From contig CAYNFH010000005.1 in NCBI GenBank assembly GCA_964396385.1, positions 1-63,590 of the forward strand: a stretch of 63,590 bases of DNA. Reading direction: 5' to 3'. The notes beneath the pieces were generated by a model. That model made no database searches. It worked only from the letters and a program-made list of their open reading frames with translations, and was not told where the DNA came from. Positions 1 through 63,590 of this stretch are shown piece after piece. How positions within the stretch are numbered: position 1 is the first letter of the stretch; every line of letters starts with the position of its first letter. This DNA comes from an uncultured Chthonomonadaceae bacterium (lineage in GTDB: Bacteria > Armatimonadota > Chthonomonadetes > Chthonomonadales > CAJBBX01). A program made the translations under genes and the position numbers.

Positions 1-365
1 TTCATCCCCTCCGCGTCCTGTGAGACGTCCGGGTAGACCTCGCTGTAGTTGCCCTCCAGGTAGACTTTGGCCACGATACCAGGTACGCAGTGTCCGGGTA
101 CAGCGACGTATATGACGTTGAGGTCGTGCTGCTTTATGAGCCGGTTGAAATGGAGGTAGACGAAGTTCAGGCCCGGAGTGGTGCCCCAGTGGCCCAGGAG
201 CCTAGGCTTGATATGCTCCGGCTGGAGCGGCTCCCGGAGGAGCGGATTATCACACAGGTAGATCTGGCCGACGGACAGGTAGTTGGCCGCGCGCCAGTAG
301 GCGTCCATCTGTCGGAGCTCGTCCCGCGAGAGGATCGGCTCGTTGCGTACCGCTGCCACTGCCAT
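1..365 (-). CDS. xfp: phosphoketolase (xylulose-5-P/fructose-6-P), N-terminal ~121 codons; gene runs off the left edge
   Basis: My own translation of the minus strand from ATG 365..363 gives [87 protein letters not shown]. This is the canonical phosphoketolase N-terminus. It is absent from the ORF track because it has no stop in the window. It replaces track ORF 90..473(+). Confidence 0.85.
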
Positions 366-730
366 GATACTGCGTCCCTTCTGGAGGAGCCGGGCCGCCC
401 ACCGGCCCGGCGTGTCAAAGCGTATTATGGAAGCGGCGCGGCAGAAGTCAATCAGCCATCCGGCAGATTGTGACGTGAATCTAATGGTGGCTGGGCGCTA
501 CAAGCCCTCACCCCCGGGTCGTACTCGCTACTGTGTCCTACTCTCCGCCCGCTCCACAACTGGCCGGTCTGCGCCGCCGCTCGAACGGCGGATCCGGACG
601 CCCGCCACAGCAGGATACAAGGTGAACGTCGTTTAAGCTCTGTTTATGCCGAACTTAATGTTCGCCAGATAGGATGAACGCGACCGAACGAGGCGCGCAC
701 GGCATCCGAACACTGAGAGGAGAGTAAGAG

Positions 731-1720
731 ATGATAGCAAGGTGGGTTGCGGCGGCTTCGATCCTCATGGCGGTTGGCGTACCGGCGGGGGCCGCCGCGC
801 CCTCGGCCAGCGTGGTGTCTCGCGGGGCGCGCATAACGCTCGGAAGCGTCCTGATGCCGGAAGGCACCACTATCCTACTCTTCACGCAGGACACCAGCGC
901 CATGGAGCAGCAGTACCTCGCGGACCTGGAAAAGCAGGTCCCCTCCGGCGCGAAGGTGGCGCTGGACGTGGTCCGCCTCAAGGACGTGAGCGCGCCCGCC
1001 GCCCAGCAGTTCAAGGTCACGGCGACGCCCACCGCGGTTGTCTTCGACCGCTTTGGCCGGGAGCTGGGCCGCTCCTCAGATGCCGCGGAGATACAGGCCG
1101 CCGTGCGCAAAGGCATGCTGATGGGCCGAATAAAGTGGGTGGACGAGGACGAGCCCAGGGCGCCGGAGGTGTACGGCGCGCCGGCGGAAGCCATCAAACA
1201 CGGGATCCCGGGCATCGTGAAGACTATGTCCATGACCCCGAATGCCTTCCGGATGTTCAACATCATGTCCGAGATCCACTTTTCGGACGGGTTCCTCAAA
1301 AGGCGCGACCACGAGCTGATAGGCGCATACGTCTCCGGCCTCAATAAATGTAAGTATTGAGTGGGCTCGCACGCCGCCGCGTTGCGGGGGCAAGGAGCCG
1401 AAGATGCGCTGGTGGACGCGGTTGGCACGGGCGATCTGAGCAAGGTGAAGCTGGAGCCCAGGGACGCCGCACTGCTGAAGTTTGTGAAACTGCTGACCCT
1501 GACTCCCGCTCACACCCAGGATTCGGACGTGCAGGCGCTGCGCGACGCCGGCTTCACGGACGAGCAGATCTGGGAGATCGCCTACGAGGTGAGCATGTTC
1601 TCATTCGTCAACCGCATGGCGGACGCGTATGGCCTGGACTATCCGAGCGGCGGATGGTACCCGCCTGCATTGAGGGAGAAGATGGAGCGCGAAAAGTCCG
1701 GCCAGAGCTCGAGCCGGTAG
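731..1720 (+). CDS. exported thioredoxin-fold-like + AhpD/CMD-family (peroxidase-related) protein, read through in-frame UGA 1358..1360 (predicted selenocysteine)
   Basis: Track ORFs 731..1360 and 1361..1720 are contiguous and in the same frame. The junction reads SGLNKCKY-TGA-VGSHAAALRG. That is the C-x-x-C-x-x-x-H active-site pattern of AhpD/carboxymuconolactone-decarboxylase proteins with TGA at the second Cys. There is an SD-like GAGGAG upstream of ATG 731 and a signal-like N-terminus MIARWVAAASILMAVGVPAGAAAP. Confidence 0.7.
1364..1399 (+). other. candidate bacterial SECIS-like stem-loop starting 4 nt after UGA 1358..1360
   Basis: Hand fold only. Lower stem is GGCUC(1364-1368)/GAGCC(1395-1399), followed by an internal loop. 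Upper stem is GCCGCCGC(1373-1380)/GCGGGGGC(1384-1391) with one G.G mismatch and an apical GUU loop about 21-26 nt after the UGA. Confidence 0.4.
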
Positions 1721-1765
1721 CCGCCGCCGGCGCGTGCAACGGCACCGTTTTGGGCCATCCTTTCG

Positions 1766-2338
1766 CTAACCCGGGTGGATCCTGCGCCGGGCGTGCCCCA
1801 CCCTGGCCGATTCCTGCTCTGCCAGCAGCCGGTATACTGCCCGCTCGAGCTCCGCATCGTCGTCGGATGAATATCCCACCATGTACCATCGGATGCGGCC
1901 TCGCCGGTCGATGAGGAACACGGTGGGTGTGGCATCCACCCCATAACGGTTGAAGATCCTCTTGTTTCCATCCGGCGAAGTGACCGTGGGGTAAGTCAGC
2001 CCGTACCGCTTGACTGCCGCAGGCACGCCTTTCGCGGTGTACGACTTGTCGTCGCTGATTCCCAACACGACCAATCCGTAAGGTCGGTATTTCGCGTACA
2101 GCGCCTGGACTGCCGGGAGTGATTCTCGTGCAGGGGGGCACCAGGAGGCCCAGAAGTGCAGGAGCACGACTTTGCCGCGGAGAGACGCGAGAGAGACGGA
2201 CGCTCCCTTGGCGGCGCGCATGGTGAAGTTTGGCGCAGCCACAGGCTTGACCGACACGGCTTGACCGGATGCAGCGATGGGGCAGGTCAGCGCGGCAACT
2301 GCCCCGGTAATGGCGCACGACTTCACGGCTCTGTTCAT
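1766..2338 (-). CDS. TlpA-like thioredoxin-family redoxin, monothiol variant (WCPPA instead of WCPPC)
   Basis: VVLLHFWASWCPPARESLP and GLVVLGISDD are redoxin/TlpA hallmarks. I trimmed the track ORF (1766..2665) to ATG 2338 (MNRAVKSCAITGAVAALTCPIAASGQ, signal-like), which has AAGGAG about 8 nt upstream. Confidence 0.8.
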   Translation of the reverse strand: MNRAVKSCAITGAVAALTCPIAASGQAVSVKPVAAPNFTMRAAKGASVSLASLRGKVVLLHFWASWCPPARESLPAVQALYAKYRPYGLVVLGISDDKSYTAKGVPAAVKRYGLTYPTVTSPDGNKRIFNRYGVDATPTVFLIDRRGRIRWYMVGYSSDDDAELERAVYRLLAEQESARVGHARRRIHPG

Positions 2339-2576
2339 ATGGGGTCTCCTTCCAGTTACGAGGCGGAATAGTCCTACAGCATTGTCGGCTGGGGACCGCT
2401 CAGGGAGTATCCGTTCGAAGACGGGTTCTGACCGATGCCTCCGTCCTCTTCTAGGAGCTCGCACCGAGATTTGGAGGAGTGGGTGCGGTGGAATGGGACG
2501 GGCGAGTTCCGCGCAGTCGGTGCCGGGTGTCGGGTACGATCCGTTGAGATATTGAACGCGGAGGTACCAATACTCG

Positions 2577-5402
2577 ATGCCGGGCCAGGGGGTGTTCTCA
2601 ATACGATCCAAAGCGTGCCGGGCAGGGATGGGGCCGCGTGCTCCGTTTGGCGATAGAGGATTCACCGGAACTGGCTGGCGTAGCCCCCTGTTTCGCAGGA
2701 CCCATTCCTTCTTCGCTTTCGCGCTATCGCTAGTTGTACTATGGTTTGCTTGCCCGTTGTCCGCCGAGACGCCTGGGAACCTGGTGCTGAATGGCGACTT
2801 CGCCGAGGCTCAGGCTGGGAAGCCGGCGCATTGGGACGTTGCGGGCGATGCGGAGCACGTGCAGCAGTCGCTGTCCGTGGTCACCTACCAGGGACACCGG
2901 TGCGCACGGCTGGCGTGTACGCGGTTCACGGGAAGCGGACCTTCCGTCCACGCGATGCTGGCTGAGGTTGGCGGCGTGCGGCTTGTGGCCGGCACTCTCT
3001 ACGAGCTCTCCTGCCTCGCGTGCCAGCAGGGTATCCAGGGCCGGGGCGTCTCCCTCGCGATCCAGGACACCAGCGGTTGGGTGAACTGCGGGCTGGATCA
3101 GAGTCTCCAGGTGGGCGAGCAGTGGCGGCCTTACCGCTTCTACTTCCGCGCCACCCGCACCGTGGGAGACACCAGCCGCCTTCAGCTCTGGTTCGCGGAG
3201 ACGGGTACGCTGTACGTGGCGGACATCCGGCTGGTGTCGCTGGAAGGGGTCCACGTCGCCTACACGCACGTCGTTCCGCCGAGCGCATCCCGCAATCTCG
3301 TGCCGAACGGCTCCTTCTGCGTGGGTGGGGCGGGATGGTCCTCAGTAGGCGTTCCGGCGGGCTGGGGCAACCTGTCCGGTCTGGTAGGGACCGTGATGCC
3401 GCGCGACTCGGCCGGCAACGGCTTCCTGCGCATCCCGATAGGGACCGGCCCCGCGCCGGCGCTCTACTTCGACTACCTGCACCCCGTGGTGCAACCTCAA
3501 ACCCGGGTCCTGGCGGCGAACGACGGCTGGATACCGCTGGAGAAGGGGGCCGCTTACACCGTTTCGTGCGACATGCGCGCCAGTTCGCCAGGACTTCGCG
3601 CCGCGCTCGGCGTCTATGAGTCGGATCCGGCCGAGCCGCGCTCCGGGCACGAACGGCTCCAGCAGGTCGAACTGGACCGGGACTGGAAGCGGTTTACCTA
3701 TACGTTCCACGCCGACACGCCCTACTCGTACGTTGAGGCAGGGCCGGACTTGGACGTGTCTCCCTTTGCCGGCGGCCCGCCCAGTGCGGCCAATCCTGCC
3801 AATGTAGACGTATCGAACGTCCAGCTCCAGCGGGGGGAGACGGCTACGGAGTACGTGCCGCGCAGCCCGCTGGAGGTGGGGATCCAGCCCATGGAACCCG
3901 CCGGCCTCTTCACCGTTGGGGAACCGGCTTGCCTCCGCGTGCGCGCCTGCAATCATGGCAGCGAGCGGACCGGGCTCGACATCCGCTTCGATGCCACGGA
4001 CTACTTCGGCCGCGCGGCGCCGCTGTCGCCGCTGCACCTGGACCTGGCGCCTGCCTCCATGACGGAGCGGCAGGTCCCACTGCCCGCCGGCTGGCGCGGT
4101 TTCTACCGGGTGCGAGCCAGCTACACGGGCGCCGGCCGCGCGGAGAGCTCAGAGCTTCGGCTGGCGGTCCTGCCGCGCCGTGAGGAGGCGGACAGCGTGC
4201 TGGGTATCAACCACGCCTTCGCGGACAACCGCCTCGTCCGGCTCGCCGCCAAAGCGGGCGTGGCGTGGTACCGGGACTGGTCGCTCAAGCGCCAGGACGT
4301 GGAGCCGAGTCAGGGCCAGTTCCGCTGGGAGGTGGCGGACCCACAGATCGACCGGGTCCTGCGCGCGGGCGCAAACGTAGAGGCGCTCCTGCCGCCGTTC
4401 CCCTCGGCGGAGTGGGACTCCGAAGCGCCTACCTCGACGACGGACGCGGAAGGACGGGCGCGGCAGGCGTGGGCGCCGAAGGACCGGGAGGGGCTGGCGG
4501 AGTTCGAAGCAGCCGCCACGGGACGGTACCGGCAGCGCGTGCGGGTGTGGGAGTTCCTGAACGAGCCCATCTACACGGACTACGCTTTGCCGCGACCCCG
4601 CTACTCGCCCGCGGACTACGTGGGGCTGCTTCGCATAGCGGCGCAGGCGATGCGCCGGGGGAACCCCGGATGCCGCGTCATGGGAGGCATCGCGGGCGGG
4701 CCGCAGACGCTCAGCCACGACGTGCTGGAGGCCGGCATCCTGAGCACCGTGGACCTGTTCAACCTGCACATCTACCCGGGCAGCCGTGCGCCGGAGGGAT
4801 ATATTCCGGAGATGGACCGGCTGCTCAAGGACATGGACGATCACGGCGGCCGCAAGCCGATCTGGATTACCGAATTCTCTTACTACGCGGACGACGAGCC
4901 GATCCGTACGCCCTTCATCCCATCGCTGGGCGATTGGGCGGAACAGCGGCTGCTGACGGATGAGCGGCAGTGCGCGGAGTACACCGTCCGGTTCATCACC
5001 ATCATGCTGGCGCATGGGGCGGAGAAGGTGTTCATCCATTCCGGTGCCAGCGGCACGCCCAACCAGCCTAACCTGGACTGCTGCCTCTTCGGACAGGACG
5101 GGGCGCCGCGCAAAGTCCTGCCCGCGCTGGCGGTAATGACGAATCTCCTCGGCGCTGGCCCTCGCTCAGCCGGTTTCAAGCGCATCGGCCACGACGGCTA
5201 TGCGGCCGCGTTCGAGACGGGCCGGCGGGCCATGCTGGCTGTCTGGAGCTCGGGGGCTCCCTTTGCGGTGCACCGGCCCGCGGGCGCGCGGTGCCTGGAC
5301 ATCATGGGGCGGGATGTCACAGGGCAGGTGTCGGCATCCGGGGCGCCGGTCTATCTGCTCGCGCCCCGGGGCCACGCCCGGGCGCTTCTGGCGGCACTCT
5401 AG
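2577..5402 (+). CDS. secreted multidomain glycoside hydrolase (two CBM-like N-terminal modules + clan GH-A TIM-barrel)
   Basis: Signal-like FFAFALSLVVLWFACPLSAE. NLVLNGDFAE and NLVPNGSFCVGGAGW are CBM4/9-like starts. WEFLNEPIY fits an acid/base NEP motif and IWITEFSYY fits a nucleophile TE motif. Start could also be ATG 2625. Confidence 0.7.
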   Translation: MPGQGVFSIRSKACRAGMGPRAPFGDRGFTGTGWRSPLFRRTHSFFAFALSLVVLWFACPLSAETPGNLVLNGDFAEAQAGKPAHWDVAGDAEHVQQSLSVVTYQGHRCARLACTRFTGSGPSVHAMLAEVGGVRLVAGTLYELSCLACQQGIQGRGVSLAIQDTSGWVNCGLDQSLQVGEQWRPYRFYFRATRTVGDTSRLQLWFAETGTLYVADIRLVSLEGVHVAYTHVVPPSASRNLVPNGSFCVGGAGWSSVGVPAGWGNLSGLVGTVMPRDSAGNGFLRIPIGTGPAPALYFDYLHPVVQPQTRVLAANDGWIPLEKGAAYTVSCDMRASSPGLRAALGVYESDPAEPRSGHERLQQVELDRDWKRFTYTFHADTPYSYVEAGPDLDVSPFAGGPPSAANPANVDVSNVQLQRGETATEYVPRSPLEVGIQPMEPAGLFTVGEPACLRVRACNHGSERTGLDIRFDATDYFGRAAPLSPLHLDLAPASMTERQVPLPAGWRGFYRVRASYTGAGRAESSELRLAVLPRREEADSVLGINHAFADNRLVRLAAKAGVAWYRDWSLKRQDVEPSQGQFRWEVADPQIDRVLRAGANVEALLPPFPSAEWDSEAPTSTTDAEGRARQAWAPKDREGLAEFEAAATGRYRQRVRVWEFLNEPIYTDYALPRPRYSPADYVGLLRIAAQAMRRGNPGCRVMGGIAGGPQTLSHDVLEAGILSTVDLFNLHIYPGSRAPEGYIPEMDRLLKDMDDHGGRKPIWITEFSYYADDEPIRTPFIPSLGDWAEQRLLTDERQCAEYTVRFITIMLAHGAEKVFIHSGASGTPNQPNLDCCLFGQDGAPRKVLPALAVMTNLLGAGPRSAGFKRIGHDGYAAAFETGRRAMLAVWSSGAPFAVHRPAGARCLDIMGRDVTGQVSASGAPVYLLAPRGHARALLAAL

Positions 5403-5493
5403 CGATTGATTGAGCCGAGGAACAGGCCATCGAAACTCGGAGTCTTAGCCGTGTCAGCCACCCAATCAACACGTTCGAGTGGAGGCCACGGCT

Positions 5494-6636
5494 ATGCCAA
5501 ATCTGTTTACGCTGAATCGCCGGGTATTCTGTCTGCTCGGCCTGCTCATCCTGACACTGTACGGCGCCGCCCATGCCCAGGGGACCTGGACAGAGGTTGG
5601 GCCGATGACGAGCCCTCGGGATGCGCACCGCCTGGTGATGGTAGACACCTTTGTGGGGCCGCTGCCGCTGAACATCGGCGGTCGCATCAGCGCATTGGGA
5701 TTCACCACGCCCTCTACGGAGTACTACGTTCCCTTCGCGTTCCTCTTTGTCCCCGGGTTTCCCATGGAGCACAGCCGCAGCTTCTTCCCGGCGGTAACGC
5801 TGAGCAACGGCAATGTGCTCGCGGCCGGCGGCTATAGCCAGACCGTGGGCGGCGGCACCATCAGCGCCTGCGACCTCTACAACGCGACATTCGGGCTCTG
5901 GCTGCCGACCGGAAGCATGCGATACCCGCGAGAGCTGCACACCGGGACCTTGCTGCCGAACGGTAAGGTGCTGATGGCGGGGGGCTTCAGCAACGGCGCG
6001 ATCCTGAACACGGCGGAACTGTACAATCCCGCTACAGGCAGTTTCAGCTCCACCCGCAGCATGAAGAACACCCGCTTCGGGCACAGCGCCACGCTGGTCA
6101 ATGGCCAGGTCCTTGTTGCGGGCGGCCGGACAGCCAACAACGTGTCGCTGGACGCGACCGAGTTCTACAATCCCTCTACCGGGCACTGGTCCGCCGGCCC
6201 CTCAATGACGGCCGACCGGTTCCGGCACACGGCCACAGTCCTGCAGAGCGGCCTGATTCTCATCACCGGCGGATACAGCTCTTCCCAGGGCCAGACGCTC
6301 AACACTGCGGAGCTTTACGACCCGTCCACCAACCAGTTCACGGCGCTCTCCTCCACCATGAGCGACGGCCGTATGGACCATACGGCTACTCTCTTGCCGG
6401 ACGGAACGGTGCTGATTGTGGGAGGGTGGAGCTCGGAGAAGGCGAGCACCGTGGAGTCCGCCGACCTGTTCGATCCGGTGACGAATACGTTCTCGCCCGC
6501 CGCGCCGCTCCCGGTCGGGCGCCACGAGCACGCGGCGGTGCTACTGCCGGATGGAACGGTGCTGCTCACGGGCGGCTTGGAGTTTGACGCGGTGGCGCAG
6601 CAGACTCTGAACGACGCCTACGTCTTCACGCCCTAA
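5494..6636 (+). CDS. secreted Kelch-repeat beta-propeller protein
   Basis: Repeated LPNGKVLMAGG / LVNGQVLVAGG / LQSGLILITGG / LPDGTVLIVGG / LPDGTVLLTGG units alternate with AELYNPATG-type linkers. ATG 5494 has GGAGG 9 nt upstream and gives signal peptide MPNLFTLNRRVFCLLGLLILTLYGAAHAQG. The track start is GTG 5479. Confidence 0.8.
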   Translation: MPNLFTLNRRVFCLLGLLILTLYGAAHAQGTWTEVGPMTSPRDAHRLVMVDTFVGPLPLNIGGRISALGFTTPSTEYYVPFAFLFVPGFPMEHSRSFFPAVTLSNGNVLAAGGYSQTVGGGTISACDLYNATFGLWLPTGSMRYPRELHTGTLLPNGKVLMAGGFSNGAILNTAELYNPATGSFSSTRSMKNTRFGHSATLVNGQVLVAGGRTANNVSLDATEFYNPSTGHWSAGPSMTADRFRHTATVLQSGLILITGGYSSSQGQTLNTAELYDPSTNQFTALSSTMSDGRMDHTATLLPDGTVLIVGGWSSEKASTVESADLFDPVTNTFSPAAPLPVGRHEHAAVLLPDGTVLLTGGLEFDAVAQQTLNDAYVFTP

Positions 6637-6691
6637 CCGGACCTGCCAGAAGTCCAACGCGGGAGAGCCGTGGTTTCTTCCCGAGCGGCCA

Positions 6692-7474
6692 CTAGCCCTG
6701 GACGGGCTTGCGGGCGAGAAGGGAGAAGGTGTTGGGAAGCCGGTGGAGCGTGTCCAGAGGGATGTAGGGCAAGGGGTCCCAGAACGGCTCCGGGTGCTCC
6801 TCCAGCCGCTCCAGGACGAGGCCCCCGTCAATCACCGCGTTGACGATCTGGCCCAGCGTCCACTGGCGGGCAACAGCCCCGGGCGGAAAGTCGCCCTCGC
6901 GGTTCGGGCGAGGCAGTTGCGAGAAGTAGTCTCCGCCATCGTCCCGGAGCACGAACGTCTCCGCGTTCGGCTCCCAGACCCAGGTCAGCGGGTGCGCCTC
7001 GAAAACATAGAGGAGCCCGCCGGGCTTCAGGAGCCGGTAAATCACGGCTGCCCAGCCCTCCAGGTCCATCATCCAGCAGAGGGCGCCCTTGCCGGTGTAA
7101 ACCAGGTCCGCGGTCCCGTCCAGGGTGTGCGGCGTCTCCTGTACGTTCGCCTGGACCCAGGCAGCGGGCGCGCCGAGCCGCTCGCCCTTGAGCCGCGCCT
7201 GCGCCAGCATCTCCGCGCTGAAGTCTACCCCTACCACCTCATGCGCGCCCATGTTCCAGAGCGAGAGGGCATCGCGGCCGTGGGAGCACTGAAGGTGGAT
7301 GGCACGCCGGCACCAGAAGGAGAGGTCCCCGAGGAGCCGGCGCTCCGGTTCCATCAGGTTGACGCCGCCCGACCGCAGGAAGGCAACGTCCGCTTCCACC
7401 TCGCCCGCGTACTTGCGCAGGGCTAGCGCGTTCCACGCACGCTCGTTTACCGCGTAAAGGTCGTCCGCCGTCAC
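6692..7474 (-). CDS. class I SAM-dependent methyltransferase
   Basis: VVGVDFSAEMLAQA (motif I region) and LKPGGLLYVFEAHP (motif III-like). 260 aa. Confidence 0.7.
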   Translation of the reverse strand: MTADDLYAVNERAWNALALRKYAGEVEADVAFLRSGGVNLMEPERRLLGDLSFWCRRAIHLQCSHGRDALSLWNMGAHEVVGVDFSAEMLAQARLKGERLGAPAAWVQANVQETPHTLDGTADLVYTGKGALCWMMDLEGWAAVIYRLLKPGGLLYVFEAHPLTWVWEPNAETFVLRDDGGDYFSQLPRPNREGDFPPGAVARQWTLGQIVNAVIDGGLVLERLEEHPEPFWDPLPYIPLDTLHRLPNTFSLLARKPVQG

Positions 7475-7552
7475 GCCAAAGCCTCCCTGAGCGTTATACC
7501 CCGCTAGCGATTCAGAGGGTGTCCTTACACCTCACCCCCTTATCTGCATTCC

Positions 7553-9025
7553 ATGTCCGAATCCGGCGAGACGTGGCTCGGCCGGACCGGCTATCATAGC
7601 ACCATGGAACTGGATCATGATGCCTGCTACCGCGCGCTGCTCGCGCACGACGCCCGCTTCGACGGCGCGTTCTTCGTCGGGGTCTCCACCACCGGAATCT
7701 ACTGCCGCACGGTATGTCCCGCCCGCAGCCCGAAGCGGGAGAGCTGCGCGTTCTTCCCCAGCGCGGCGGCCGCGGAGCGTGCGGGTTATCGTCCCTGCCT
7801 GCGCTGTCGCCCGGAGCTCGCCCCCGGCAGGGCTCGCGTCGATTCCGTGAGCCGCCTGGCTGCGCGGGCGGTCAGCCGCATCGAAGACGGTGCGCTCACC
7901 GACGGCAGCGTGGAGGATCTGGCCGCCGAGATGGGGGTGACCGGACGGCACCTGCGCCGCGTGGTAGAGCGGGAAATGGGCGTCACACCGGTGGAGCTCG
8001 CGCAGACGCAGCGGCTCTTGCTGGCCAAGCGGCTCCTCACCGATACGGACCTGCCGGTCATCGAGGTGGCGTTCGCGAGCGGGTTCTCCAGCCTCCGCCG
8101 GTTCAACGCCCTGTTTCAGGAGCGGTACCGCCTGCGGCCAACCGATCTTCGGAGAGGGAGGGGTACCGCTCTGACGGACTCGATAGTCTGCGAAGTGGCG
8201 TACCGCCCGCCGCTGGATTGGGATGCGCTCCTGGAGTTCCTGGCCGCGCGGGCGATTCCCGGCGTGGAGGCGGTGCAGGGGAGTCGCTACCTGAGGACGG
8301 CCGCGCTGCGCAAAGGGCGGGGATGGATCGCTGTCGAGCCCTCTGGCGTACGCGACACGCTGCGCGTAGAAGTCTCGGCCTCGCTCGCCCCGGCCCTTGT
8401 ACCGGCGCTGGCGCGCGTGAAGCGGCTGTTCGACCTCGCAGCGGACCCGCTCAAGATTGCGGAGCGGCTGGGGATCCTGGCCTCCGCCCGCCCAGGGCTG
8501 CGGGTGCCCGGCGCGTTCGACGGATTCGAGATGGCCCTCCGTGCAGTTCTCGGCCAGCAGGTGAGCGTCCGCGCCGCGACCATGCTGGCCGGTAGGTTCG
8601 CCGCTGCATTCGGCGAGGCCATCGACACGCCCATCCCGGCGCTCTCGCGCCTGACTCCGAGTGCGGACCGTGTGGCGGGCGCCACGGTGGACGAGGTCGC
8701 TTCCCTGGGCGTTCCCGGGGCGCGCGCAAAGGCGATCCTGACGCTCGCTCGTGAAGTTTGCGAGGGCCGCCTCGCGCTGAAACCGGGTGTGGATCCTGGA
8801 GCCACTATAGTGCGGATCGAATCGCTGCCCGGCCTCGGCCCCTGGACCGCCCAGTACATCGCGATGCGGGCGCTGGCGTGGCCGGATGCTTTCCCGCACA
8901 CAGACCTCGGAGTACGGAAGGCGCTCGGGGAGTCCGATCCGAAGCGGGTCCTCGCCGTCGCCGAAGCGTGGCGCCCCTGGCGGGCGTATGCCGTGATGCA
9001 CCTTTGGTGCAAGGATGAGGGATGA
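7553..9025 (+). CDS. alkA: Ada-type methylphosphotriester sensor / AraC HTH fused to DNA-3-methyladenine glycosylase II (AdaA-AlkA fusion)
   Basis: FFVGVSTTGIYCRTVCPARSPKRESCAFF...GYRPCLRCRPE is the Ada Zn-Cys4 domain. An AraC-type HTH follows (DLAAEMGVTGRHLRRVVEREMGVTPVELAQTQRL), then an HhH-GPD glycosylase C-terminal half (LPGLGPWTAQYIAMRAL). Alternative start ATG 7604 (MELDHDACYRALL). The last codons KDEG-stop lie in repeat 9013..9062. Confidence 0.8.
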   Translation: MSESGETWLGRTGYHSTMELDHDACYRALLAHDARFDGAFFVGVSTTGIYCRTVCPARSPKRESCAFFPSAAAAERAGYRPCLRCRPELAPGRARVDSVSRLAARAVSRIEDGALTDGSVEDLAAEMGVTGRHLRRVVEREMGVTPVELAQTQRLLLAKRLLTDTDLPVIEVAFASGFSSLRRFNALFQERYRLRPTDLRRGRGTALTDSIVCEVAYRPPLDWDALLEFLAARAIPGVEAVQGSRYLRTAALRKGRGWIAVEPSGVRDTLRVEVSASLAPALVPALARVKRLFDLAADPLKIAERLGILASARPGLRVPGAFDGFEMALRAVLGQQVSVRAATMLAGRFAAAFGEAIDTPIPALSRLTPSADRVAGATVDEVASLGVPGARAKAILTLAREVCEGRLALKPGVDPGATIVRIESLPGLGPWTAQYIAMRALAWPDAFPHTDLGVRKALGESDPKRVLAVAEAWRPWRAYAVMHLWCKDEG

Positions 9026-9062
9026 GGGATGAGGGATGAATCCGGACCCTCACCTCTCACCT
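9013..9062. repeat. heptamer-array palindromic element: GGATGAG x3 + GGATGAA / core TCCGGA / CCCTCAC CTCTCAC
   Basis: Read directly. The arms pair over about 14 positions with 2 A.C mismatches and 1 G.U. It overlaps the alkA stop codon (9023..9025) and fills the alkA-ogt gap. Confidence 0.8.
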
Positions 9063-9072
9063 GGAGAATACA

Positions 9073-9564
9073 ATGACCTACTACACCTGTATGGACAGCC
9101 CAATTGGAGCGCTGATGCTGGTTTCGGATGGAACCGCGCTCACGACCGTCTACATGGCCGACCCGGCGCGCGGCCTGAGTCCGCAATGCGGCTGGCAGCA
9201 GAGCGAGGATGCCCGGCCGCTGGAGGAGGCGAGACGACAGCTCGAGGAGTACTTTGCGGGCTGCCGCACCACGTTCGACGTGCCGCTCAAGCCGCGTGGA
9301 ACGGAGTTCCAGCGCCGCGTGTGGCAGGAGCTCTGCCGCATTCCGTACGGCGTCACCATCAGCTATGGGGAGCTGGCGCGGCGCATTGGGAACCCGAACG
9401 CCTCCCGCGCCGTCGGGCTCGCGAACGGCCAGAACCCGCTCGCTATCGTGGTGCCCTGCCATCGCGTGATTGGCGCAAATGGCAAGCTGGTGGGGTATGG
9501 GGGTGGGTTGCCGCGCAAGCAGATGCTGCTGGAGCTGGAAAGGCGGGAAGGGCGGCCTTGCTAA
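9073..9564 (+). CDS. ogt: methylated-DNA--protein-cysteine methyltransferase
   Basis: IVVPCHRVIG active-site PCHR motif, TISYGELARRIGNP and ASRAVGLANGQNP. 163 aa. Confidence 0.9.
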   Translation: MTYYTCMDSPIGALMLVSDGTALTTVYMADPARGLSPQCGWQQSEDARPLEEARRQLEEYFAGCRTTFDVPLKPRGTEFQRRVWQELCRIPYGVTISYGELARRIGNPNASRAVGLANGQNPLAIVVPCHRVIGANGKLVGYGGGLPRKQMLLELERREGRPC

Positions 9565-9565
9565 T

Positions 9566-10861
9566 CTACTCGGTTCGGCCCGCGGCGGTGAGCGCCTTGC
9601 GCAGCAGGTCGCGCGCCTCGGGGCTAGTCGGCCGCAGCTCCAGCGCCCGCTTGGCCTCCACGATTGCGTATTGGGGGTTCTGATGCTGGAGGTAGTAGCG
9701 GGCGACGTCCATGTGGGCTGCCGGATCGTTGGGCTGCAGGTCAACGCGCAGGGTCAGCCGGAGATGCGCATCGCTCACGGAGTGAGCACGCTGATACTCG
9801 CGGATCAGCGTGGCTCTCTTTTCTGGCTGACCCGTTCTGTTGTAGAGCTGTCCAAGCACGGAAAGCGCATTCTGAAAGCCAGGGTCGATGGCCCGGACCC
9901 GCTCAAGGTCCTGGATCGCGGCGGCCGTATTCCCCAGGCGAGACTCCGCCACTCCCCGCACATAGATTGCATTCAGGAGTCCCGGGTTCGACCGCAAGGC
10001 ATTCGTCGCATCCTGGATAGCCGCTTGAGGATTCAACATGGCCAGTTGGATCTCCGCTCGCCTCGCGAGATAGTAGGGCTTGTCCGGAAGCACAGGCAGT
10101 GCCTGATCAAGAAGCTTCAGCGCCTCCGCGTATCGGGTGTTGCGCCAGTAAAAGTCGATGAGCGGGGCGGTGATGGCCGGATCGTTCGGCGCGAGCCGGC
10201 GTGCAGTGAGCAGCTCCCTCTCGGCCAGCACGAAGTTGTTGTTCTGGATGTAGGCCATGCCTAGCGCCACGTGAAGATGCTCGTCGTTGGGGTGGGCCTT
10301 TACCGCGTCTATGAGGAGCTGGCGCGCCTGGGGATTCCAGCCGAGCATAACGTACCTGTACGCGAGGAGGCCCGATGCGCGGGCATCTTTAGGATGCAGG
10401 ACCAGCGCGCGCTTCAGCGCGTCGATCTCCAAGTCCGGATAGTTGCAGCCGTCGAATACCTCCGCGGCCGTGAGGAGCGGCTCTGCCCGTCCAGGAGCCA
10501 GCCTAACTGCCTCCTGGACCTCTTTCACTGCTTCAGGACACTGCTTCTGCCGCGCCAGCGCCAGCGCCAGCGCCTGGTGGGCGGCCGGATCCTTCGGCGC
10601 GGCTCCGGCCGCCCGACGCGCCGCATCCACCTCATCCCGCGCGGCCTGCTGGGCCTGCTGCTGGCGGAGACGCTCGGCCGCTTCCTGCCGGAGCCCCCGC
10701 GTGTCCTCGGCCAGCCTCCTTCTGAGAGGGATAGTTGCGAGCCACACCACTAGTAGGAGCGCCACAATCGCTAACAGGCCCTCCACGGGCAGACGCGATG
10801 TTCGTCGAGGCTGGCTATCCGCCGTCGGTGTCGGCTTTGCAGTAGCGCGCCGGGCTTTCAA
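9566..10861 (-). CDS. membrane-anchored TPR-repeat protein (third gene of TPR-CRTAC1-TPR cassette)
   Basis: N-terminal TM segment LLAIVALLLVVWLATI followed by multiple TPR-like units (ALALARQ..., AHPNDEHLHVALGMAYIQNNNF...). TTG start at 10861, 3 nt after the upstream stop. Confidence 0.7.
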   Translation of the reverse strand: MKARRATAKPTPTADSQPRRTSRLPVEGLLAIVALLLVVWLATIPLRRRLAEDTRGLRQEAAERLRQQQAQQAARDEVDAARRAAGAAPKDPAAHQALALALARQKQCPEAVKEVQEAVRLAPGRAEPLLTAAEVFDGCNYPDLEIDALKRALVLHPKDARASGLLAYRYVMLGWNPQARQLLIDAVKAHPNDEHLHVALGMAYIQNNNFVLAERELLTARRLAPNDPAITAPLIDFYWRNTRYAEALKLLDQALPVLPDKPYYLARRAEIQLAMLNPQAAIQDATNALRSNPGLLNAIYVRGVAESRLGNTAAAIQDLERVRAIDPGFQNALSVLGQLYNRTGQPEKRATLIREYQRAHSVSDAHLRLTLRVDLQPNDPAAHMDVARYYLQHQNPQYAIVEAKRALELRPTSPEARDLLRKALTAAGRTE

Positions 10862-10877
10862 CCTTCAACCTTCAACC
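10859..10877. repeat. tandem heptamer CAACCTT x2.7 (GGTTGAA on minus strand) spanning a stop/start junction
   Basis: The minus strand reads ctg gtt gaa ggt tga agg ttg aaa. The same repeat encodes the CRTAC1 C-terminus (LVEG-stop) and the TTG start of the next gene. Confidence 0.6.
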
Positions 10878-12583
10878 AGAGTCGTCAAGCGGTCCACGGG
10901 AACGTCGCGGTACTCCGTGCGGCGCCCGTCCGGCCAGCGGATGGCCACCTTCTCTACGGAAGTCGCAGCGCCAAGGCCAAAGTGCAGGCGCGGATCGTTC
11001 GCGGAGGCAAAGCTGAAGCAAGTATGCACGAATCCGGTCTGTTTACGGCCGCCGGCATAAAGCTCGACCGTTGCTCCGATAGCTTCCGCATCGGGGGCCC
11101 GAGACTTGAGCATCAGCTCCACCCAGTGCCGGCGCGGCATGTTGTTCCGCAATACCATGGCGGGGCCGCTGTTGTTGTTCACTACCATCGCGACGCCGCC
11201 GTCATTGAAAAGGTCCCCAAAGGCGAGGCCGCGTCCGACGGCGGGAGTAGTAACCGCCGGGCCCCCGTCGGAGGAGCGATCCTCAAAGACGCCATGTCCT
11301 CTATTTTCCAGATAGACGCGTGGCTCGCGGTAGTGAGACCCGGGCTGGATCTGGTCGATGTGGTCCTGCACGTGTCCGTTGGCGAGGAAGAGATCGAGCC
11401 AGCCGTCGTTGTTCAGGTCCGCAAACCCGACTCCGAAGGTCAGCAGGGGCCGGGTGACCGCCCCGATGCCGGCCTGCTGGGATACATCCTGGAATCCGCC
11501 CACGGGGCTGTAGCGCCAGAGCGGCTCCTCCTGGCCCTCGTAAACGCCGGTGGTGCACCCCAACGAGCCATCGCCCGTGAAGTCCCCGAAGTCGCACCCC
11601 ATATTGGAGACCGCCGCGCCCTCCCCGTTAAACGCGATGCCGGATTCCGCCGCGGTGTCGTGGAACCGGCCGCCGCCATCGTTGTGGTACAGGAAGTTGG
11701 CCGTTCCGTCGTTGGCCACAAACAGGTCCAGCTTACCGTCACGGTCGTAGTCCACCGTCACAATGCCCAACCCCCGCCCGGAGCTCTCCTGCAGCCCCCA
11801 TTGCGCAGTGACGTCCTTGAAGGTTCCGTCTCCCATATTGCGGTATGCCACGTCCGGCTCCGCCGGGTAGTCGTAGGGCGGACAGCTCGACGGGTATCCG
11901 CGAAAGTCGCAGAGCTGCTTGGACTGGGCGTTGAACTGGCAGTACCTGGCGACGTACAGGTCGGGCTTGCCGTCTCCATCCAGATCCGCAAAGGCGGCAG
12001 CAGTCGAGAAGCCGCCGGTCTCTACGCCTGCTCTCTGGGTCACGTCTTTGAACGTGCCGTTCCCCTCATTGTGGAAGAGGATGTTCTTACCATAGTAGGT
12101 GACATAAAGATCTAGCTTCCCATCTCCATCGTAATCTCCCACGGCGCATCCCATGCCGAAGCCGTGCCCCAGCCCCGCAACTCCGGCCTTCTGCGTCACG
12201 TCTGTGAAGGTGCCGTCGTGGTTGTTGTGGTACAGGTGGTTGCCGTCTCCGGGAGGTGACTTGCCGTTGACGAGGAAGATGTCCAGCCAGCCGTCATTGT
12301 CGTAGTCGAACACTCCGCAGCCCGAGCCGGTAGTCTCCACGATGTTGGCGCCCGCCCCCTGTCCGTTCTTGTGCTCGAAACGGATGCCTGCCTGCTGAGC
12401 GATTTCCGTGAAGAGAAACCGCCGGTCGTCTCCAGGCGGGGGGCGGCGGGTAGCGGGCGCCGGGCCGCAGCCGAAGAGGGCGAGGAGACAGAATGACGAG
12501 GCGACGCGGCGAACGGGCGAGGGGGCGAATCCGGACTCGCCGCGTCCCCGAGTCGCCGCGTCCCCGCGTCGGACCTCCGTCAT
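10865..12583 (-). CDS. CRTAC1-family lipoprotein (FG-GAP/VCBS repeats + ASPIC/UnbV C-terminal domain)
   Basis: Repeated DYDNDGWLDIFLVNG / DYDGDGKLDLYVTYY / DLDGDGKPDLYVARY / DYDRDGKLDLFVAND units. C-terminal ...FASANDPRLHFGLGAATSVEKVAIRWPDGRRTEY. Lipobox LLALFGC. The ATG overlaps the upstream stop (ATGA). Confidence 0.85.
   Translation of the reverse strand: MTEVRRGDAATRGRGESGFAPSPVRRVASSFCLLALFGCGPAPATRRPPPGDDRRFLFTEIAQQAGIRFEHKNGQGAGANIVETTGSGCGVFDYDNDGWLDIFLVNGKSPPGDGNHLYHNNHDGTFTDVTQKAGVAGLGHGFGMGCAVGDYDGDGKLDLYVTYYGKNILFHNEGNGTFKDVTQRAGVETGGFSTAAAFADLDGDGKPDLYVARYCQFNAQSKQLCDFRGYPSSCPPYDYPAEPDVAYRNMGDGTFKDVTAQWGLQESSGRGLGIVTVDYDRDGKLDLFVANDGTANFLYHNDGGGRFHDTAAESGIAFNGEGAAVSNMGCDFGDFTGDGSLGCTTGVYEGQEEPLWRYSPVGGFQDVSQQAGIGAVTRPLLTFGVGFADLNNDGWLDLFLANGHVQDHIDQIQPGSHYREPRVYLENRGHGVFEDRSSDGGPAVTTPAVGRGLAFGDLFNDGGVAMVVNNNSGPAMVLRNNMPRRHWVELMLKSRAPDAEAIGATVELYAGGRKQTGFVHTCFSFASANDPRLHFGLGAATSVEKVAIRWPDGRRTEYRDVPVDRLTTLVEG
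12523..12564. repeat. GGCGA-ATCCGGAC-TCGCC hairpin plus 13-nt direct repeat TCGCCGCGTCCCC x2, inside the CRTAC1 N-terminal codons
   Basis: Read directly. It carries the same GAATCCGGA core as the intergenic elements and encodes GDAATRGRGESGFAP upstream of the lipobox. Confidence 0.6.
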
Positions 12584-13776
12584 CGCGCCGCCTGTTTGGC
12601 TTCCGTCAGCCGGCCCATGGACTTGAGCGCCGATACCAGCAGGTCACGCGCCTGCTGGTCGCGGGGATTCAGCCGGAGCGCCTCGCGCAGCTCTACGACA
12701 GCGTCCGGTAATTGCCCCGTGTTGAGGTAGGCCCGTCCCATGTCCCGATGTGCGTTGGAGTCCGCGGGGTTGCGCATTACGGCGTCCCGCGCGGCGGCAA
12801 ACCGCTGCTCCTGATCGAATATAGCGCCGTACTGTCTACGCAGCCGGCTGCCCCTTGCGCGCCGGGCCGGATCGTGGGAGCGCAGGTAGAGGCTGCCGAG
12901 ATACTCCGAAACGCGCTCAAATCGCGGATCCTTACGGTACGTGACCTCGTATTGCGGGATGGCCTGCTGCCACTTGCCCGTTAGCTCCAGCGCCCGACCC
13001 AGCCAGTAGTGTGCGTCCGTGTCTTCTGGCCTTATCTTGAGCGCCGCGCGCGCGGCTTGCTCCGCGTCCTTGAAACGTGGGGGATGCCAGCGCGTGTCCA
13101 GCAGGAGGTGCGCCATGCCGACGTATGCCGCCTCCCTCCTGCGGGCGTCCGGCGCCAGGCGAATCACGCGGCCCAGCAGCCCCTCCGCTTCGTTCATCCG
13201 GCCCTGAAGCCGGTCCGCCTCTGCGAGCAGCACCAGGAGCTGGGTGTTGTCCGGGTGGCGCTTCAGTCCTTCTCGCGCCGCCTGTTCCATGGCCGGATAT
13301 TGGAAGCGCATGTAGGCCTGGGTTGCCAGATCGCTGAAGATTCGCGGATCGTCCGGGTTTACACGGATCGCCTGGAAGATAAGCGGCCGGGCACGATCAA
13401 ACCAGGCCAGCCGAAGATAGATCTCGGCAATACGCAGGGCGCTGTCGGAGTCGGAAGGGTTGAGCCTGGCTGCCGCCGCCAGCTCCTCTATCTGCCGGTC
13501 CAGGTATCCCGAACGAGCGTAAATGGTTGCCAGCCGCTTATGGACGGTGGCGTTGGAAGGCGCGGCGCGCTCAGCTTCTCGAAGTGCGGCAGCCGCGGCC
13601 GGGAGGTTGCCGGACTTCTCGTATGCCTGAGCTTTACGGAGGAGCGGCGTGACGCTGCCGGACTTCTGCGGGCGCTGCGTCAATGCCGTGGTGGCCTCTG
13701 TCGGCAGACTTATGAGGCCGCATAGGGCCATGGAAATGACCGCGGCGTAACGACAGCCGCGGCGGCGGGAGAACAT
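12580..13776 (-). CDS. secreted TPR-repeat protein (first gene of cassette)
   Basis: Signal-like MFSRRRGCRYAAVISMALCGLISLPTEA followed by about 9 TPR-like units (KAQAYEKSGNLPAAAAALREAERAAP...). Confidence 0.75.
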   Translation of the reverse strand: MFSRRRGCRYAAVISMALCGLISLPTEATTALTQRPQKSGSVTPLLRKAQAYEKSGNLPAAAAALREAERAAPSNATVHKRLATIYARSGYLDRQIEELAAAARLNPSDSDSALRIAEIYLRLAWFDRARPLIFQAIRVNPDDPRIFSDLATQAYMRFQYPAMEQAAREGLKRHPDNTQLLVLLAEADRLQGRMNEAEGLLGRVIRLAPDARRREAAYVGMAHLLLDTRWHPPRFKDAEQAARAALKIRPEDTDAHYWLGRALELTGKWQQAIPQYEVTYRKDPRFERVSEYLGSLYLRSHDPARRARGSRLRRQYGAIFDQEQRFAAARDAVMRNPADSNAHRDMGRAYLNTGQLPDAVVELREALRLNPRDQQARDLLVSALKSMGRLTEAKQAAR

Positions 13777-13805
13777 GATTGGGTTGAGGCGAGAAGGAGA
13801 GTTAG

Positions 13806-14045
13806 CTACTTTGTGGCAGCGGAAGTACCCATCGAACTCGGCCCGGGCGGCATAGGCAGCGGCGTTCCGTGCTTCTTCAGATACTCCTCCTGCATTGCCT
13901 TGAGGCCCGATCCGGCTCGCGAATACGCCTCCTCGGTCGACATGCTTGGCTTGTGGAAATATCTAAAATAGAAGAAGACGCAGATAACGATCGCTACGAT
14001 GACCACGACGGCTATACCGGCCGGTCCACTAATGTTTTGCTTCAT
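13806..14045 (-). CDS. small single-pass membrane protein
   Basis: 79 aa with TM segment IAVVVIVAIVICVFFYF. Co-directional, downstream of the pseudopilin gene. No recognisable family. Confidence 0.5.
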   Translation of the reverse strand: MKQNISGPAGIAVVVIVAIVICVFFYFRYFHKPSMSTEEAYSRAGSGLKAMQEEYLKKHGTPLPMPPGPSSMGTSAATK

Positions 14046-14090
14046 CGCATCAAACCCTTCCAGGCTGGAGGTCAGCCGGACTCAGTATAC

Positions 14091-14130
14091 CAGTGGCGTC
14101 CCGAACCGGTTCCAACTCGGGACGCCACTG
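14091..14130 (-). promoter_or_regulatory. perfect 14-bp intercistronic stem-loop between pseudopilin and small membrane protein genes
   Basis: CAGTGGCGTCCCGA(14091-14104) / loop ACCGGTTCCAAC / TCGGGACGCCACTG(14117-14130). No U-tract on the minus-strand RNA, so it looks like a stabiliser, processing or attenuation site rather than a canonical terminator. Confidence 0.6.
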
Positions 14131-14140
14131 GGACAGTAGG

Positions 14141-15067
14141 CTATCCGCCGTTTACGTACGTACCCGCGTACAGATCGTTGGTAATGCGACTGTTCTTGTA
14201 GTACTTTGCGTGGCCATCCGCCAGGGCGATGTTGTCGCCTGCCGTATGGCGGGAGTAGCTGTCCCACGCCGGGGGCGCCTGGCTGCAGGGATCCGGATAG
14301 TAGAAGTCGAGCGTGGGATTGTTCAAGTAGCCTTCGGGATAAGCCACCTTGTGTATCAGACAGTAGTGCGCCGGGTCGTTCGGATCGTTCGGGTCCGGAG
14401 TGCGCGTCCACTGGCTGTAGTTCTTATAGGCGGAGCCGTTATAGGCCGAACCGGTCGTGGGGTACCACGCGTCAGCGACGAGCATCGTGGAAGCTACTTT
14501 GTCGAGCTGCGCCATCGACGTCCCCGACGTGCCGGGATACGGATTGGTGACCGGCCCGCCCAGCTCACCGAACTGCAGGGGCTCATTTACGCCATAGGAC
14601 ATAATGACGTGCCAGAGGGCCGGGTCAATGCCGTATCTCTGCATGTTCGCGTCGCCTTTTTGGGACCAGCCGCCCATCCCAGTGGCGCTCGGCGTGGCCT
14701 TCAGGCGATCATCCGGGCAAGCATAGACCCCGCCGTTCTTTACGTACGGATAGATGGCGTTGAACCACACGCCGCTGTATTTGGCCTGGCCGGCCGCGCC
14801 ATCCGGGCAGCCGGCAACCGGTCCGGCGTCCCTGTTGCACGACCATTCCCAGTACGGGAAGGTCTCGTCGTAATCCTGGGCGTACATCTGGAAACCCAGG
14901 TCCAACTGCTTGAGATTGGAAAGACACGAGATGGCGCGGGCCTTCTCGCGGGCCTGAGCGAACACCGGGAAGAGGATCGCCGCGAGAATCGCGATAATCG
15001 CGATGACGACGAGCAGCTCTATCAGGGTGAACGCCTGGCGCCCATGGTGTGTGCGCCTAGTAATCAT
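14141..15067 (-). CDS. prepilin-type N-terminal cleavage/methylation domain protein with H-X9-DG motif (DUF1559-like pseudopilin)
   Basis: [45 protein letters not shown] and C-terminal [19 protein letters not shown] (H-X9-DG). Trimmed to ATG 15067 ([11 protein letters not shown]), which has AGAGGAG upstream. Confidence 0.85.
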
Positions 15068-15159
15068 TCTTGCACTCCTCTGTGTAAGAGATTGGGGAAT
15101 AGCGCCCTCACAGGTGGGGCGCGCATTAGATAATGCCGGGGAAACCACTGCCAAGAATG

Positions 15160-16221
15160 TCAAATGGTCGCGGTCACCTCCTTCACTCGGGGCGGAGCCG
15201 TGGACTGCCTCACCAGCAGCTCTACAGGGCAGACTGCGCAGTTTACGTTCTGGTTCCTGTCTGATCCAGCGATCCGGTCCACTGCCAGCTCGACGGCCGC
15301 TCTGCCCATCTGGTCCAGGTCCTGCCGGATGGTGGTCAGCGGCGGCGAGGTCACCGGGGCCGAAGGCGTGTCGTCAAATCCGATGACGGAGAGGTCCTCC
15401 GGAATCCTGAGACCGAGCTGAGAGGCCGTTCGGTACAGGTCCTCCGCCACAAAGTCGTTCCAGGCGAGCACCGCCGTGGCGGGCTTTTCGCATGCTACGA
15501 ACCGGCCCAGGACCTCCTCGGTTACGCCCACCTTCCACAGATAGGGAACGATGAGGTCTTCCCGCACCGGCAGCCCGAGCCGCTCAAGCGTTTCCTGGAA
15601 GGCGGCCACACGGGAGATGCAGTCGTATTCACGCCGGGGGCCGGTCAGGTAGCCGATATGCCGGTGCCCCAGCGCCGCAAGATGCTTCACGGCAGCGCGG
15701 ATGCCGGCTTCATTGTCGCTGTCCACCCAGAGGGTCTCCGGTTCCTTGCTGCGGCAGCACATGGTGACAACCGGAATGCCCGCTTCCCGCAGATGCCCGA
15801 TCAGGAGACAGTCCGGCGATGGATTGATGAGAATGAAAGCGTCGCTCCGCCCGTCCGCGTACCGGTCCAGCTCCTTGACGGAAGCGGCATCTCCCGGATA
15901 GCCGTAGACCATCGGGTTGTAGCCGCACTGCAGCGCCTGACTAAAGATAGCCGAGAGCAGCCCGTGCTCAAATGCGTGCACCGAGCGGCGAATGAACGGG
16001 CTGATGGTGCAGACCACGCCTAAGACGTCCGCGCGCTGCTTGGTGAGTGCGCGAGCCACGCCGTTCGGCCGGAACTGAAGCGACCGCGCGGCGTCAAAGA
16101 CGCGCTGGCGCGTGGCTTCGGGGATGTTGCTGTTTCCCTTGCCATTCAGAACCAGCGAGGCTGTCGTTTTGGAGACCCCGGCGATCCGGGCGACGTCTAC
16201 CAGGGTCGGGCGTGTCTTCAT
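15160..16221 (-). CDS. LacI-family transcriptional regulator
   Basis: [32 protein letters not shown] followed by a periplasmic-binding-protein-like core. Trimmed from the track start 16374 to ATG 16221. Confidence 0.85.
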
Positions 16222-16242
16222 GGGGCGCGAAGGTTCCGGCTG

Positions 16243-16256
16243 GTAAACCGGTTTAC
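16243..16256. promoter_or_regulatory. perfect 14-bp palindrome GTAAACCGGTTTAC, candidate LacI-type operator 22 nt upstream of lacI-like start
   Basis: Read directly. The minus strand also shows TTGACA-17nt-TATCTT just upstream, and there is a second palindrome TTAAGCttGCTTAA at 16301..16314. Confidence 0.5.
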
Positions 16257-16346
16257 TGCGTGGGACAAAGATAACAGATGAGCGGACGGATGTCAATAGG
16301 TTAAGCTTGCTTAATTTTGAGGAGGGAGGGAAAGCGGGGAAGCCTA

Positions 16347-16405
16347 AGACCACGGACGGCGGACCACGGGCCACGGAATCCGGAGTCGTCCGTCGTCTGT
16401 GGTCT
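16347..16405. repeat. palindromic element, GACGG-type arms around CACGGAATCCGGAG core
   Basis: AGACCACGGACGGCGGACC...GGAATCCGGA...GTCGTCCGTCGTCTGTGGTCT. The arm mismatches are G.T on the plus strand. It abuts and overlaps the PilZ stop codon (16404..16406). Confidence 0.75.
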
Positions 16406-16838
16406 ACCCGATGCAGGTGAGCTCCGCGGCGTAGGGGGCGAGCGGATCTGTCCAGCCCTTGGTGAATAGCTGAATGGCGGAGCGCAGCCGCTGCTGTTCG
16501 TCCGCGGTGAGATCCAGAATGGTCACCCCGTAGCGGAACAGTCCGTCCGGCTGTCTGCGCCTATGGACCGCCCGAACCGGGAGAGACAGCTCGACCGTTC
16601 GATGGGGGCATACCGTGAGCCGGACCTCCGCCCCAACGTGCAGCGCAGCCGGAACGCAGATGAGCAGGCCCGCCATGCTAACCACCATGGCAGTTCCTTC
16701 AGCTCGCTGCCTATCCCATTCCACGGCGAGCGGCCAGTCACAATCGTACCGCGGCGCCCGGCGCCGTTCGGCCGGTGTCTTTAGTCTGGCAAGTGTCTCG
16801 TCCATGGCCCGCCTGTCTTCCGAGAAGAGCATGTTCAT
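16404..16838 (-). CDS. PilZ-domain protein (c-di-GMP receptor-like)
   Basis: RRAPR (RxxxR) followed about 30 aa later by VVSMAGLLI (degenerate D/NxSxxG). 144 aa. Confidence 0.6.
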   Translation of the reverse strand: MNMLFSEDRRAMDETLARLKTPAERRRAPRYDCDWPLAVEWDRQRAEGTAMVVSMAGLLICVPAALHVGAEVRLTVCPHRTVELSLPVRAVHRRRQPDGLFRYGVTILDLTADEQQRLRSAIQLFTKGWTDPLAPYAAELTCIG

Positions 16839-16996
16839 CTGAGAACGTTCCGAATCACGCGTGGGTGAGAAATGCTGAGCTCAGGACAGCCAGGTCCTGG
16901 GGCAGCGGCCGCCGTTGTCATGGCGAAATTGTCCGTCCATCCCGGATTCTGGCGGCGCGGACATGGAATGTTGCTGTACAAACTGCCGGCTTGTAG

Positions 16997-19510
16997 CTAG
17001 GCGGCGATCCGGAGGGAGCGGCGAGCCAGGCGTACCCTGACGATGCGGCGAGGATGCGATGGAAAGGCCGCCAGGTGGTTGGCGTCGGAGTGGGCACCAG
17101 CCAGTCGGCCCAGCTTGCGCTCCGCCTTGACCTGATACATCGACGTGTCCGCGGCGGCCAGCAGCGCCGCCGCATCGGTTCCGTCAGTCGGAAAGCAGGC
17201 GTATCCCACACTCGCCCCTATGTGCAGCTTGCCCAATCGAGGATGCACGAGCCCCGGATCGTATCCGGCCACCGCCGCTTCAAGCTTCCCAGCCACCGCC
17301 GCAGCCTGTTCCGGCTGCGCCCCGCGGACCACCACCACAAACTCGTCACCGCCGTAGCGGGCGACGACGTCGTCCGCCCGAACGCACTGCCGGAAGATGC
17401 GCGCAAGGTCCCGGAGCACTTCATCTCCCTTCTGGTGGCCGAAGTTGTCATTGATGGGTTTGAAGCTGTCCAGGTCCAGGCAGAGCAGCGCGAAAGGCCC
17501 CGGATCGGAACCGGCCGAGCAGCAGTACTCCAGGTGATCCGTCAGGTACCGCACATTGTGCAGGCCTGTCAGCGGGTCTGTTTCCGCATTGCTACGGGTC
17601 CGCTCAAACAGCATGCCGTTGTAGAGTGCCAGCGCCGCGCGCTCCGCCACGGTCTCCAACACCTGCTGATCGTGGGAGCCGAAGGCGTCGGCCAGCGGAT
17701 GGTAGAGGTTTATCGTGCCCAGCGGCTGCCCCTGGTGAGTGATGGGTACGATGAGAGCGGATTCCAGCGGCTGCCACTCTGTGAACTGCGACGCCTGCAC
17801 CATCAGGTCCTCGGGGTCGAACACGCCCATATAGGTCGCTTGGCGCTGGAGCACGCCGAGAGAGAGACTGGTGGTGGAGGTGGTGCGGCTGCCCTGGAAG
17901 AATGGTTGGTTCACGCCGACGGCTGCTCGGACCAGAAGCTCTTCTGCAGCGTCGCACTTGAGCGCGAACAGGCAGGCGGTGCCGGGCATCATGGCCTCGA
18001 GCTTCCGCGCGAGGATCTCCAGCGTCTCCTGCACGCCGATGCTGGAGGAGAGCGTTTGCGAGACCTCGTACAGCGCCCACAGCTCGGACGACGCTCTCCG
18101 GATGTCGCGGGCCGCCTCGTCGGCCTTGGTTACAGGCAGGCTGTCCTGCGGCGCCTGCGGCGCGAGCGGCCCGGTGCCCTCCGCGGCCATCTGCTGGATT
18201 ACCTCGTCCACAACTTCCAGAAAGGCGTCGGCGATAACCGGGTCAAAGTGGCTCCCGCGCGTGCGGCGGATCTCCTCAATGGCCTTCTGGTGCGTCCACG
18301 CCTTGCGGTAGGAGCGGTTGGAGGTGAGCGCGTCGTACACGTCGCAGACCGCCAGGATGCGGGCCGTGTACGGTATCTCGTCCCCCTTCAGCCCGTCGGG
18401 ATAGCCGGTGCCGTCCCACTTCTCGTGGTGGTACTTGACCACCGGGAGCACGGGCCAGGGGAACTCTACCGGATCCAGAATGGCCGCCCCGATCTCCGGG
18501 TGCTTCTTGATCTTGTCAAACTCCTCTTTGGTAAGGCGGCCGGGCTTGAGGAGCACGTATTCCGGCACGCCCAGCTTGCCGATGTCGTGGAGCAGCGCTC
18601 CGGTCTCCAGACCCTCCAGCTCAGCCCCGGAGAGGCCCAGCCGCTTCGCGGTGGCCATGGCGTACCGCTGCACGCGAAGGATGTGCTGATGGGTGAACTG
18701 ATCCTTCGCATCGATGGCGAGAGCCAGGCTCCGGATTGTGGCGAGATAGAGGTCCGCCAGCCGGGACTGGCTATGTTGAAGGTCCTCGATATGCTGGATC
18801 TTCTCCTCCGCCCGCGCGGTGTACACCTGATAGGAGTGGTAGGTGAGGTAGACCACCGGCGCCCCAAAGAGGAAGAAGGTCACGCTGGGGCTGCCGGCGA
18901 CCAGGAGTCCTATGCTCGCGATGGCGGCCCCGCCGAAGTAGCTGGGAGCGGTCCAGAGAAAGGTGCTCTTCCAGACGGGGAAGGGATTCTGGCCCTTGCA
19001 CAGCCCGAGCACGACGGCCACGCCGAAGGTGTTCACAAAAAAGTAGGTCAGACACGCGCCGCAGACGGCGGGAAACGATGCGGATCCTTCGAGCGTAAGA
19101 TCCCACCCGTTGAGCGCAAGAAAGGTCCAGCCGGACAGCCAGGCAGTGACGGCCGCGAGACCGACGTTGAAGAGGAGCTGGTGGGGCGCCTGCTGCTTGG
19201 GGTAGACCCCCGCGCTCAAGATTCCCAGGCTGCCGATGATCACACCGGCCGCCGGCCCAAACCTCATGAGCGCGGCGAAGGTGACCGCGAAGGCCAGTGT
19301 CATGGAGCCGGCGTTCTCCACCACCTGATATCGATTCACGGTTACCTTCCGGCTGCCGGTAAGGACCGCGCAGGCGGCAAGCAGCGCCATCTGCCACCCC
19401 GCGCCCGCCGGCTGGGGGTGGCGGTAAAAGGCGGCCGCAGCACAGGTAGCTGCGCCTGCCGCCACCATGGCAATAACGTAGTATTTCGCTGATTTGGGTA
19501 GGGAGCGCAC
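16997..19510 (-). CDS. polytopic membrane sensor with HD-GYP phosphodiesterase, GAF and GGDEF diguanylate cyclase domains
   Basis: About 8 N-terminal TM segments. HDIGKLGVPEYVLL...KYHHEKWDGTGYPDGLKGDEIP is HD-GYP. A GAF-like middle region follows. The C-terminal RADDVVARYGGDEFVVVV is GGDEF with an RxxD I-site. Confidence 0.85.
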   Translation of the reverse strand: MRSLPKSAKYYVIAMVAAGAATCAAAAFYRHPQPAGAGWQMALLAACAVLTGSRKVTVNRYQVVENAGSMTLAFAVTFAALMRFGPAAGVIIGSLGILSAGVYPKQQAPHQLLFNVGLAAVTAWLSGWTFLALNGWDLTLEGSASFPAVCGACLTYFFVNTFGVAVVLGLCKGQNPFPVWKSTFLWTAPSYFGGAAIASIGLLVAGSPSVTFFLFGAPVVYLTYHSYQVYTARAEEKIQHIEDLQHSQSRLADLYLATIRSLALAIDAKDQFTHQHILRVQRYAMATAKRLGLSGAELEGLETGALLHDIGKLGVPEYVLLKPGRLTKEEFDKIKKHPEIGAAILDPVEFPWPVLPVVKYHHEKWDGTGYPDGLKGDEIPYTARILAVCDVYDALTSNRSYRKAWTHQKAIEEIRRTRGSHFDPVIADAFLEVVDEVIQQMAAEGTGPLAPQAPQDSLPVTKADEAARDIRRASSELWALYEVSQTLSSSIGVQETLEILARKLEAMMPGTACLFALKCDAAEELLVRAAVGVNQPFFQGSRTTSTTSLSLGVLQRQATYMGVFDPEDLMVQASQFTEWQPLESALIVPITHQGQPLGTINLYHPLADAFGSHDQQVLETVAERAALALYNGMLFERTRSNAETDPLTGLHNVRYLTDHLEYCCSAGSDPGPFALLCLDLDSFKPINDNFGHQKGDEVLRDLARIFRQCVRADDVVARYGGDEFVVVVRGAQPEQAAAVAGKLEAAVAGYDPGLVHPRLGKLHIGASVGYACFPTDGTDAAALLAAADTSMYQVKAERKLGRLAGAHSDANHLAAFPSHPRRIVRVRLARRSLRIAA

Positions 19511-19782
19511 CGATGTGCATCCGGGCCGGCTTGAAATGAGCGGATGGATACCCGCAGAAGATACGGTCCGCTGTCCCGTTCTTCCGTATTTGTGCGCGTC
19601 CCTACCCTGTTAGACCTACGGGAGAGTGCGCCCCTCAGCCATCGCCGGCCGTCCAACATCGAGCATACATAGAGGTCCCCTGAAGTTTCGCCCCGCGCAT
19701 CCCGAACATTACGGGTGTGCTCGGTCTGCACGACGCAGCGCCGCGCCGTAACGCCGGTTCCGACCTTATTCCGATATACCGA

Positions 19783-20934
19783 ATGAATTCATCTGCGCTG
19801 AGAGCGAATGTCGGCATAGGCCTTGGGCTCTGTACCCTGCTGGGCCTCTGGTTCGCGCTCCTCAACAGTACGCGCGACCTGATGGAAGCCAACCAGGTGG
19901 CGGTCCACGCGCGCCGCGCCGTCGACACCCTGAACGGACTCGACACCATTCTCACGCGCGGTGAGCTGGATGACGCCCGGAATCTCCTTCACCACCGGCC
20001 GCTGAACGGCCGGCGCGCTCAGTACCTGCGCCTCTATCTCCACGAGCAGACCGGCGAATTCGCCAAACTGGTTCTGGACGAGCCGAGCCAGCATAGCCGC
20101 ACCGACGAGCTTCAAAAGCTCGTGATGGGGCGCCTGTGCAACGTAGGACGAGGGCAGTACACGTTCCCTCCCGCTCCGGAGCAGAAGGCGCGTGGGCTTA
20201 TCGACGGAATCCGCGATGAGGAGAACCAGATCCTCGCCAGGAGGATTCAGGCGGTAGAAGGCGCCGAGCGCCTCACGTGGGCGCTGGAGATCACTGGAGG
20301 CGTTCTTGCGGTCACCCTGATCGGCGCGGGAGCTCTCCTCCTGAAGCGAGAGATGGCCGGCCGGATCCAGGCTGAGCAGAAGCTGTCCCACTACGGTGGA
20401 TACCTGGAGCGTACCAAGACAAAGCTGGAGACGGTCGCTGCGACCGATGCGCTCACCAAGGTCGCGAACCGCCGGGGATTCGACAGCCGCCTGGACGAGG
20501 AGCTCAAGGCCGGGTCCGAGAAGTTCGAAGCCCTCTCCCTGCTGCTGCTGGACGTAGATAAGTTCAAGAGCTACAACGATACGTACGGCCACCTGGCCGG
20601 CGACCGCATACTGGCCGAGGTGGGCAAGATCCTCCAGTCGCAAATACGAGAAGGGGACTTCGTGGCGCGTTACGGCGGGGAGGAGTTTGGGGTGATTATG
20701 CCCGGCGCAAACGGCGCGGATGCCCTGCAGGTAGCGGAGCGGATCCGAGAGGCAGTGGAATCCCACACGTGGCCGGACCGCGCCATCACGGTGAGCATAG
20801 GCGCCGCGACCAGCAAGAGGTGCCTGGAGAGCGCCGCGGCCCTCATCGCCTCTGCAGATGCGGCGCTCTACCGCGCCAAAGAGAGCGGCCGCAACCGCGC
20901 CATCCACAACGACTCGCTCTCGTTTGCGGCTTAG
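19783..20934 (+). CDS. membrane-bound diguanylate cyclase (CHASE3-like sensor region + GGDEF)
   Basis: MNSSALRANVGIGLGLCTLLGLWFALL TM segment, a second TM segment ITGGVLAVTLIGAGALLL, and REGDFVARYGGEEFGVIMPG (GGEEF with RxxD). The track start is 19717. Confidence 0.8.
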   Translation: MNSSALRANVGIGLGLCTLLGLWFALLNSTRDLMEANQVAVHARRAVDTLNGLDTILTRGELDDARNLLHHRPLNGRRAQYLRLYLHEQTGEFAKLVLDEPSQHSRTDELQKLVMGRLCNVGRGQYTFPPAPEQKARGLIDGIRDEENQILARRIQAVEGAERLTWALEITGGVLAVTLIGAGALLLKREMAGRIQAEQKLSHYGGYLERTKTKLETVAATDALTKVANRRGFDSRLDEELKAGSEKFEALSLLLLDVDKFKSYNDTYGHLAGDRILAEVGKILQSQIREGDFVARYGGEEFGVIMPGANGADALQVAERIREAVESHTWPDRAITVSIGAATSKRCLESAAALIASADAALYRAKESGRNRAIHNDSLSFAA

Positions 20935-21077
20935 ACCTCCCCCTAGCTCCTCGTCGGAGGATGGCCCATCCCGGTAAGGTGACGGTTCTATCCAGTCCGG
21001 AGTTCATGGAAGACTCAGTACGGCGGCAGAAAGGCTTGGCCGCCACCATAGCATCGGATACAGGGGAGGAGACGTAG

Positions 21078-21290
21078 GTGCCGAATCGCGTTGAGAATGA
21101 CCCGCACGTGGATGAGCTCTTCCTGGCCGGAGAACAGGTGCCGGCCGGGTTCTACCGGCAAGTTGGTACGGGAAAGAGGGTTCATCTGGAAGCGGCGGGA
21201 GCGTTACCGTGTAGCTTCGATGGCCAGGTGGCCTGTTACGTGCGCATGCGCACGTGGGCAAGCCACCGTCACGCGCCATCTGCTAGATAG
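21078..21290 (+). CDS. small hypothetical protein (70 aa)
   Basis: GTG start with GGAGGAG 7 nt upstream and a strong intrinsic terminator immediately downstream. No family recognised. Confidence 0.45.
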   Translation: MPNRVENDPHVDELFLAGEQVPAGFYRQVGTGKRVHLEAAGALPCSFDGQVACYVRMRTWASHRHAPSAR

Positions 21291-21297
21291 ACGCACC

Positions 21298-21336
21298 GGG
21301 CCGGACCCGCTGTTTCGGGGTCCGGCCCGTTTTATC
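21298..21336 (+). terminator. Rho-independent terminator
   Basis: GGGCCGGACCC(21298-21308) / loop / GGGTCCGGCCC(21318-21328) is a perfect 11-bp stem followed by GTTTTATCATT. Confidence 0.8.
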
Positions 21337-21343
21337 ATTGTCC

Positions 21344-21396
21344 GAGGACAGTGGACGGACGGATTCCGTCGGTCATCCGTCTCCCGTCATCCGTCC
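21344..21396. repeat. palindromic element, GACGG/CCGTC heptamer arms around GGATTCC core (core in opposite orientation)
   Basis: GAGGACAGTGGACGGACGGATTCCGTCGGTCATCCGTCTCCCGTCATCCGTCC. It shares 24 of 25 nt (CGTCGGTCMTCCGTCTCCCGTCATC) with the copy at 32831..32855. Confidence 0.75.
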
Positions 21397-21418
21397 ATTT
21401 GGCCCGCTCCACTATCTA

Positions 21419-23032
21419 CTACCTGCGGTCTCGCGTAACCTGCACCGCCGCGCCGTTGCTCACGTTCTCTTTACCTGTCACGATCACATCCTCGTTGCCG
21501 TGAAGACCCCCGGTGATCTCGACCCACTGCGGCCCCTCAAAGCCCGTTTTGACGCTCAGCTTGTTCGCCTTGCCGCCCTGGACAACGAAGACGGAGCGCT
21601 TGTCCTTCTCGAACAGGACCGCGCTAGTTGGCACTGCCAGGGCGCCGGAACGCGATTGCAGCTCCAGCGTCACGGGCAGGAACGAGCCGGGGCTCAGGCG
21701 GTGGACCGGGTTGGGTAGGTCGATCTCGGCCAGCATCGTGCGCGTGGAGGGGTCCAGCGCGCCGGCGGTTCGCGTAACGCGCGCCGCGATCCTATCGGCT
21801 CCGGCGTGGACCATTGCCCGGCTTCCGGGACGCACGAAGGGCGCGTCGGGCTCGGGCGCCTGCACGGTGATCCGGAGCCTATCGTCGCTGGCGAGCGCCA
21901 GGATCGGCTTGGTCGCGCCCTGCGCGCTGGTGGCGGCGCTCTGCACGAGGGCGCCGGGATCCAGGAGCCGCTGCGTGATGGTCCCGGCAAACGGCGCACG
22001 AACCTGGGTGTAGGCGAGCATCTCTGCGGCGCGCCGGGCAGCCTGCCCGCTTGCCTGGCTCTGGTAGCTCACGCTGCGCCCCTGCGCTTCGACGACCCCG
22101 ATCTGGCTCTTTACCGCTGCGGACTGCGCCTTCATGCTCGCCACCTGCTGCTGGGCGGTATGTATCTCCGCCTGCGCAACACGGATGCTGCTTTGGAGCG
22201 CCGCCTGTTTGCTCCGCGCCGCCACCACGGCCTGCCGCGCCGCAGCGACTCCCTGCCGCGCAGCCTCAACGGACTGTGCGGCGGTGGCGACCTGACTCTC
22301 GCTGCCCTTCATCTTGCTCTCCGCGACGTCGAGGTCTTGGCGGGCGAGGAGACCCGGATCGCGGTCAAAAACCTGCTTGAGGCGCGCATAGGTCTGCCGG
22401 TTCAGGTCGTCCTCGGCCTTTGCCTGCGCCAGTCCGGCTTGCGCCTGCCCTACGGCCGTTTCCGCCTGCTGCTCGAGCTGGATGGCTCTCTGCGCGTCGG
22501 CAGCGGCGGCATCCCGCTCCGCTTCGGCTTCGGGCACCTTTGCGCGGGCGGTGGCGAGGTCGGCCTGCGCTTTGGCAACAGTCGCCTCCGCCTGCCGGTA
22601 GTCGCTCACGGCCCGAGCCCGCGCTGCCGCATTCCCGGCTGCCAGAGCGCCCGCGCCCTCCGCCGACTCCTGGGCCTGCGCGGCCTCCTGGCGCAACTCC
22701 GGCGAATCGATGGTCGCCAGGAGCTGCCCGGCCTGCACGTGGTCGCCTTTGTCCACCAAGACGGTCCGCAGATACCCGGATACTTTTGCATAGAGCAGCG
22801 CCTGCTGGTACGGCTGCGCGTCACCCGGCAGCTCCACCGTGCGCTCCACGTTCCGCCGCTCCGGCCTGGCGACCTGCACGACGGGCATCGGCACGGTGAC
22901 AATCGGCGCGGCGGCAGACACACTCCGGCCACATCCGACCAACGTTGGCACCGCGGCGATGCCAAGCAGGACAACACGTATCGCCTCGGACCAAGTCGAC
23001 TGGCTCATGGACAGTCTCACTTTCTCGCGCAT
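21419..23032 (-). CDS. efflux RND periplasmic adaptor (MFP) lipoprotein, operon 1
   Basis: Lipobox LVGCG, a long Ala/Gln-rich coiled-coil hairpin, and C-terminal beta-barrel/MP domains (VFVVQGGKANKLSVKTGF). ATG 23032 lies 2 nt after the RND stop. The track gives TTG 23038. Confidence 0.85.
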   Translation of the reverse strand: MREKVRLSMSQSTWSEAIRVVLLGIAAVPTLVGCGRSVSAAAPIVTVPMPVVQVARPERRNVERTVELPGDAQPYQQALLYAKVSGYLRTVLVDKGDHVQAGQLLATIDSPELRQEAAQAQESAEGAGALAAGNAAARARAVSDYRQAEATVAKAQADLATARAKVPEAEAERDAAAADAQRAIQLEQQAETAVGQAQAGLAQAKAEDDLNRQTYARLKQVFDRDPGLLARQDLDVAESKMKGSESQVATAAQSVEAARQGVAAARQAVVAARSKQAALQSSIRVAQAEIHTAQQQVASMKAQSAAVKSQIGVVEAQGRSVSYQSQASGQAARRAAEMLAYTQVRAPFAGTITQRLLDPGALVQSAATSAQGATKPILALASDDRLRITVQAPEPDAPFVRPGSRAMVHAGADRIAARVTRTAGALDPSTRTMLAEIDLPNPVHRLSPGSFLPVTLELQSRSGALAVPTSAVLFEKDKRSVFVVQGGKANKLSVKTGFEGPQWVEITGGLHGNEDVIVTGKENVSNGAAVQVTRDRR

Positions 23033-23034
23033 CT

Positions 23035-26000
23035 TCAATCCACTGGCGCAAGCTGCGCCGCGTCCAATGCCGGCGCAACGGAGGGGCGGCGCTTCAGATA
23101 GCTGTAGAGGATAGGCAGCAGGTAGAGCTTTACCACCGTGGAGACCAGCAGGCCGCCGATAACGGCGCGCGCGAGCGGCATGTTGGCCTCACCCGCCCGC
23201 GCAGCCATGGGAACCAGGCCCAGGATAGCCGCGAGCGAGGTCATGACGATGGGCCGCAGGCGGATACGCGCCGCCTGCATCACCGCCTCTCGCGGCTCAA
23301 CACCCTCCTCCAGACGGCGGTTGGCGAAGTCCACGATGAGCACGCTGTATGACACCGTGAGACCCACCACCATGATGACGCCCAGCAGCGACTGGATGTT
23401 GAGCGTGGTCCCGGTGAGCCAGAGGATGAGGGCCACACCGATCAGTCCCGGCGGCACTGAGAACATCACGATAAAGGGGTCCACAAAGGAGCGGAACTGC
23501 GCCACCAGCAGCAGATAGACCAGGGCCACGGCCAGCGCCAGCCCGAAGCCTAGGCTGCCGAACGACTCCTGCATGGAGGAAACCTCGCCGCGCAGGGCGA
23601 CCTTGTAGCCTTCAGGGAGCTGGAGCCTGTCCAGGATCGCCTGAACGTCGGCGGACACCGCCCCGATGTCGCGCCCGCGGACGTTGGCGAACACATCCGT
23701 TACGCGCCGGATGTTCACGTGGTTGACCTCGACCGGCGCTTTGGAGGTGCTCATCGTCGCCAGGTTGCGCAGTGGAATGGCCGTCGCCTGGCCCTTGCCG
23801 GTGATAGGGATATCCTCGATCGTCTCGCGCGAGCTGATGTCCTTCTCCCGGTAGGTGGCGCCAATGAAGTAGTGGTTGCCCGTCTTCTCGTCGATCCAGA
23901 AGGAGGGGAGGAAAGTGATGCTGGAGTTGAGCGCGGTCACCACGTTCTTGACTACTTCCTCCTGCGTGAGGCCGATGGAGGCGGCGCGGGTGCGGTCCAC
24001 GTCCAGGTAGAGCTGCGGGTAGTCCAGGCTCTGCTGGATGCGCACGTCTACCGCGCCGGGAATCCGGGCGATCTGATCGCGGACGACCGAGGCGATCTGC
24101 TGCGCCGTCTCCAGCTTCGCGCCCTCCACCTGGACGTCGATGGGAGAAGGCAGCCCGAAGTTGAGCGCGGCCGAGACGAGGCCGCCCGTGTCGAAAGCCA
24201 GACGGACGCCGGGAACGCGCTCCGGCAGGCTGCGCCGGAGCGCGTCGGCGTACTCCTGGGCGCTCTTGTGGCGATGGTCCTGGAGCTGAACCAGCACAAA
24301 GGCATCGTGCGGACCGGCATTGGGCGTGTAGGCGGCAGGCCAGTCGTACAGAATCCCGACGTTAGAGACCACCATCTTCAGGTCCGAAGCCGGAATGGCT
24401 TTTCGGACCTCCTCCTCCACCCGCCCGGCGTACTCTTCCGCTTTCTCCATGCGGGTTCCGCTGGGGGCGCGCACCAGGATCATGAACTGCCCGGCGTCAA
24501 TCTGCGGAAAGAGCTCGCGGCCCAGAAGCGGCACGAGAAGAAGGGCGCCGCAGAATGTGGCGGCAATGCCCGCCAGGGTGAGCGCGCGATGGCGCATGGT
24601 CCAGGCGAGCAGGTCTGTGTACCGGTCCTGAAGCCAGTCGAACCAGCGCTCGGACAGGCTCTTGCGCCGGGGCGCGTGCCCGGCCATGTGCGGTTTTACG
24701 AACCGGGCGCAAGCCGCCGGAACGAGCAGCATGGAGAGCAGATAGGAGGCCCCCAGCGCAAAGACCACGGCGAGCGCCAGCGGCGTGAACAGGAACTTGC
24801 CGATGCCGGTCAGGAAGATGACGGGCGCGAAGACGATGGCGATGCTGATCGTGGCGACAAGCACCGGCATGGCGACCTCCAGGACTCCTTCGCGCGCCGC
24901 CTGAGCCGGGCTCTTGCCCATCTCCAGGTGCCGGAAAGTATTCTCTATCACCACGATGGCGTTGTCCATCAACATGCCGGTGGCAAGCGCTAGACCGCCG
25001 AGGGTCATGGCATTGATGGTCTGGCCGGTGAAGTAGAGCGCGATAAATGCCGCCAGCACGGCCAGCGGGAGCGAGATCGCCACGATGAGGGTGGAGCGCA
25101 CGCTGCCCAGGAAGAGCAGGACCATGGCGGCGGCCAGGACTGCGCCCAGGATCCCCTCCCGCTCCAGGCTGCCGATGGACTGGCGCACGTAGACCGACTG
25201 GTCCACGATGACGTCCATCTTGAGCTGCTTGCCGTTGGGCACCTGCTGCCGGATTCCGGGGATCGCCGCCTTGATTCCATCCACTACCTGGATGGTGTTG
25301 GCGCCTGGCTGCCGGTAGATGGGGATGTAGACGGCGCGCTTGCCGTTGATATGCACCGCATTGGTCTGGATAGCGTAGGCATCCTTCGCCTCGCCGATGT
25401 CCCGCACGAAGACAGGCTTCCCGTCCTCATATTTGACGGGGATGTCGTTGAGGTCCTTGACCTCCGGGACCATCGCGTTGGACGCGATCTGGTAGTCGTA
25501 GTCGCCGATCTTGGCGTCGCCGGTGGGGATGAGGACGTTGTAGCTGCGGACGGCATTGACTACGTCCATTGGGGAGAGATGGCGCGCCTGGAGCTTGTCC
25601 TTGTCCACGTAGATGAGGATGCGCCGCAGCCGCCCTCCATAGACCGCAGGCGCGATTACGCCCGGCGTGCCGGAGAGCAGGTTGCGGATATTGAAGTAGG
25701 CCACGTCGTACAGGGCGGTCTCATCCAGCGTGTCGCTGGAGATGGCGAGGAGCGCCAGGGGCTGCGCGGCCGTAGGGTCGAACGGCATAACCATCGGTGG
25801 AATGGTTCCGGGCGGCAGGTAGTACAGGTCCGAGATAGCCAGAGCGGAGACCTGGGACATGGCCGTATTGGGATCGATGTCCGGCCGGAAGAAGTCCTTC
25901 ACCACGCTCACGCCGATGAGGGAGCGCGACTCCTGGCGCGCAATGCCGTTGGACTGGCTGGTCCACCGCTCCAGCCGGTTGGTGATGTCCCGCTCTACGA

Positions 26001-26172
26001 TGTCGGTGGGCATGCCTGGATAGAGGGTGAGGATCTGGACGGCGGGGGTCTTAAACTGCGGGAGGATGTCCACCGGGATGCGAGCCAGCGTCGTCAGCCC
26101 GATGACCAGGGTGGCCAGGCAGAGAACGATGACAAAGTATGGATTGCGGAAGGCAAGGCGAACGAGTCCCAC
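23035..26172 (-). CDS. RND efflux permease (AcrB/HAE-like), operon 1
   Basis: 1045 aa with 12-TM RND architecture. MGLVRLAFRNPYFVIVLCLATLVIG..., GGLALATGMLMDNAIVVIEN. Confidence 0.9.
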   Translation of the reverse strand: MGLVRLAFRNPYFVIVLCLATLVIGLTTLARIPVDILPQFKTPAVQILTLYPGMPTDIVERDITNRLERWTSQSNGIARQESRSLIGVSVVKDFFRPDIDPNTAMSQVSALAISDLYYLPPGTIPPMVMPFDPTAAQPLALLAISSDTLDETALYDVAYFNIRNLLSGTPGVIAPAVYGGRLRRILIYVDKDKLQARHLSPMDVVNAVRSYNVLIPTGDAKIGDYDYQIASNAMVPEVKDLNDIPVKYEDGKPVFVRDIGEAKDAYAIQTNAVHINGKRAVYIPIYRQPGANTIQVVDGIKAAIPGIRQQVPNGKQLKMDVIVDQSVYVRQSIGSLEREGILGAVLAAAMVLLFLGSVRSTLIVAISLPLAVLAAFIALYFTGQTINAMTLGGLALATGMLMDNAIVVIENTFRHLEMGKSPAQAAREGVLEVAMPVLVATISIAIVFAPVIFLTGIGKFLFTPLALAVVFALGASYLLSMLLVPAACARFVKPHMAGHAPRRKSLSERWFDWLQDRYTDLLAWTMRHRALTLAGIAATFCGALLLVPLLGRELFPQIDAGQFMILVRAPSGTRMEKAEEYAGRVEEEVRKAIPASDLKMVVSNVGILYDWPAAYTPNAGPHDAFVLVQLQDHRHKSAQEYADALRRSLPERVPGVRLAFDTGGLVSAALNFGLPSPIDVQVEGAKLETAQQIASVVRDQIARIPGAVDVRIQQSLDYPQLYLDVDRTRAASIGLTQEEVVKNVVTALNSSITFLPSFWIDEKTGNHYFIGATYREKDISSRETIEDIPITGKGQATAIPLRNLATMSTSKAPVEVNHVNIRRVTDVFANVRGRDIGAVSADVQAILDRLQLPEGYKVALRGEVSSMQESFGSLGFGLALAVALVYLLLVAQFRSFVDPFIVMFSVPPGLIGVALILWLTGTTLNIQSLLGVIMVVGLTVSYSVLIVDFANRRLEEGVEPREAVMQAARIRLRPIVMTSLAAILGLVPMAARAGEANMPLARAVIGGLLVSTVVKLYLLPILYSYLKRRPSVAPALDAAQLAPVD

Positions 26173-26178
26173 GAATCT

Positions 26179-27546
26179 TTATTTCCTCTTGGCTGGAGCG
26201 GGCGGGAGCAGGGCGCCGGTGGCGTAGCGCAGCGCAGCCTGCGCGGTCAGCGTATCGGACCGGAGACGCGTATTGGCGGTCTGGGCCTCCATCAGGGCAG
26301 CCAGAGACTGCTGTACCTCCAGGATGCTGCCCAGGCCGGTCCGGTACCGCTCCGCCGCAAGACTTGCGCTATCCTGCGCCTGCCGGACCTGCTCTTCCAC
26401 CGCCCGCTGCCCCTCCTGGAGCGCCGTGAGCGTCTGCCGGGCGCGGATCACCTGGAGCCGGATGCTCTGGGCCGTCTCCTCGCTGGATGCGCGCAGGGCC
26501 GCTGCCCGGTGGCGCGCCGCGTCCGCCTCGGCCTGTACCTGCCCTCCCGTGTAGACCGGAAGCGTCAGGCCCACACCCGCGGCATAGGTGTGGTTCTGTC
26601 CGAACTCGCCCGCGGCCACGTTGTCGTAGCCGCCGCTGGCGAAGCCGCGCAGCAGCGGCATTCCCTCCGCCCGCGCCGCACGGGCAGATTCCTCCGCCGC
26701 GCGAACCTGGTCCTCGATCGCCTGAAGCTCGGGCCGCTGCCGGAGGGCCGCCGCCACGTCCTGCTCCGGCGAGGCTGGCGGCGGAGCGGCCTCTGCGGGC
26801 GGTAAGGACGGTTCGACCAGCGTGTAGAGGGCCGGTCCGGTTGGCATGCCCATGGCCGCGTTGAGCTCGGCAAATGCCTGGTCACGGCCATTGCTCGCGT
26901 TGACGAGGGCGAGCTGCGCCTCCGCGAGCGCGGCTCGCGCCAATCCCACATCTACGCGCGAGGTGAGGCCGGCGTCGAACCGCGCCTGCGCCTGCCTCAC
27001 GGTGGTCTCCCGCGCGGCGACGGTCTGCTCGGCGAGGCGCACCTGGTGCCCCGCCAGTAGCGCGCCGCCAAAGGCCTGATAGACGTTGAGCGCTACCAGT
27101 GAGCGCTGGGCCTGCTCGTCCAGCGCGGCGGAATCGGCCAGCAGCCTCTGGGACCGCACGCGGTGGAGCGTCCGGCCGAAGTCCGCGATGATCTGGCTGA
27201 GGACGAGGTCTGCGCCGTAGTTGCGCGTATTCGTGGAGTTAGCGAGTCCCGCGAAGCCGAAGCCGGGGGCGGCGGGTGGACCATCCTTTCCTACCGCCTC
27301 CAGCGTGAGCCGCGGCCGGAACCCGCTGGCCACCGACTGCTCGCGCGCCTCCGCCGCCAGGCGCGCCTCGTCCAGCCGTATCAGGCTCGGATGGCGCCGC
27401 AGCGCCGTGGCGACCGCCTGCTCCAGGGAGAGGGCCGGTGGGGCCTGCGGTCCCGGCGCCTGCCCGGCCGCCGGAACGCCGAGCGGAACGAAGAGCAGGC
27501 AGAATCCGACATCCAACCAGCGGCCGTTCCCAGTGCGATAGTTCAA
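26179..27546 (-). CDS. TolC-family outer membrane factor, operon 1
   Basis: LSLEQAVATALRRHPSLIRLDEARLAAE... with two TolC repeats. The track ORF start (27945) overlaps the anti-sigma gene and has no internal ATG. I propose TTG 27546 (MNYRTGNGRWLDVGFCLLFVPLGVPAAGQA) or TTG 27603. Confidence 0.75.
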   Translation of the reverse strand: MNYRTGNGRWLDVGFCLLFVPLGVPAAGQAPGPQAPPALSLEQAVATALRRHPSLIRLDEARLAAEAREQSVASGFRPRLTLEAVGKDGPPAAPGFGFAGLANSTNTRNYGADLVLSQIIADFGRTLHRVRSQRLLADSAALDEQAQRSLVALNVYQAFGGALLAGHQVRLAEQTVAARETTVRQAQARFDAGLTSRVDVGLARAALAEAQLALVNASNGRDQAFAELNAAMGMPTGPALYTLVEPSLPPAEAAPPPASPEQDVAAALRQRPELQAIEDQVRAAEESARAARAEGMPLLRGFASGGYDNVAAGEFGQNHTYAAGVGLTLPVYTGGQVQAEADAARHRAAALRASSEETAQSIRLQVIRARQTLTALQEGQRAVEEQVRQAQDSASLAAERYRTGLGSILEVQQSLAALMEAQTANTRLRSDTLTAQAALRYATGALLPPAPAKRK

Positions 27547-27622
27547 CTCTTGTGGGAGCCGCCTTTCTGCTTCTTGGCTAGCGCGGCGGCCTTTCTTGTG
27601 CAAATGGCGGAGCAACGCGCGG

Positions 27623-28471
27623 CTAAAGGACGTCACCCGCGCCCTCCTGATTGGAGCCGCCGGACACATGCATCGCCATCTCCAGCAGACGGTCGGCCGG
27701 AAGCACTGACACGATGGCATACACGCGGTCTCCCGCGCGCCACGCCTCCACATTGCAGCGGCCGTCCGTGCCGCGCAGGAATCGGCGGCCCTCACGCGTC
27801 TCCGCCGCCATCCCCGGCAGCCGACACCGCGGCGCGCGCAGCTCGTAAACGGACACCGGCTTCCCCTGCGCCTGGTACATGAAGAAGGCGATCGGCTGCC
27901 CGTCCAGCGAACAGCGGCGTCCGCCGAGCAGGTTCGCCCCTGCAAGCGAGAGGTCTACAGGAGCTACCGTGAATCCAAGCTGCGGGGTGAGCCGGGCAGC
28001 GACCTGCCGGGCGTCGGCGCTCCTCACCGTGACCCGGCCGGGATCCTCGACGAACTCCTGGTGGTCCTGGATCATCGAGCGGACATTGAGCGCCACCGTG
28101 ACGGAATGCGGACCAGGCCGGCGGCTCCAGACTGCGACGGCGAGCAGCGCCGCAACTCCCACGACGAGAGCCGCGCGAAGGAACGGCGCCCGGCCCCAGA
28201 CCGTGGCCCGCGCCGTTCCAAAGAGGTGGGAGCGAGACTCGTCGTGCCGGATGGCGGCGACTAGTTCTCCTGGAAGGGAAGCATCTGCTGGAGAATTCAT
28301 GGGCTGAAGGGCCCAGTGAACGGCGTCCGCCACCCACAGCAACGGCACACAGTCCGGCGCGTCTGTCTCGGTCCATGTGATAGGGTCGCTGGCCGCAGGC
28401 TCATCCGCCTGCTTCAGCTTTTCGATATATCTCCAGAGCAGCTCATCTGCCCCGTTCTCATGCTCTTCCAT
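27623..28471 (-). CDS. putative anti-sigma factor (single-pass membrane protein)
   Basis: Starts 4 nt downstream of the ECF sigma gene. Cytoplasmic N-terminus, TM segment FLRAALVVGVAALLAVAVW, periplasmic C-terminal domain. I saw no HxxxCxxC zinc motif. Confidence 0.6.
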   Translation of the reverse strand: MEEHENGADELLWRYIEKLKQADEPAASDPITWTETDAPDCVPLLWVADAVHWALQPMNSPADASLPGELVAAIRHDESRSHLFGTARATVWGRAPFLRAALVVGVAALLAVAVWSRRPGPHSVTVALNVRSMIQDHQEFVEDPGRVTVRSADARQVAARLTPQLGFTVAPVDLSLAGANLLGGRRCSLDGQPIAFFMYQAQGKPVSVYELRAPRCRLPGMAAETREGRRFLRGTDGRCNVEAWRAGDRVYAIVSVLPADRLLEMAMHVSGGSNQEGAGDVL

Positions 28472-28475
28472 GGTC

Positions 28476-29129
28476 CTACTCTTGCCGCATCTCCCGCACC
28501 TCGGCGAAGTATCCCTGCTCTTCGAGGACTTGTTTCAGCCTGGTCATCGCCCGGTGGAGCTGCGTCGTAACGGCGCTCACGCTCGGCTTTCCCAGAATCT
28601 GCATGATATCACGCCGGGAGAGGTCCTTCTCAAAAGCGAGGCGGATGATCTCCTGATCGTCCGGGGATAGCTCCTCCAGAGCTGCGCGCACCATGCGGTT
28701 GCGCTCTTCGTCTAGTATTCCCGCTAAAGGGGCCGGGGTTAGGTCTTCCACAAGCAGTGCCCCGACGGCCGCTTCGTCCTCCATTGAGACAGTCCTAGAC
28801 GCTCTGATGCGGTCCAGCTCGTTGAAGATGAGCCGGCGGCAGATAAGGAACAGGTAACCGGCAAAGCTCAGGCGCTCTCCGGTCCGGAACGCCTCTATGC
28901 TGCGGTACGCGCGAAGGAATGTCTCCGAAGCGATGTCTCGCGCCAGTTCCGCGCTGCGGAGCTGGCGGCGTGCATACGACTCGATGCGCCGGTGATGGCG
29001 CCGGTATAGCTCCAGGAACCGCTCCCGGTCGCCGCGCCTCACCTGCTCTATGATCTGGTCGTCCGTCAGTTCCAATCGAGAGCACTCCCGGAGGTGTCTA
29101 CAGGCGAGACCCGGAAGTGTCACAGTCAC
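28476..29129 (-). CDS. ECF-type RNA polymerase sigma-70 family factor
   Basis: IIEQVRRGDRERFLELYRRHHRRIESYARRQL (region 2) and C-terminal LSRRDIMQILGKPSVSAVTTQLHRAMTRLKQVL (region 4 HTH). GTG start. Confidence 0.85.
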   Translation of the reverse strand: MTVTLPGLACRHLRECSRLELTDDQIIEQVRRGDRERFLELYRRHHRRIESYARRQLRSAELARDIASETFLRAYRSIEAFRTGERLSFAGYLFLICRRLIFNELDRIRASRTVSMEDEAAVGALLVEDLTPAPLAGILDEERNRMVRAALEELSPDDQEIIRLAFEKDLSRRDIMQILGKPSVSAVTTQLHRAMTRLKQVLEEQGYFAEVREMRQE

Positions 29130-29198
29130 CGGGAACAGCGGTGGGCACCGTCCCCGGCAACCTCGTCCCCAGCCTCTGGAATCCCCGAGTAGCGGGCC

Positions 29199-29236
29199 TT
29201 AACTCATGGTTAACAATCCCTTAACCTTTGCTTAAC
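29199..29236. promoter_or_regulatory. four TTAAC motifs at exact 11-bp spacing in the divergent ECF-operon / SLH-porin promoter region
   Basis: TTAAC starts at 29199, 29210, 29221 and 29232 (CCTTAACTCATGGTTAACAATCCCTTAACCTTTGCTTAACCTGC). Helical phasing is typical of direct-repeat sites for winged-helix response regulators. Confidence 0.5.
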
Positions 29237-29355
29237 CTGCGGTCGATACACTCAAGCCACCGAACGTTCATAACAGGCGGATTCAGCATAATTGCGCCAC
29301 TCTGCAGCTCTCGGCAGCCTGCATCCGTATCCCGCCTAATCGAGAGGAGATCGCT

Positions 29356-31083
29356 TTGCCGCTTTCCAGCAGGATACACACCCGAACCATCAGCGTGTTT
29401 CTCGCCTCAATCGCCCTCGCCTTACCTGCGTGGGGACAGGTGGCCCAGGACGTTCCACGTGACCACTGGGCCTACCAGGCGGTGCAGGACCTCGCCGGCA
29501 GGGGGATCATCAAGGGATATCCGCCGGACGGCAACTTCTTCGGCACGCGGACGGTCACCCGCTACGAGATGGCCGCCATCATCCAGCGCGTGCTGGCCAC
29601 CATCGACGATCAGTACGCCAAGAAGACCTCCATCCCGCCGCCAGGTGTGGGCCCTGCGCAGCTCGACGAGATCCGCCGGCTGGTGGATGAGTTCAAGGTC
29701 CAGCTCACCGTCATCGGGACGGACATGGAGAAGGTGCAGCAGGAGCTAGCATCCCTGCGCACAGACGTAGACGCCCTCAAGGGGCAGGTAGCGCAGCAGA
29801 ATCAGGAGATTGCAGGCATACGGCGGGGCGTTCAGGGCGCCATCGACGCCACCAAGGAGCAGGCCGGCCGCATCGACACGATCAACAAGACCCTGAACTC
29901 CCACAAGATCAGCGGTTACATCCAGGCTCAGTTCCAAGCGTTCGACACGGGCCGGACGAGCCTGTTTACCCCCACAGCCTCCGGCGGGACCGGCAACACG
30001 CCAACCAATGGAGGTGCGGCCGTCGGCGGACCCTGGTACGGATTCTTGACCCGCGAGACCCGGCTAAAGGTTGCCGGACCTATCGGCGCTACGGGGCGCG
30101 CCGACTATGGATTCCAGATCGACGCGTCGACATTCAAAGCGGTGAGCACTAAAGAAGCGTATGTAAACGTCACCAATCTGCCGGCCAAGAATCTCACGGT
30201 AACCGCGGGACAATTCGCCTTGCCCTTTGGTTACGAGCTACCGGTGTCTTCCTCTGTTCGTGAGTCCATCGAGCGGTCGATGGGCTTCGCAAACTCGGGC
30301 TCTTCCTTCGCCATATTCAAGTCCTCCCAGTCCGCCGTTGGTGGCGTGGTGACGCCTGGTTCGGTGACATCCCCGTTCATCAACCAGGACTACGACATTG
30401 GGGCGATGTTGACGTTCGCACCGCGCGGGTTTACCATGCCAGGCGCGATCGGGACCAAGTTCACCATCGCGGCATTGAACGGCCTTGGTACGCCGGTAGG
30501 CGGCACTCGGAACCTGAAGAACGGGATCGACTGGGTTGGACGGGCGCAAACTACGCTGTTCAAGGGAAGGCTTGATGCCGGAGTATCTGGATACTATGGA
30601 CAAATTCCCGTTAGGAGCGCCGCGCCTGGGGCCGGCGGGACGGTAGCTCCATTCGCGCTCGGACTCAAAGAGCTGGCGGGTGTCGACCTCAACTACCGCA
30701 CTCCCTGGAAGACCCTTCTTCGCGCTGAGTATGTTGGGGGGGTGTATGAGGTAACCCCGGACCGAGCGCTCTTCCTGGAGAACAACCACATGCAGGCGTG
30801 GTATGTGGCGGTGCGACACCCGCTCACGCATAAGCTGGAGCTGGGCCTCAAGTACGAGGAGTTCATGCCTATCTCGCAGGCGGGCAAGACGGCCGGCGGC
30901 CTCAGCCGGATGGAGCTGATCCGGAAAGCGGCCCACATCGGATTCCTCTACTATCTGGACGACGCGACCCGCTTCCGGCTCTGGTACGAGAAGGGGCTGA
31001 CCCCGTTCGATCCGTCGGCCGCCTCCGGCCCGCTCCGCAGCCGCCTGGGTTTCCTCACCGGAGAAGTGCAAGTTAGGTATTAG
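29356..31083 (+). CDS. SLH-domain outer-membrane porin (OmpM/Slp-type OM-peptidoglycan tether)
   Basis: Signal peptide, SLH domain VPRDHWAYQAVQDLAGRGIIKGYPPDGNFFGTRTVTRYEMAAIIQRVL, a coiled coil (DEIRRLVDEFKVQLTVIGTDMEKVQQELASLRTDVDALKGQVAQQNQEIAG), then a Gly/aromatic-rich beta-barrel ending in VQVRY. TTG start. Confidence 0.8.
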   Translation: MPLSSRIHTRTISVFLASIALALPAWGQVAQDVPRDHWAYQAVQDLAGRGIIKGYPPDGNFFGTRTVTRYEMAAIIQRVLATIDDQYAKKTSIPPPGVGPAQLDEIRRLVDEFKVQLTVIGTDMEKVQQELASLRTDVDALKGQVAQQNQEIAGIRRGVQGAIDATKEQAGRIDTINKTLNSHKISGYIQAQFQAFDTGRTSLFTPTASGGTGNTPTNGGAAVGGPWYGFLTRETRLKVAGPIGATGRADYGFQIDASTFKAVSTKEAYVNVTNLPAKNLTVTAGQFALPFGYELPVSSSVRESIERSMGFANSGSSFAIFKSSQSAVGGVVTPGSVTSPFINQDYDIGAMLTFAPRGFTMPGAIGTKFTIAALNGLGTPVGGTRNLKNGIDWVGRAQTTLFKGRLDAGVSGYYGQIPVRSAAPGAGGTVAPFALGLKELAGVDLNYRTPWKTLLRAEYVGGVYEVTPDRALFLENNHMQAWYVAVRHPLTHKLELGLKYEEFMPISQAGKTAGGLSRMELIRKAAHIGFLYYLDDATRFRLWYEKGLTPFDPSAASGPLRSRLGFLTGEVQVRY

Positions 31084-31141
31084 GTGATGGGTGATAGGTG
31101 ATGCGTGAGGGCTCCGGGCCTATCACCTATCACCCATCACC
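31083..31141. repeat. heptamer-array palindromic element GGTGATG GGTGATA GGTGATG / 17-nt loop / TATCACC TATCACC CATCACC
   Basis: A 21-bp stem with one mismatch (31083-31103 with 31121-31141). It lies between convergent genes. It contains the porin stop codon region and the last codons KVMGDR-stop of the MFP gene. Confidence 0.85.
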
Positions 31142-32775
31142 TTCTGCTTCGGTTTCCAGGCGCTCGTCGTTACCGCCGCGCCGGGGGAGACGGCGTCCCG
31201 GCCGGTGACGATCACCTCCTCGTTCCCGTGCAGGCCGGAGGTGATCTCGGTCCACTTGCCGTCGTCGAAGCCGGTGGTCACCGGGACCCGCTTCACCTTG
31301 CCGCCTTCTACCGTGAAGACGGACTTGCCGGACTTCTCCACGCCTACCGCCGGGGAGGGAACCGCGATCACCCCGGGATGGTTCTCGAGCGCCACCTTCG
31401 CGACCACGTAGCCGCCGGGAAGCAACCGGTGATCGGCGTTCGGCAGGTCTACTTCGGCCAACAGCGTACGCGTCTTGGGATCCAGGGATGATGAGGTGCG
31501 GGTGATAGACGCGCGGATGGGAGAGTCCGGCTGGGAGAGCGCCGTGAGCGTGACTGGGGTGCCGGGAACAGCCCGGTCCGCCTCCGACTCCGGGACGTGG
31601 ATGTAGACCCGCACGGTGTCCAGGTCCGCCACCGTGACGACCGGCTCCGCGCTCTGGGTGCCGGCGGCGGTCTGGATGAAAGCTCCACGGTCCACGAACC
31701 TTCGGGTCACGGTGCCTGAGAAGGGCGCCTGCAGCCGCGCGTAGGAAGCAAGCACGGTGGAGCGGCCGGCCGCGCTCCGCTGCGCCTCGGCCTGAAGGCG
31801 CGCCTGCTCCGTCTGCGCCGCGACCACCTCACGCTGTCTGCCGCTCACGGCAACGTCGCGGGACGCCATCTCCACCTGCTTGCGCAGCGAGGCCATCTTC
31901 GCCCTGGCGACGGCCACCTCCTGGCGGGTTGCCGCCGCGGATGCCTGCTCCTCCTCGATCTGCCGGTCCGCGGCGCTCACCTGCGCCTGCGCCGCCACGA
32001 CTCGCTTGCGCGCCGCTTCTGCCTCGCTCCGGGCCGCCTGCGTCTTCCCGCGCGCCGCCTCGGCCCGGCTCTCCGCCTCGTCCACCTGCTGGCGGGCTAT
32101 CAGCTTGCTGTCCTTCTGGTACACTCCTCGGTAGCGGTCCGCGGTCACCTCCGCCAGCTTCTGGTCCGCCTGAGCGGCCTGGACCCCGGCTTCCGCCTGC
32201 GTGACCTGTGCGCGGCTCTCCTCCAGCGCCGCCTCCGCCTGCGCCTTGAGCGCCTGCGCCCGTTTTACGGCACCCTCCGCGTGAAGCGCCTGCGCCCGCG
32301 CCGCGGCGACCTCCGCCGGTCCCTGCGCGTAGTCCAGGCGCGCTTTCTCCGCCGCCGCCCGCGCCCGGCGCTCCTCTTCCGCGCTCATGCGCCCGGATGC
32401 GGCATTGGCCTGCGCCGCCTGTGCCGCCGACCGGTACGCGTCCTCCGCCTGTCGCACGTCGGCCGCAAGCTCCGGCGCGCGGATCACCGCCAGGACCTGT
32501 CCGGCCCGCACCCGGTCGCCCTTGTCCACGTAGATGCTGTCCAGGTAGCCGGCCTGCTTGGAGAAGAGGGTGGCCTCCTGCAGTGGGGCGATGTCGCCCG
32601 GCAGGCTGATGAGCCTCGGTACGTCCCGCCGCACGAGGTGCGTGGTCTGCACCGCGACCGGCGGCGCGGCCTGCCCCTGCGGCGTCTGGCCCGCTTCCAC
32701 CCCCGTACCCTTACACCCGCAGAGCAGGACGGCCAGGGGAGGCAGAAGAGCAGTTAGATGGACCCGTCTGATCAT
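31123..32775 (-). CDS. efflux RND periplasmic adaptor (MFP) lipoprotein, operon 2
   Basis: Lipobox LLCGC, long coiled coil, and C-terminal VFTVEGGKVKRVPVTTGF. Paralogous in architecture to 21419..23032. Confidence 0.85.
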   Translation of the reverse strand: MIRRVHLTALLPPLAVLLCGCKGTGVEAGQTPQGQAAPPVAVQTTHLVRRDVPRLISLPGDIAPLQEATLFSKQAGYLDSIYVDKGDRVRAGQVLAVIRAPELAADVRQAEDAYRSAAQAAQANAASGRMSAEEERRARAAAEKARLDYAQGPAEVAAARAQALHAEGAVKRAQALKAQAEAALEESRAQVTQAEAGVQAAQADQKLAEVTADRYRGVYQKDSKLIARQQVDEAESRAEAARGKTQAARSEAEAARKRVVAAQAQVSAADRQIEEEQASAAATRQEVAVARAKMASLRKQVEMASRDVAVSGRQREVVAAQTEQARLQAEAQRSAAGRSTVLASYARLQAPFSGTVTRRFVDRGAFIQTAAGTQSAEPVVTVADLDTVRVYIHVPESEADRAVPGTPVTLTALSQPDSPIRASITRTSSSLDPKTRTLLAEVDLPNADHRLLPGGYVVAKVALENHPGVIAVPSPAVGVEKSGKSVFTVEGGKVKRVPVTTGFDDGKWTEITSGLHGNEEVIVTGRDAVSPGAAVTTSAWKPKQKVMGDR

Positions 32776-32827
32776 GAGCGTTCTCTTGTTCTCGGTATTC
32801 TGACGCAGGGCCGCCCCTCCACAAATC

Positions 32828-32872
32828 CATCGTCGGTCCTCCGTCTCCCGTCATCAGGAGTCATCCGGATGC
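32828..32872. repeat. CCGTC-heptamer half element ending in 10-bp palindrome CATCCGGATG
   Basis: CATCGTCGGTCCTCCGTCTCCCGTCATCAGGAGTCATCCGGATG. It overlaps the RND2 stop codon (32854..32856) and encodes the C-terminus HPDDS-stop. Confidence 0.7.
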
Positions 32873-35800
32873 AGGGAGGCGGTGCCGATCCCGGAACGGG
32901 CCTGCACCAGAGTGAACACGGACGGCAGCAGCGCAAGGGTCGCCAGCGTCGCGGCCAGCAATCCGCCCTCCACTGCGCGGCCCAGCGGCGCGGTCTGCGC
33001 GCCCGCCTCGCCGAAGCCCAGTGCCATCGGCAGCATGCCGGCCATCATGGCCAGGCTCGTCATCAGAATGGGCCGCAGACGGCTGCGCGCCCCCTCCACG
33101 GCCGCATCCTCCGCCGGCATGCCGCCCAGCCGGCTGCGCTCCGCGAACGTCACCAACAGAATGGCATTTGCGACGGCCACTCCAATCGCCATGATAGCCC
33201 CGATGAAGGACTGGACGTTCAGCGTGGTTCCTGTGATCCACAGCGCCAGCACCACGCCTGCCGCCACGGCCGGCACGGACGAGACCACCACCAGTGCCAG
33301 CCGGATGGACTGGAAGTTCGCCGCCAGGACCAGGAAGACTACCACCACCGCCAGCAAGAAACCGGTGCGGAGCCCGTCCATCATGTCCACCATGCCGGGA
33401 ATCTGGCCGCGGATGGCCACGCTTACCTTCGCCGGCGGTAGGCCAGCGCGCGCCACGGCCTGGCTGACGCGTCCCGCCGTCCGGCCCAGGTCCTCGCCCG
33501 CGATGTTCGCATTGATGGTCACTAGCCGCTGCATGTTGTAGCGGTCGTACTCGCCCACCATAGCTCCCGGCGTCACGTCCGCCACGTCCCGCAAGAGCGC
33601 GGTTGCGCCCCCGTGGCCGGTCACGGGCACGTTCCGGATCTGCTCCACGGACGTCATCTTCTGGAGCGGGATGTCCACCTGCACCTGGTAGGCGATGCCG
33701 CTCTTGGGGTCGGCCCAGTAGTTGGGCGCGGTGAACCGGCTGGAGGAGGTGGCGACCGCAGCGGAACGCGCCACGTCCGCCGTGGTCAGCCCGAGGACAC
33801 CGGCGCGCTCCCGGTCCACGTTCACCGCCAGCGTGGGATAGTCCAACGACTGGCCAAAGTGGATGTCGCGCAGGGAGGGGATCCGCTCCATCTCCACGCG
33901 CACTTTGTCCGCGAACGCCTGATTGGCCGGGAGGCTGGGGCCGCTCACCGCGACCTCTACCGGAGTCGGCGAGCCGAAGCTCATTACGCGGCTCACGATG
34001 TCGGCGGGCTCGAAGGAGAACTGTACGTCCGGCATCCGATCCGACAGCGTCCTCCGGAGCCTCTCCTTGAGCGCGTCTATGGCGACCGGCGCGCCCTGCT
34101 TGAGCTGCACCTGGAGCACAGCCTCCTCCGGCCCGCCTGTCCAGAGGTGTATGGTGTTGACCGGATAGGCCGGTGGCTGCGTGCCTACGAAGCCGATGGA
34201 GATGTCCACGTTCTTCGCGCCCGCTTCCTGCTGGATAGCGGCGAGCGTCTGGTCTGCCAGCTCCTCCGTGCGCTCGATGCGTGTGCCGGCGGGCGCGCGG
34301 AGGCGCACCTGGAGCTGGCCGGCGTCCACCCGTGGGAAGATCTCCGTGCCGAGCTGCCGGCCGAGGACCAGCAGGACCAACACGGCGGCGACCGCGTAGG
34401 CCGCCAGGAGCGGCGCGCGGACCGCGATGAGCCGCCGCGACCATCCGGCGTACCGCGCTCGGAGCCTGTCCATGCCGCTCTCCCGCGCCTCCGCGTGCCG
34501 GCCCCTGCGCAACAGCCAGGCGGTCGCCACCGGCACAAAGGTGCTGGAAAGCAGGTAGGAGGCGATCATGGAGAAGCCCACGGCCAGGGAGAGCGGCAGG
34601 AACAGCGCGCGCAGAGCACCCGCCATGAACAGCGCCGGGGTGAAAACCGCCAGCACGCACAGCATGGCCAGCAGCCGCGGCACGGCCGTCTCCGCCGTCG
34701 CGTCCAGCGCGGAGCGCGCCAGGGGCTGCCCGCCCGCCAGGTGCGTGTGGATATTCTCGATGGTGACCGTCGCCTCGTCCACCAGGATGCCGACCGCCAG
34801 CGCAAGGCCGCCCAGCGTCATGATGTTGATGGTCTGTTTGGTGAGCCAAAGCGCGAGCACTGCCGCCAGGATGGCCAGCGGGATGTTCAGCACCACGATG
34901 AGCGCGCTGCGCGGATCCCGCAGGAAAAGGAGCACCATGAGACCGGTGAGGACCGCCCCAAGCAGCCCCTCGAGCACCAGTCCTGAAATGGCGCGCGTGA
35001 CGTATGGTGACTGGTCGAACTGGTAGCTCACCTTCACGTCGTCCGGCAGCACGCCCTGGAACTTGCCCATGTTCTGCTTCACTAGGTCTACTACGGAGAG
35101 CGTGGAGGCGTCGGAGCGCTTGGTCACCGGGATGAATACAGTGCGCCGGCCGTTCACCAGGGCGTAGCCGGTGGGGATGTCCGAGCTGTCCTCCACCGTT
35201 CCGATGTCCCGCACAAAGACCGTCTGCGTGGATCCGGTGCGGACAGGCACGCTCTCCAGGTCCTTGATGTTGGAGACCGTCGCGTTGGTCGGCACGATCG
35301 GCATGAGGTCCCCAATCCGCACGTTCCCGGAGGGGCTGATGGTGTTTGCCTGGCTGATGGCCTGCACCACCTCGTCCGGGGACATGTTGTAGGCGCGCAG
35401 CCGGTCCGGGTCCGCATGGATGACAATGGTGCGGGCGCTGCCGCCGAAGGGTGGCGGAGCGGAGACTCCGGGCAGAGTGGCGAAGAGCGGCCGGACCCGG
35501 TTGAGCGCCAGGTCCTGAATCTCGGCGACGCTTCGCGTGGGGCTGGAGAATACCAGGTCACCCACCGGGACGCTGCCGGAGTCGAACCGCATGATAAAGG
35601 GAGGCACCGTCCCCGGCGGCATGAAGCTGCGCGCCCGGTTCACGTAGGAGACGGTCTCTGCCATCGCCTGCGACATGTCGGTGCCGGGGTGGAACTGCAG
35701 CTTGATGAGCGCGTTGCCCTGGATGGACTTGCTCTCTACGTGCTCGATGCCCGTGATGTAGAGGAAGTGGTACTCATAGTAGTAGGTGATGAACCCTTCC

Positions 35801-36000
35801 ATCTGCGCCGGGTCCACCCCGCCGTAGGGCTGCGCGACGTAGATGATGGGCAGCCCCAGGACCGGCAGGATGTCCCTCGGCATCTGCCGAACGGCCAGCC
35901 CGGCGCCGAGCGCCACGGCCACCAGGGCCACGAGGACCGTTATAGGACGACGCAGCGCTGCAGAGACGAGACTCAAGAAAGACTCCTGCGGATTTTCCAT
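32854..36000 (-). CDS. RND efflux permease, operon 2
   Basis: 1048 aa, RND topology, [20 protein letters not shown]. The start codon ATG 36000 lies inside repeat 35992..36047. Confidence 0.9.
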
Positions 36001-36047
36001 TTTCCATTTTCAATTTGCAATTGCCGGAACCGAATTGAGAATCGAAT
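35992..36047. repeat. ATTTTCC-heptamer palindromic element with GCCGGAACCG core
   Basis: ATTTTCC ATTTTCC ATTTTCA ATTTGCA ATTG CCGGAACC GAATTGAGAATCGAAT. It fills the whole 49-nt gap between the tolC-like stop and the RND2 start. Confidence 0.75.
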
Positions 36048-36049
36048 AT

Positions 36050-37375
36050 CTACCTTGCTTTCCCGTACTTGAGGTAGGTCGCGCCCATCGCCCAGTCCAG
36101 CTCGGCGCGGGCCAGCTCCAGGTCGTAGACGGCATCCACCAACTGAGCGCGGGCGCGGGTGGCCGCCGATTCGGCGGTGACCAGCTCCACATAGCTGCTT
36201 AGCTGGAGCCGGTACCGTTCTCCCGCCTGCTCCATCGAGGCACCCGCGGCCTCCGCCTGCTGCCGGGCGACCTTTACCTGCTCGGTACGAGTCTGCACGT
36301 TGAGCCAGGCCCGGGTGGCCTGGAGCTTAACCGCCTCTTCCAGCTCGCGCCGCGAGGCGAGCGCCGCCTCCCGCCGCTCCCGCTCCTCCGCCACCCGGCC
36401 CTCCACCGCGCCGCCGGTGTAGAGCGGGATAGTGGCCGCGATTCCTACTGCATACTCCTTGTTCTGCGGGATGACGCTGCTGGGGGCGATGGCGCCGACG
36501 CTCGCGATGGAGTCCAGCCTGGGCAAAAGGTCGCTTCGGGCCGCCTGCACGGACTCTCCGGCGGCCCGGGCTTGCAGGTCCGCGGCCCGCAGTTCCGGAC
36601 GCTGCCGCACTGCCAACCGCGTCACCTCTTCCACGGACGGGAGCGGCGCGCGGTCGAGGGCCGCCTCCGGCGTGGGCTCCGGCGAGACCAGCATGAAGCG
36701 CGTGAGCGAGGTCTGGCCCATCGCGTTGTTCAGCGCGGCGAACCCGGCACTCACGACGTTCTGCGCGGAGAGGAGCGCCGTCTGCGCGTCGGCCAGATCC
36801 GCCTGCGCGAGCTGCGCGTCCACGTCCGCCTTCAGCCCCGCCTCCGAGAAGGTGCGCGCCTGCCGCAGGCTCTCTTCGCGCTGGCGTACGCTCTCCTGCT
36901 GCACGGCCACCAACTGCCGCGCCCGCAGCACGCCCAGGTACGCCTCCTGCACCGCCAGGAGTACCGCCGCCTTCTGCGTCTCCTCATCCTGCTCCGCCGC
37001 CTGGACGAGTAGCCGGCGTGAGGCAACCAGGTGCTGCGTGCGGCCGGAGTCGAACAGCGGCTGCACCAGATTGAGGCCACCCCCGAAGTGCTTCTTGAGA
37101 GGGTCGCCGGCGAGTCCCTGCAGCCCGAAGGCGGGGGCGCCGAGCGGCCCGTCCGTGGCCGCCCCCTGGACGGCAATGCTGGGCATCATCCCCGCCTTGG
37201 CCTGCTGGACGCGGGCTCGAGCCTCCGCGGTCTGCCGCTGGACTCTCGCCAGGGCTGGATGGTTCTTGATCGCGGCCTGGAGCGCCTGCTCCAGCGTGAG
37301 CTGCCGCGGCTGTTCCTGGGCCACGGCCGTCATCGCGCAGATGGCGCAGATCACCGCCGCGAAACCGGTGCGCAA
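36050..37375 (-). CDS. TolC-family outer membrane factor, operon 2
   Basis: Signal peptide MRTGFAAVICAICAMTAVAQE, LTLEQALQAAIKNHPALARVQ, and duplicated TolC repeats. Confidence 0.85.
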   Translation of the reverse strand: MRTGFAAVICAICAMTAVAQEQPRQLTLEQALQAAIKNHPALARVQRQTAEARARVQQAKAGMMPSIAVQGAATDGPLGAPAFGLQGLAGDPLKKHFGGGLNLVQPLFDSGRTQHLVASRRLLVQAAEQDEETQKAAVLLAVQEAYLGVLRARQLVAVQQESVRQREESLRQARTFSEAGLKADVDAQLAQADLADAQTALLSAQNVVSAGFAALNNAMGQTSLTRFMLVSPEPTPEAALDRAPLPSVEEVTRLAVRQRPELRAADLQARAAGESVQAARSDLLPRLDSIASVGAIAPSSVIPQNKEYAVGIAATIPLYTGGAVEGRVAEERERREAALASRRELEEAVKLQATRAWLNVQTRTEQVKVARQQAEAAGASMEQAGERYRLQLSSYVELVTAESAATRARAQLVDAVYDLELARAELDWAMGATYLKYGKAR

Positions 37376-37517
37376 CGTTCCTCCTCAGTACCGGCCGAGC
37401 GACTTACAATCGCCCGCTCGGATGCTTGCCTAATTCGTCCAGCGCGGCCCGGAATCCCTGCGCGAGCTGTTCCGCCGGTCCACGTCCCCAGTACTACACG
37501 AAGATGATCACCAGATC

Positions 37518-38822
37518 TCAACTAGCCGGGAACCGTACGGTAGCGGTTACTCCGCCCGCGCACTGCTGCAGCCGAAACTCCCAGCGGTTGGCCGCCGCAA
37601 TGGCGGTACAGATGGCGAGTCCCAGCCCATTCCCTCCGGTTTCCGAGCTGCGCGCTCCATCTGCCCGAAAGAACGGCTCGCACAGCCTCGCGAACACTTC
37701 CGGCGGCAGCGGCGCAGCGTCGTTGACTACCTCGAGCGTCGCCCTGGAAGTGCCTGTTTCGATACCTACGCATAGCACGCCGCTTGGAGACGCGTACTTC
37801 ACCGCGTTCTCGACGAGATTGCGGACCAGAATGTCCGCGTGGGCCGGCGGCGCCTGAATCTCGCAGTCCGGCAGCCCGTTAGCCCTGATCTCAAGGCCGC
37901 GCTGCCGGATGAGAGCCTGCAGGCCTGCCAATGCCCGCTCTACAATGTCCGCCACGTTTACCGTCTCGGCGGGTGGTGGGCCGTCCGCCACCTCCAACTG
38001 ATTGAGTACGAGAAGCTCCTGGATGAGACTCGATAGCCTGTGTGCCTGGTCGTACGCCTCATCGATGGCATCGCGGTACTCCGCCTTGGTCCGGTCCCCC
38101 ATACGCGCCATCTCCAGGTGTCCCTGGAGAGCGTGAACAGGCGTGCGCAGCTCATGGGATGCGGCGGCATAGAAGCGCCCTCGGAGCGCCGCCGTCTCGG
38201 CAAGCCTCGCCAGCAGATCGTTCAGCGTCCCTACCAGCCGCACTACCTCCGCGTCTGGCGACGACGCATGGAGCTGGACAAGCAGGTTTTCGCTGGAAGC
38301 CGCGCCGGCCTGCGCGGCCAGAGAATCGATGGGCTTCAGCGTCCTTCCAACGAGCATCCATGCGCCGACTCCTACTGCGACAAGGACGCACAGGCTGACA
38401 AGGAGCAGGCAAGCCGCGAGGCTGCGGAGGCCCGCGGCCGTCTTTTCCCACGGCATGCCGACGACCACCTCGTAGGGGCCTGAGCCCGCAGTCACCGTTC
38501 GCCAACCGTCTCTCGGCGACCGCGGCCAGGGGGGAATGCGGTCACCGGCCCGGCGCAGGACCTTGCCGCTCCTATCGAGGATGAGAAATCCGATGTTGTC
38601 TGCCCGGAAGTCCGGCAGCTCATCCTCGAAGCCCGCTTGCGGTCCTTCCGTTGCCGCATCATGATCTATGCGGTCGGCCGCAGCGCGCAGCACGGCATCG
38701 GCCGTCCGCTCCGCGGCGCTGCGGGCGTAGAGGAGAATTCCGCTGCACACGAGGGTAAGCAGCATCGCTACGGCCAACACAAAGATCGTGGTCATGCGCG
38801 CGCGGATGGAATTAGGCCGCAT
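37518..38822 (-). CDS. sensor histidine kinase (TM-sensor-TM-HAMP-HisKA-HATPase)
   Basis: AASHELRTPVHALQGHLEMA is the H-box. The C-terminal N/G boxes are NLVENAVKYA and GGNGLGLAICTAIA. The start is ambiguous: 38846, 38822 or 38795. Confidence 0.85.
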   Translation of the reverse strand: MRPNSIRARMTTIFVLAVAMLLTLVCSGILLYARSAAERTADAVLRAAADRIDHDAATEGPQAGFEDELPDFRADNIGFLILDRSGKVLRRAGDRIPPWPRSPRDGWRTVTAGSGPYEVVVGMPWEKTAAGLRSLAACLLLVSLCVLVAVGVGAWMLVGRTLKPIDSLAAQAGAASSENLLVQLHASSPDAEVVRLVGTLNDLLARLAETAALRGRFYAAASHELRTPVHALQGHLEMARMGDRTKAEYRDAIDEAYDQAHRLSSLIQELLVLNQLEVADGPPPAETVNVADIVERALAGLQALIRQRGLEIRANGLPDCEIQAPPAHADILVRNLVENAVKYASPSGVLCVGIETGTSRATLEVVNDAAPLPPEVFARLCEPFFRADGARSSETGGNGLGLAICTAIAAANRWEFRLQQCAGGVTATVRFPAS

Positions 38823-39489
38823 CGGGCGCTTCCAGGCGGAATCCAACTCCGCGGACCGTGTGGATCAGTGGCGACTCAAAGCCCTTGTCGACTTTGCTTC
38901 GGAGGTAGCCGATATATACGTCAACAACGTTGTCGTTGCCGTCGAAGTCATACTGCCAAACGTGCTCTAGAATCATGGAGCGTGTTGCGACGCGCCCCGC
39001 GTTGCGCATGAGGTACTCCAGCAGGGAGTACTCGGTAGCCGATAGGTGGATACTCTTCCCGGCCCGAACTGCGCGCCGTGTCGCCGGCTCCAGCGTCAGG
39101 TCCGCTACCCGCAGCACCGCCGGAGCGGAGCTGCCGCGGCGCAGCAGCGCGCGCATACGTGCCAGGAGCTCGGCTATCTGAAACGGCTTGACGATATAGT
39201 CGTCCGCGCCGCTGTCCAGCCCCTCGATCTTGTCCTCCAGTGTGTCCTTCGCGGTAATAATCAGCACCGGCGTGCCAATATGCGCGGCGCGCAGACGCCT
39301 GCAGACCTCGAACCCATCGAGGCTTGGCAGCAGCACGTCTAGCAGGATGAGGTCAAATGACCTCGTGCGGGCCGATTCCAGCGCGGCGACGCCGTCACCC
39401 GCGACCTGCGGCGAGTATCCGGCCTCCGATACAGCCCGCTCCAGCAAGCGAGCGCCGCTTGGATCGTCCTCCACAATCAACACGTTCAT
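38812..39489 (-). CDS. OmpR/PhoB-family response regulator
   Basis: MNVLIVEDDP...DLILLDVLLPSLDGFEV receiver domain plus a winged-helix C-terminus (LSATEYSLLEYLMRNAGRVATRSMILEHVW...VDVYIGYLRSKVD). Confidence 0.9.
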   Translation of the reverse strand: MNVLIVEDDPSGARLLERAVSEAGYSPQVAGDGVAALESARTRSFDLILLDVLLPSLDGFEVCRRLRAAHIGTPVLIITAKDTLEDKIEGLDSGADDYIVKPFQIAELLARMRALLRRGSSAPAVLRVADLTLEPATRRAVRAGKSIHLSATEYSLLEYLMRNAGRVATRSMILEHVWQYDFDGNDNVVDVYIGYLRSKVDKGFESPLIHTVRGVGFRLEAPDAA

Positions 39490-39768
39490 ACTTCACGCGA
39501 GGCTATGATTGCCACCAGCGGCGGTACCGACAAAGAAGGAGTATGGAGGCGGTTCTTAAGAGAAGTATGAAAATCGCCTGAGATTCTTCTCAGACTGCCG
39601 CGTGCGGAGAGGCAATGCGTTAGAAGCTCTCTTGTCAACTGCTGCCGTGTCTCCTTTCCCTGCGAAATGGGCGTTCCCCTTTCCGCCTCACTGCCCGGCG
39701 CGATAGGAACTCGCTGGAGCGGAGGGAAATAGGAGGATGAGACAGTCCCGTAATATCGTTAGGAGGAA

Positions 39769-40509
39769 GTGAAGTTGTCATCGCAAGACCACCCCGACGT
39801 TACCCCACAGCGGATCATGCAGTTCGCGTTCGGCTTTGGGCCGCCGCTTGTGCTGGACACCGCGATCCAGTTGGGGATATTCGACGCCCTGGCGGAGCAG
39901 CCCCGCACGGTTGAGGAGGTCGCGAAGCAGGTCGGCGCTTCCACGCGAGGTGTAAGCGCCGTACTGGGCGTCCTCGCCGCGTTGGAGTTCGCATCCAAGG
40001 ACGTGGACGGCCGCTACAGCCTCACGCCGGAGAGCGCCGAGTTTCTCGTGCGCAACAAGCCGAGCTACTTCGGGACCTTACTGCACCACCTGGTGGACCG
40101 CGAGCTGCCGCACTGGATGAGGCTCCTTAGTATTGTGCGCACAGGCAAACCGGACCACGCCGTAAACCAGGAGGCGTCCGGTGCGCCCTTCTTCGAGGAA
40201 TTCGTGGAGGCGCTCTTCCCTTTGGGGTACGCGGCCGCGCAGCGCCTTGCGGACGAGCTCCGCGTTGCCGAGACGCGACAGCCAATCTCCGTGCTGGACC
40301 TGGCAGCAGGCTCCGGCGTTTGGAGCATCGCCATCGCGCAGAAGTCGCCCCAGGTGACCGTCACAGCGGTGGACTGGCCGGGAGTGCTGCCAGTAACAAG
40401 GAGGGTAGCGGCGCGGTTCGGGCTGGAGTCGCGCTACCGGTTCGTAGCGGGAGACCTGCTGGATTCGCCGGGTCCATCCCCGCTCATCCTGGCGACGCGA
40501 CCCACATAG
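39769..40509 (+). pseudogene. O-methyltransferase (winged-helix dimerisation domain + class I MT), apparently C-terminally truncated
   Basis: wHTH (TVEEVAKQVGASTRGVSAVLGVLAAL), motif I VLDLAAGSGVWSIAIA, then FVAGDLLD. It stops about 90 aa short of the usual fold. The better start is probably TTG 39775, which is 7 nt after AGGAGGA. Confidence 0.5.
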
Positions 40510-40518
40510 GAGAATTGA

Positions 40519-40547
40519 GACAGCCCGGGAAGACTTTCCGGGCTGTC
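40519..40547. terminator. 10-bp perfect hairpin between convergent genes (likely bidirectional terminator)
   Basis: GACAGCCCGG(40519-40528) / 9-nt loop / CCGGGCTGTC(40538-40547). Confidence 0.6.
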
Positions 40548-40563
40548 CTAGAAGTGGCGGCGC

Positions 40564-41586
40564 CTAGATCCCCGGAATCACGCGGGGGGCGTTGTCCACG
40601 TAGAGCTTGTGGAGCACGTCGTCCGGAAGGTCCAGCGCCGATATCTGCCAGAATCCGTGCTGCGGGTAGAGCCAGTACTCGATGACCTCGTCGTCCGTCT
40701 CGAGGAACCGGAAGTGGTGCCGGTACATGTCCAGCGTGCAGCCACCGTCGGTGCCGAAGAGGATGCGGTCCTGGTACTTGAGGAAGAACTCCCGGGCGCG
40801 GCGGGGCTGCCGGCCCAGCTCCGCCATGCGGGCGGAGAAGTCCACCACGTAGTTGGGGCATCGGTCCAACAGGCGCGACGCCCGGTCCAGGTCCTCTACC
40901 TCGCTGCCCACATGCGCGCCGATGAACGTGGTGTCTGGGTGCCGCTCCACCACGCGGTCTCGCTCCTCCAGGAGCTGGAAGAGGGGCGGGTAGTCGCCGC
41001 TGTAGAAGTGCCAGTCCGGGTGCTTGATGAGCTGGGCGTACCGCTCGTTGTACTCGTCCAGCGGATCGAAGAAGGCCCAGGGGTCCGCCACATGGATCAT
41101 GACCGGCAGCCCCAGATCTCCCGCGGTCTGCCAGATGGGGTCGAGGCGCACATCATCGACGTGGACCAGACTGCCGTCGGCGTCCCGGACGGATAGGCCG
41201 AGTGACTTGAACACCTTCACCCCCTGTACGCCGGCCCGCCGGGCCTGCTGGATAGCGCGCGCCTCCCGCTCACCGAAGCCGGGCTCCGCGATCCGCTCGA
41301 ATTCCGGCACGTAGAAGACCGCGAACCGCTCCGGACAGCCCCCTTTGAGCAGCTCCAGCCGGCGCGTGAGGCGGTCTCCGCTCCAGCCGGATAGGTCCAC
41401 GAAGACCCGGATGTTGCAGGCGTCCATGATGTCGATGACCTGCTGGAGGTCCATCTGGTCGTTGTAGTGGTTGTGAGCGTCCACGGCCGGGTACTTTGCC
41501 CGCGGCACCTCCGTCTGCTTCACCCGCGCCGCCGGCCTAGGCCGGTATCTGTCCACCGTCACCATCTCGCGTACCTGATCCACCAT
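40564..41586 (-). CDS. amidohydrolase-family metal-dependent hydrolase (TIM barrel)
   Basis: YPAVDAHNHY metal-binding HxH-like start and later HVADPW, IGAHVG, FGTDGG motifs. 340 aa. Confidence 0.7.
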   Translation of the reverse strand: MVDQVREMVTVDRYRPRPAARVKQTEVPRAKYPAVDAHNHYNDQMDLQQVIDIMDACNIRVFVDLSGWSGDRLTRRLELLKGGCPERFAVFYVPEFERIAEPGFGEREARAIQQARRAGVQGVKVFKSLGLSVRDADGSLVHVDDVRLDPIWQTAGDLGLPVMIHVADPWAFFDPLDEYNERYAQLIKHPDWHFYSGDYPPLFQLLEERDRVVERHPDTTFIGAHVGSEVEDLDRASRLLDRCPNYVVDFSARMAELGRQPRRAREFFLKYQDRILFGTDGGCTLDMYRHHFRFLETDDEVIEYWLYPQHGFWQISALDLPDDVLHKLYVDNAPRVIPGI

Positions 41587-41759
41587 CGCATCCCCCTCCC
41601 GCCGTTCTGACTGGCGAAGGATTCGCGCCCCACCGCCCGCCTCCTGCCGAGTTGTTGCGTCCGCAGCGCAAAGGGGGCAGATGCGGACTTCCCCGGAACA
41701 CCGGGACTGCTCGCGCGGTATAACGCATTGGGCCGGCGCGCCGGCCCGGGAGCTATGCC

Positions 41760-42491
41760 ATGCCGCTTGAGCGCCTCTTCGATTCGACCGGCGTCGACAT
41801 CCCGCCGGACGCCCTCTACACGGATCTGGCCCTGCCGGACCCGCCGGAGGACCGTCCGTACACCTTCATCAACATGGTCTCCACGGTGGACGGAAAGATC
41901 CGGCTGGGACCGCCCGGCACCACCGCGCAGGGGCTTGGCAGCCCCACGGACCAGATGCTCATGCGCCGCCTCCGCGAGTCCGCCGATGGCGCCATCATCG
42001 GCGCGGGCACGCTCCGCCCCAGCAACATGGTCTATGATCCGCGTATGTGGCGCGCGGTCGTCACGCGCAGCGGCAGCCTGCCCCTCAAGAACCGGTTCTT
42101 CACCGACGCGCCGGACAAGGCCATCGTCTTCGCGCCGGGCACGCTCCCCGCCAATACCCGCGAGCGGCTGCAGACGGCGGCCAGAGTGGAGCTGGTGGGG
42201 GAGGATTCGGTGGACCTGCCGGAGGCCATGCGCAGGCTGCGCACGAGCTACGGTGTGCAGTACCTGGCGCTGGAGGGAGGCGCGGACCTGAACTTCGACT
42301 TCCTATCGGCGGGCCTGGTGGACGAGCTGTTCATCACCATCGCACCCAAGCTCAAGGGCGGCACGGAGGCGCCCACGCCGGTGACCGGCGAGGGGTTCCC
42401 CGGCTCCAGCTTCCTGCCGCTTGCCATCCGCTCCGTCTACCGCGACGGCAACGAGCTCTATCTGCGGTACGCCGTGCTCCGACCAACCTGA
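41760..42491 (+). CDS. RibD C-terminal-domain / dihydrofolate-reductase-like reductase
   Basis: PYTFINMVSTVDGKIRLG...GSPTDQMLMRRLRESADGAIIGAGTLR...LEGGADLNFDFLSAGLVDELFITIAPKL. Confidence 0.75.
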   Translation: MPLERLFDSTGVDIPPDALYTDLALPDPPEDRPYTFINMVSTVDGKIRLGPPGTTAQGLGSPTDQMLMRRLRESADGAIIGAGTLRPSNMVYDPRMWRAVVTRSGSLPLKNRFFTDAPDKAIVFAPGTLPANTRERLQTAARVELVGEDSVDLPEAMRRLRTSYGVQYLALEGGADLNFDFLSAGLVDELFITIAPKLKGGTEAPTPVTGEGFPGSSFLPLAIRSVYRDGNELYLRYAVLRPT

Positions 42492-42497
42492 GGAGAA

Positions 42498-42578
42498 GGT
42501 GAGAGGTGAGTGGTGAGAGGCCGGAATCCAAACACCTGAACGCCACAGCCCATCACCAATCACCTATCACCCATCACC
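42498..42578. repeat. mosaic heptamer-array element: GGTGAGA GGTGAGT GGTGAGA / GCCGGAATCC core + spacer / CATCACC AATCACC TATCACC CATCACC
   Basis: The right arm is identical at 20 of 21 nt to the right arm of 31083..31141. The left arm is the reverse complement of the right arm of 9013..9062. The spacer contains CACCTGAAC, the unit of 58135..58196. Confidence 0.8.
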
Positions 42579-42592
42579 TATACAGGAGACCC

Positions 42593-43147
42593 ATGGATAA
42601 ACTGTACCGTCAGATACTGGAGCAGCTAGGGGAGGACCCGGACCGGGAGGGGCTCGCCAAGACACCGCACCGCGCCGCGGAGGCCATGCGGTTCCTCACT
42701 CGCGGCTATAACGAGGACCCTCTGGCGATCCTTCGTGCCGCCGTGTTCGAGGAGCCCTACGATGACATGGTCATCATCCGGGACATCGAGTTCTTCAGCC
42801 TCTGCGAACACCATATTCTTCCATTCTTTGGAAAGGTCCATATCGGGTATCTCCCGGCGGGCCGGATTGTGGGAATCAGCAAGCTGGCGCGCGTGGTGGA
42901 CGTCTTCGCCCGTCGGCTTCAGGTGCAGGAGCGCATGACAGTCCAGATAGGCAGCGCCATACTGGAGGCTTTGCGGCCCAAGGGAGTGGGTGTGGTTATT
43001 GAGGCGCGCCATCTCTGCATGATGGCGCGCGGCGTGCAGAAGCAGAGCAGCAAGGTGACCACCAGCGAGATGCTGGGCTCGTTCCGAGAAGACAGGAGCA
43101 CCCGCGAGGAATTCCTGAACCTGCTTCATTTGGAGAGGAACGTCTGA
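42593..43147 (+). CDS. folE: GTP cyclohydrolase I
   Basis: [70 protein letters not shown] 42593 has CAGGAG upstream. The track start 42506 lies in the repeat. Confidence 0.9.
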
Positions 43148-43154
43148 AAGGCAA

Positions 43155-43283
43155 GGATGAAGGATGAGGGATGAAGGATGAATCCGGAACCCGGCCCTCG
43201 ACGGACCGATTCCAGTCGCCGTGACTCCCGTCCTGAAGCGTCGGAACAGCAGTCTGGAATTCATCCCTCATCCTTCATCCCTC
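43155..43283. repeat. composite element: ~28-nt GGATGAR-heptamer inverted arms enclosing a nested GACGG/CCGTC-type unit
   Basis: The left arm GGATGAAGGATGAGGGATGAAGGATGAATCC and right arm GGAATTCATCCCTCATCCTTCATCCCTC pair over about 27 bp (2 mismatches, 1 wobble, 1 bulge). The 65-nt spacer resembles 21353..21390. It lies between convergent folE and an oxidoreductase gene. Confidence 0.8.
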
Positions 43284-44278
43284 TAAAGCTGCACCACCCT
43301 CTTCTCCCGCTCCGACTGATAGCCGCCGAGAATGACCTTCAGGACGGTGATTCCCTCCTTCAGGCTCTGCTCCGGGGTCTTGTTCTGCTCGATGCACTCC
43401 ACGAAGTGCTTTATCTCCCCCACGAAGCCGTTCTCCGGCGTGAGCTCCGCCTTCTCTCGTTCGCCCTCCAGCGGCTGGAAGTACAGGTCGTTGCCGCGCC
43501 CGTAGATCTGGCCCTTCTCCCCGATGGCGTGGATCTGCCAGTGGCCGTTGGGAGCCGGATAGCCCCAGGAGGTCTGGAGGGTGCCCACCGCCCGGTTTTC
43601 GAACCGCACCATCGTCTGGGCGGTGTCCTCCGCGTCCAGGTTCGGCTGGCTGTAGTTGTCGGAAAAGCTCACCACCTCCTTGGGCTCGGAGTTGGCGATG
43701 GAGATGAGCATGTAAGTGGGGTGGTAGCCGGTGTCCAGCGCACAGCCACCGCCCGCCTCCGCGGCGGAGCCTCGCCAGCCCCACTGCGCCTTGCCGCCGC
43801 GATCCTTGATCAGGAAACAGTCGACCGTCCGGAGGCTGAAGACGCGCCCCAGCTTTCCTTCCTGGATCCAGCGCCGCGCAGTCCGTGGCGCCGGCTCGAA
43901 CATCTGGTTGTGCGCGCACATCAAGATGACGCCGTTGCTCTTCACCGCCGACTCGATGTCCTTCGCCTCCTCCAGCGAGGTGCAGAGCGGCTTCTCCGTG
44001 AGCACGTGCTTGCCCGCTTCTGCCGCCTGTACAATGGCGTCGCGGTGCAGGCGGTGCGGCAGGGCGACGTCCACCGCGTCCACCACGTCCTCCGCCAGCA
44101 TCTGGCTCCAGTCGGTGTAGACCCGCGGATCGGATCCCACCTCCTGCGCCCTTCGGTTCGCGTTCGCCTCGTTTACGTCGCAGGCGGCTGTCACGGTGGC
44201 GCGCCCCTCCACCGCCTTCCAGCCCGGGAGGTGCGCCCCCATGATCCCGCCGCAACCAACCATTCCAACCCGTATCAC
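43283..44278 (-). CDS. Gfo/Idh/MocA-family NAD(P)-dependent oxidoreductase
   Basis: MIRVGMVGCGGIMGAHL Rossmann start and EKPLCTSLEEA motif. 331 aa. Confidence 0.85.
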   Translation of the reverse strand: MIRVGMVGCGGIMGAHLPGWKAVEGRATVTAACDVNEANANRRAQEVGSDPRVYTDWSQMLAEDVVDAVDVALPHRLHRDAIVQAAEAGKHVLTEKPLCTSLEEAKDIESAVKSNGVILMCAHNQMFEPAPRTARRWIQEGKLGRVFSLRTVDCFLIKDRGGKAQWGWRGSAAEAGGGCALDTGYHPTYMLISIANSEPKEVVSFSDNYSQPNLDAEDTAQTMVRFENRAVGTLQTSWGYPAPNGHWQIHAIGEKGQIYGRGNDLYFQPLEGEREKAELTPENGFVGEIKHFVECIEQNKTPEQSLKEGITVLKVILGGYQSEREKRVVQL

Positions 44279-44339
44279 GCTCTTTCTCCTTCCGTCGGAA
44301 CAGTGCCCAGTACCAGAACCGTCTCACATGCAGAACGGC

Positions 44340-44422
44340 GGAGTATTGGAGTCATGGAGTATTGGAGTGGTTTCCCGGAATCCGGATTTCTTCACTCCAT
44401 TTCTCCACCACTCCATCACTCC
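44340..44422. repeat. octamer-array palindromic element GGAGTNNN x4 / TTCCCGGAATCCGGATTTCTTC / ACTCCNNN x4
   Basis: Read directly. GGAGT cores pair with ACTCC cores, giving 5-bp helices separated by 3-nt variable spacers. It sits in a divergent promoter region, not after a stop codon. Confidence 0.85.
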
Positions 44423-44445
44423 TTCAGCAATCGGGGAGTAACACT

Positions 44446-45792
44446 ATGCAACGATTTCAGGATACCCTTCGGCGCGGCGCGGCGGACGTAGATAAGCTGG
44501 TAGACGAATGCCGCGATGCTGCCCTTCCGTTGACCAGCGACACAGACCTCGACCCTCTGATGGACCGCATCGGCGACTCGCACTACGTGCTGCTCGGCGA
44601 GGCGTCCCACGGCACCTCCGACTACTACACCTGGCGGCTCCGGCTCAGCAAGCGGCTCATCCAGGAGAAGGGATTCTCCTTCATCGCGGTTGAGGGCGAC
44701 TGGCCGGACTGCTACCGCGTCAACCGCTACGTCAAAGGGATGCCGGATTCCGGCGCCAGCGCCTACGACGTGCTCCACGCCTTTGAGCGGTGGCCCACCT
44801 GGATGTGGGCGAACTGGGAGATAGTGGAGCTGGCCGAGTGGCTCCGTCAGCGCAACGACGGCCTGCCCGAGGAGCGGAAGGCCGGCTTCTACGGGCTAGA
44901 CGTCTACAGCCTCTGGGACTCCCTGCACGCGGTGCTGGAGTATCTGAAGGGCGTAGACGGCACCGCCTTGGAGACCGCGAAGAAGGCGTTCGCGTGCTTT
45001 GAGCCCTACTCCCAGGACGTGGTGGACTACGCGCGCGCCACGGTCGGCTTCATGCCCACGAGCTGCGAGCAGCAGGCGGTGGCCATGCTCAGCGCGCTGC
45101 GCCGCGAGATGCCGGATGCCGCGCACGACGGCCGCGAGGCGTACTTTGTAGCCGAGCAGAACGCGCTGGTGGTGAAGAACGCGGAGACCTATTACCGCGC
45201 CATGATCCGCGGCGGCGCGGCCTCCTGGAACGTCCGGGACCACCACATGGTGGAGACGCTGGAGCGGCTCATGCGCTTCCACGGCCAGGAAGCCCGCTGC
45301 ATTGTGTGGGAGCACAACACCCACATCGGGGACGCGCGGTACACGGACATGGCGCGCGCCGGCATGGAGAACGTGGGACAGCTCGTGCGAGAGCGGCGTG
45401 AACGGGACGGCGTGGTGCTGGTCGGATTTTCCTCCCACCGGGGTAGCGTAATCGCCGGTTACGAGTGGGGCGCGCCGATGCGCCGCATGGAGGTGCCTAT
45501 CGCCCGCGACGGAACATGGGAGGACATCCTGCACCGGGCAGGCGGGGAGAACAAGCTCCTGATCTTCGATGAGCGGAACGTCACCCCGGACTGGATGGAG
45601 ACGCGGGGGCACCGCGCCATCGGGGTAGTGTACGACCCGGACTACGAGCGGTTCGGCAACTATGTGCCGACGGTGCTGCCCCGCCGATACGACGCGCTGC
45701 TCTATATCGACCAGAGCGAGGCGCTCCATCCGCTCCACATGCAGGCGCGCCAGGACGCCGAGCCGCCGGAGACCTACCCGTGGGCAGCGTAG
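44446..45792 (+). CDS. erythromycin-esterase-family protein
   Basis: DSHYVLLGEASHGTSDYYTWRLRLSKRLIQEKGFSFIAVEGDWPDCYRVNRYV and WEHNTHIGDARYT. ATG 44446 has GGGGAG upstream. Confidence 0.75.
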   Translation: MQRFQDTLRRGAADVDKLVDECRDAALPLTSDTDLDPLMDRIGDSHYVLLGEASHGTSDYYTWRLRLSKRLIQEKGFSFIAVEGDWPDCYRVNRYVKGMPDSGASAYDVLHAFERWPTWMWANWEIVELAEWLRQRNDGLPEERKAGFYGLDVYSLWDSLHAVLEYLKGVDGTALETAKKAFACFEPYSQDVVDYARATVGFMPTSCEQQAVAMLSALRREMPDAAHDGREAYFVAEQNALVVKNAETYYRAMIRGGAASWNVRDHHMVETLERLMRFHGQEARCIVWEHNTHIGDARYTDMARAGMENVGQLVRERRERDGVVLVGFSSHRGSVIAGYEWGAPMRRMEVPIARDGTWEDILHRAGGENKLLIFDERNVTPDWMETRGHRAIGVVYDPDYERFGNYVPTVLPRRYDALLYIDQSEALHPLHMQARQDAEPPETYPWAA

Positions 45793-45833
45793 CGGAAGGG
45801 TGTTGGCTGAATGAGAACCGATACCCACAACTA

Positions 45834-45922
45834 GTCATTCCGAGCGAAGCGAGGAATCTGCTTTTTCCTGCAGAGTACATACCGGAGCCATAAAGCAGAT
45901 CCCTCACTCCGTTCGGGATGAC
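45834..45922. repeat. 89-bp MITE/REP-like element with ~31-nt imperfect terminal inverted repeats (GTCATTCCGAGCGAAGCGAGGAATCTGCTTT ... AAAGCAGATCCCTCACTCCGTTCGGGATGAC)
   Basis: Read directly. This is a different family from the heptamer elements. It overlaps the last 7 codons and the stop of the GNAT gene. Confidence 0.7.
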
Positions 45923-46701
45923 AACGGGGCTTGCGCTCGCGTATTGTCGCGCGGGTCTCCGCGGTACTTTCTGTGCGGCGTGTACCAGAGGAGCTCGCCT
46001 ATCTGGTAGTAGCCAACGGAAGAATAGAGCTTGGCGCCGGTGTGGCTGGCCGTTAGCACGTTCGCCAACATGCCCGCTTCGCGGTCATCCCGCAACATGC
46101 GCGCGAGGAGCGAGCGCCCGATTCCCCGGCGGCGGTACTCCGGCTTCACGTACATGCTGGAGCACCAGGCGCCGCCGCACACGGGGATGCTCTGCACCCA
46201 GCCCACCGGCACCTCCCCGTCCACCGCCATGTACTGCCGCAGCAGTGGCGGCTCCGCGTTCAGGCGCTCTGGAGAGATGGGCCCGCTTCGCTGCGCCTTC
46301 GCTAAACGGTCGGCCTGCTTCGGCGTGGTAACCCGCTCTACCGGCAGCGACTCCGGGACCCGCGGAACAGCCGTCAGGGAATGGACCATCATCGGCTCCG
46401 TGGTCCCCAGGCGGTAGCCCAGGTCCTTGAACCCGGCTCGGATTGAGCTATCCGGCTCGCCTGCGGCACGGATGAAGGAGATGGAGTACCGGCCGCGGGC
46501 GTGCCGGCGGACGATGGCGTCCACGTCGGCCGGAGGGATGCCGTGGGCCACATACTCCTCGCCGCGGTAGTCCCCGCTTTTGCGCGGCGCGTCGCGTAAC
46601 GCCCACAGCTCTTCCACACGCTCCACCTGGTACGGGTGCGTGCGGCTCCGTTGAAACGCAAAGCCCCGAACAAAAACCTCGATGGCATCCTCAAGGTTCA
46701 T
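45904..46701 (-). CDS. GNAT-family N-acetyltransferase
   Basis: VKPEYRRRGIGRSLLARMLRDDREAG (motif A, Q/RxxGxG/A). The ATG overlaps the GH42 stop (ATGA). Confidence 0.75.
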   Translation of the reverse strand: MNLEDAIEVFVRGFAFQRSRTHPYQVERVEELWALRDAPRKSGDYRGEEYVAHGIPPADVDAIVRRHARGRYSISFIRAAGEPDSSIRAGFKDLGYRLGTTEPMMVHSLTAVPRVPESLPVERVTTPKQADRLAKAQRSGPISPERLNAEPPLLRQYMAVDGEVPVGWVQSIPVCGGAWCSSMYVKPEYRRRGIGRSLLARMLRDDREAGMLANVLTASHTGAKLYSSVGYYQIGELLWYTPHRKYRGDPRDNTRAQAPLSSRTE

Positions 46702-48836
46702 TCCGCTGCGCCGCCCTCCGTCAGCACCGTGCCTCCGTACGGATGCAGGGTTACGCTGCCGGCCACCGGCGCGCAGGTCAGCGCGTCGGAGAAGGCGACC
46801 GTGCCCAGGTCTACCGTCGCCTCCTCCGGCGTAAAGTTCAGCAGGAATAGCCAGGAGCGGCCGTCTTCGGCCACCCGCCGCTGTGCGGAGACGCCCTCTG
46901 GCAGCACGGCGGGCGCGGCGCGCCTCAGCGCCAGCTCCCGCGCCAGGGCGCCCAGGAAGTCATCACAGAAGCGCGCGTCATTGCGGGACGCGACGTAGTA
47001 GGCGCGGCCCATTGCGGTCTCCTTCACCGTAAGCGCCGGCTGCCCTGCGTAGTAGTCCTGCCCGTACGTGGCAAGGACCCGCGCGCCGGTGCTGACGGGT
47101 GACGGTTGACGGTTGACGGACCCTGATCCGTCCGTCCTCCGTCCTCCGTCCTCCATCGTATCCGCATGAACCACATCGCAATACTGCCTGGCCACATATA
47201 CTCCGCGCAGGCCCAGCACCTCGCCCTCGGGAGTGGGCAGCACCGTCTGCCGCTGGTGGTCATGGAGCACGTCCGTCTCCTCCGCCCAGACTCCCAGAAC
47301 GGGCCGCAGGGGACCGGGAAAGCCTCCCAAGAAGCAGAGGTCGTGCTCGTCCACGATTCCGGTCAGATAGGTGGCGACGAAGATGCCACCGCGCTCCACG
47401 AAGGCGCCGATGCGCTCGGCGGCGCCCGGGCGCAGCATGTAGAGCATGGGCGCGACCAGCAGCCGGTACCCGGAGAGCTCCACCGTGGAATCGATCACGT
47501 CCACAGGAATGCCGCGCCGCCAGAAGGGGCGGTAGTGCGCCTCGCACGTGGCGCGATACGCCTTGTCGTTGTTGCGCGGCCCCTTAGCCTGCTGGATGCC
47601 CCACGCGTTCTCCCAGTCGTAGATGAGCGCGACCTCCGCCTCCACGCGCGATCCAACCGCCGACTCCAGGCGCTCCAAGTCCGCGCCCAGCTCGGCCACC
47701 TCTCGGAAGATGCGGTTGTGCTCATGCCCCACGTGGTCCACAATCGCCCCGTGGAACTTCTCGCTCCCGCCCCGCCCCTTCCGCCACTGGAAATAGAGCA
47801 CGCCGTCGGAGCCGTGCGCCACTGCCTGCAGGCCGTTGATGCGGTTCAGGCCCGGCCGCCGGGGCCGGCTCACGCCGTGCCAGTTTGTGACGCTGGGGGT
47901 GGTCTCCATCAGCAGCCACGGCTTCCCGCCTTTTAGCGCCCGGTTGATGTCGTGCACAAAGGCCACGCCGCACGCCACGTCCACGTCGCTCTGCTCGCCG
48001 TGCCACCCGGGATAGCTGTCCCAGCACACTACGTCCAGCGGCTTCGCCAGGCGCCAGTAGTCATACGCGTCGTAGGTGCCCATGAGGTTGGTGGTCACCG
48101 GCACATGGGGTGAGTGGCGGCGGAGCGGCGCGATCTCGTTCTCCAGGAAGGTTATGCACTGGTCGGTCATGAACCGCTTCCAGTCCAGCTCCATGCCGTG
48201 CACGTTCTGGTCAACGGCGGTGATCTGATCCCATGCGGTGATAGTGTGGCTCCAGAAGGCGGACCACCAGGCACGGTTCAACGCGTCCAGGTCGCCGGAA
48301 TACCGCTGGCGCAGCCAATCGCGAAAGGCCGCCATGCAGAGGTCGCAGTAGCAGTAGCCGCCGTACTCGTTGGAGACGTGCCAGAGCTGGAGCGCGGGGT
48401 GCTTGCCGTACCGCTCGGCGAGGCGCTCGTTGACGGCGCGGACCTTCTCACGATAGACGGGCGAGGTGAGGCAGTGGTTGTGCCGGCCGCCGTGCGGATC
48501 CCGCAGGCCGTTGGGCTGCACGCGCCGCACCTCCGGGTACTTGAGAGACATCCAGGCCGGTTTAGAGCCGGAGGGCGTAGCCAGGTTTACCCGCACTCCG
48601 TTTGTATGCAGCCGCTCCATGGTCTGGTCCAGCCAGTCGAAGGTGTACCGGCCCTCCTCGGGCTCCAGGGCTGCCCAGGCGAAGATGCCGAGGCTCACGC
48701 TGTTGACGTGAGCGAGCCGCATGAGCCGGAGGTCCTCCTCCAGCACGTCCGGCCTATCGAGCCACTGGTCCGGGTTATAGTCCGCCCCGTAGAGCAAGTG
48801 CAGGAAGAGGGGCTTGTCGCTATTGCCTGTAGCCAA
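46698..48836 (-). CDS. GH42 beta-galactosidase carrying an in-frame repeat insertion
   Basis: YGADYNPDQW and HVSNEYGGYCYCDLCMAAFRDWL (GH42 Cys cluster). TTG start with GGAGGA 6 nt upstream. The residues MEDGGRRTDGSGSVNRQPSPVS are encoded by repeat 47094..47157. Confidence 0.85.
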   Translation of the reverse strand: MATGNSDKPLFLHLLYGADYNPDQWLDRPDVLEEDLRLMRLAHVNSVSLGIFAWAALEPEEGRYTFDWLDQTMERLHTNGVRVNLATPSGSKPAWMSLKYPEVRRVQPNGLRDPHGGRHNHCLTSPVYREKVRAVNERLAERYGKHPALQLWHVSNEYGGYCYCDLCMAAFRDWLRQRYSGDLDALNRAWWSAFWSHTITAWDQITAVDQNVHGMELDWKRFMTDQCITFLENEIAPLRRHSPHVPVTTNLMGTYDAYDYWRLAKPLDVVCWDSYPGWHGEQSDVDVACGVAFVHDINRALKGGKPWLLMETTPSVTNWHGVSRPRRPGLNRINGLQAVAHGSDGVLYFQWRKGRGGSEKFHGAIVDHVGHEHNRIFREVAELGADLERLESAVGSRVEAEVALIYDWENAWGIQQAKGPRNNDKAYRATCEAHYRPFWRRGIPVDVIDSTVELSGYRLLVAPMLYMLRPGAAERIGAFVERGGIFVATYLTGIVDEHDLCFLGGFPGPLRPVLGVWAEETDVLHDHQRQTVLPTPEGEVLGLRGVYVARQYCDVVHADTMEDGGRRTDGSGSVNRQPSPVSTGARVLATYGQDYYAGQPALTVKETAMGRAYYVASRNDARFCDDFLGALARELALRRAAPAVLPEGVSAQRRVAEDGRSWLFLLNFTPEEATVDLGTVAFSDALTCAPVAGSVTLHPYGGTVLTEGGAAE
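47094..47157. repeat. GACGGNN x4 / CCCTGA / NNCCGTC x4 palindromic element located inside a coding sequence
   Basis: GACGGGT GACGGTT GACGGTT GACGGA CCCTGA TCCGTC CGTCCTC CGTCCTC CGTCCTC. GACGG pairs with CCGTC in every unit. Confidence 0.8.
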
Positions 48837-48848
48837 TTACGTCCTCCA

Positions 48849-49268
48849 TCAGAATTCGAGCGTGGAGACACCGCCCGGCCCATCGTAGTGGAGTCTACCG
48901 GCGTTTAGGATATCGCGCCCAATGAGGTAATCAAAGCCGCCGAAATCGTGCACCGCAGCAGGGACAACGAGGAACTCAACCACTAGATTGGGAAGCTCAA
49001 CACTTATCTGGTAGAGGTAAGCTGTGGAGCCAATGGTCGTTATCGTGGTAACAGGTCGGGCACCAACCGGGCTCAAGCTGAGCCGCCCCGGTAGCGAGGC
49101 AGACAGAACCGAGTTGGAAGCGCCCGTGTCGACCAATCCCGCCACGGCGATGGGAGGCGGAACGCTCGTGCCACTGTGCTGAAGCTGCTGAGCAAGGAGC
49201 GCGGAGGGGCCAATGCGAACCTCAATGAGCGCTCCGCGCTGCGTGATTGGCCGGGAAACCGCGGCCAT
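48849..49268 (-). CDS. retropepsin-like (clan AA) aspartic protease
   Basis: GLVDTGASNSVL (D-T/S-G active site) and C-terminal YLIGRDIL flap/dimer motif. 139 aa. It looks noticeably less GC-rich than its neighbours by eye. Confidence 0.7.
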   Translation of the reverse strand: MAAVSRPITQRGALIEVRIGPSALLAQQLQHSGTSVPPPIAVAGLVDTGASNSVLSASLPGRLSLSPVGARPVTTITTIGSTAYLYQISVELPNLVVEFLVVPAAVHDFGGFDYLIGRDILNAGRLHYDGPGGVSTLEF

Positions 49269-49271
49269 GCG

Positions 49272-49532
49272 CTATGAGCCCAAAGGAGACGGAATGCTGA
49301 TCGGCTCACCATCCGGCCGGAACTCGTGGACAAGGAAAGGCGCGTTTAGATACCGGCGTGTACCTTCCTCAACGGCTGCGCGCTCGCTGGTATACGTGCC
49401 AATTATGTTGGTCCCCTTGATAAGCACGTACTGACGGGGAGCCGTCCTCAAGAGCTCGTCCAGCGAACGAGCGAGCGTTCTAAGCTCCTGGCTCAAGACT
49501 TCCTCGGTCGTCGCGGCCGACTTTGCACTCAT
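49272..49532 (-). CDS. small hypothetical protein (86 aa) translationally linked to the retropepsin-like gene
   Basis: ATG 49532 has GGAGGCGAGAGGG upstream. The upstream 113 codons of the track ORF look non-coding (R/W/C-rich). 3-nt gap to the protease gene. Confidence 0.5.
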   Translation of the reverse strand: MSAKSAATTEEVLSQELRTLARSLDELLRTAPRQYVLIKGTNIIGTYTSERAAVEEGTRRYLNAPFLVHEFRPDGEPISIPSPLGS

Positions 49533-49867
49533 CCCTCTCGCCTCCAGTGATTCACTTCTTGAGCAATTCTGTATCCGGCGTGTCATCTCCTGGATTCCGC
49601 ACGTGCCGTTCAGTCGCCCCAGCGGCACTTGGCTCCAACCAAGCCCCCTTTGTCGGAGGACGAGAGCAGGATTCCGCGCGAGGTTGCCTCCACCGTGTCT
49701 CGGGACAAGGGGGTGGGCGGCCAGGGTCTTCTCCGCGCTGTGGGGCTCGACCGCGTAGTGCGGCCGGATGCCCGACCGCATCATCCAGTTGCAGTCGGTG
49801 AATTTCATATCAACTCTCAGTATGGACCAACTGAGGCGCTGGACCGGCAGTCTATTCAGCCGCGGGG

Positions 49868-51511
49868 TCACTCCTCACGTATCGTCACCATGGCGCCGGC
49901 GCGAACACTCTCGGCACGTGAGTTCCGCCCGCTTGGCCAGTGGACGGTAACGGTGGCGGAGGTGGCGCTACCAATGCCGACGTGCACACGGGGATCCGAT
50001 GAGGCAAAGAAGGACCCGTCGGCGTGGCAAATGTGTACCTGCTTGCGCCCGCCCGCTTCCACAGTCACGATGGCGCCGTACCCGTCGCGGTTGCTCTTCT
50101 TGCCTGTGAGCCGCACAGAGATGGAATTGCCGGTTGTTGACGTTTCGTTGTGGAGGAGCAGGGGAGGCCCTTCTGCGTCCGCGACAAGCGCATCAACCCG
50201 GCCGTCGTTGTCGAAGTCTCCGGTAGCGAGGCCGCGACCAACTATTGGGCGCAGCAGGTCCGGGCCTGCGCTTGCACTCAGGTCCGTGAACCGCTTCCCG
50301 CCTTCGTTCCGGAAAAGCAGGGTCGGCTCCCGATAGGCGCGGGACGGCTCGTATGCCACGATGTTATCCGCTATGTAACCGTTCGCGAACATGATGTCCA
50401 GGTAGCCGTCATTATCGAAGTCCAGGAGTTTCGCGCCGAACGACAGGTACCTCATGGCCGGCCCCGCTACTCCGTACGCCGGACTCTCATCCAGGAACGT
50501 GTGCTCACCCTGGTTGATAAGCACGAGCTTGTTCTCCAGGCTGAACGTGCCCACGACCATATCCGGGCGGCCGTCGCCATTTATGTCTCCGTAGTCGACG
50601 CCCATCCCACCGTAGGGCTTACCGTTCTCTGTATATGCGGCGCCTGCCTCTTCGCCAATCTCCTTGAACCGGCCGCCGCGGTTCAGGAAGAAGTCGCTCT
50701 TTACCTCGTCATCTGCCAGGTACAGACTCGGGTGCCCGACCCCGTCCGGGTCGAAGAAGACTGCACCGAGCACTTTGCCGGTCGCCGCGTTCAGTCCAAC
50801 CAGGCGGGTGACGTCCCTGAAATGTCCTCCGCCGTCGTTGTGGTAGAGGACCGGGTGTTCGGCATCATATACCGTGGGTGAGCACGCCGTCTCGAAGTCT
50901 TTGACGTGGCAGAGCTGGACAGAATCAGGGCCGAAACGGCAGTAATTGCCGATGAGAAGGTCCAGTTTGCCGTCGTTATCGTAGTCGCCGAAGGCGCAAG
51001 CGCTGCCCCAGGGCTGGGGAGGGATTCCAGCTTCGCGGCTCACGTCGCGAAACGACTTCCCGCGTTCATTGTGGAGTAGAGCACCCCCGCGGTATGCAGA
51101 CAGGTAGATATCTTCATACCCGTCGTTGTCATAGTCTCCCACGGCCACGCCCATCCACCAATTGGTCGGCAGGGAAGCGATTCCCGTCTGGGCAGTCACA
51201 TTCGTGAACTTCCCACGTCCGTCCCCGCGGTAGAGCGCAACGCGTTGAGACATGAGAAGTACGTCCAGGTTGCCATCACTGTCGTAGTCGAGGAAGGCAC
51301 AGCCACCCCCCGGACCCTGCAAAATGTTGATAGGCCGCTTCCCAGGAATGGAGAAGCGGAAAGATATCCCGCACGATGGCACAACGTCCGTGAAACGAGC
51401 CCTGGGTTGGCCTCCCGGCCCGTTTTGCGCGCCTGAGGCCGGCCGGCTGTGGCCGCATCCGGCCAGCGCTCCGGCAGTTAGGAGCACCAGGAGAGTGTTA
51501 TGGGCTGACAC
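49868..51511 (-). CDS. CRTAC1-family lipoprotein (FG-GAP/VCBS + ASPIC/UnbV), cassette 2
   Basis: Lipobox LAGC, repeated DYDSDGNLDVLL / DYDNDGYEDIYL / DYDNDGKLDLLI units, and C-terminal ...FASSDPRVHVGIGSATSATVTVHWPSGRNS. Confidence 0.85.
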   Translation of the reverse strand: MSAHNTLLVLLTAGALAGCGHSRPASGAQNGPGGQPRARFTDVVPSCGISFRFSIPGKRPINILQGPGGGCAFLDYDSDGNLDVLLMSQRVALYRGDGRGKFTNVTAQTGIASLPTNWWMGVAVGDYDNDGYEDIYLSAYRGGALLHNERGKSFRDVSREAGIPPQPWGSACAFGDYDNDGKLDLLIGNYCRFGPDSVQLCHVKDFETACSPTVYDAEHPVLYHNDGGGHFRDVTRLVGLNAATGKVLGAVFFDPDGVGHPSLYLADDEVKSDFFLNRGGRFKEIGEEAGAAYTENGKPYGGMGVDYGDINGDGRPDMVVGTFSLENKLVLINQGEHTFLDESPAYGVAGPAMRYLSFGAKLLDFDNDGYLDIMFANGYIADNIVAYEPSRAYREPTLLFRNEGGKRFTDLSASAGPDLLRPIVGRGLATGDFDNDGRVDALVADAEGPPLLLHNETSTTGNSISVRLTGKKSNRDGYGAIVTVEAGGRKQVHICHADGSFFASSDPRVHVGIGSATSATVTVHWPSGRNSRAESVRAGAMVTIREE

Positions 51512-52733
51512 CGGCCTGTTCGAGGGCGTGGATCTCCCGCCGCGCCGTCTTCACGTCCAGCCCGCGGTCCACCATCTCTTCGTACTGAACCATGGCGTTT
51601 TGCGGGATTCCCTTGCGCAGATACCAGCGGGCGAACTCCAGCCGCAGGTTCGCATCCATGGGGTGCGCATTGATGCGGGCATTGTACTGGCGTACCTTAG
51701 CGGTATCGGCATAGACCTGGTCATGGCGCTTGATAGCTGCCGTGGCGGCAGCCGAGTTGCCCAGCGCGCGGTTCACACGCGCGAGCAGAAAGAGCGTGTC
51801 CGGATTGCCGGGCGCGATGGCGTCCGCTCGCTGAAGATGGACGAGCGCTTCTTTCCACCGGTGCTGGTTCAGGTAAGCTCGCCCCAACAGCATCTCCGCG
51901 GCGGAGTGGTCTCGCCGGCGCAGCTCGCCGGCCCGTTTCAACACGTCGGTGAGCGCCGATCGCGCGGCATCGTAGTCCTGCGGCGATGTCGCGGTCAGGA
52001 ACAGAGCCTCGCCCAGATACAGCTTGCCCTCCAGTACCTGCGGGAACCGCCGGACGATAATTCGCGCGTCAGCCAGGGCGTCGTCCAGCCTCTTTTCGTT
52101 TACTTCCGCCTGATAGAGGCCCACATAGGGCCACGGAGAGTTCGGCATCAGGTCGCGAGCTTTCAGAAAAGATGCTTCGCCCTCTCCCGGTATGCCTTGA
52201 TCCAGCGAAAGGTCCCCCCGCAATGCCCAGGCATTTCCAGACCGGGGATCGATCTTAGTGGCGGTATCGGCGTCGTGCCATGCCATCTCACTGCGATTCG
52301 CATTGCGGCGAAGAGCAGCCCGCTCCATGTAGGCCCGCGCTTCCCTCGGATGTCGCGCGATATAGCTGGAGAGAATAGCATCGGCAGGACGAAATCCACC
52401 GAATTCGTAGATGGCGCGAGCCCACCCGACCCAGTCGGTCAGGCGGTCCGGTTCGAGCTCGGCGGCATGCTGATAGGCCTTTGCGGCGCGCGCCCACTGT
52501 TCGGTGGCGAGGGCACGTGAGCCGAGCTGCTCAAAGATCTCAGCTTCGTTCAGGTGCGTGGGTGCGGCCGCCGCGAGCTCCTCGATGCTGGCGTGTTCGA
52601 TCCAACGCCGGTGTGACCTTACCTGCCAGGCGCGGACAATGCCGGCGCCCGCACAGAGGACCAGAAGAAAGAGGAGAATGAAAAGACGCAGGCGCATGGG
52701 TGACTTCCCGGATATAACGCTCTGAGAGGGCAT
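51498..52733 (-). CDS. TPR-repeat protein, cassette 2
   Basis: TM/signal RLRLFILLFLLVLCAGAGIV followed by TPR-like units. TAGAAT lies 8 nt upstream of ATG 52733, so the mRNA may be leaderless. Alternative start ATG 52697. Confidence 0.7.
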   Translation of the reverse strand: MPSQSVISGKSPMRLRLFILLFLLVLCAGAGIVRAWQVRSHRRWIEHASIEELAAAAPTHLNEAEIFEQLGSRALATEQWARAAKAYQHAAELEPDRLTDWVGWARAIYEFGGFRPADAILSSYIARHPREARAYMERAALRRNANRSEMAWHDADTATKIDPRSGNAWALRGDLSLDQGIPGEGEASFLKARDLMPNSPWPYVGLYQAEVNEKRLDDALADARIIVRRFPQVLEGKLYLGEALFLTATSPQDYDAARSALTDVLKRAGELRRRDHSAAEMLLGRAYLNQHRWKEALVHLQRADAIAPGNPDTLFLLARVNRALGNSAAATAAIKRHDQVYADTAKVRQYNARINAHPMDANLRLEFARWYLRKGIPQNAMVQYEEMVDRGLDVKTARREIHALEQAGVSP

Positions 52734-52756
52734 ATCCGTCTATTCTACGCCAGACG

Positions 52757-52791
52757 GCAAAACGGCCGGCCCGGGAGCGTCCGGACCGGCC
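52757..52791 (-). terminator. Rho-independent terminator after the lipoprotein gene
   Basis: On the minus-strand RNA, GGCCGGUCCGG / loop / CCGGGCCGGCC forms an 11-bp stem with one G.U, followed by GUUUUG. Confidence 0.7.
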
Positions 52792-52813
52792 CAAATCCTG
52801 CGAATACAGAAGC

Positions 52814-53080
52814 CTAGGGACCGCCGGTCTTGCCGGCCTTGGCAGCCGCTTCTCCGACCGGGCCCTGGCCCATCCGCGCCTTAATCATGGCCTTCTGCTG
52901 CGGCGGGATGTTGGGGTTGTTCTCAATCGCCTGGACCTGCGAGTCGCTAGGCTTGTACTTCTTGGACGCGTCGAACTTCACGTCGGTCTGCCCCGTGTCG
53001 TGGCTGCAGCCTGCCACAAAGCACAGGCACCCCAGGATGGTTACCGCAACAATCCCAATACGACCGCACTTCATGTCCAT
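52814..53080 (-). CDS. small lipoprotein
   Basis: Lipobox FVAGC after MDMKCGRIGIVAVTILGCLC. 88 aa. Starts 4 nt after the pseudopilin stop. Confidence 0.55.
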   Translation of the reverse strand: MDMKCGRIGIVAVTILGCLCFVAGCSHDTGQTDVKFDASKKYKPSDSQVQAIENNPNIPPQQKAMIKARMGQGPVGEAAAKAGKTGGP

Positions 53081-53084
53081 GATC

Positions 53085-53951
53085 TTACCAGAGGTTACCG
53101 TCCAGCGACTGGATCCAGAGGTTCTTCGAGTACGAGAGCGACCCCTTGTGGACCGCCTTGGAGTGACCGTCCAGGAAGGTGGCGTTGCCGGTGCCCGTAT
53201 GGCGGTAGCGCGGGCGCAGGAAGCAGGTGCGATCCCAGTTCCAGTTCTGACCGTTCTGCGCCAGGTCGCAGTCTCCCACGCCGGGGCGCAACGCCCCCTG
53301 TGTTCCGGGCTTGTTGCCTACGTCGGCGGTCCCGTCAATGATGCACTGGCCGCTCGAGTCGTAGCCGGCGCACACACTGGCATCACAGAAGCTCCACTGG
53401 TCCGTGACGATCTCCATCCAGTTCTCGCCGCCGCTATTCTGGCCTTTGTCCATGAAGGCCATCATGTCTGCCGGACGATCGATCATAGCGAGCGTCACCA
53501 CGGGGCCGCCCTTCCAGTTGTTCCAGGAGGCGTCTCCGTCCGGGAAGAGTTTCGCGTTAACGCCAATCTTCCAGTTCTGGTTTCGCACGGGAGCGGAGGG
53601 GCAGTCCCACACTCCTCCATGGCCTCCAGAAGTTACGTTTGTTCCGGTTCCGGTCTGCGCGCCGTTCTTGATGTACGGATTCAGGATCTCGCTGATCTCC
53701 GGATAGGGCCAGCTACCGGGGGGATTGCCTTCTCGCGGCTGCTGGCGCTCCGGAAGCGTCTCGTCGTAGTCCTGAACGTACTGCATCACCGCCAGACCAA
53801 GCTGTTTGGTGTTGCTCAGACAGTTAATCGCGCGGGCCTTCTCCCGGGCCTGAGCAAACACGGGGAAGAGAATGGCTGCCAGGATCGCGATAATGGCTAT
53901 CACGACGAGCAGCTCGATCAGGGTGAAGGCCGTTCTACTTCGGTACGTCAT
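53085..53951 (-). CDS. prepilin-type N-terminal cleavage/methylation domain protein with H-X9-DG motif (second copy)
   Basis: [51 protein letters not shown] and C-terminal [19 protein letters not shown]. Confidence 0.85.
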
Positions 53952-54063
53952 TGGTTTCTCCTTGGAGCCTGAAGACGATTGCTCTACGCACTGCTAATGA
54001 TGATGCCGGGGAGATCGAGAAGCAGTACAGCCAGTATAAAGTATTCTTAATCGGAGTGCAACT

Positions 54064-54100
54064 GATTTAGTGGTAAATCCGCCTGATTTAGCGATAAATG
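54064..54100. promoter_or_regulatory. two tandem 16-bp palindromes (GATTTAGTGGTAAATC and GATTTAGCGATAAATG), candidate LacI operators, next to TATAAT 54124..54129
   Basis: Read directly. Centre-to-centre spacing is 21 bp. TATAAT ends 6 nt before ATG 54136, which suggests a leaderless lacI-like mRNA. Confidence 0.5.
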
Positions 54101-54135
54101 TTTAGCTGAACGTCCTGTCGGCGTATAATCGGCCT

Positions 54136-55203
54136 ATGCGGCGCAGCACTGCTCCTACCCTCGCCGACGTCGCGCAGCAAGCCGGAGTCACCGCGATGGT
54201 GGCTTCGGTAGTGCTCAACGGCGCGCGCTCCTCTACCCGCGTCTCCGCGGCCACGCGGGCGCGCGTCCAGGAGGCCGCCGCCCAGCTCGGCTACCGCCGT
54301 AATGCCCTGGCGTTCGGCCTCACCCGCAGCCGGATCGATACTCTCGGGGTGGTCGCAACCGTGGTCGGGGAGGATATCAACCTCTACTTCCTGGAGCTGC
54401 TCAGCGGAATCCTGAGTGCGGCCGTGGAGCGCGGCCAGTCCACCAAAGTTTTTTCGCTTGCCGACTGGAAGCAGGACGCGGGCCGCATCCCAGGATTCTG
54501 CGACGGCCGCGTGGACGGGATCATCCTGATCGCGCCTTCCTTGCCGGATGATGTAGCGCTTGCGCTCCCGGCCCATACGCCGTTTGTAGCGATCCACTGC
54601 GACCGGCCCCTGGCGGGCATCCCGAACATCGGGATAGACGATGAGGGGGCAGCATACAGGATTACGAGCGACCTGTTGACCCGCGGTCACCGGCGGATCC
54701 TCCACTTCTCCGGCGACGCCGACATCGCCAGCGCGGCACAGCGGCTGAAAGGCTACCGTCGCGCGCTGGCGGACGCGGGCATCCCGTGGGATCCGTCACT
54801 CGTGCTGCCGGGCGGGTACTACATCGGGTCCGGGCGGGAGAGCATGCTGCGAGTGCTGCGGGAGTTTCCCGGCCAGGCTATGCCCTCGGCCGTGTTCTGC
54901 GCCAGCGACGCCATCGCATACGGCACGATGGAGGTGCTGGCGGAGCAGGGCGTGCGCGTGCCGGACCAGATCTCCGTTGTCGGGTTCGATGACGTGCTTC
55001 TGGCCCGCACCACGCGGCCGCCGCTCACCACCGTGCGCCAGCCCTTCCGCGCCATGGGGCGCCGCGCGGTGGAGATCCTGCTGGCCCGCATTGCGCACGG
55101 TGACGACCACACGGCCGATGCGGAGGAAGATTCGCGCGCCGAGCTCTTCCCGGTGGAGATAGTGGAGCGCGAGTCCGTCGGGCCGCCAAGGAGCGACGGA
55201 TGA
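54136..55203 (+). CDS. LacI-family transcriptional regulator (second copy, divergent from pseudopilin)
   Basis: MRRSTAPTLADVAQQAGVTAMVASVVLNGARS HTH plus a sugar-binding core. The stop codon lies in repeat 55195..55231. Confidence 0.85.
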   Translation: MRRSTAPTLADVAQQAGVTAMVASVVLNGARSSTRVSAATRARVQEAAAQLGYRRNALAFGLTRSRIDTLGVVATVVGEDINLYFLELLSGILSAAVERGQSTKVFSLADWKQDAGRIPGFCDGRVDGIILIAPSLPDDVALALPAHTPFVAIHCDRPLAGIPNIGIDDEGAAYRITSDLLTRGHRRILHFSGDADIASAAQRLKGYRRALADAGIPWDPSLVLPGGYYIGSGRESMLRVLREFPGQAMPSAVFCASDAIAYGTMEVLAEQGVRVPDQISVVGFDDVLLARTTRPPLTTVRQPFRAMGRRAVEILLARIAHGDDHTADAEEDSRAELFPVEIVERESVGPPRSDG

Positions 55204-55231
55204 CGGAGGACGGGAGACCGACGGAGGTGAC
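55195..55231. repeat. GACGG-heptamer array (GACGGAT GACGGAG GACGGGA GACCGAC GGAGGTGAC), half element
   Basis: Its reverse complement matches the CCGTC arrays at 21366..21396 and 32831..32855 unit for unit, but in a different order. Confidence 0.65.
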
Positions 55232-55324
55232 CCATGGCCACATGTGCTAAGCCGCACTTTACGCCCCAGGAGTACCTGGCCGGGCGGTCTGCTCCGAGAG
55301 AATAGAGGATTGTCAGCAGTGGAA

Positions 55325-56422
55325 ATGAAAGTCCGGGCGGCGGTCATGCCGGCTCCTGGAAGGCCGGTTGAAGTGCGGGATTATCCTGCGCCAGAGCCGG
55401 AGCCCGGCGCGGTTATTCTGCGCACCATCGCCTCGGAGGTGTGCGGCACGGACGTGCACCTCTGGCACGGCCGCCTTGGGGGAGTGCCCTATCCGCTGAT
55501 CCCCGGCCACGTGAGTGTAGGGCAGGTGGAAGCTACCGGCGGCCCGGTGGCCGATACGGAGGGCAGGCCCGTCCGGCCCGGAGAGGTGGTCACCTTCCTG
55601 GACGTGTGGGGCACCTGCGGCCGGTGTCGCCACTGTGCCGTGCTCAAGGCCACCACGCGTTGTCCTCACCGTAAGGTCTACGGCATCACCCTGGGCGCAG
55701 AGGACGGACTGTGCGGCGGCTGGAGCGAGAGCATCTACCTCCGGCCAGGCGTCCTGATGCTGCCGCTGGCGCAGGGTGTGACGCCCGACCAGTGGATAGG
55801 AGCGGGCTGCGGCCTTCCCACCGCCGTCCACGCCGTGGAGCTGGCGCGCATCGGGCTGGGCGACCGGGTGCTCATCCAGGGGAGCGGTCCCGTGGGCCTC
55901 TCCGCCTGCGCGCTCGCCCTTCTGAGCGGGGCCGGCTGGGTGGGCGTCATCGGCGCGCCGGAGGTGCGTCTGGCCGCCGCCAAACGGTTCGGCGCGGACT
56001 GGGCCGCCGACGTGACCTCCACCACGCCGGAGGAGCGGCTACGCGCTGTACGGGACGTCACCGGCGGTTATGGTCCCGACGTCGTGATCGAGGCCAGCGG
56101 CAACCCCCAGGCAGTGCGCGAGGGGTGCGAGCTGGTGCGGGACGCCGGCCGTTACGTCGTGGTGGGACAGTACACGGATAACGGGGAAGTGGCGCTCGAC
56201 CCGCACCTCCACATCAACCGCAAGCATCTGGAGGTCCGCGGCTGCTGGGGCTCGGACTTCTCGCACCTCTGGCGAGCCATGGAAGTCCTCCGCCGCTTCG
56301 GAGGCCGCATGGACTGGTCCGCCCTCATCTCGCGCCGGTATACGCTGGAGGAAGCCGGCGAGGCCCTCCGCGACGTAGAGAACCTGAAGGTGGTAAAGGC
56401 CGTCATTGTACCAAACGGCTGA
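55325..56422 (+). CDS. zinc-dependent alcohol dehydrogenase / MDR-family oxidoreductase
   Basis: EVCGTDVHLWHG, GHVSVGQV, and the structural-Zn motif CGRCRHCAVLKATTRC. ATG 55325 (MKVRAAVMPAPG). Confidence 0.8.
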   Translation: MKVRAAVMPAPGRPVEVRDYPAPEPEPGAVILRTIASEVCGTDVHLWHGRLGGVPYPLIPGHVSVGQVEATGGPVADTEGRPVRPGEVVTFLDVWGTCGRCRHCAVLKATTRCPHRKVYGITLGAEDGLCGGWSESIYLRPGVLMLPLAQGVTPDQWIGAGCGLPTAVHAVELARIGLGDRVLIQGSGPVGLSACALALLSGAGWVGVIGAPEVRLAAAKRFGADWAADVTSTTPEERLRAVRDVTGGYGPDVVIEASGNPQAVREGCELVRDAGRYVVVGQYTDNGEVALDPHLHINRKHLEVRGCWGSDFSHLWRAMEVLRRFGGRMDWSALISRRYTLEEAGEALRDVENLKVVKAVIVPNG

Positions 56423-56426
56423 CGGG

Positions 56427-56542
56427 GATTTTCCATTTTCCATTTTTCAGTTTTCAATTCTCAATTTGAATTCCGGAGTGTTGGAAGACTCGTGGCCCAC
56501 CGTTCTGCAATGGAAAACCGAAAACCGAAAACTGAAAATCGG
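56427..56542. repeat. NNTTTTC-heptamer palindromic element with GAATTCCGGAG core (same family as 35992..36047)
   Basis: The left array is GATTTTC CATTTTC CATTTTTC AGTTTTC AATTCTC AATTTGA ATTCCGG. The right array is GGAAAAC CGAAAAC CGAAAAC TGAAAATC. The right arm encodes MENRKPKTENR of the kinase. Confidence 0.8.
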
Positions 56543-58126
56543 CCTACGGAGTTGCTGGCCGCCATCGTGGAGTCGTCGGATGACGCCATTGTCAGCACGG
56601 ACCTGGAGGGCATCGTCACGAGCTGGAACCCGGCGGCAGAGCGGATCTACGGCTACAAGGCCGAAGAGATAGTCGGCCGGTCCAAGGGCATTGCCATCCC
56701 GGTGGACATGCCGGAGGAGCTCCCGTCCATCCTCCGCCGCATCCGCGCGGGCGAGCGCATCGAGCATTATGAGACCTCACGCATCCGCAAGGACGGCTCG
56801 CGCATCACGCTCTCCATCAGCGTCTCACCCGTCCAGTCCCCGGATGGCGCCATTGTGGGCGCCGCCACCATCGCGCGGGACATCACTCAGAGGAAGCGTG
56901 AGGAGACGGCGGCGCTCATCCTGGCCAAGGCCGGCGAGATTCTGGCCGGCTCTCTGGACTATCGGGGCACGCTGGAACAGGTCGGGGACTTAGTGGTGCC
57001 TCGCCTGGCGGACTGGTGCGTCATCGACCTCGTGCGGGATGGCCGGATAGACCGCGTGGCCGCCGCCCACGTGGAGCCGGCCAGGCGGGAGCTGGCCCGC
57101 GACCTCACGCGCCGCTTTCCTCCGAGCCTGGAGTCGCGGTTCGGCGTAGCAGAAGTCATCCGCACGGGCCAGGCGCAGGTGGTGGCGGAGATCACCGAGG
57201 AGATGCTTCGGGTCCCCGGGCGGGAGGAAGAGTATTTCCGGGCCCTCCAGGATCTGGGGCTCCGCTCCGGCATCTGCGTGCCCATGGCCGCCCACGGCAA
57301 GGTGCTCGGGGCCATCACGCTCATCCTCGCAGACGGCGGCCGCCGGTACGGGCCGGAGGACCTGACGCTGGCGCAGGAGCTGGCTCGCCGCGCCGGCCTC
57401 GCCGTAGACGGCGCGCTGCTCTACGAGTCCGCCCAGCGCGAGATAGAGCGGCGGGAGCGCACAGAGGAGGCCCTGCGCAGCCACCAGGCGGAGATTGAGG
57501 CCCTCAACCAGCGGCTGCGCAGGGCCATGCAGGAGACGCACCACCGGGTCCGCAACAACCTCCAGCTTATCGCCGCGCTGGCGGACATGCAGGCGGCTGT
57601 GGACCGGCCCACGGTACCGCGGGAGGAGCTGGAGCGAATTGGCGGGCAGGTGCGCGCCCTCGCAGCCGTCCATGAGATCCTCACCCGGGAGGCGGGCGCC
57701 GGAGAGGACGCCAGCGACATGTCCTCACGGGAGATGCTGGAGAAGTTGGCCACCCTCATCCGCGAGACGACACCCGCACAGTCCGTTACCGCGGATGTGC
57801 AGGACGTGCGCCTCTCTGCCCGGCAGGGTTCCTCCCTCGCCGTCATCGCCAACGAGCTGGCCACCAACGCGCTCAAGCACGGGGCCGACCACGTCACTCT
57901 GCGCTTCACCGTGGACGGCGATGTCGCTTCCCTCCACGTGGAGGACAACGGGCCTGGGTTCCAGGAGGACTTCGAACTGCCGCAGGACGACCGCGCGGGC
58001 CTCTCCCTGGTCCGGCACATCGCCCAGTGGGACCTTCAGGGGTCTGTCCAGTTTGCCAACCGGCCCGGCGGCGGAGGCATCGTGACTCTCACCATGCCGC
58101 TTACGCCGGATGCTGTGCCCGCCTGA
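56492..58126 (+). CDS. cytoplasmic PAS-GAF-HisKA_2/HWE-type histidine kinase
   Basis: PAS domain (AIVESSDDAIVSTDLEGIVTSWNPAAERIYGY), GAF-like middle region, H-box ETHHRVRNNLQLIAALADMQ, and C-terminal ATPase domain. GTG 56492 or ATG 56510. Confidence 0.8.
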   Translation: MAHRSAMENRKPKTENRPTELLAAIVESSDDAIVSTDLEGIVTSWNPAAERIYGYKAEEIVGRSKGIAIPVDMPEELPSILRRIRAGERIEHYETSRIRKDGSRITLSISVSPVQSPDGAIVGAATIARDITQRKREETAALILAKAGEILAGSLDYRGTLEQVGDLVVPRLADWCVIDLVRDGRIDRVAAAHVEPARRELARDLTRRFPPSLESRFGVAEVIRTGQAQVVAEITEEMLRVPGREEEYFRALQDLGLRSGICVPMAAHGKVLGAITLILADGGRRYGPEDLTLAQELARRAGLAVDGALLYESAQREIERRERTEEALRSHQAEIEALNQRLRRAMQETHHRVRNNLQLIAALADMQAAVDRPTVPREELERIGGQVRALAAVHEILTREAGAGEDASDMSSREMLEKLATLIRETTPAQSVTADVQDVRLSARQGSSLAVIANELATNALKHGADHVTLRFTVDGDVASLHVEDNGPGFQEDFELPQDDRAGLSLVRHIAQWDLQGSVQFANRPGGGGIVTLTMPLTPDAVPA

Positions 58127-58134
58127 AGGCGGAA

Positions 58135-58196
58135 GGCGTTCAGGTGTTCAGGTGTTCAGGTATTCAGGTTCGGAATCCTGAACACCCGGTGTTCAC
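58135..58196. repeat. octamer-array element GYGTTCAG x4 / TTCGGAAT / CCTGAACACC + GGTGTTCAC
   Basis: A 10-bp stem (58159-58168 with 58177-58186, one mismatch) around loop TTCGGAAT. It lies between convergent genes and contains the stop codon of 58193..59866. Confidence 0.8.
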
Positions 58197-59866
58197 TCTC
58201 GCATCGGACAGACTTCGGAATCCAGCGCGGCCCGCTCGTAGAGCGGCAGGCGCTTTCCGGGCGGGGTCATCGAGACGACGGTGTCGCCTCGCCACCTGAT
58301 GCGCAGGTCCCAGTCCAGCAGCCGCTCGTCGCGCGTCTTCACCTCCAGCGGGAAGCGCACTGCGAGCTGGTCTCCGGCGCCGGCCTCTTCAATGCGGACG
58401 TAAGAGCCGCTCCAGGAGAACGGTACCGCCTCCCCGTTTCGCTCAACGGCAACCGCCCCGTCGCCACCCTCTGCTCCTCTCGCCCGCTCCCGTCCTCCGC
58501 CGCCCGGAGTGCGCACGAACAACGGGCCGGGTGAGCGGAGGCGCACCTCCACCCGGCCCTCGTGCGGCAGCCAGCTCAGCACGTCCGCGTCGGGGCCGAA
58601 GCGGTTGAGTGGCAGGTTCACGTAGAGGCCGTCGTCCCGGCGGGTCATGATCTTCTCCCATGCCTGGTACAGCGCCCGCGGCCCGGCCCCGCAGCAGCAG
58701 CCCATCATCACGCCGTCCACCACGAATTCGTTGGGCAGCGTCCGCCCCGCGTAGCCGCCCATGATCCGCGCGTCCATATCCACGTAGGAGTTCTGAGCCG
58801 TCTCGTCCGGCAGAGAGTCCTTACGCGGCTTCAGCCAGTCCTTTCGCGACCATTGGCTCTCCAGCAGGTGGTTGCGCGTGAACCGCTCCGCATGGGTCCA
58901 GTACTCCTCGTAACCCGCCTCCGCCAGCCTCAGCGCGACGTGCAGCATGTCCGTGATGTTGCACGTTTCGCTGTGCTTGGTGGTCTGCCGATGCTCTGTC
59001 CCAATCCCCTCCGGGAACCACCCGAACGAGCCGCAGGACGTTGCCATTGCCCAGTCGAACGCCCGCCTCACCCACTCCACCAGCTCCGGCTTGCCCACCA
59101 GGAGCGCGTACTCAAGCACGCCGGCCATGGAGAGCGACCGCGTGTGGAAGTGGCCCGCGGCCAGGTGCATCTCGTCCGGCCAGAAGGAGCCGTCCGGCCG
59201 GAAGATGTGGCTCTCGTCCACGATGTAGTGCATGAACCGCCGCCCCAGCTCCAGCGCCCGCTCATTGCCCGTGGCCGCCGCATAGGTAACGAGCGGCAGT
59301 ATCAGGGCTCCGCCGTTGTAGCAGCACGGCTCGCCTGGCACGGTGGGGTTCCACGCGTCCGGAAACCGGCCGGGATAGGGGAAGTAGCAGAAGGAGTGCC
59401 CGGCGCGCCGGCGCGCGATGTGGATGGCGATGGACCACAACCCCTCCACCATCCGGTCGATCAGCGCCTTCGTCTCCGGTTGCCGCTCCATCAGGTACCA
59501 GGTGACCAGCGCGTTCAGGGCGCGGCTCTGGTCGAACATCTCCGCTTCGCCCACGCACCAGGGCGTCTCCGGCCGGTAGGCCAGCCCATCGTTTGGATGG
59601 AGGCTCTGCACCAGGATCCGGCGGAACCCCTCCTCCACCTCTGTACCTGCTGTGTCGCCGGTCATCTCCCGCGCCAGAAGGAGCGAGTCGATGTACCGGC
59701 TGGTGACGTCGATGGTATCCCATGCGTTGTGCGTGGCCACCGGCGGGTCCGTGGTGACGTTGATATAGAAGTAGGGGTAACCGGTCTGGTGGTCGTGATT
59801 GGCCGTCATGTGGCCAATCGCCAGCCGCGCCCGGTCGCGCAGGTCCAGCGTATCCGGAACGAGCAT
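58193..59866 (-). CDS. GH127/DUF1680-like (alpha/alpha)6-barrel glycoside hydrolase
   Basis: HSETCNITDML (E-x-C) and MMGCCCGAGPRAL (CC), as in the Zn/Cys site of GH127 beta-L-arabinofuranosidases. Trimmed to ATG 59866 (AGGAG upstream), because the track start 60340 overlaps the divergent gene. Confidence 0.65.
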   Translation of the reverse strand: MLVPDTLDLRDRARLAIGHMTANHDHQTGYPYFYINVTTDPPVATHNAWDTIDVTSRYIDSLLLAREMTGDTAGTEVEEGFRRILVQSLHPNDGLAYRPETPWCVGEAEMFDQSRALNALVTWYLMERQPETKALIDRMVEGLWSIAIHIARRRAGHSFCYFPYPGRFPDAWNPTVPGEPCCYNGGALILPLVTYAAATGNERALELGRRFMHYIVDESHIFRPDGSFWPDEMHLAAGHFHTRSLSMAGVLEYALLVGKPELVEWVRRAFDWAMATSCGSFGWFPEGIGTEHRQTTKHSETCNITDMLHVALRLAEAGYEEYWTHAERFTRNHLLESQWSRKDWLKPRKDSLPDETAQNSYVDMDARIMGGYAGRTLPNEFVVDGVMMGCCCGAGPRALYQAWEKIMTRRDDGLYVNLPLNRFGPDADVLSWLPHEGRVEVRLRSPGPLFVRTPGGGGRERARGAEGGDGAVAVERNGEAVPFSWSGSYVRIEEAGAGDQLAVRFPLEVKTRDERLLDWDLRIRWRGDTVVSMTPPGKRLPLYERAALDSEVCPMRE

Positions 59867-59995
59867 GAAGAAGCTCCTGTCGGCTAAGAGTGTGTGATCA
59901 GGTTCGGCACTCACCCGTGCTACCCCTTGCCGGGCAGGACCGAGCAGGTTTATCCCGAACGCGTTATCGATATGCCAGTCCAAGAAGACGAGAGT

Positions 59996-61726
59996 ATGAA
60001 GTACCGGCCGTTGAAGGATGGTTCCGTCATCCAGGCGCAGGGTACGCTGGACCGCCGCTTCCGCGCCGCGTTCCGGCGGTTGGTGGAGGGCCCGGAGTAT
60101 ACGCGCGAGTTCATCCTCTCCGACGTCACCGGAGACTTCTGGCGCGTCTTCACCGAGTACTGCGGCGACATATCCGGCCGGTATCTCGGCGCGGTGGCCC
60201 TGGGTCGCACCTACACGCGTCATCCCTGTCCACGTGTGGACGAGGTGGCGCAAGGCGTCATCCAGGCGCAGAGGGAGGATGGCCACTTCAACCTGGATCT
60301 GGCTCCGGACACCATCCACTATCCTCTGATCTACGGCCATGGACGCTTACTCCAGGGCCTGGTGGAGTACCACTCCGTCACTCCTAGCTCCGTCGTGCTC
60401 GGCGCCATCCGGCGGCTGGCGGACTATTTCGTCCAGACAGCGCCGCGCTGGAGCGCTCCGGAGGTAGTGGAGAACGAGGAGTTCATCTACTACACGCAGG
60501 CCCTGGAGGGAATTGTCGGCGCATTCCGGCTCACCGGCGATCGCCATCACCTGGAGTTAGCCCGGTCGATGGCCGGCCTCCTCTGGTCCGAGCCCAAACA
60601 CCACTCTCACTCTTATCTCTCCAGCCTGCTGGGTGTCCTGGCCCTCTATGACGCCACCGGCGAGGAACCGTATCTGCGCTTCGTTACCGAACGGAGAGAC
60701 CAAGTCGCCGCAATGGTGACCGTAGACGGCGGTGTCACGGAGATGCTCCCGGACAAGCACGTCACGGAGTACTGCTCCGTGGCGGATTGGTTCATGCTCA
60801 ACGCCAGGCTCGGCCACGTGACCGGCCAGGCCGCCTACTACGAGGCAGCCGAGCGTATCCTGCTGAACGCCGTCTTCTTCAATCAGTTCGCCAACGGCGG
60901 TTTCGGCACATGGCGCGTGGACCGCAACAACGGCTACCTGGGCCGGGTGGAGGTAGGCAGCGCGGAGGCCTACTGGTGCTGCAGCTTTCACGGCGTACGC
61001 TCGCTATATGAGGCACTCATCCACATGTACACGGTGTCTGCCGAAGGAGTCCGCGTCAACCTGTTCATGGACAGTACGGTTCGCCTGCCGGATTTGGGCG
61101 GGATCACCATTCGGCAGCAGACAACCTATCCCGTCTCCGGTCGCGTCACTCTCACCGTCTCCGCTCCATCCAACCGGCAGCACACTCTGGAGCTGCGCTT
61201 GCCCTCCTGGGCGCGCTGGCCTGATCTCCGCCTCAACGGGGAGCCGTGCCCGTACGAGGTGCGGGACGGCTATCTCTGCGTGAGCCGCGCGTGGGGCTCG
61301 TCGGACGAGCTGCTCCTCCAGTTCGGCATGGATCTGAGGCTGGAGGGAGCGCTCCCCGCCGAGTGCCTGGCTATAGGAGAGACGTTGGAGCGTGTCTCGC
61401 TCTGGTGGGGACCGGTTCTGCTGGCTATCGACGAGATGTACAACGCGCGAGGGCCGAGCGACGCTGCCACTCCTTGGACCGCCCCCTCCTGCCTGCTCCT
61501 GCCTCCCGGCTCGCCTGCCTTGCCCGTTGCGCCGGCCCTTCCCGTGCCCGCGGAATGGCCGGGGCTTCAGTTCCAGGCGCGGGCTCTATCCGATCCGGGC
61601 GCCGGAGAGGGCCCGCCTCAGGGCGTCACGCTCACTCCATTGGCCCGTCGCATGGAGCTCCAGCCCACGTGCGCCCCCAGCACGCGGACCCGCTATGATG
61701 TCCGCGTCGTCTCCGGGCACTCCTGA
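59996..61726 (+). CDS. GH127/DUF1680-like glycoside hydrolase (divergent paralogue)
   Basis: DISGRYLGAVAL, VTEYCSVADWFMLNARL (E-x-C) and AYWCCSFHGVRSLY (CC). Start ATG 59996 or 59972. Confidence 0.65.
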   Translation: MKYRPLKDGSVIQAQGTLDRRFRAAFRRLVEGPEYTREFILSDVTGDFWRVFTEYCGDISGRYLGAVALGRTYTRHPCPRVDEVAQGVIQAQREDGHFNLDLAPDTIHYPLIYGHGRLLQGLVEYHSVTPSSVVLGAIRRLADYFVQTAPRWSAPEVVENEEFIYYTQALEGIVGAFRLTGDRHHLELARSMAGLLWSEPKHHSHSYLSSLLGVLALYDATGEEPYLRFVTERRDQVAAMVTVDGGVTEMLPDKHVTEYCSVADWFMLNARLGHVTGQAAYYEAAERILLNAVFFNQFANGGFGTWRVDRNNGYLGRVEVGSAEAYWCCSFHGVRSLYEALIHMYTVSAEGVRVNLFMDSTVRLPDLGGITIRQQTTYPVSGRVTLTVSAPSNRQHTLELRLPSWARWPDLRLNGEPCPYEVRDGYLCVSRAWGSSDELLLQFGMDLRLEGALPAECLAIGETLERVSLWWGPVLLAIDEMYNARGPSDAATPWTAPSCLLLPPGSPALPVAPALPVPAEWPGLQFQARALSDPGAGEGPPQGVTLTPLARRMELQPTCAPSTRTRYDVRVVSGHS

Positions 61727-61787
61727 AGGAAGAGATCGCCCGTCCAATGATCCCAACACGGCCTTGCTGCCGCTCTCCCGGCGGCCT

Positions 61788-62849
61788 CTAGCCGGCGCTT
61801 GCGCCGCGCGCCAGATCCCGCAGCCGCTTCCGCGCGGCTGCATCGTTCGGATCCGAGGTCAGCCGGATCCGAAGCGCATCGAGCGTACGCTGGTACTGCC
61901 GTGCCGCCTCGAACCGGCGCCGCACCCTGGCGCTCTCCCGCGCCTGTCCGGTCGCGGCCAGCGCTAAGCTGAGCCGATACAGAGCATCCGTGAAACCGGG
62001 GTTGCGCCTGGATGCTTCTTTGAAAGCTTCTACCGCTTCAGAGCTTCGGCCCTGCTGGGTCAGGAGCAGTCCTCGGTAGTACGGGACCAGCGGCGAGTGC
62101 GGCCGAAGGCGGTCGGCCTGTGCTAGCGCCGCTTTCGCCCTGAGCGCCTCCTCCGGCGTGTGCGCGGTTCTGGCCCGGGTCCCGGCCAGGAGCAGCCAGG
62201 CCCGGCCGTTATCCGGCTGCCGCTCCACCGCCCGCGACATCAGCCGTTCCGCGTCATCGGCGCGGCCTTCAATATCTGCCAGGTAGCCCCGTGCGCACAG
62301 CGCAGTGCCCGAGCCGGATTCGGCCAGCCGCAGTGCCAGGGTGTTCGCCTCGGCCGTATTATGCTCGTCCGCCAGCAGGCAGACCAGCATTGCTCGCCCC
62401 GCCGTGTTGCTCCCGTCCAGCTTCAAGGCCTCCCGCAGCGCATTCTCCGCCGGACCGCGGCTGCCCAGGGCGTAGTACACTTCGCCCAGCGCGGCGTGCG
62501 CCTCCGCGGACCCCGGCTCCAGCCGCACGGCCTCCAGCGCCGGAGCGAGCGCGTCCGCCGGCATGTCGGACTGGAGCAGCGCCCGGGCCTGCGCGATCTT
62601 GGCACAACCGCCCGTGCCGGCCCCGTAGACCTCCGCCGCCGCGTCCGACTTTCCCTCCGCAAGCAGTCTCTGTCCCAGCTCCCGTCGCGCCTCCGCATCT
62701 TCCGGATGGGAGAGAGTCCGCGCCATCAGGTCGCCGGAACTCATCCTCTCAAGCCGCCACCTCCGCCCGCCCGGTGTGCCATACACGCACCAGAGCCCAA
62801 CCAGCACAAAGAACACGGGCGATATCAACCAACGCAGCCGGCCTTTCAC
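61788..62849 (-). CDS. membrane-anchored TPR-repeat protein, cassette 3
   Basis: TM segment WLISPVFFVLVGLWCVYG followed by TPR units. I place the start at GTG 62849, overlapping the upstream TGA (GTGA). The track start 63032 would overlap the CRTAC1 gene by 186 nt. Confidence 0.7.
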   Translation of the reverse strand: MKGRLRWLISPVFFVLVGLWCVYGTPGGRRWRLERMSSGDLMARTLSHPEDAEARRELGQRLLAEGKSDAAAEVYGAGTGGCAKIAQARALLQSDMPADALAPALEAVRLEPGSAEAHAALGEVYYALGSRGPAENALREALKLDGSNTAGRAMLVCLLADEHNTAEANTLALRLAESGSGTALCARGYLADIEGRADDAERLMSRAVERQPDNGRAWLLLAGTRARTAHTPEEALRAKAALAQADRLRPHSPLVPYYRGLLLTQQGRSSEAVEAFKEASRRNPGFTDALYRLSLALAATGQARESARVRRRFEAARQYQRTLDALRIRLTSDPNDAAARKRLRDLARGASAG

Positions 62850-63590
62850 CTCCCGCTCCCTTGCCGGCGCGTCGGCCCGCTCTCCTTCAGCGCCACATAC
62901 CGATCCATGCCCGGCCGTTCCACCACCGTCGTGCCGCCGCCGGGCCACCGGACAGTCAGCCTCGTCACCGCGCTTGCCGCCCCCAGCCCAAAGTGCACGC
63001 GAGGGTCGCACGCGGAGAGATAGCTGCGGCACGTCTGCGACTCCCCCACGAATCGTCTCCCGCCGGCCTCCACTGTCACGCGCGCCCCGATGGCGTCGCG
63101 CCCGGCATTCCGGCTGATGAGCCGCACGCCAAGCCAGTGGTACACCCCGCCTTGCTCGTTGTGCAGCAGCTCCGGCGTGCCCTCCAGGTTCGCCACCACC
63201 GCGTCCATCCGGCCGTCACCATCGTAGTCACACACGGCGAGCGCCCTCCCCACGATTGGCCGTGTGAGCGCGGGTCCCCCTTCGGCGGTGGCGTCCACAA
63301 AGTGGCTGCCGAGGTTGTGGAAAAGCTGCATCGGCTGGGCGTACTCGGTAGGTGGGTGGATCTGGTGCACCGTGTCCTGGACGTGGCCATCCGCGAAGAG
63401 CAGGTCCGGCAGCCCGTCGTTATCGTAGTCCAGGAAAGCGGCCCCAAACGCCAGCCGGTTGCGGGACGCGTCCCCGATGCCGGCTGTGAAGCTCGCGTAG
63501 CCAAACGTGCCCTGGTCCGTGTTTCGGTAGAGGCTGTCAGGCTCGTCCTGGAAGGTGGCGACTACCAGGTCCAGCCGTCCGTCGCCATCG
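62846..63590 (-). CDS. CRTAC1-family protein, C-terminal part (5' end beyond right edge), cassette 3
   Basis: My translation stays open to the window edge: DGDGRLDLVVATFQDEPDSLYRN...LDYDNDGLPDLLFADGHVQDTVHQIHPPTEY...CDYDGDGRMDAVVANLEG...LSACDPRVHFGLGAASAVTRLTVRWPGGGTT. Confidence 0.8.
   Translation of the reverse strand, partial: DGDGRLDLVVATFQDEPDSLYRNTDQGTFGYASFTAGIGDASRNRLAFGAAFLDYDNDGLPDLLFADGHVQDTVHQIHPPTEYAQPMQLFHNLGSHFVDATAEGGPALTRPIVGRALAVCDYDGDGRMDAVVANLEGTPELLHNEQGGVYHWLGVRLISRNAGRDAIGARVTVEAGGRRFVGESQTCRSYLSACDPRVHFGLGAASAVTRLTVRWPGGGTTVVERPGMDRYVALKESGPTRRQGSGR

Follow-up and report, generated by a model that had tools for sequence, protein, structure and literature searches.

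It is very probable that positions 731 to 1720 of the window (the whole 63,590-nucleotide stretch of DNA that was analysed) hold one gene, encoding a selenoprotein of 329 residues that belongs to the known 'AhpD-like, CxxU' family (TIGR01926 type). The find is real but ordinary, and it leaves existing knowledge of selenoprotein biology unchanged. It amounts mainly to a correction of annotation: public databases almost always carry the family as two pieces, a 'hypothetical protein' of 208 aa and a fragment of some 120 aa, and because of this split an envelope redox family of Armatimonadota and other soil phyla is invisible to function prediction. The gene also adds a selenoprotein to a phylum that goes unmentioned in the portions of the selenoproteome literature covered here. 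Beyond that, the relatives form a natural Sec/Cys/Gly series, on which the contribution of Sec to AhpD chemistry could be tested, and they provide a clean case of a SECIS element shifted by two codons within a conserved coding region.

One reading frame across a TGA

The complete coding sequence (731..1720, + strand) consists of 329 codons and a TAG stop at 1718-1720, with the TGA at 1358-1360 as codon 210. The start at 731 is fixed by an in-frame TAA at 725-727, and an SD-like AGGAG, read from the sequence, lies at 718..722, 8 nt 5' of the ATG. Divided at the TGA, the same stretch gives a 209-aa ORF that starts with ATG (731..1360) and a 119-aa ORF (1361..1720). The initial annotation had seen that the two are in a single frame with only the TGA between them, that the junction on read-through is SGLNKCKY*VGSHAAALRG, and that the second ORF has no Shine-Dalgarno sequence of its own. 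All three statements agree with the sequence: nothing like a Shine-Dalgarno element precedes 1361. From 692 to 1860 the window, TGA included, is matched without a difference by an independent public assembly (Logan, SRR12266071). A scan for promoters and terminators between 450 and 2450 found none.

Then there are the relatives. In a set of 165 family genes, taken from 162 loci and the window, the column of the UGA is occupied by TGA 162 times, by TGC twice and by GGG once, and the TGA is retained across Armatimonadota, Dormibacterota, Chloroflexota, Acidobacteriota and others. These genes were retrieved with a pattern that demanded a His four residues after Sec, and so the set is no test of the conservation of His214. 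Orthologues in other organisms have the TGA with the frame conserved on either side of it. At those loci whose contig reaches the next stop, the frame after the TGA stays open for 106-153 codons (with one exception, L088, at 57), and the downstream sequence is conserved up to a common motif, GLDYP..GW.PP. Third positions account for 53% of the differences downstream of the TGA and 60% upstream. As judged by comparison of the sequences, the downstream frame is under purifying selection. The fallback that had been offered, a plain pseudogene, can be set aside, given that the TGA and the frame beyond it are both conserved.

The UGA had been assigned to the second Cys of a CxxC active site, with the expectation that homologues would have Cys in that column. 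It aligns in just this way with 3c1l, 6k40 and 2prr, and two natural full-length homologues, P0002 and P0080, do have Cys there. At the junction, full-length homologues read CKFCLGSH and CRYCVGSH. Database homologues end exactly at the UGA residue in 115 of 120 cases.

The hairpin after the UGA and rival readings of the codon

The putative SECIS element occupies 1364..1399 (+ strand). Its lower stem pairs 1364-1368 with 1395-1399, its upper stem pairs 1373-1380 with 1384-1391 (8 pairs, one G.G mismatch), and GUU at 1381-1383 forms the apical loop, so that the upper stem-loop spans 1373-1391. The hairpin begins 4 nt past the UGA and the loop lies 20 nt past it. The structure had originally been folded by hand and turns out to be the minimum free energy structure of the segment (-22.1 kcal/mol, z = -2.9, with 1 of 200 shuffles as good); the upper part folds at -12.6 to -14.1 kcal/mol. 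It satisfies every constraint of the published bSECIS model, namely a loop of 3-9 nt, an upper stem of 4-16 bp, a distance from the UGA of 16-37 nt, an MFE of -7.5 kcal/mol or lower, and a G within the first two positions of the apical loop.

By itself the hairpin is weak evidence and decides nothing, since 14% of all TGA trinucleotides in the GC-rich window also precede a hairpin that passes the bSECIS test. The same test is passed by 135 of 136 distinct TGA sites of the family (99%) and by 63 of 928 in-frame controls (6.8%), the extended structure being scored in family and controls alike; a version that scored the energy of the contiguous stem failed the window's hairpin on account of the G.G mismatch. 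In an alignment of 22 sequences the upper helix is 93.8% paired, and the lower stem is 75% paired across relatives. Pair 24:38 changes in compensatory fashion (CG 10, UA 5, UG 4, GC 3, unpaired 0; n = 22), and none of 500 shuffles reached the covariation score of the alignment. In 10 of 22 relatives the bases of 25:37 do not pair, and the upper stem in the window has the G.G mismatch. The hairpin is lost in the Cys-codon relatives L161 and L025, and in L162 the stem is kept with the loop G gone. Within the window's clade the hairpin lies 6 nt (two codons) nearer the UGA than in the other clades of the family. Rfam at gathering thresholds, applied to the whole window, has no match for the hairpin. 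A fold of 66 nt around the UGA is no better than its shuffles (z = -0.39); only hairpin-sized segments are.

Might the same machinery insert Cys? SECIS/SelB recoding could deliver it, always or when Se is scarce, by means of a CysRS-charged tRNA(ReC)/SelC*-type tRNA, and the product would be a CxxC protein. Such tRNA(ReC)-like tRNAs stand beside canonical tRNA-Sec in five of five Armatimonadota genomes with UxxU-type hydrogenases, and they decode UGA as Cys given a downstream SECIS (PMC13582414). Cys is also functional at the UGA position in natural homologues. The genomes of that study may belong to another order, however, the window contains no tRNA of any type, and selD, linked to the gene in relatives, would be superfluous for inserting Cys. 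Moreover, a codon that is one base away from TGC and TGT has been kept as TGA in 162 of 165 genes from several phyla, which suggests that Sec itself is selected. Insertion of Cys is on these grounds improbable.

Gene callers annotate the locus as two genes, and the GTG that follows the TGA directly, both here and in many close relatives, might allow ribosomes that stop at UGA to re-initiate at the adjacent GUG (UGAGUG), giving two separate polypeptides. This is very unlikely: in most members of the family the codon after the TGA is CTC, CTG, CTA or ACA, none of which is a start, position 1361 has no Shine-Dalgarno sequence, the break would sever the CxxC/His active-site helix of one compact domain, and where Cys occurs naturally the protein is fused and full-length. 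A lone in-frame stop does resemble a fresh nonsense mutation (or a TGC/TGT misread in sequencing or assembly), and decay does happen in this family, as the extra in-frame TAA downstream in the pair L008/L088 attests. Yet it is hardly credible that mutation or error should have put the same TGA into 162 of 165 independently assembled relatives, ahead of a frame that is open and apparently under purifying selection and of a conserved, covarying hairpin at a fixed spacing, and that an independent assembly should have the identical TGA. As for an altered genetic code, codes in which UGA is sense occur in some uncultured bacterial lineages, and one relative has Gly (GGG) in the UGA column. The chance that UGA stands for Trp or Gly in this organism is nevertheless negligible: TGA terminates half of the window's Pfam-confirmed ORFs (10 of 20) and is otherwise an ordinary stop there, that at 1358-1360 is the only one, over all 63.6 kb, to be flanked on either side by sequence of coding-like codon composition, and the column in homologues and solved structures holds Cys, not Trp or Gly.

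The protein, its surroundings and a proposed mechanism

The active site lies in an all-helical AhpD-like/CMD domain (1166..1636, + strand; residues ~146-302). This domain had been proposed initially and finds support in two profiles: the read-through protein matches Pfam CMD (PF02627) with 48.4 bits against a gathering threshold of 23, and the whole protein, the stop being replaced by Cys, reaches 101.5 bits with TIGR01926 'peroxidase-related enzyme' over residues 157-301 (cut-off 81.8). The best structural match by sequence is 3c1l (E=2.5e-21), and 6k40 and 2prr can be aligned as well. An AlphaFold model of P0002, the Cys homologue (63% identical), has an overall pLDDT of 88.8, and its AhpD domain matches 6k40, 3c1l and 2prr with target TM scores of 0.72-0.76 in Foldseek, that is, with the expected fold.

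The proton-relay residues of M. tuberculosis AhpD are Glu118, Cys130, Cys133 and His137 (PMC3141380). Cys207 (TGT, 1349..1351, + strand), the first of C-x-x-U, is invariant in alignment A1 and aligns with the first Cys of 3c1l, 6k40 and 2prr; Glu195 (1313..1315, + strand) is likewise invariant in A1 and corresponds by its spacing to Glu118; and His214 (1370..1372, + strand), four residues after Sec, aligns with the His of solved homologues and corresponds to His137. Sec210 (UGA, 1358..1360, + strand), placed at the second position of the C-K-Y-U motif by the column counts, the alignment and the independent assembly, presumably stands where AhpD has its attacking Cys133.

The N-terminus (731..799, + strand; MIARWVAAASILMAVGVPAGAAA...) resembles a signal peptide by heuristics: it has a hydrophobic core, whose best 10-aa Kyte-Doolittle mean is 2.5, and the twin-arginine motif is absent. 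Of the 102 homologues whose N-terminus is complete, 99 have K/R among residues 1-10; a hydrophobic core is present in 101 and a twin-Arg motif in 3. The N-terminal helix of the P0002 model has low pLDDT. Hydrophobicity and homologue N-termini together favour the signal-like N-terminus that the initial annotation had claimed, and the protein is probably exported. An exported selenoprotein had been thought unusual, and is less so in light of the portion of PMC13188914 that lists DsbA-like, DsbG-like and thiol-disulfide-isomerase-like selenoproteins.

Between signal and AhpD domain lies a Cys-less thioredoxin-fold domain (812..1120, + strand; residues ~28-130); its TPT cis-Pro-like motif is conserved, and P100 within it is invariant. 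The P0002 model shows it as b-b-a-b-a-b-b-a at a pLDDT of ~90-98, and Foldseek matches this part of the model to 2j23, 2fa4, 3hz4 and ERp46 3uvt (target TM 0.56-0.72, E ~1e-4). The module had been described initially as Cys-less and thioredoxin-like; the fold matches, and Cys is absent from it in the window protein and in 110 of 112 homologues. At helix 1 of this domain the window protein has no redox CxxC or UxxC. Pfam and NCBIfam give no match on the domain, Pfam thioredoxin included, and it is found in only 40 representative clusters among 1.84 billion proteins.

None of selA, selB, selD and tRNA-Sec lies within the 63.6-kb window, and the Sec machinery is therefore assumed for this organism and not demonstrated. 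ARAGORN found no tRNA-Sec in the window or in 60 related loci. The sole match of E. coli SelA, SelB and SelD by tblastn against the window and the 162 loci was a selD in L029, a more distant two-domain relative, 3 kb downstream of its gene and itself with a TGA in a UxxK motif. Canonical tRNA-Sec has been reported in Armatimonadota genomes (PMC13582414). In Chthonomonadales relatives the orthologue is adjoined by a deiodinase-like gene (FGSYT-TGA-PPF) and by a second AhpD-like gene with a TGA. An adjoining C[FH]Y-U-[IT]ESH paralogue was considered as a member of NF041238 and scored 67 bits against 175; it is another member of TIGR01926. Minus-strand ORFs of the window at 12583..13962 and 10868..12643, candidates for selA-selB by size and order, encode TPR and FG-GAP/ASPIC proteins. 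A further pair in one frame across a TGA, 55163..56419 and 56423..58123, proved to be two ordinary genes, for a zinc alcohol dehydrogenase and a PAS/GAF histidine kinase.

Convergent with the gene is an ORF for an exported-looking ResA/TlpA-like AhpC-TSA/Redoxin protein (1766..2338, - strand) with a single-Cys W-C-P-P-A site, scoring 81.5 bits with AhpC-TSA and 76.5 bits with Redoxin, and below the cut-offs of ResA-like models. It is a possible redox partner; as a conserved partner it was rejected, not being syntenic in close relatives. An ORF of ~300 aa that recurs next to the gene in 10 loci encodes a DUF1559/pilin-like protein. Its adjacency is read as coincidence because a member of the same family occurs elsewhere in the window.

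The layout of the gene, the conserved TGA, the continuous coding frame, the Cys/Sec column, the structure and covariation of the hairpin, the folds and the family assignment are shown by the analysis, whereas actual Sec insertion, export, chemistry, partner and electron donor are inferred. During translation the UGA at 1358-1360 would not be read as a stop; the hairpin at 1364-1399, acting as a bacterial SECIS, would recruit SelB-GTP-Sec-tRNA(Sec) to the ribosome, and selenocysteine would be inserted as residue 210. A cleavable Sec-type signal peptide would then direct the product to the cell envelope. There the active site Cys207-Lys-Tyr-Sec210, with Glu195 and His214 at the proton-relay positions of AhpD, may cycle between selenolate/thiol and selenenylsulfide, either reducing hydroperoxides directly or re-reducing an oxidised thioredoxin-fold peroxidase partner, the latter being the role of AhpD towards AhpC in M. 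tuberculosis. Binding of the partner or the substrate is the probable task of the redox-dead thioredoxin-like domain.

A bolder proposal is that the two-domain, signal-bearing form constitutes a distinct, essentially Armatimonadota-specific subfamily, the hub of a Se-dependent redox pathway of the envelope. Its partners would be two kinds of selenoprotein that adjoin it in relatives, deiodinase-like (FGSYT-U-PPF) and single-domain AhpD-like, or, alternatively, the single-Cys W-C-PPA redoxin that adjoins it in the window, and the dead thioredoxin domain would be the module on which the partner docks. I consider this doubtful.

Comparison with known systems

Like the E. coli fdhF-type SECIS and the bSECIS consensus, the hairpin is a stem-loop within the coding sequence straight after the UGA, with a small loop beginning G-U, a spacing of 20 nt and an energy well under -7.5 kcal/mol. 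It differs from the fdhF type in having no similarity of sequence, no Rfam match and a loop of 3 nt.

The protein shares with M. tuberculosis AhpD the CMD/AhpD helical fold, a CxxC-type site on the same helix, a Glu that precedes the first Cys by 12 residues and a His that follows the second by four, and, probably, the task of reducing a peroxidase partner by thiol/selenol. The two are not orthologues, since TIGR00777 gives only 20.1 bits against a cut-off of 191.95. The window protein has Tyr at the site of AhpD His132 (as in PA0269) and Sec at the site of Cys133. Whereas M. tuberculosis AhpD is cytoplasmic, this protein has an additional N-terminal domain and is predicted to be exported; the cytoplasmic lipoamide system could not be what supplies its electrons.

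By sequence (E = 1e-16 to 1e-21) as well as by fold (target TM 0.72-0.76) the nearest are the solved 'peroxidase-related' AhpD-core proteins, 3c1l (Mlr4105), 6k40 (D. radiodurans), 2prr, 2oyo and 2pfx. The layout of the active-site helix, ...N-x-C-x-Y-C-x-x-x-H..., is identical, but these are single-domain Cys proteins of ~190 residues that lack a signal peptide. NF041238 'AhpD_rel_CFYUT' is similar in being AhpD-related and CxxU, with a profile of ~350 residues whose AhpD part lies in the C-terminal half. The window protein is not a member, since it scores 56.4 bits against a cut-off of 175; its motif is C-K-[FY]-U-[VL]-G-S-H (CKYUV in the window), that of NF041238 C-F-Y-U-T.

AhpD-like selenoproteins are, as had been said initially, a known bacterial class (PMC1088965, PMC2398784). 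The family (COG2128) has been predicted since 2005 (Zhang et al., PMC1088965) and was named 'AhpD-like 1' in GOS 2008 (PMC2398784), and the visible portion of Table 1 of PMC13188914 lists TIGR01926 as the model for 'AhpD-like protein, CxxU, 1 Sec'. The opening rows of that table's 'experimentally verified' block do not include the family. The portions of the selenoproteome literature on the AhpD-like family covered here describe neither the two-domain architecture nor members from Armatimonadota. The window protein resembles the AhpD-like CxxU family in passing TIGR01926, in its one Sec at the second position of CxxC, in a SECIS directly downstream with a G in the apical loop, and in having Cys homologues. 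What sets it and ~140 relatives apart is the addition of a predicted signal peptide and a Cys-less thioredoxin-fold domain, an architecture nearly limited to Armatimonadota-labelled MAGs.

One gene with a probably recoded UGA site

The reading frame of the gene opens on the plus strand at ATG 731, preceded by AGGAG (718-722) and an in-frame TAA (725-727), and runs to TAG 1718-1720 with TGA 1358-1360 (...YVSGLNKCKY-TGA-VGSHAAALRG...) as its sole interruption. The initial annotation described two contiguous ORFs in one frame, split only by this TGA, the second without a Shine-Dalgarno of its own. The sequence is exactly so, and no Shine-Dalgarno-like sequence lies upstream of 1361. When the 63.6-kb window was scanned on both strands, no further TGA proved to be flanked by coding-like codon composition before and after it. 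In a second public assembly (Logan, run SRR12266071) the stretch 692-1860 has the identical sequence, TGA included.

Is the TGA an error, the mark of a pseudogene, or a sense codon in a reassigned code? A search over 5.8 billion proteins listed 120 relatives, of which 115 (among P0003-P0119, the database homologues) are truncations of about 208 aa ending in ...LN[KR]C[KR][FY], the window's stop position; three of those listed are full-length, reading CKFCLGSH, CRYCVGSH and CRYGLGSH. Public gene calls, then, break the family at the UGA, naming the truncated piece "hypothetical protein" where they name it at all and calling the C-terminal 119-aa piece as a separate gene (locus L165, 40-1029). 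In the relatives' DNA (80 loci taken from genomes of GTDB species, 80 from metagenomes), the codon in this column is TGA in 162 of the family genes found, TGC in two and GGG in one. The nearest carriers, 58-75% identical, are labelled Chthonomonadales and Chthonomonadaceae, further ones are other Armatimonadota, and single-domain versions occur in Dormibacterota, Chloroflexota, Acidobacteriota and others. Wherever the contig reaches the next stop, 106-153 codons lie open past the TGA, bar L088 (57), and the protein they encode is conserved up to a common GLDYP..GW.PP motif; third-codon positions account for 60% of differences upstream of the TGA vs 53% downstream. Because the TGA column, the open downstream frame and the protein sequence are all conserved, pseudogene and sequencing error are excluded. 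So is a reassigned code, since TGA is a normal terminator in the window, ending 10 of its 20 Pfam-confirmed ORFs.

The exceptional L088 (a metagenome contig) and L008 (a MAG contig) are one relative, with an extra in-frame TAA 57 codons past the TGA (...DADV*AMREAGW...), within the conserved C-terminal domain: the copy is decaying, or both records share the same error.

A hairpin shifted within coding sequence

The stem-loop that had been drawn by hand at 1364-1399 is also what folding by minimum free energy gives (-22.1 kcal/mol, z = -2.9). The bacterial SECIS model (PMC13188914) calls for an upper stem of 4-16 bp capped by an apical loop of 3-9 nt, for a G within the first two positions of that loop, usually with G or U next, and for a UGA-to-loop distance of 16-37 nt with a minimum free energy of -7.5 kcal/mol or lower. 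The hairpin agrees with the model on all four counts, with loop GUU (1381-1383, plus strand) 20 nt from the UGA on an upper stem of eight pairs with one G.G mismatch (1373-1380/1384-1391; -12.6 to -14.1 kcal/mol). These criteria are not very selective in DNA of 66% GC: of the window's TGA trinucleotides, 14% pass. Within the family's genes, 135/136 distinct TGA sites pass vs 6.8% of in-frame control sites.

Across the window's clade (22 distinct sequences), 93.8% of cells in the upper helix are paired, and one pair appears as C-G (10), U-A (5), U-G (4) and G-C (3), never unpaired. A second covaries by way of substitutions that change the amino acid (Ser/Arg, Ala/Gln, Ala/Ser), though mismatched in 10 of the 22, the window among them. 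None of 500 shuffles reached the observed covariation score, and pairing falls from 87% in register to 31-60% when partners are slid. The natural Cys- and Gly-codon controls behave as expected for a SECIS. The hairpin is lost in L161 (TGT), the closest Cys-codon relative, and in L025 (TGC), while L162 (TGC) keeps the stem with a loop, AAAU, that lacks G.

A two-domain relative, L023 (10538), has GGG in the Sec column (CRYGLGSH) and an intact Sec-type hairpin, CCUGC-AGUU-GCAGG. Sec may have been lost here recently, as the persistence of the hairpin beside a Gly codon suggests, or the variant may be redox-inactive.

Counted from the U of UGA, the GUU loop of the window's clade occupies nt 24-26, over Ala-Leu-Arg (GCG-TTG-CGG); that of other clades (L013-L080, e.g. 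L030 300-303) occupies nt 30-32, over Gln-Leu-Gln (CAG-TTG-CAG). The difference is two codons, and the protein alignment shows no indel: the SECIS has shifted inside a conserved coding region.

Active site, predicted export and a candidate partner

Scored with Cys at the stop position, the 329-residue product exceeds the cut-offs of both families to which it had been likened, Pfam CMD (PF02627; 48 bits, cut-off 23) and NCBIfam TIGR01926 "peroxidase-related enzyme" (101.5, cut-off 81.8), and fails those of TIGR00777, the M. tuberculosis-type AhpD (20, cut-off 192), and NF041238, AhpD_rel_CFYUT (56, cut-off 175). Its C-terminal half matches solved structures 3c1l, 6k40, 2prr, 2oyo and 2pfx (E = 1e-16 to 1e-21), in which the UGA column is the second Cys of an N-x-C-x-Y-C-x-x-x-H helix, the CxxC position first claimed for the stop codon. 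The AhpD proton relay, Glu118, Cys130, His132, Cys133 and His137 (PMC3141380), corresponds by spacing to Glu195, Cys207, Tyr209, Sec210 and His214, with Glu195 and Cys207 invariant in the alignment. Sec occupies the second active-site Cys position of an AhpD fold that carries the relay residues.

The AlphaFold model of P0002, a natural Cys homologue 63% identical (mean pLDDT 88.8), resembles AhpD-type structures in its C-terminal domain (Foldseek, target TM 0.72-0.76) and thioredoxins 2j23, 2fa4, 3hz4 and ERp46 over residues ~26-128 (0.56-0.72). The latter domain lacks Cys in 110/112 homologues, bearing out the Cys-less thioredoxin-fold-like module suggested earlier. No Pfam or NCBIfam model matched it, and it is rare: 40 representative clusters in 1.84 billion proteins, nearly all of the same architecture. 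The signal-like N-terminus also holds up, by heuristics only, in essentially all 102 complete homologues, which look Sec-type; three have a twin-arginine motif. To judge by sequence, some might be lipoproteins, 34/102 having a lipobox-like [LVI][ASTVI][GAS]C near the start of the signal (e.g. MKSFVIGLAAC...). The window protein has no such motif and no Cys in its signal region.

I propose that Sec is inserted via SelB at UGA 1358-1360, that the Sec translocon would export the product, and that Cys207 and Sec210 may cycle through a selenenylsulfide, reducing peroxides or re-reducing a peroxidase partner of thioredoxin fold, in the way AhpD serves AhpC. The redox-dead thioredoxin-like domain would serve for docking. 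A candidate partner is the convergent neighbour (1766-2338, minus), a ResA/TlpA-like AhpC-TSA/Redoxin protein by profile matches, with a single-Cys W-C-PPA in place of the usual WCxxC; pairwise, its Cys falls opposite the Sec of the deiodinase-like proteins, though the match is weak (29% over 55 aa, E = 2e-4). In relatives this redoxin is not syntenic with the two-domain gene.

Elsewhere, a partial minus-strand ORF at the window's edge (3-497) resembles, by eye, a phosphoketolase N-terminus, and the minus strand also encodes two FG-GAP/ASPIC (UnbV) repeat proteins (10868-12643, 49871-51550) and a DUF1559/pilin-like protein (14144-15373). In 10 relatives a DUF1559 member adjoins the AhpD-like gene, which is probably coincidence.

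Probable Sec decoding and the known selenoproteins

The 63.6-kb window contains no tRNA of any kind and no SelA, SelB or SelD homologue, nor does it have the other TGA genes of its relatives. In Chthonomonadales relatives the two-domain gene adjoins a deiodinase-like gene (PF00837; NF038285 190 bits, under its cut-off of 250) whose classic FGSYT-U-PPF site holds a TGA (L012 5959-8000, L009 8305-10930, L085 3189-3710 minus). In L012, whose 5959-8000 is the same sequence as L084 4704-6980, three TGA genes stand head to tail: the deiodinase-like gene, a single-domain CFY-U-IESH AhpD-like gene (TIGR01926, 116 bits) and the two-domain gene. Locus L029 has a selD homologue (13586-14593) 3 kb downstream of the two-domain TGA gene, 38% identical to E. 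coli SelD and with its own TGA at 13586, within a UxxK motif (GAGG-U-AGK). Canonical tRNA-Sec has been reported in Armatimonadota genomes (2026; PMC13582414). Indirectly, all these point the same way, to Sec decoding in the lineage. The same report describes tRNA(ReC)-like tRNAs in Armatimonadota that decode UGA plus SECIS as Cys; that one of these reads the present site seems unlikely, yet it is the main rival to Sec insertion.

In L032, a MAG labelled Acidobacteriota, an AhpD-like TGA gene of the single-domain type (10271) is directly followed by a deiodinase-like homologue (10845-11351), 45% identical to that of L012, so the pairing recurs across phyla.

The conserved TGA, Cys column, SECIS and TIGR01926 match support the selenoprotein first read in 731-1720. 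A specialist would find it unsurprising. The prediction of AhpD-like CxxU selenoproteins dates from 2005 (PMC1088965), and they are among the most abundant families of ocean metagenomes (PMC2398784). The current inventory (PMC13188914) places them under TIGR01926, and since the gene passes that cut-off, it belongs to this known family. Particular to it are the predicted exported two-domain architecture, the near-restriction to Armatimonadota and the systematic mis-annotation, and the family is well suited to experiments.

Follow-up and report, generated by a model that had tools for sequence, protein, structure and literature searches.

A dispersed family of hairpin-forming tandem heptanucleotide elements in a Chthonomonadales bacterium

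Between the divergent starts of a GFO gene (GTG 44278, minus strand) and an erythromycin esterase gene (ATG 44446, plus strand) lies a palindromic element at 44340..44422, which serves here as the exemplar of a family. In the window (the whole 63.6 kb stretch of DNA that was analysed), which comes from an uncultured, soil-type member of the order Chthonomonadales, twelve such hairpins of 50-130 nt were found, at a density of about one per 5 kb and accounting for about 20% of the intergenic DNA. All follow one plan, in which 7- or 8-nt units form a 5' array and a short centre separates it from the 3' array that complements it. The elements, and three arrays on the plus strand, are listed below with their folds relative to shuffled sequence (z).

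9013..9062, unstranded: four GGATGAG units, centre ATCCGGA, right arm CCCTCACC TCTCACC, which belongs to another unit family than the left arm; weak fold (z -2.1); between an ada/alkA-like gene (stop TGA in the array, at 9025) and ogt (ATG 9073).
12498..12575, unstranded: 8-nt units, four GGCGANNN, apex GAATCCGGA, two of CTCGCCGC/GTCCCCGA; folds as a hairpin of about 90 nt (z -2.5 to -2.9); neighbours a TPR gene (stop 12580) and an FG-GAP lipoprotein gene with its probable real start at about 12517.
16347..16405, unstranded: four GACCACG/GACGGCG units, centre GGAATCCGGA, then GTCGTCC GTCGTCT GTGGTCT; z -5.1; neighbours a PilZ gene (stop 16404) and a LacI-family gene, both on the minus strand.
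21344..21396, unstranded: GGACGGACGG, centre ATTCCG (the core in reverse orientation), then GTCATCC GTCTCCC GTCATCC GTCC; weak fold (z -1.3); in a convergent gap, immediately after a canonical terminator hairpin.
31083..31141, unstranded: GGTGATN units forming a perfect 21-bp palindrome, centre CGTGAGGGCTCCGGGCC without GAATCC; z -8.0 as RNA and -10.6 as DNA; the convergent stops of an SLH-porin gene (31083) and an HlyD-family gene (31123) both lie within the arms.
35992..36047, unstranded: three to four ATTTTCC units, AATTGCCGGAACCGAATTG, weak right arm; z -0.45; within an operon, the array containing the AcrB start (ATG 36000), with the OEP stop at 36050.
42498..42578, unstranded: three GGTGAGN units, GGCCGGAATCC plus 22 nt, four ATCACCN units; z -5.1 as RNA and -4.8 as DNA; between an RibD_C gene (stop 42491) and folE (start about 42593).
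43155..43283, unstranded: four GGATGAR units, ATCCGGAACCCGG plus an insert of about 65 nt, three YTCATCC units; z -4.5 as RNA and -4.9 as DNA; in the gap where folE (stop 43147) and GFO (stop 43283) converge.
44340..44422, unstranded: the exemplar, four GGAGTNNN units, centre TTTCCCGGAATCCGGATTTC, four NNNACTCC-type units.
47094..47157, unstranded: four GACGGNN units, ACCCTGATCC, four GTCCTCC-type units, without the core; z -4.9.
56427..56542, unstranded: five to six ATTTTCN units, TTGAATTCCGGAG plus 33 nt, four GAAAACY units; z +0.26; neighbours an ADH-family gene (stop 56422) and a PAS/GAF histidine-kinase gene, the likely ATG of which (56510) is overlapped by the right arm.
58135..58196, unstranded: 4.5 GGTGTTCA units, GGTTCGGAATCC, then TGAACACC CGGTGTTCAC as a short right arm; z -2.9; between convergent stops (58126 and 58193).
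55190..55231, plus strand: array only, GACGGAT GACGGAG GACGGGA and further units without a partner arm; z -0.5; covers the stop of a LacI-family gene and the start region of an ADH-family gene.
32828..32872, plus strand: array only, GTCCTCC GTCTCCC GTCATCA of the GTCNTCC unit family, not an inverted array; local fold z -2.7; between an HlyD-family start region and the AcrB stop.
10857..10877, plus strand: array only, three TTCAACC units at the junction of two minus-strand genes; no structure (z +1.8).

The exemplar reads exactly as in an earlier description of this DNA, here called the first-pass annotation, which had also correctly placed it between divergent starts. Its predicted RNA fold reaches -43.8 kcal/mol on the plus strand and -46.8 kcal/mol on the minus strand (z -6.6 and -7.9), and as DNA it folds with a z of -5.6. 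Pairing in shifted registers, proposed for these hairpins from the outset, is indeed possible, as a shift by one unit in the exemplar gives -34 or -27.5 kcal/mol compared to the best value of -43.8. The Shine-Dalgarno sequence of the downstream gene, GGGGAGT, matches the arm unit GGAGT, and a search of the exemplar for a promoter-like site found none.

The arrays were then compared with shuffled sequence. A strict detector, for which a 5-mer had to occur at least three times at a spacing of 7 or 8 nt and its reverse complement at least twice within the following 150 nt, reported inverted arrays at 6 loci in the window, whereas none of 30 dinucleotide shuffles contained any. Counted singly, chains of at least three copies numbered 46, versus 0-2 in the shuffles. 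TRF detected period-7/8 arrays at every full copy named by the first-pass annotation; the window has 26 such arrays, of which about 20 touch intergenic DNA (6.8% of the sequence). Chance low-complexity sequence or an assembly artefact, a reading that a metagenome-type contig might invite given that short repeats can be mis-assembled, is refuted by these shuffles together with an open reading frame of 712 amino acids that is kept in frame through an intragenic copy. Moreover, each element fits within the length of a read pair and has unique coding sequence on either side, and the architecture recurs in the independent assemblies L002, L061, L016, L050 and L103. We therefore give this reading hardly any credence. 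The first-pass claim that the family is genuine, keeps its architecture, shares a core and can form hairpins is borne out by detector, folds and core counts: in this Chthonomonadales bacterium the hairpin family is real, non-random and lineage-specific.

As for their placement, the elements were initially said to occupy most intergenic gaps, which is an overstatement, the actual figure being about 12-13 of about 32 gaps (about 40%). Their contexts are mixed, including convergent, co-directional and divergent gaps and the inside of an ORF. Arms overlap stops at 9025, 31083, 31123 and 58193 and starts at 36000, about 12517 and 56510, and in Chthonomonadales MAGs such overlaps make it easy to mis-call the starts and stops of genes. 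The elements are not canonical terminators. Stems are present, and a T-run after the stem was found at no element on either strand, while canonical terminators do occur elsewhere in the window, at 40510-40563 and about 21300. With one copy between divergent starts and another inside an ORF, a pure terminator role is inadequate, as had been suspected.

Regarding the folds, six of the eleven copies described by the first-pass annotation are far better than shuffles as RNA (z -4.5 to -8), and the same six (44340, 16347, 31083, 42498, 43155, 47094) reach z values of -3.2 to -10.6 as DNA. The remaining five (9013, 21344, 35992, 56427, 58135) have lopsided arrays and weak folds (z +0.3 to -2.9), so that the expectation of copies folding better than shuffled sequence holds clearly for the six but little or not at all for these five. 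Among the supposed half or degenerate copies, those at 37441 and 16931 (core only) and at 10859 and 55195 (array only) fold no better than shuffles and are therefore unsupported as members, but 12523..12564 proved to be part of the full 8-mer member at 12498-12575 with its GAATCCGGA apex. The description of the hairpins as ladders of 5-bp helices suits 44340, 42498 and 47094, but 31083, 43155 and 16347 form continuous stems of about 18-21 bp, which in 16347 include G-U pairs. Many copies have purine-rich 5' arms with stops in all three frames; this follows from composition and was therefore not used as evidence.

Structures of this kind could be selected cis-regulatory elements, with the arrays acting as multivalent RNA or DNA protein-binding sites, or with the stem-loops acting on the transcript through termination that needs no U-tract, protection of 3' ends, differences in stability along an operon, or control of translational coupling and start-codon access. 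The tight placement at stop and start codons, several of which the arms overlap, is consistent with this, and a 5-nt heart kept complementary while the spacers drift implies selection on pairing. In the exemplar, a register shift costing about 10-16 kcal/mol could in principle free ACTCC to mask the Shine-Dalgarno sequence, and similar roles have been put forward as proposals for STRR and TAACTGA repeats (PMC2670836, PMC4679880, bioRxiv 10.1101/2022.06.06.494920). However, the sense strand surpasses the antisense strand neither in folding nor in the number of G-U pairs. The antisense strand even folds better in 16347, 42498 and 56427, and across the elements no consistent preference for either strand in RNA folding or G-U pairs was found; an RNA-level signature, sought as G-U pairs on the sense strand, was likewise not found. 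Furthermore, the contexts are heterogeneous and include the inside of an ORF, U-tracts are absent despite the canonical terminators in the same window, and the units vary both between loci and between relatives at GFO, so that there is no single binding motif. The closest relatives carry no elements beside GFO, and an Rfam 15 scan of the whole window gave 0 matches at the gathering score; a tRNA search likewise found none. Altogether, we consider a selected regulatory role unlikely.

The window elements use at least six arm units that are unrelated to one another. That the repeat unit differs between copies is nevertheless only partly true, since each of GGATGAR, GGTGAKN, GGANGAC/GTCNTCC and ATTTTCN is shared by 2-5 loci. 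Elements 9013 and 43155 have GCAAGGATGA...GGATGAATCCGGA.CC in common, their left halves being identical at 36 of 38 positions before they diverge, and 35992 and 56427 share the left array GGATTTTCCATTTTCCATTTT. Members of such subfamilies thus have in common the array and the array-core junction, including the order of variants. In the centres, TCCGGA occurs in 6 of 12 elements versus 0.24 expected and GAATCC in 8 of 12, and 6 of the 13 GAATCCGG sites of the window fall in the 1.9% of sequence covered by the listed copies. The shared core that was claimed is therefore real, and enriched in the centres, but it is missing from 31083 and 47094. With recurring unit families and two strong members lacking the core, the contrast drawn at first between freely varying arms and a fixed core is too clean.

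The core also shows an orientation bias, with 7 copies reading in the plus direction and 1 in the minus direction, which at an estimated two-sided binomial probability of about 0.07 is suggestive only. This orientation on the chromosome is the same in 7 of 8 cases irrespective of the direction of transcription, which a DNA-level process fits better than an RNA-level one. Two other explanations of the core were tried and rejected. As a HIP1-like word over-represented genome-wide it would not agree with small Markov z-scores and an excess confined to element centres. A terminator top common to the whole order does not fit either, as CCGGRAWYCGG is rare in relatives and GAATCCGG is about 4 times denser in the window than in relatives.

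One copy deserves separate description. Element 47094..47157 lies inside the ORF of a GH42 beta-galactosidase (46698-48836, minus strand; 712 aa) and is translated as about TMEDGGRRTDGSGSVNRQPSPVST, forming an in-frame insertion of 24 codons in an otherwise intact gene. This insertion is absent from 9 homologues (alignment A1). Because growth in 7-nt steps would break the frame at most steps, a single insertion of 72 nt appears more parsimonious.

To place these observations, relatives were compared. The nearest are Chthonomonadales MAGs (Armatimonadota). In a search of 5.8 billion proteins the beta-galactosidase reached at best 65% amino-acid identity, and GFO 86%; against genome and metagenome contigs the GFO protein reached 82-85% at best, and an exact-protein look-up of AcrB gave no match. 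No collection contained a close relative. No relative showed synteny around GFO, and the comparison covers the immediate 3' flank of GFO only. In this flank, the closest GFO relatives, L109 (86%) and L001 (82%), have no arrays, and L002, L010 and L061 carry arrays right after the GFO stop in units unlike those of the window, a distribution that points to a recent, lineage-specific gain. The paired-array architecture is found in some relatives only (L002 and L061), where it is built from other units. In L061, homology extends along the whole length (about 135 nt) of two copies that lie 10.5 kb from each other; the middle has diverged, and the arms, terminal inverted repeats of about 30 nt, are near-identical, matching on each side at 33 of 36 aligned positions (alignment A4). 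Among the loci fetched, the same architecture also appears sporadically in unrelated phyla, namely in L016 (Anaerolineae), L050 (Methylomarinum) and L103.

The GFO flank also bears on the possibility that no mobility is involved at all and that each element grew in place from a small local GC-rich 3' hairpin of the CCGG-AAT-CCGG type. Slippage by 7-8 nt in one arm would then be followed by hairpin-templated copying into the other arm (quasi-palindrome correction), and resemblances between the units of separate loci would be put down to convergence, mutational or compositional, or to ectopic gene conversion. The inner part of 43155, GTCGAGGGCCGGGTTCCGGA, matches the GFO 3' hairpin of the relative L013 (z 5.5), and L064 and L005 have hairpins (GGCCGGAATCCGGCC and GGCCGGGATTCGGCC, respectively) at the GFO 3' end without arrays, so that the core looks ancestral there, which favours growth in place. 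The different units at the GFO end of four genomes point the same way, as do the lack of target-site duplications, conserved termini or a transposase and the lopsided copies 9013, 58135 and 35992, which resemble intermediate stages; slippage is, according to PMC4679880, the accepted origin of heptanucleotide repeats. On the other hand, 7-nt steps could hardly have assembled a complete in-frame 72-nt inverted array in the GH42 gene while leaving that gene functional. The two L061 copies have internal sequence in common besides their arms, pairs in the window match in the order of variants within the array and in the array-core junction, in most copies the units are unrelated to the core stem, and the density of GAATCCGG relative to relatives also argues against it. 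An origin by purely local growth thus seems to us rather improbable.

Our preferred reading, given a probability of roughly 0.45, takes the elements to be small, non-coding hairpin repeats, dispersed and either selfish or neutral, which spread as pre-formed units and whose arms then evolve by 7-nt replication slippage; we use the name palindromic heptamer-array elements for them. It is supported by the subfamilies, the in-frame insertion in GH42 and the homologous pair in L061. In a first step, replication slippage would create the tandem 7-8-nt units and change their copy number, 7 nt being favoured in many bacteria. In a second step, the 5-nt heart of the units would stay complementary between the arms, either because propagation or tolerance requires the hairpin, or because one arm is mirrored into the other when the template switches on the folded strand; each arm would be homogenised separately, leaving 2-3 spacer bases free to differ. 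Complete elements would then be copied to new sites by machinery encoded outside the window, mainly into short spacers at stop and start codons and occasionally into a permissive loop of an ORF, and copying of whole units would yield subfamilies with a common array and array-core junction. Finally, the TCCGGA/GAATCC centre may be the part recognised by this machinery or a remnant of a small GC-rich seed hairpin. For the host, the effect would probably be neutral or generic: a stable stem-loop where a gene ends could shield 3' ends or insulate neighbours.

Several observations run against spread as pre-formed units. Target-site duplications, shared termini, GTAG heads and a transposase in the window are all lacking. 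Some copies are chimeric, such as 9013 with GGATGAG on the left and CTCACC on the right, which is unlike simple copy-and-paste, and 5 of the 12 elements are lopsided and fold little or no better than shuffles. The reading draws on 63.6 kb of this genome and on relatives too distant for a presence/absence comparison.

A more far-reaching interpretation, to which we attach a low likelihood, would be a new class of structure-defined mobile DNA, whose hairpin centre and ladder geometry would be the target of an enzyme specific for single strands or hairpins, with its gene in another part of the genome; a candidate may be an HUH/Y1-like enzyme or a tyrosine recombinase. If true, slippage could change the arms without constraint, which inverts the logic of REP/RAYT, and the 7:1 core orientation would reflect insertion into one replication-strand template. 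The material lends itself to such questions: at GFO, sister lineages show no arrays, other arrays or a bare hairpin, and one window copy sits in frame within an enzyme. With a complete genome or close strains, sequence data could suffice to tell slippage in place apart from mobility, and selection on DNA apart from selection on RNA.

When compared with known systems, the elements resemble REP/BIME and REPIN-RAYT repeats as dense short extragenic palindromes, typically at gene 3' ends and between convergent genes, with no target-site duplication and a possible strand-orientation bias. In REP, however, one arm sequence is conserved per genome and carries a GTAG head, whereas here the arms differ between copies, with at least six units and only the centre shared. 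A GTAG/CTAC head is missing at 21 of 24 element ends and inconsistent in position, which upholds the first-pass view that the family is unlike classical REP/BIME. A candidate mobilising enzyme, which the first-pass annotation suggested looking for, did not turn up in the window: a transposase, RAYT/IS200-like protein or recombinase is absent among its approximately 48 ORFs.

MITEs (such as Correia, Nezha and BOX-type modular repeats) are similar in being non-coding, 50-135 nt long, with inverted ends and long hairpins, and in their ability to land in or next to genes; the L061 copies with common ends and a diverged middle also fit. Here the arms are terminal inverted repeats in the form of inverted arrays, that is, of tandem units, and in contrast to MITEs there is neither a target-site duplication nor a family-wide terminal sequence. 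Flanking direct repeats are not consistent (the one case is 42498, with the Shine-Dalgarno-like AGGAGA to its left and right), termini shared across subfamilies were not found, and no IS that could be a parent is present in the window or in the 20-kb loci of relatives. Integron attC sites were rejected: R sites (RYYYAAC ... GTTRRRY) are absent at the element ends and an integrase is absent from the window, and the neighbours are housekeeping genes that point in both directions, not a one-directional cassette array beside intI.

The TAACTGA repeats of marine Beggiatoaceae, Cyanobacteria and Bacteroidetes (MacGregor 2015, PMC4679880) are likewise heptamer arrays of 2-6 copies, immediately beside start codons and with a patchy phylogenetic distribution. 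They differ in consisting of one fixed heptamer, in 169 direct sets versus 1 indirect (PMC4679880), whereas the present elements have many units, inverted pairs and a shared centre.

The closest likeness is to the STRR and other long simple-sequence repeats, and tandem heptanucleotide repeats have been known for decades, the first STRR reports reportedly dating from around 1990. Shared with them are head-to-tail units of 7 nt (5-11 nt) in at least three copies beyond chance, several unit families per genome, and a mostly intergenic position in spacers near start and stop codons. According to PMC4679880, heptanucleotide repeats are the commonest class of long simple-sequence repeats and are ascribed to polymerase slippage (Mrazek 2007), which is also the presumed origin of STRR. 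The first-pass contention that cyanobacterial STRR are not organised as inverted arrays is contradicted by hairpin-forming STRR of 7-bp repeats, described as 'not unusual', e.g. in the spacer between hupS and hupL (PMC2670836). STRR in the strict sense belong to heterocyst-forming cyanobacteria, whereas the present host is a high-GC member of the Chthonomonadales (Armatimonadota), a group on whose repeats our literature search found no paper for either Chthonomonas or Armatimonadota. Moreover, inverted paired arrays are here the rule and no exception, and the present elements have a shared TCCGGA/GAATCC centre, also 8-nt units, and one in-frame copy in an ORF. The case is an unusually clean and dense one, in which the repeats are paired in mirror image around a shared centre. 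The elements are an unusual, dispersed, hairpin-forming variant of the bacterial tandem heptanucleotide repeats.

The sequence of the exemplar element (44340-44422) matched its transcription in the first-pass annotation exactly, and Tandem Repeats Finder recovered every full copy listed there as a period-7 or period-8 array. A strict detector was applied that required three or more exact copies of a 5-mer spaced by 7 or 8, with two or more equally spaced copies of the reverse complement no more than 150 nt downstream. Inverted arrays were detected at six loci of the window (31083, 42498, 43155, 44340, 47094 and 56427; elements are named here by their start coordinate), whereas 30 dinucleotide-preserving shuffles each yielded none. 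Single chains of three or more units numbered 46 in the window versus 0-2 per shuffle. The family is thus genuine and greatly exceeds what chance would produce, and an artefact reading was excluded. In the case of 12523-12564, earlier labelled a half or degenerate copy, the array belongs to a full 8-mer member (12498-12575), which folds into a hairpin of about 90 nt with GAATCCGGA at its apex. Other proposed degenerate copies did not hold, 37441 and 16931 consisting of a core only, 10859 and 55195 of an array only, and all four folding no better than chance. The final tally was 12 hairpin members and three lone arrays.

The window is about 93% coding, and the 12 elements (in total about 890 nt) amount to roughly a fifth of its 4.3 kb of spacer DNA. 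Their presence in most intergenic gaps, as initially described, was overstated, with some 12-13 of about 32 gaps occupied. The elements directly abut stop and start codons, and in several cases the codon falls inside an arm.

Setting of the 12 elements and codons within their arms
9013, 12498, 16347, 35992, 42498, 56427: between co-directional genes
21344, 31083, 43155, 58135: in gaps between convergent genes
44340 (exemplar): the only one between divergent genes
47094: intragenic
9025, 31083, 31123, 58193: stop codons within arms
36000, about 12517, probably 56510: start codons within arms

None of the 12 is followed by a T-run; ordinary terminators occur elsewhere in the window (40510-40563 and about 21300). 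The longest-ORF starts of 15160-16374, 10865-12583, 42506-43147 and 56492 extend into arrays and probably overstate gene length. For the GFO/IDH/MocA-family gene (GFO, 43283-44278, minus strand), which adjoins the exemplar and el43155, the public call P0121 (319 aa) begins 12 codons downstream of GTG 44278, the start used by orthologues (gtgata/atgata). The Shine-Dalgarno of the erythromycin-esterase gene, GGGGAGT (44433-44439), is the same as the left-arm unit GGAGT of the exemplar (44340-44368), which makes it complementary to the ACTCC units of the right arm, ending 10 nt upstream.

According to Pfam, the approximately 48 ORFs are ordinary chromosomal genes, including two RND efflux operons, ada/ogt, folE, LacI-type regulators, GGDEF and histidine-kinase proteins, TPR and FG-GAP pairs, GH42 and GH127; no transposase, RAYT/IS200-type protein or recombinase was found among them. 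The window gave no match to Rfam families and contains no tRNA. The RND operons (OEP - AcrB - HlyD-type adaptor; 21419-27945 and 31123-37375) are paralogous and both on the minus strand, and the TPR + FG-GAP/ASPIC gene pairs lie at 10865-13776 and 49868-52733. Two further repeats were seen. At 54040-54110, two direct copies of TGATTTAG(T/C)G(G/A)TAAAT precede the LacI-family gene at 54136 and look like a putative operator or promoter element. At 29190-29250, CTTAAC/GTTAAC occurs four times in about 45 nt of the spacer from which an ECF sigma factor gene (28476-29129, minus strand) and an SLH-domain porin gene (29356-31083, plus strand) diverge.

Folding was compared with shuffled sequence. Six copies (44340, 16347, 31083, 42498, 43155 and 47094) folded clearly better, with z from -4.5 to -8.0 as RNA and from -3.2 to -10.6 as DNA. 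In 9013, 21344, 35992, 56427 and 58135, the left array is long and the right one short or degenerate, and RNA folding (z +0.3 to -2.9) showed little or no gain. The ladder of 5-bp helices first proposed for the whole family describes 44340, 42498 and 47094, where complementarity is limited to the 5-nt heart of each unit and the 2-3 spacer bases are homogeneous within each arm; 31083, 43155 and largely 16347 are instead mirror-perfect, variable positions included. The ladder pattern would be expected if slippage homogenised each arm independently under a pairing constraint. Pairing in shifted registers, also anticipated, is indeed possible, as shifted folds remain stable, each unit of shift costing about 4-16 kcal/mol. 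In 10 of the 12 elements a purine/G-rich 5' arm faces a C-rich 3' arm, a symmetric arrangement and hence true on both strands; polarity is reversed only in the ATTTTCN family. A by-product of arm composition is that many hairpins, entered from either side, open with TGA in all three frames.

When both strands were compared as RNA, the transcribed strand was not preferred in energy or in G-U pairs. An RNA-level function thus gets no support, and a selected regulatory or RNA role appears improbable.

Regarding the centre between the arms, TCCGGA occurs in 6 of 12 against 0.24 expected from its window frequency. GAATCC is found in plus orientation in seven centres and in minus orientation in one (21344); 56427 carries the variant GAATTCC, and neither form occurs in the centres of 31083, 47094 and 35992. 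The reported orientation bias is therefore 7:1, only suggestive at n = 8, and does not follow the flanking genes, 16347 and 12498 having plus-oriented cores between minus-strand genes. GAATCCGG has 13 sites in the window, six of them inside the listed copies (1.9% of the sequence). By a Markov measure it showed no genome-wide over-representation, and its frequency in 389 kb of DNA from related Chthonomonadales is about fourfold lower.

Relatives of GFO were found in Chthonomonadales (Armatimonadota) MAGs among GTDB genomes at 73-82% amino acid identity, in JGI metagenomes at up to 85% and in a collection of 5.8 billion proteins at 86%, with none above 86% in the three sources. Gene order around GFO is conserved in no relative: comparing loci L001-L015 and L058-L068 (protein identity 73-86%) with 33-53 kb of the window, none of the 15 genes around GFO lies within 10 kb of it in any Chthonomonadales relative. 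The closest relatives, L109 (86%) and L001 (82%), have no 7/8-nt arrays beside GFO and an ordinary hairpin alone downstream. Three more distant relatives carry arrays directly after the GFO stop, and no two of them use the same unit.

Arrays after the GFO stop, and period-7/8 arrays per 10 kb
L061: CGTGATN x 4, 80-nt insert, NATCACG x 4; 3.3 per 10 kb
L002: octamer GTAAATGR array and its complement; 5.2 per 10 kb
L010: AGCGAGG x 4, direct array only
Window: 4.1 per 10 kb
Other Chthonomonadales loci: 0-2.4 per 10 kb

Perfect or near-perfect hairpins with tandem 7-8-nt array arms were also found once each in an Anaerolineae MAG (L016, 11329-11413), a Methylomarinum MAG (L050, 2248-2344) and a metagenome contig (L103, 5922-6009). 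The architecture is thus phylogenetically scattered and not unique to the Chthonomonadales lineage.

Dispersal of whole elements is supported by pairs sharing sequence. El9013 and el43155 have GCAAGGATGA...GGATGAATCCGGA.CC in common at 36 of 38 positions and are unrelated beyond; el35992 and el56427 share GGATTTTCCATTTTCCATTTT. In L061, two CGTGATN elements (457-578 and 10999-11134), separated by 10.5 kb, are homologous over their full length, with near-identical arms (33 of 36 aligned positions on either side), conserved inner ends and a diverged middle, a pattern resembling a MITE. Both copies start with TGATTCGTG, whose TGA in the copy at 10999 is the GFO stop codon, so that the element may supply or overlap this stop.

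Dispersal is weakened by several observations. A comparison of element ends found no target-site duplications, common termini, GTAG heads or attC-type sites, and el9013 is chimeric, with a different unit family in each arm. In el43155, the portion of the insert next to the core, GTCGAGGGCCGGGTTCCGGA, matches the GFO 3' hairpin of L013 (z 5.5 versus shuffles), and GGCCGGAATCCGGCC in L064 and GGCCGGGATTCGGCC in L005 occupy the same place without arrays. The el43155 'core' thus resembles an ancestral hairpin of the gene end, with arrays arising around it later, consistent with pure growth in place from such hairpins. This explanation is rather unlikely for the family, though less so than a regulatory role, and it meets a difficulty in the intragenic copy.

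El47094-47157 lies inside a GH42 beta-galactosidase ORF (46698-48836, minus strand, GC3 0.87) and is translated as about TMEDGGRRTDGSGSVNRQPSPVST. Its 24 residues are cleanly inserted between two conserved blocks, CDxIHAE and GAxVLATY, at a position between the trimerisation and C-terminal domains, and are absent from all nine homologues aligned (58-68% identity). The insertion (about 47085-47160) is 72 nt long and in frame. Because each heptamer shifts the frame by one, stepwise growth would break a working gene at most steps, and one-step insertion of a ready-made element would be the simpler history.

Altogether, the best-supported reading, with a probability of roughly 0.45, takes the hairpin-shaped simple-sequence elements to be a dispersed family, selfish or neutral. 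Slippage by 7-8 nt would make and remodel the arrays while the complementarity of the two arms is maintained, and whole elements would be copied to new gene-boundary sites by machinery absent from the window. The TCCGGA/GAATCC centre would be the recognised part or else the seed hairpin.

We found no literature on such repeats in Chthonomonas or Armatimonadota. The contrast drawn earlier with REP/BIME palindromes, which conserve the arm sequence, stands. The one drawn with cyanobacterial tandem heptamer repeats (STRR), said not to be organised as inverted arrays around a common core, was too sharp: hairpin-forming STRR of 7-bp repeats are 'not unusual' in filamentous cyanobacteria, e.g. in the hupS-hupL spacer, with transcript stabilisation or translational coupling suggested as roles but not demonstrated (PMC2670836). 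Heptamer arrays adjoin start codons in Beggiatoaceae, Cyanobacteria and Bacteroidetes (PMC4679880) and in Nostoc (bioRxiv 10.1101/2022.06.06.494920). As summarised in PMC4679880, Mrazek et al. 2007 describe heptanucleotides as the commonest long SSR class and propose slippage of a polymerase whose footprint is about 7 nt. Two metagenome contigs of another phylum (L093, 166-2825; L094, 481-6489; GC about 40%) are packed with long STRR-like heptamer/octamer arrays of numerous unit types (AACTAAG, AAGTTAA, GCTCATG, AGTAATC, GTGGAGAA, AACAACT), which often adjoin each other and are located just upstream of start codons. The present family is a variant within the known tandem heptamer repeats, not a separate category, and provides a clean system in which to approach a long-standing question about them.

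Follow-up and report, generated by a model that had tools for sequence, protein, structure and literature searches.

The locus that we studied raises a simple question: how did a hairpin made of 7-nt repeats come to lie, in frame, inside a gene whose remaining sequence is that of an ordinary GH42 beta-galactosidase? The gene occupies 46698..48836 on the minus strand of a 63,590-nt stretch of DNA (63.6 kb, hereafter the window). It is intact, with 712 codons, and hosts an insertion whose sequence at 47094-47157 and translation within this ORF are as quoted in an earlier note. The protein displays the Pfam domains Glyco_hydro_42 (19-389), 42M (400-569...), and 42C (648-706) and is 53% identical to 5e9a (E = 8e-249, HMMER). 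Two glutamates, E157 and E311, which we take to be the catalytic residues, are invariant across a 23-sequence GH42 alignment, and an AlphaFold2 model (pTM 0.89) matches 5e9a with TM of 0.91/0.95. With its three domains, two conserved glutamates, and GH42 fold, the host gene thus has all the hallmarks of its family, and the enzyme carrying the insert is presumably still active.

Protein alignment defined the insertion as 72 nt at 47088..47159 (minus strand, codons 560-583, TMEDGGRRTDGSGSVNRQPSPVST), that is, 24 stop-free codons that are nearly all quasi-palindrome. In the HMMER alignment, query residues 559 and 584 adjoin at 5e9a residues 586 and 587, and the segment in between is a gap in 22 aligned GH42 homologues. 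There are 30 residues here versus six at the same position in 117 of the 120 best homologues. A homologous segment, for which the earlier note had proposed a check, is missing from 119 of these 120 proteins as well as from three crystal structures. The claim of a low-complexity Gly/Arg/Ser/Pro insert between ordinary GH42 flanks was therefore borne out by a clean 24-residue insertion, while the size of the inserted DNA had to be corrected from 64 to 72 nt. In the AlphaFold2 model, pLDDT is <50 for residues 563-582, which lie between strands 547-557 and 586-591, and the insert forms a disordered loop where a beta-hairpin of domain B makes its turn. Of the surface loop that had been suggested, what the model displays is this low-confidence coil between two beta strands; by inference, the loop would be solvent-exposed. 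The DNA of the insert is also distinctive, with the worst codon usage among all 24-codon windows of the gene, a GC3 of 0.71 vs. 0.88, and three frames without stops on the minus strand, when all three are closed on the opposite strand.

Could the segment be an assembly chimera formed at a repeat, or else an ancient loop of GH42 that other lineages have lost? Repeats do attract misassembly, and word depth is up over 47112-47159, the latter because other copies share the same words. However, single contigs cross both junctions with 0 differences in five metagenome runs (X1, X5, X6, X8, and X10) from four studies, so that the misassembly invoked as a possible objection can be dismissed. Against an ancestral loop stand the 119 homologues and three solved structures without the segment, and against both versions the fact that the DNA is a family hairpin with codon usage unlike that of a gene. 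This explanation is already largely refuted, and we regard it as very improbable. No empty GH42 allele was seen in the eight metagenome runs that were examined at the insertion site. There are no GH42 orthologues with >65% identity in the protein database or >60% in GTDB genomes, two scans of metagenome contigs for an empty-site orthologue found nothing, and the closest GH42 homologue (P0002) exhibits no synteny with the window. No orthologue in these collections is closer than 65% identity, and no empty GH42 site was found.

The hairpin has a regular plan, with four GACGGNN heptamers, an 8-nt loop, and CCGTC heptamers. On the plus strand, the left arm (47093..47119) reads TGACGGG TGACGGT TGACGGT TGACGG, with a unit pattern of TGACGG(G/T)T, and corresponds to the 3' arm in the mRNA (GTCAACC units), while the right arm (47128..47154), TCCGTC CGTCCTC CGTCCTC CGTCCTC C, corresponds to the 5' arm (GGAGGAC units). 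TRF detected period 7 in both, with 3.9 copies and 95% matches on the left and 3.4 copies and 100% matches on the right. The arms pair as 5-bp GACGG:CCGTC blocks with 2x2 mismatches between them (TT/GT vs. CT spacers), and the loop (47120..47127, plus strand, ACCCTGAT) is unpaired in the fold. The palindrome is imperfect: comparing the 62-nt core with its reverse complement reveals mismatches at 30 positions. When folded as mRNA, the element reached -46.7 kcal/mol (z = -4.9), which none of 200 shuffles equalled, and a second computation gave -40.8 kcal/mol (z = -4.65). The pattern GACGGNNGACGGNNGACGG, allowing up to two mismatches, has 10 matches in the window compared to a shuffle mean of 0.76 and a maximum of five. 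Similarly, there are 11 period-7 arrays in the window vs. one or two for periods 5, 6, 8, and 9. The element is hence a true heptamer pair, in which at least three tandem 7-nt units face a nearby convergent complementary array with which they form a stem–loop.

The window contains ~13 such heptamer- or octamer-array elements, and the GH42 copy, which displays the same architecture and is thus of the same kind as the intergenic ones, as had been proposed, is the sole coding one. Given that 89% of the window is coding, finding only 1 of 13 elements in coding DNA is highly unexpected (P ~3e-11). The elements share their architecture and centre motif, while their arm sequences differ, with at least eight different units in the window. 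Among these hairpins, the one at 31081..31142 (AGGTGAT/ATCACCT, -47.9 kcal/mol, z = -8.0) is near perfect and its arms hold the stop codons of both convergent genes, the one at 44340..44422 (-43.8 kcal/mol, z = -6.2) is an octamer variant in a divergent intergenic region, with GGAGTATT/ACTCC arms and centre CCGGAATCCGG, and the one at 16347..16400 (-40.3 kcal/mol, z = -5.2) has GACCACG/GACGGCG arms and centre GGAATCCGGAG. An AGGTGAG/TCACC hairpin (42497..42581, z = -5.0) occupies the spacer between a RibD_C-like gene and folE, and AAGGATG/CATCC arms around an 80-nt centre (43153..43283, z = -4.3) lie downstream of folE, where an AAGGATG hairpin is also found in L219. A second octamer variant (58134..58190, z = -3.2), made of a AGGTGTTC array with centre TCGGAATCC, lies between convergent genes, and a GGATGAG array (9011..9064, z = -1.9), with centre AATCCGGA and a degenerate CTCACC arm, is intercistronic, with the stop codon of the upstream gene inside the array. 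GACGG-type members include one that combines a short left arm with a long CCGTC arm and lies between convergent genes (21353..21396), and two half elements: one in the intercistronic gap of an RND operon (32827..32869, with TCCGGATGACTCCTGAT GACGGGA GACGGAG GACCGAC on the minus strand) and one on the plus strand (55190..55226) whose last units place a GGAGGTG five bases ahead of the ATG at 55244. Two intercistronic loci carry an ATTTTCC array each: one has centre GCCGGAACC and an inverted partner that is weak (35992..36045, z = -0.8), and in the other a GAAAACC array lies ~45 nt away, with GAATTCCGGAG beside the first array (56428..56538, z = 0.1). Finally, a solo array of three TTCAACC units (10855..10877) has no inverted partner. 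Two other identities were considered and set aside. Intrinsic terminators do not apply, as the earlier note had argued, since the heptamer hairpins in 41000-60500 were not called as such and have no T-tract, nor is there a T-run after the GH42 hairpin. Purine-rich units do resemble Shine-Dalgarno sequences (GGAGG, AGGTGA), but GACGGTT, GACGGTA, and CCGTCAG of other phyla do not fit. A search of the whole window against Rfam 15 gave no match at gathering score, with one irrelevant hit (E = 0.2) beside the GH42 element.

How do these elements compare with known repeats? Heptamer repeats of cyanobacteria (STRR, GGGGAYT) were reportedly described by Mazel in 1990, and the small dispersed repeats (SDR) of Nostoc, attributed to Elhai et al. 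in 2008, are said to be ~21-27 nt, hairpin-forming, and seemingly mobile without an obvious transposase, and to occur nested both within heptamer repeats and within one another. SDR are thus similarly very small and hairpin-forming, but their sequences are reportedly fixed, whereas the arms vary here. According to PMC4692102, Xanthomonas and cyanobacterial heptamer repeats are likewise tandem 7-nt units that are strongly intergenic, and the GGGAATC repeats of Xanthomonas form 70-75 convergent inverted pairs able to fold into stem–loops. In contrast to the at least eight units seen here, essentially one G-rich unit is found there, discussed as a G-quadruplex former; repeat length varies among related genomes while repeat type is kept, and the passages searched in that source make no mention of in-frame intragenic copies. 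A REP sequence folds into a single stem of 5-13 bp closed by a short loop, and its terminal tetranucleotide tag (GTAG/CGTC) stays unpaired (PMC3733652, PMC3116915). The likeness to REP/REPIN lies in short, high-copy extragenic palindromes at gene ends that are sometimes in frame in coding regions (PMC3733652, PMC3116915), and the window is REP-like in having numerous copies of which 12 of 13 are intergenic. Moreover, CGTC-type REPs have no associated transposase gene (PMC3733652, PMC3116915), and the heptamer units here all contain CGTC/GACG. However, the stem here consists of three to five tandem heptamers, with CGTC inside the paired units and no unpaired terminal tag. Rickettsia palindromic elements (RPEs), as summarized in PMC10969869 (after Ogata et al. 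2000), measure ~150 bp and comprise ten families of sequences, each encoding a conserved peptide. Both RPEs and the elements found here are palindromic and occur in intergenic regions as well as in frame in unrelated genes (housekeeping genes for RPEs), where the added peptide is compatible with the fold; the GH42 palindrome does lie in frame within an ORF whose fold is kept in the model. In comparison with these families as described there, the GH42 element is set apart by its 62-72 nt and 7-nt units of variable sequence, and ~1 of 13 copies is intragenic here vs. nearly half in some RPE families. The host differs as well, since FolE is 82% identical to that of a Chthonomonadales MAG and the named matches are Armatimonadota. 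The RPE-like behaviour that had been claimed therefore holds, also because in-frame GACGG hairpins occur in LeuRS, GlyS-beta, and xylulokinase genes of other phyla, but by host, length, and architecture the element is not an RPE. It resembles RPEs and intragenic REPs in behaviour and is a member of neither family.

Evidence for movement comes from two sources. First, other contigs in the metagenome runs match 47093-47154 with five to eight mismatches while their flanks are unrelated; we tentatively assign these siblings to the same genome as the GH42 copy by their similar depth, the one criterion used. Their loop is ACCCGGAT, containing the CCGGA motif that is frequent at the centres of other window elements, and T>G at 47124 is present in contigs of other copies. 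Second, an 85-nt hairpin occupies the RibD_C-folE spacer in this genome, whereas in three relatives (L218, L220, and L221), with FolE 74-82% identical, the spacer measures 14-28 nt without a hairpin or is absent. These comparisons show gain or loss of elements at orthologous intergenic sites and, together with the sibling copies, favour copy-and-insert. On the other side, the ~40 window ORFs scanned yielded no transposase, no reverse transcriptase, and no RAYT, the Y1 transposase whose gene, flanked by the repeats, accompanies REP/REPIN. No consistent target-site duplication was found upon inspection, with the GH42 copy and most others devoid of flanking direct repeats, unlike MITEs, whose terminal inverted repeats come with a fixed-length target-site duplication. 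Only the 42497 element is flanked by AGGAGA, which may simply be a ribosome-binding site. Shared architecture without shared arm sequence is also unusual for a transposable element and counts against a mobile copy. The mobility that had been proposed for this family, for which siblings and empty intergenic sites speak but for which no empty GH42 site, consistent duplication, or transposase in the window was found, is thus plausible but unproven.

The phenomenon is not confined to this genome. Heptamer-array hairpins were seen in Armatimonadota, Chloroflexota, Gemmatimonadota, Bacteroidota, Acidobacteriota, Planctomycetota, Myxococcota, and Actinomycetota, and the GACGG type occurs in many phyla. 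A Thermoflexales MAG carries in-frame hairpin-encoded inserts in both LeuRS and xylulokinase, and a Propylenella MAG has one in GlyS-beta. Among Thermoflexales relatives, the content of the same LeuRS site varies: there may be a GACGG hairpin, a version of it that is 33 nt longer and differs in its centre, a CAGAnnn array in direct repetition, or another low-complexity insert, or the site may be empty. Inserts of this kind are thus also subject to remodelling in place. Arm polarity is consistent only within a genome. We rejected double-strand-break healing, in which heptamers are added 3' at both ends and a single polarity is predicted, because the mirrored CCGTC-first pattern was found at 71 true-hairpin loci vs. 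at least 109 forward ones.

This rapid, local, and in-frame remodelling of the Thermoflexales LeuRS site is what would be expected if the GH42 element had grown in place, from a seed in the GH42 loop expanded by 7-nt slippage and then turned into a hairpin by inverted duplication or by palindrome correction via intramolecular template switching, with no pre-formed element having moved. Solo arrays and half elements do exist in the window (10855, 55190, and 32827), and the documented over-representation of heptamer simple repeats has been attributed to slippage (PMC4692102, PMC4679880). However, homologues have no seed at the GH42 site, where the gap is clean, and 72 nt would need several independent steps, each restoring the frame. 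Given the 30 mismatches between the 62-nt core and its reverse complement, the unlinked siblings share an asymmetric, mismatched arm pair as well as the loop, which independent local growth should not reproduce. We therefore consider growth in place unlikely, if by no means negligible.

Alternatively, the hairpin or its peptide might be functional in GH42, as an mRNA pause, processing, or stability signal, or as a Gly/Arg/Ser/Pro loop selected for trimer formation or localisation. While the very stable mRNA structure, the identity of the insertion across five runs from four studies, and the recurrence of in-frame inserts at loops of other enzymes are in line with this, the insert is unique among 120 homologues, has poor codon usage, is predicted to be disordered, and has its like in unrelated proteins and mostly in non-coding DNA. 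A function thus seems improbable.

Our preferred explanation, which we consider reasonably probable, is that the GH42 segment belongs to a non-coding repeat family dispersed in this Chthonomonadales genome and persists in the GH42 gene as a tolerated passenger. Members of the family are hairpins with a 7-nt unit repeated in tandem along one arm and its complement along the other, usually at home in intergenic spacers, and either one of them or a copy made on a sibling template would have lodged in the gene. It would have arrived pre-formed, through an unspecified enzyme or by template switching to a sibling. Its survival would have depended on 72 nt being exactly 24 codons, on the orientation found being open in all three frames, and on a turn of the non-catalytic domain B tolerating 24 disordered Gly/Arg/Ser/Pro-rich residues. 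The insert would thus be a passenger rather than an adaptation, its sequence governed by hairpin and heptamer structure and not by codon usage. A broader view, which is possible but doubtful at this stage, is that heptamer-array hairpins are a widespread unnamed class of self-propagating or self-templating bacterial repeats, spread by recognition of structure and periodicity rather than of a fixed sequence, with new copies perhaps entering old centres, that have repeatedly made fast-evolving disordered loops in essential enzymes (LeuRS and GlyS) and in GH42.

In practical terms, these elements mislead gene callers, through N-terminal extensions and stop codons inside repeats, and attract assembly breaks. 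Palindromic repeats that colonise genes in frame are known chiefly from Rickettsia and scattered REP cases, and here the same outcome is reached in free-living soil bacteria by a different repeat structure, an inverted pair of 7-nt tandem arrays, which recurs in unrelated phyla within aminoacyl-tRNA synthetases and a sugar kinase. This offers a tractable handle on the old question of what makes heptamers over-represented in certain bacteria and by what means they spread, and points to heptamer hairpins as giving rise to disordered loops that change rapidly within conserved proteins.

The GH42 beta-galactosidase gene (46698-48836, minus strand) encodes a 712-residue protein with three GH42 Pfam domains, which aligns to the Rahnella enzyme of crystal structure 5e9a with E = 8e-249. 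The HMMER alignment comes in two segments (residues 13-559 on 5e9a 38-586 and residues 584-706 on 587-707), and because these join at 586/587, residues 560-583 have no counterpart and their flanks abut in 5e9a. A clean 24-column gap lies opposite the insert in 22 aligned homologues, and E157 and E311, presumably the two catalytic glutamates of GH42, do not vary among the 23 aligned sequences. Of the 120 best database hits, 117 bridge the stretch with 6 residues, one with 7 and one with 10, against 30 in the GH42 protein of the window alone. These homologue and structure alignments confirm the in-frame insertion proposed in the earlier note, whose extent is 72 nt (47088-47159) rather than the 64 nt quoted. 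In an AlphaFold2 model (pTM 0.89; TM 0.91/0.95 against 5e9a), residues 563-582 are coil with pLDDT <50 between domain B strands 547-557 and 586-591, so that the insert extends a beta-hairpin turn. The surface loop suggested earlier is thus upheld as a low-confidence coil at this turn, and the 24 residues would presumably be solvent exposed.

Re-reading of the window bore out the sequence quoted for the element, its location inside this ORF and its translation. On the plus strand, a left arm (47093-47119; TGACGGG TGACGGT TGACGGT TGACGG) and a right arm (47128-47154; TCCGTC CGTCCTC CGTCCTC CGTCCTC C) enclose the loop ACCCTGAT (47120-47127), and Tandem Repeats Finder calls period-7 arrays in both arms (3.9 and 3.4 copies). 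The motif GACGGNNGACGGNNGACGG, with at most 2 mismatches, has 10 matches in the window versus 0.76 expected from shuffles. The mRNA strand folds as one hairpin in which 5-bp GACGG:CCGTC blocks alternate with 2x2 mismatches (-46.7 kcal/mol, z = -4.9, 0 of 200 shuffles as stable); the DNA fold gives a weaker signal (z = -2.1). Codon usage in the insert is the worst among 24-codon windows of the gene, with a mean log relative codon frequency of -1.39 against a mean of -0.84 (sd 0.14, minimum -1.32), and GC3 is 0.71 versus 0.88, so that the insert looks like noncoding DNA that happens to be readable. A selected function of the hairpin or loop is improbable for a segment with such codons and found in no other of these homologues, stable as its mRNA hairpin is. 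The plus strand has stop codons in all three frames and the minus strand is open in all three; therefore, an element of this kind can stay within a gene solely in the observed orientation and with a length divisible by three.

The junctions are crossed with 0 differences by contigs assembled independently from five soil metagenome runs, which belong to four studies (X1, X5, X6, X8, and X10), and no joint skipping the segment occurs in any of the eight runs compared at the site (X1, X5-X11). The segment hence withstood the misassembly check, and the GH42 insert is not an artefact. With an ancestral loop included, this alternative is very unlikely, the insert length being confined to one protein among the best hits.

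About 13 elements in the window share one plan, in which a tandem array of 7-nt units (8-nt in two) is followed by a centre and an array of complementary units. The units vary by element (GGATGAG, GACCACG, GACGGNN, AGGTGAT, AGGTGAG, AAGGATG, ATTTTCC, GGAGTATT, and AGGTGTTC), the last two belonging to the 8-nt elements (44340-44422 and 58134-58190), which keep the overall plan and centre motif. Period-7 arrays number 11, versus 1-2 for neighbouring periods; six elements have a fold z <= -4, and some others are degenerate or solo arrays. Four further GACGG-type copies lie at 21353, 32827, 55190, and partly 16347, with inner units GAC(C/G)GAC-GGA in common with the GH42 copy. CCGGA/TCCGGA is frequent in element centres, the elements holding 6 of 39 TCCGGA sites in 1.7% of the sequence; TCCGGA or CCGGAAT(CC) occurs at 9011-9064, 16347-16400, 32827-32869, 43153-43283, 44340-44422, and 56428-56538. 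The same motif is found at the hairpin centres of a Fimbriimonadales locus (L031) and a Kofleriaceae MAG (L153-L210). Although the window is 89% coding, 12 of the 13 elements are intergenic (P about 3e-11), in spacers of every gene orientation. No T-run follows any element hairpin in the stretch scanned (41000-60500), and Rfam has no match in the window. The AGGTGAT/ATCACCT hairpin at 31081-31142 holds in its arms both stop codons (TAG GTGAT, GG TGA) of convergent genes 29356-31083 (+) and 31123-32775 (-), and the repeat therefore sets both gene ends. The ATG at 55244 is preceded, at a distance of five bases, by a GGAGGTG that the last units of a GACGG half element supply (55190-55243). Many of the purine-rich units in the window (GGAGG, AGGTGA, and AAGGA) resemble Shine-Dalgarno sequences, and their partners anti-SD sequences.

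Other contigs of the same metagenomes contain full-length matches to 47093-47154 at 5-8 mismatches with unrelated flanks. Since these siblings match at full length and 30 of the 62 positions differ between the element and its reverse complement, the mismatched arm pair and loop are common to them; their loop, ACCCGGAT, reveals a G>T change within the family centre motif in the GH42 copy. This common arm pair and loop favour copying of an already formed element. The main rival, growth in place from a seed, appears rather unlikely by comparison, and change in place is seen at a LeuRS surface site in Thermoflexales MAGs (L138:2400-2520, L216, and L215; proteins 91-95% identical). There, a 95% identical relative has an unchanged outer hairpin and a different centre, 33 nt longer, forming another hairpin; a 91% identical relative has a direct CAGAnnn array, relatives at 69-83% have other low-complexity inserts, and the site is empty in three. 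Every version preserves the reading frame. Such inserts, once in place, therefore change rapidly, the probable means being slippage, nested insertion, or conversion from other copies. A hairpin of a Thermomicrobiales MAG (L095:6500-6640) has outer arms of GAGTGAC/GAGTAAC units and inner arms of GACGGGA units, a layering of unlike heptamers in a single palindrome that suggests growth or insertion at the centre.

FolE, 82% identical to that of MAG swi_bin.234, places the organism in Chthonomonadales. The syntenic RibD_C-folE spacer holds an 85-nt hairpin in the window that is missing from relatives L220 (14 nt), L218 (28 nt), and L221 (no spacer), and L217 has a different, degenerate array. Downstream of folE, an AAGGATG hairpin is present in the window and L219 and absent in L217, L218, and L220. 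Orthologous sites thus differ by gain or loss of elements. The AAGGATG unit occurs in three related Chthonomonadales-like genomes (window 43153-43283, L219:3290-3330, and L217:59-79), directly downstream of folE in two; unit types are thus kept across the lineage, though several coexist per genome. AGGAGA stands on either side of the 42497-42581 hairpin (42490-42496 and 42584-42589), the empty L220 spacer having CAGGAGAAC once; the pair is a 6-bp target duplication or else simply the ribosome-binding site, and such flanking was not seen at other elements. The folE ORF calls run upstream through a heptamer hairpin (42506-42590; L219:2501-2560), giving 213 aa in the window, with the Pfam domain from residue 32, and 205 aa in protein P0257; false N-terminal extensions of this kind are probable in several FolE database entries (196-214 aa).

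The earlier view of a mobile family rather than terminators is thus partly sustained: sibling copies, orthologous gain or loss, and the lack of T-runs speak for it. However, the elements showed no consistent target duplication, a scan of about 40 window ORFs revealed no transposase, and an empty GH42 site was not encountered, with the nearest orthologue at only 65% identity; these results argue against simple transposition. The window, in which no mobile-element genes were found, has the gene complement usual for soil bacteria of the Armatimonadota or Planctomycetota: two FG-GAP/ASPIC-UnbV proteins next to TPR proteins and a DUF1559 protein carrying an N-terminal methylation motif (among 10865-12583, 49868-51511, and 14141-15163), two RND efflux operons, and an erythromycin-esterase-like gene.

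When 185,579 species genomes were scanned for exact matches to three GACGGNN units followed by a 2-30-nt spacer and two NNCCGTC units, at least 109 loci were obtained, where we estimate about 0.03 by chance; those listed are from Chloroflexota, Gemmatimonadota, Saprospiraceae and other Bacteroidota, Acidobacteriota, Planctomycetota, an Abditibacterium, and a few Proteobacteria. The mirrored polarity gave 71 loci (Streptomyces, Kitasatospora, Kofleriaceae, Pyrinomonadaceae, and others), and polarity is therefore lineage-specific, not universal. Kofleriaceae MAG SMAG_U15526 has eight reverse-polarity CCGTC...GACGG copies (L153, L165, L166, L169, L174, L178, L193, and L210) with the same termini and with TCCGGATC-N-GATCCGGA as their centre; the majority start a few bases past a stop codon, and several are between convergent genes. 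Among the matches listed, real genes read through about 6 of the 109 forward loci. PDB alignments confirmed hairpin-encoded extra segments in three cases, LeuRS of a Thermoflexales MAG (about 20 aa), xylulokinase of the same MAG (about 29 aa), and GlyS-beta of a Propylenella MAG (18-19 aa), and the peptides are similar to that of the GH42 insert (DGRR...PSSV...).

The likeness to Rickettsia palindromic elements drawn earlier holds for in-frame behaviour, which the GH42 copy has in common with these and with intragenic REPs (PMC10969869, PMC3733652), but the copy lacks the length, sequence families, terminal tag, and host that define them. In architecture it corresponds to the inverted heptamer-repeat pairs described in Xanthomonas and to cyanobacterial heptamer repeats; in the parts of that report consulted, we found no mention of in-frame copies within genes (PMC4692102). 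The best-supported reading, which we consider probable, is that a dispersed family of heptamer-array hairpins would have lodged a passenger copy in the GH42 gene, kept because it is in frame, stop-free in the observed orientation, and placed in a permissive turn.
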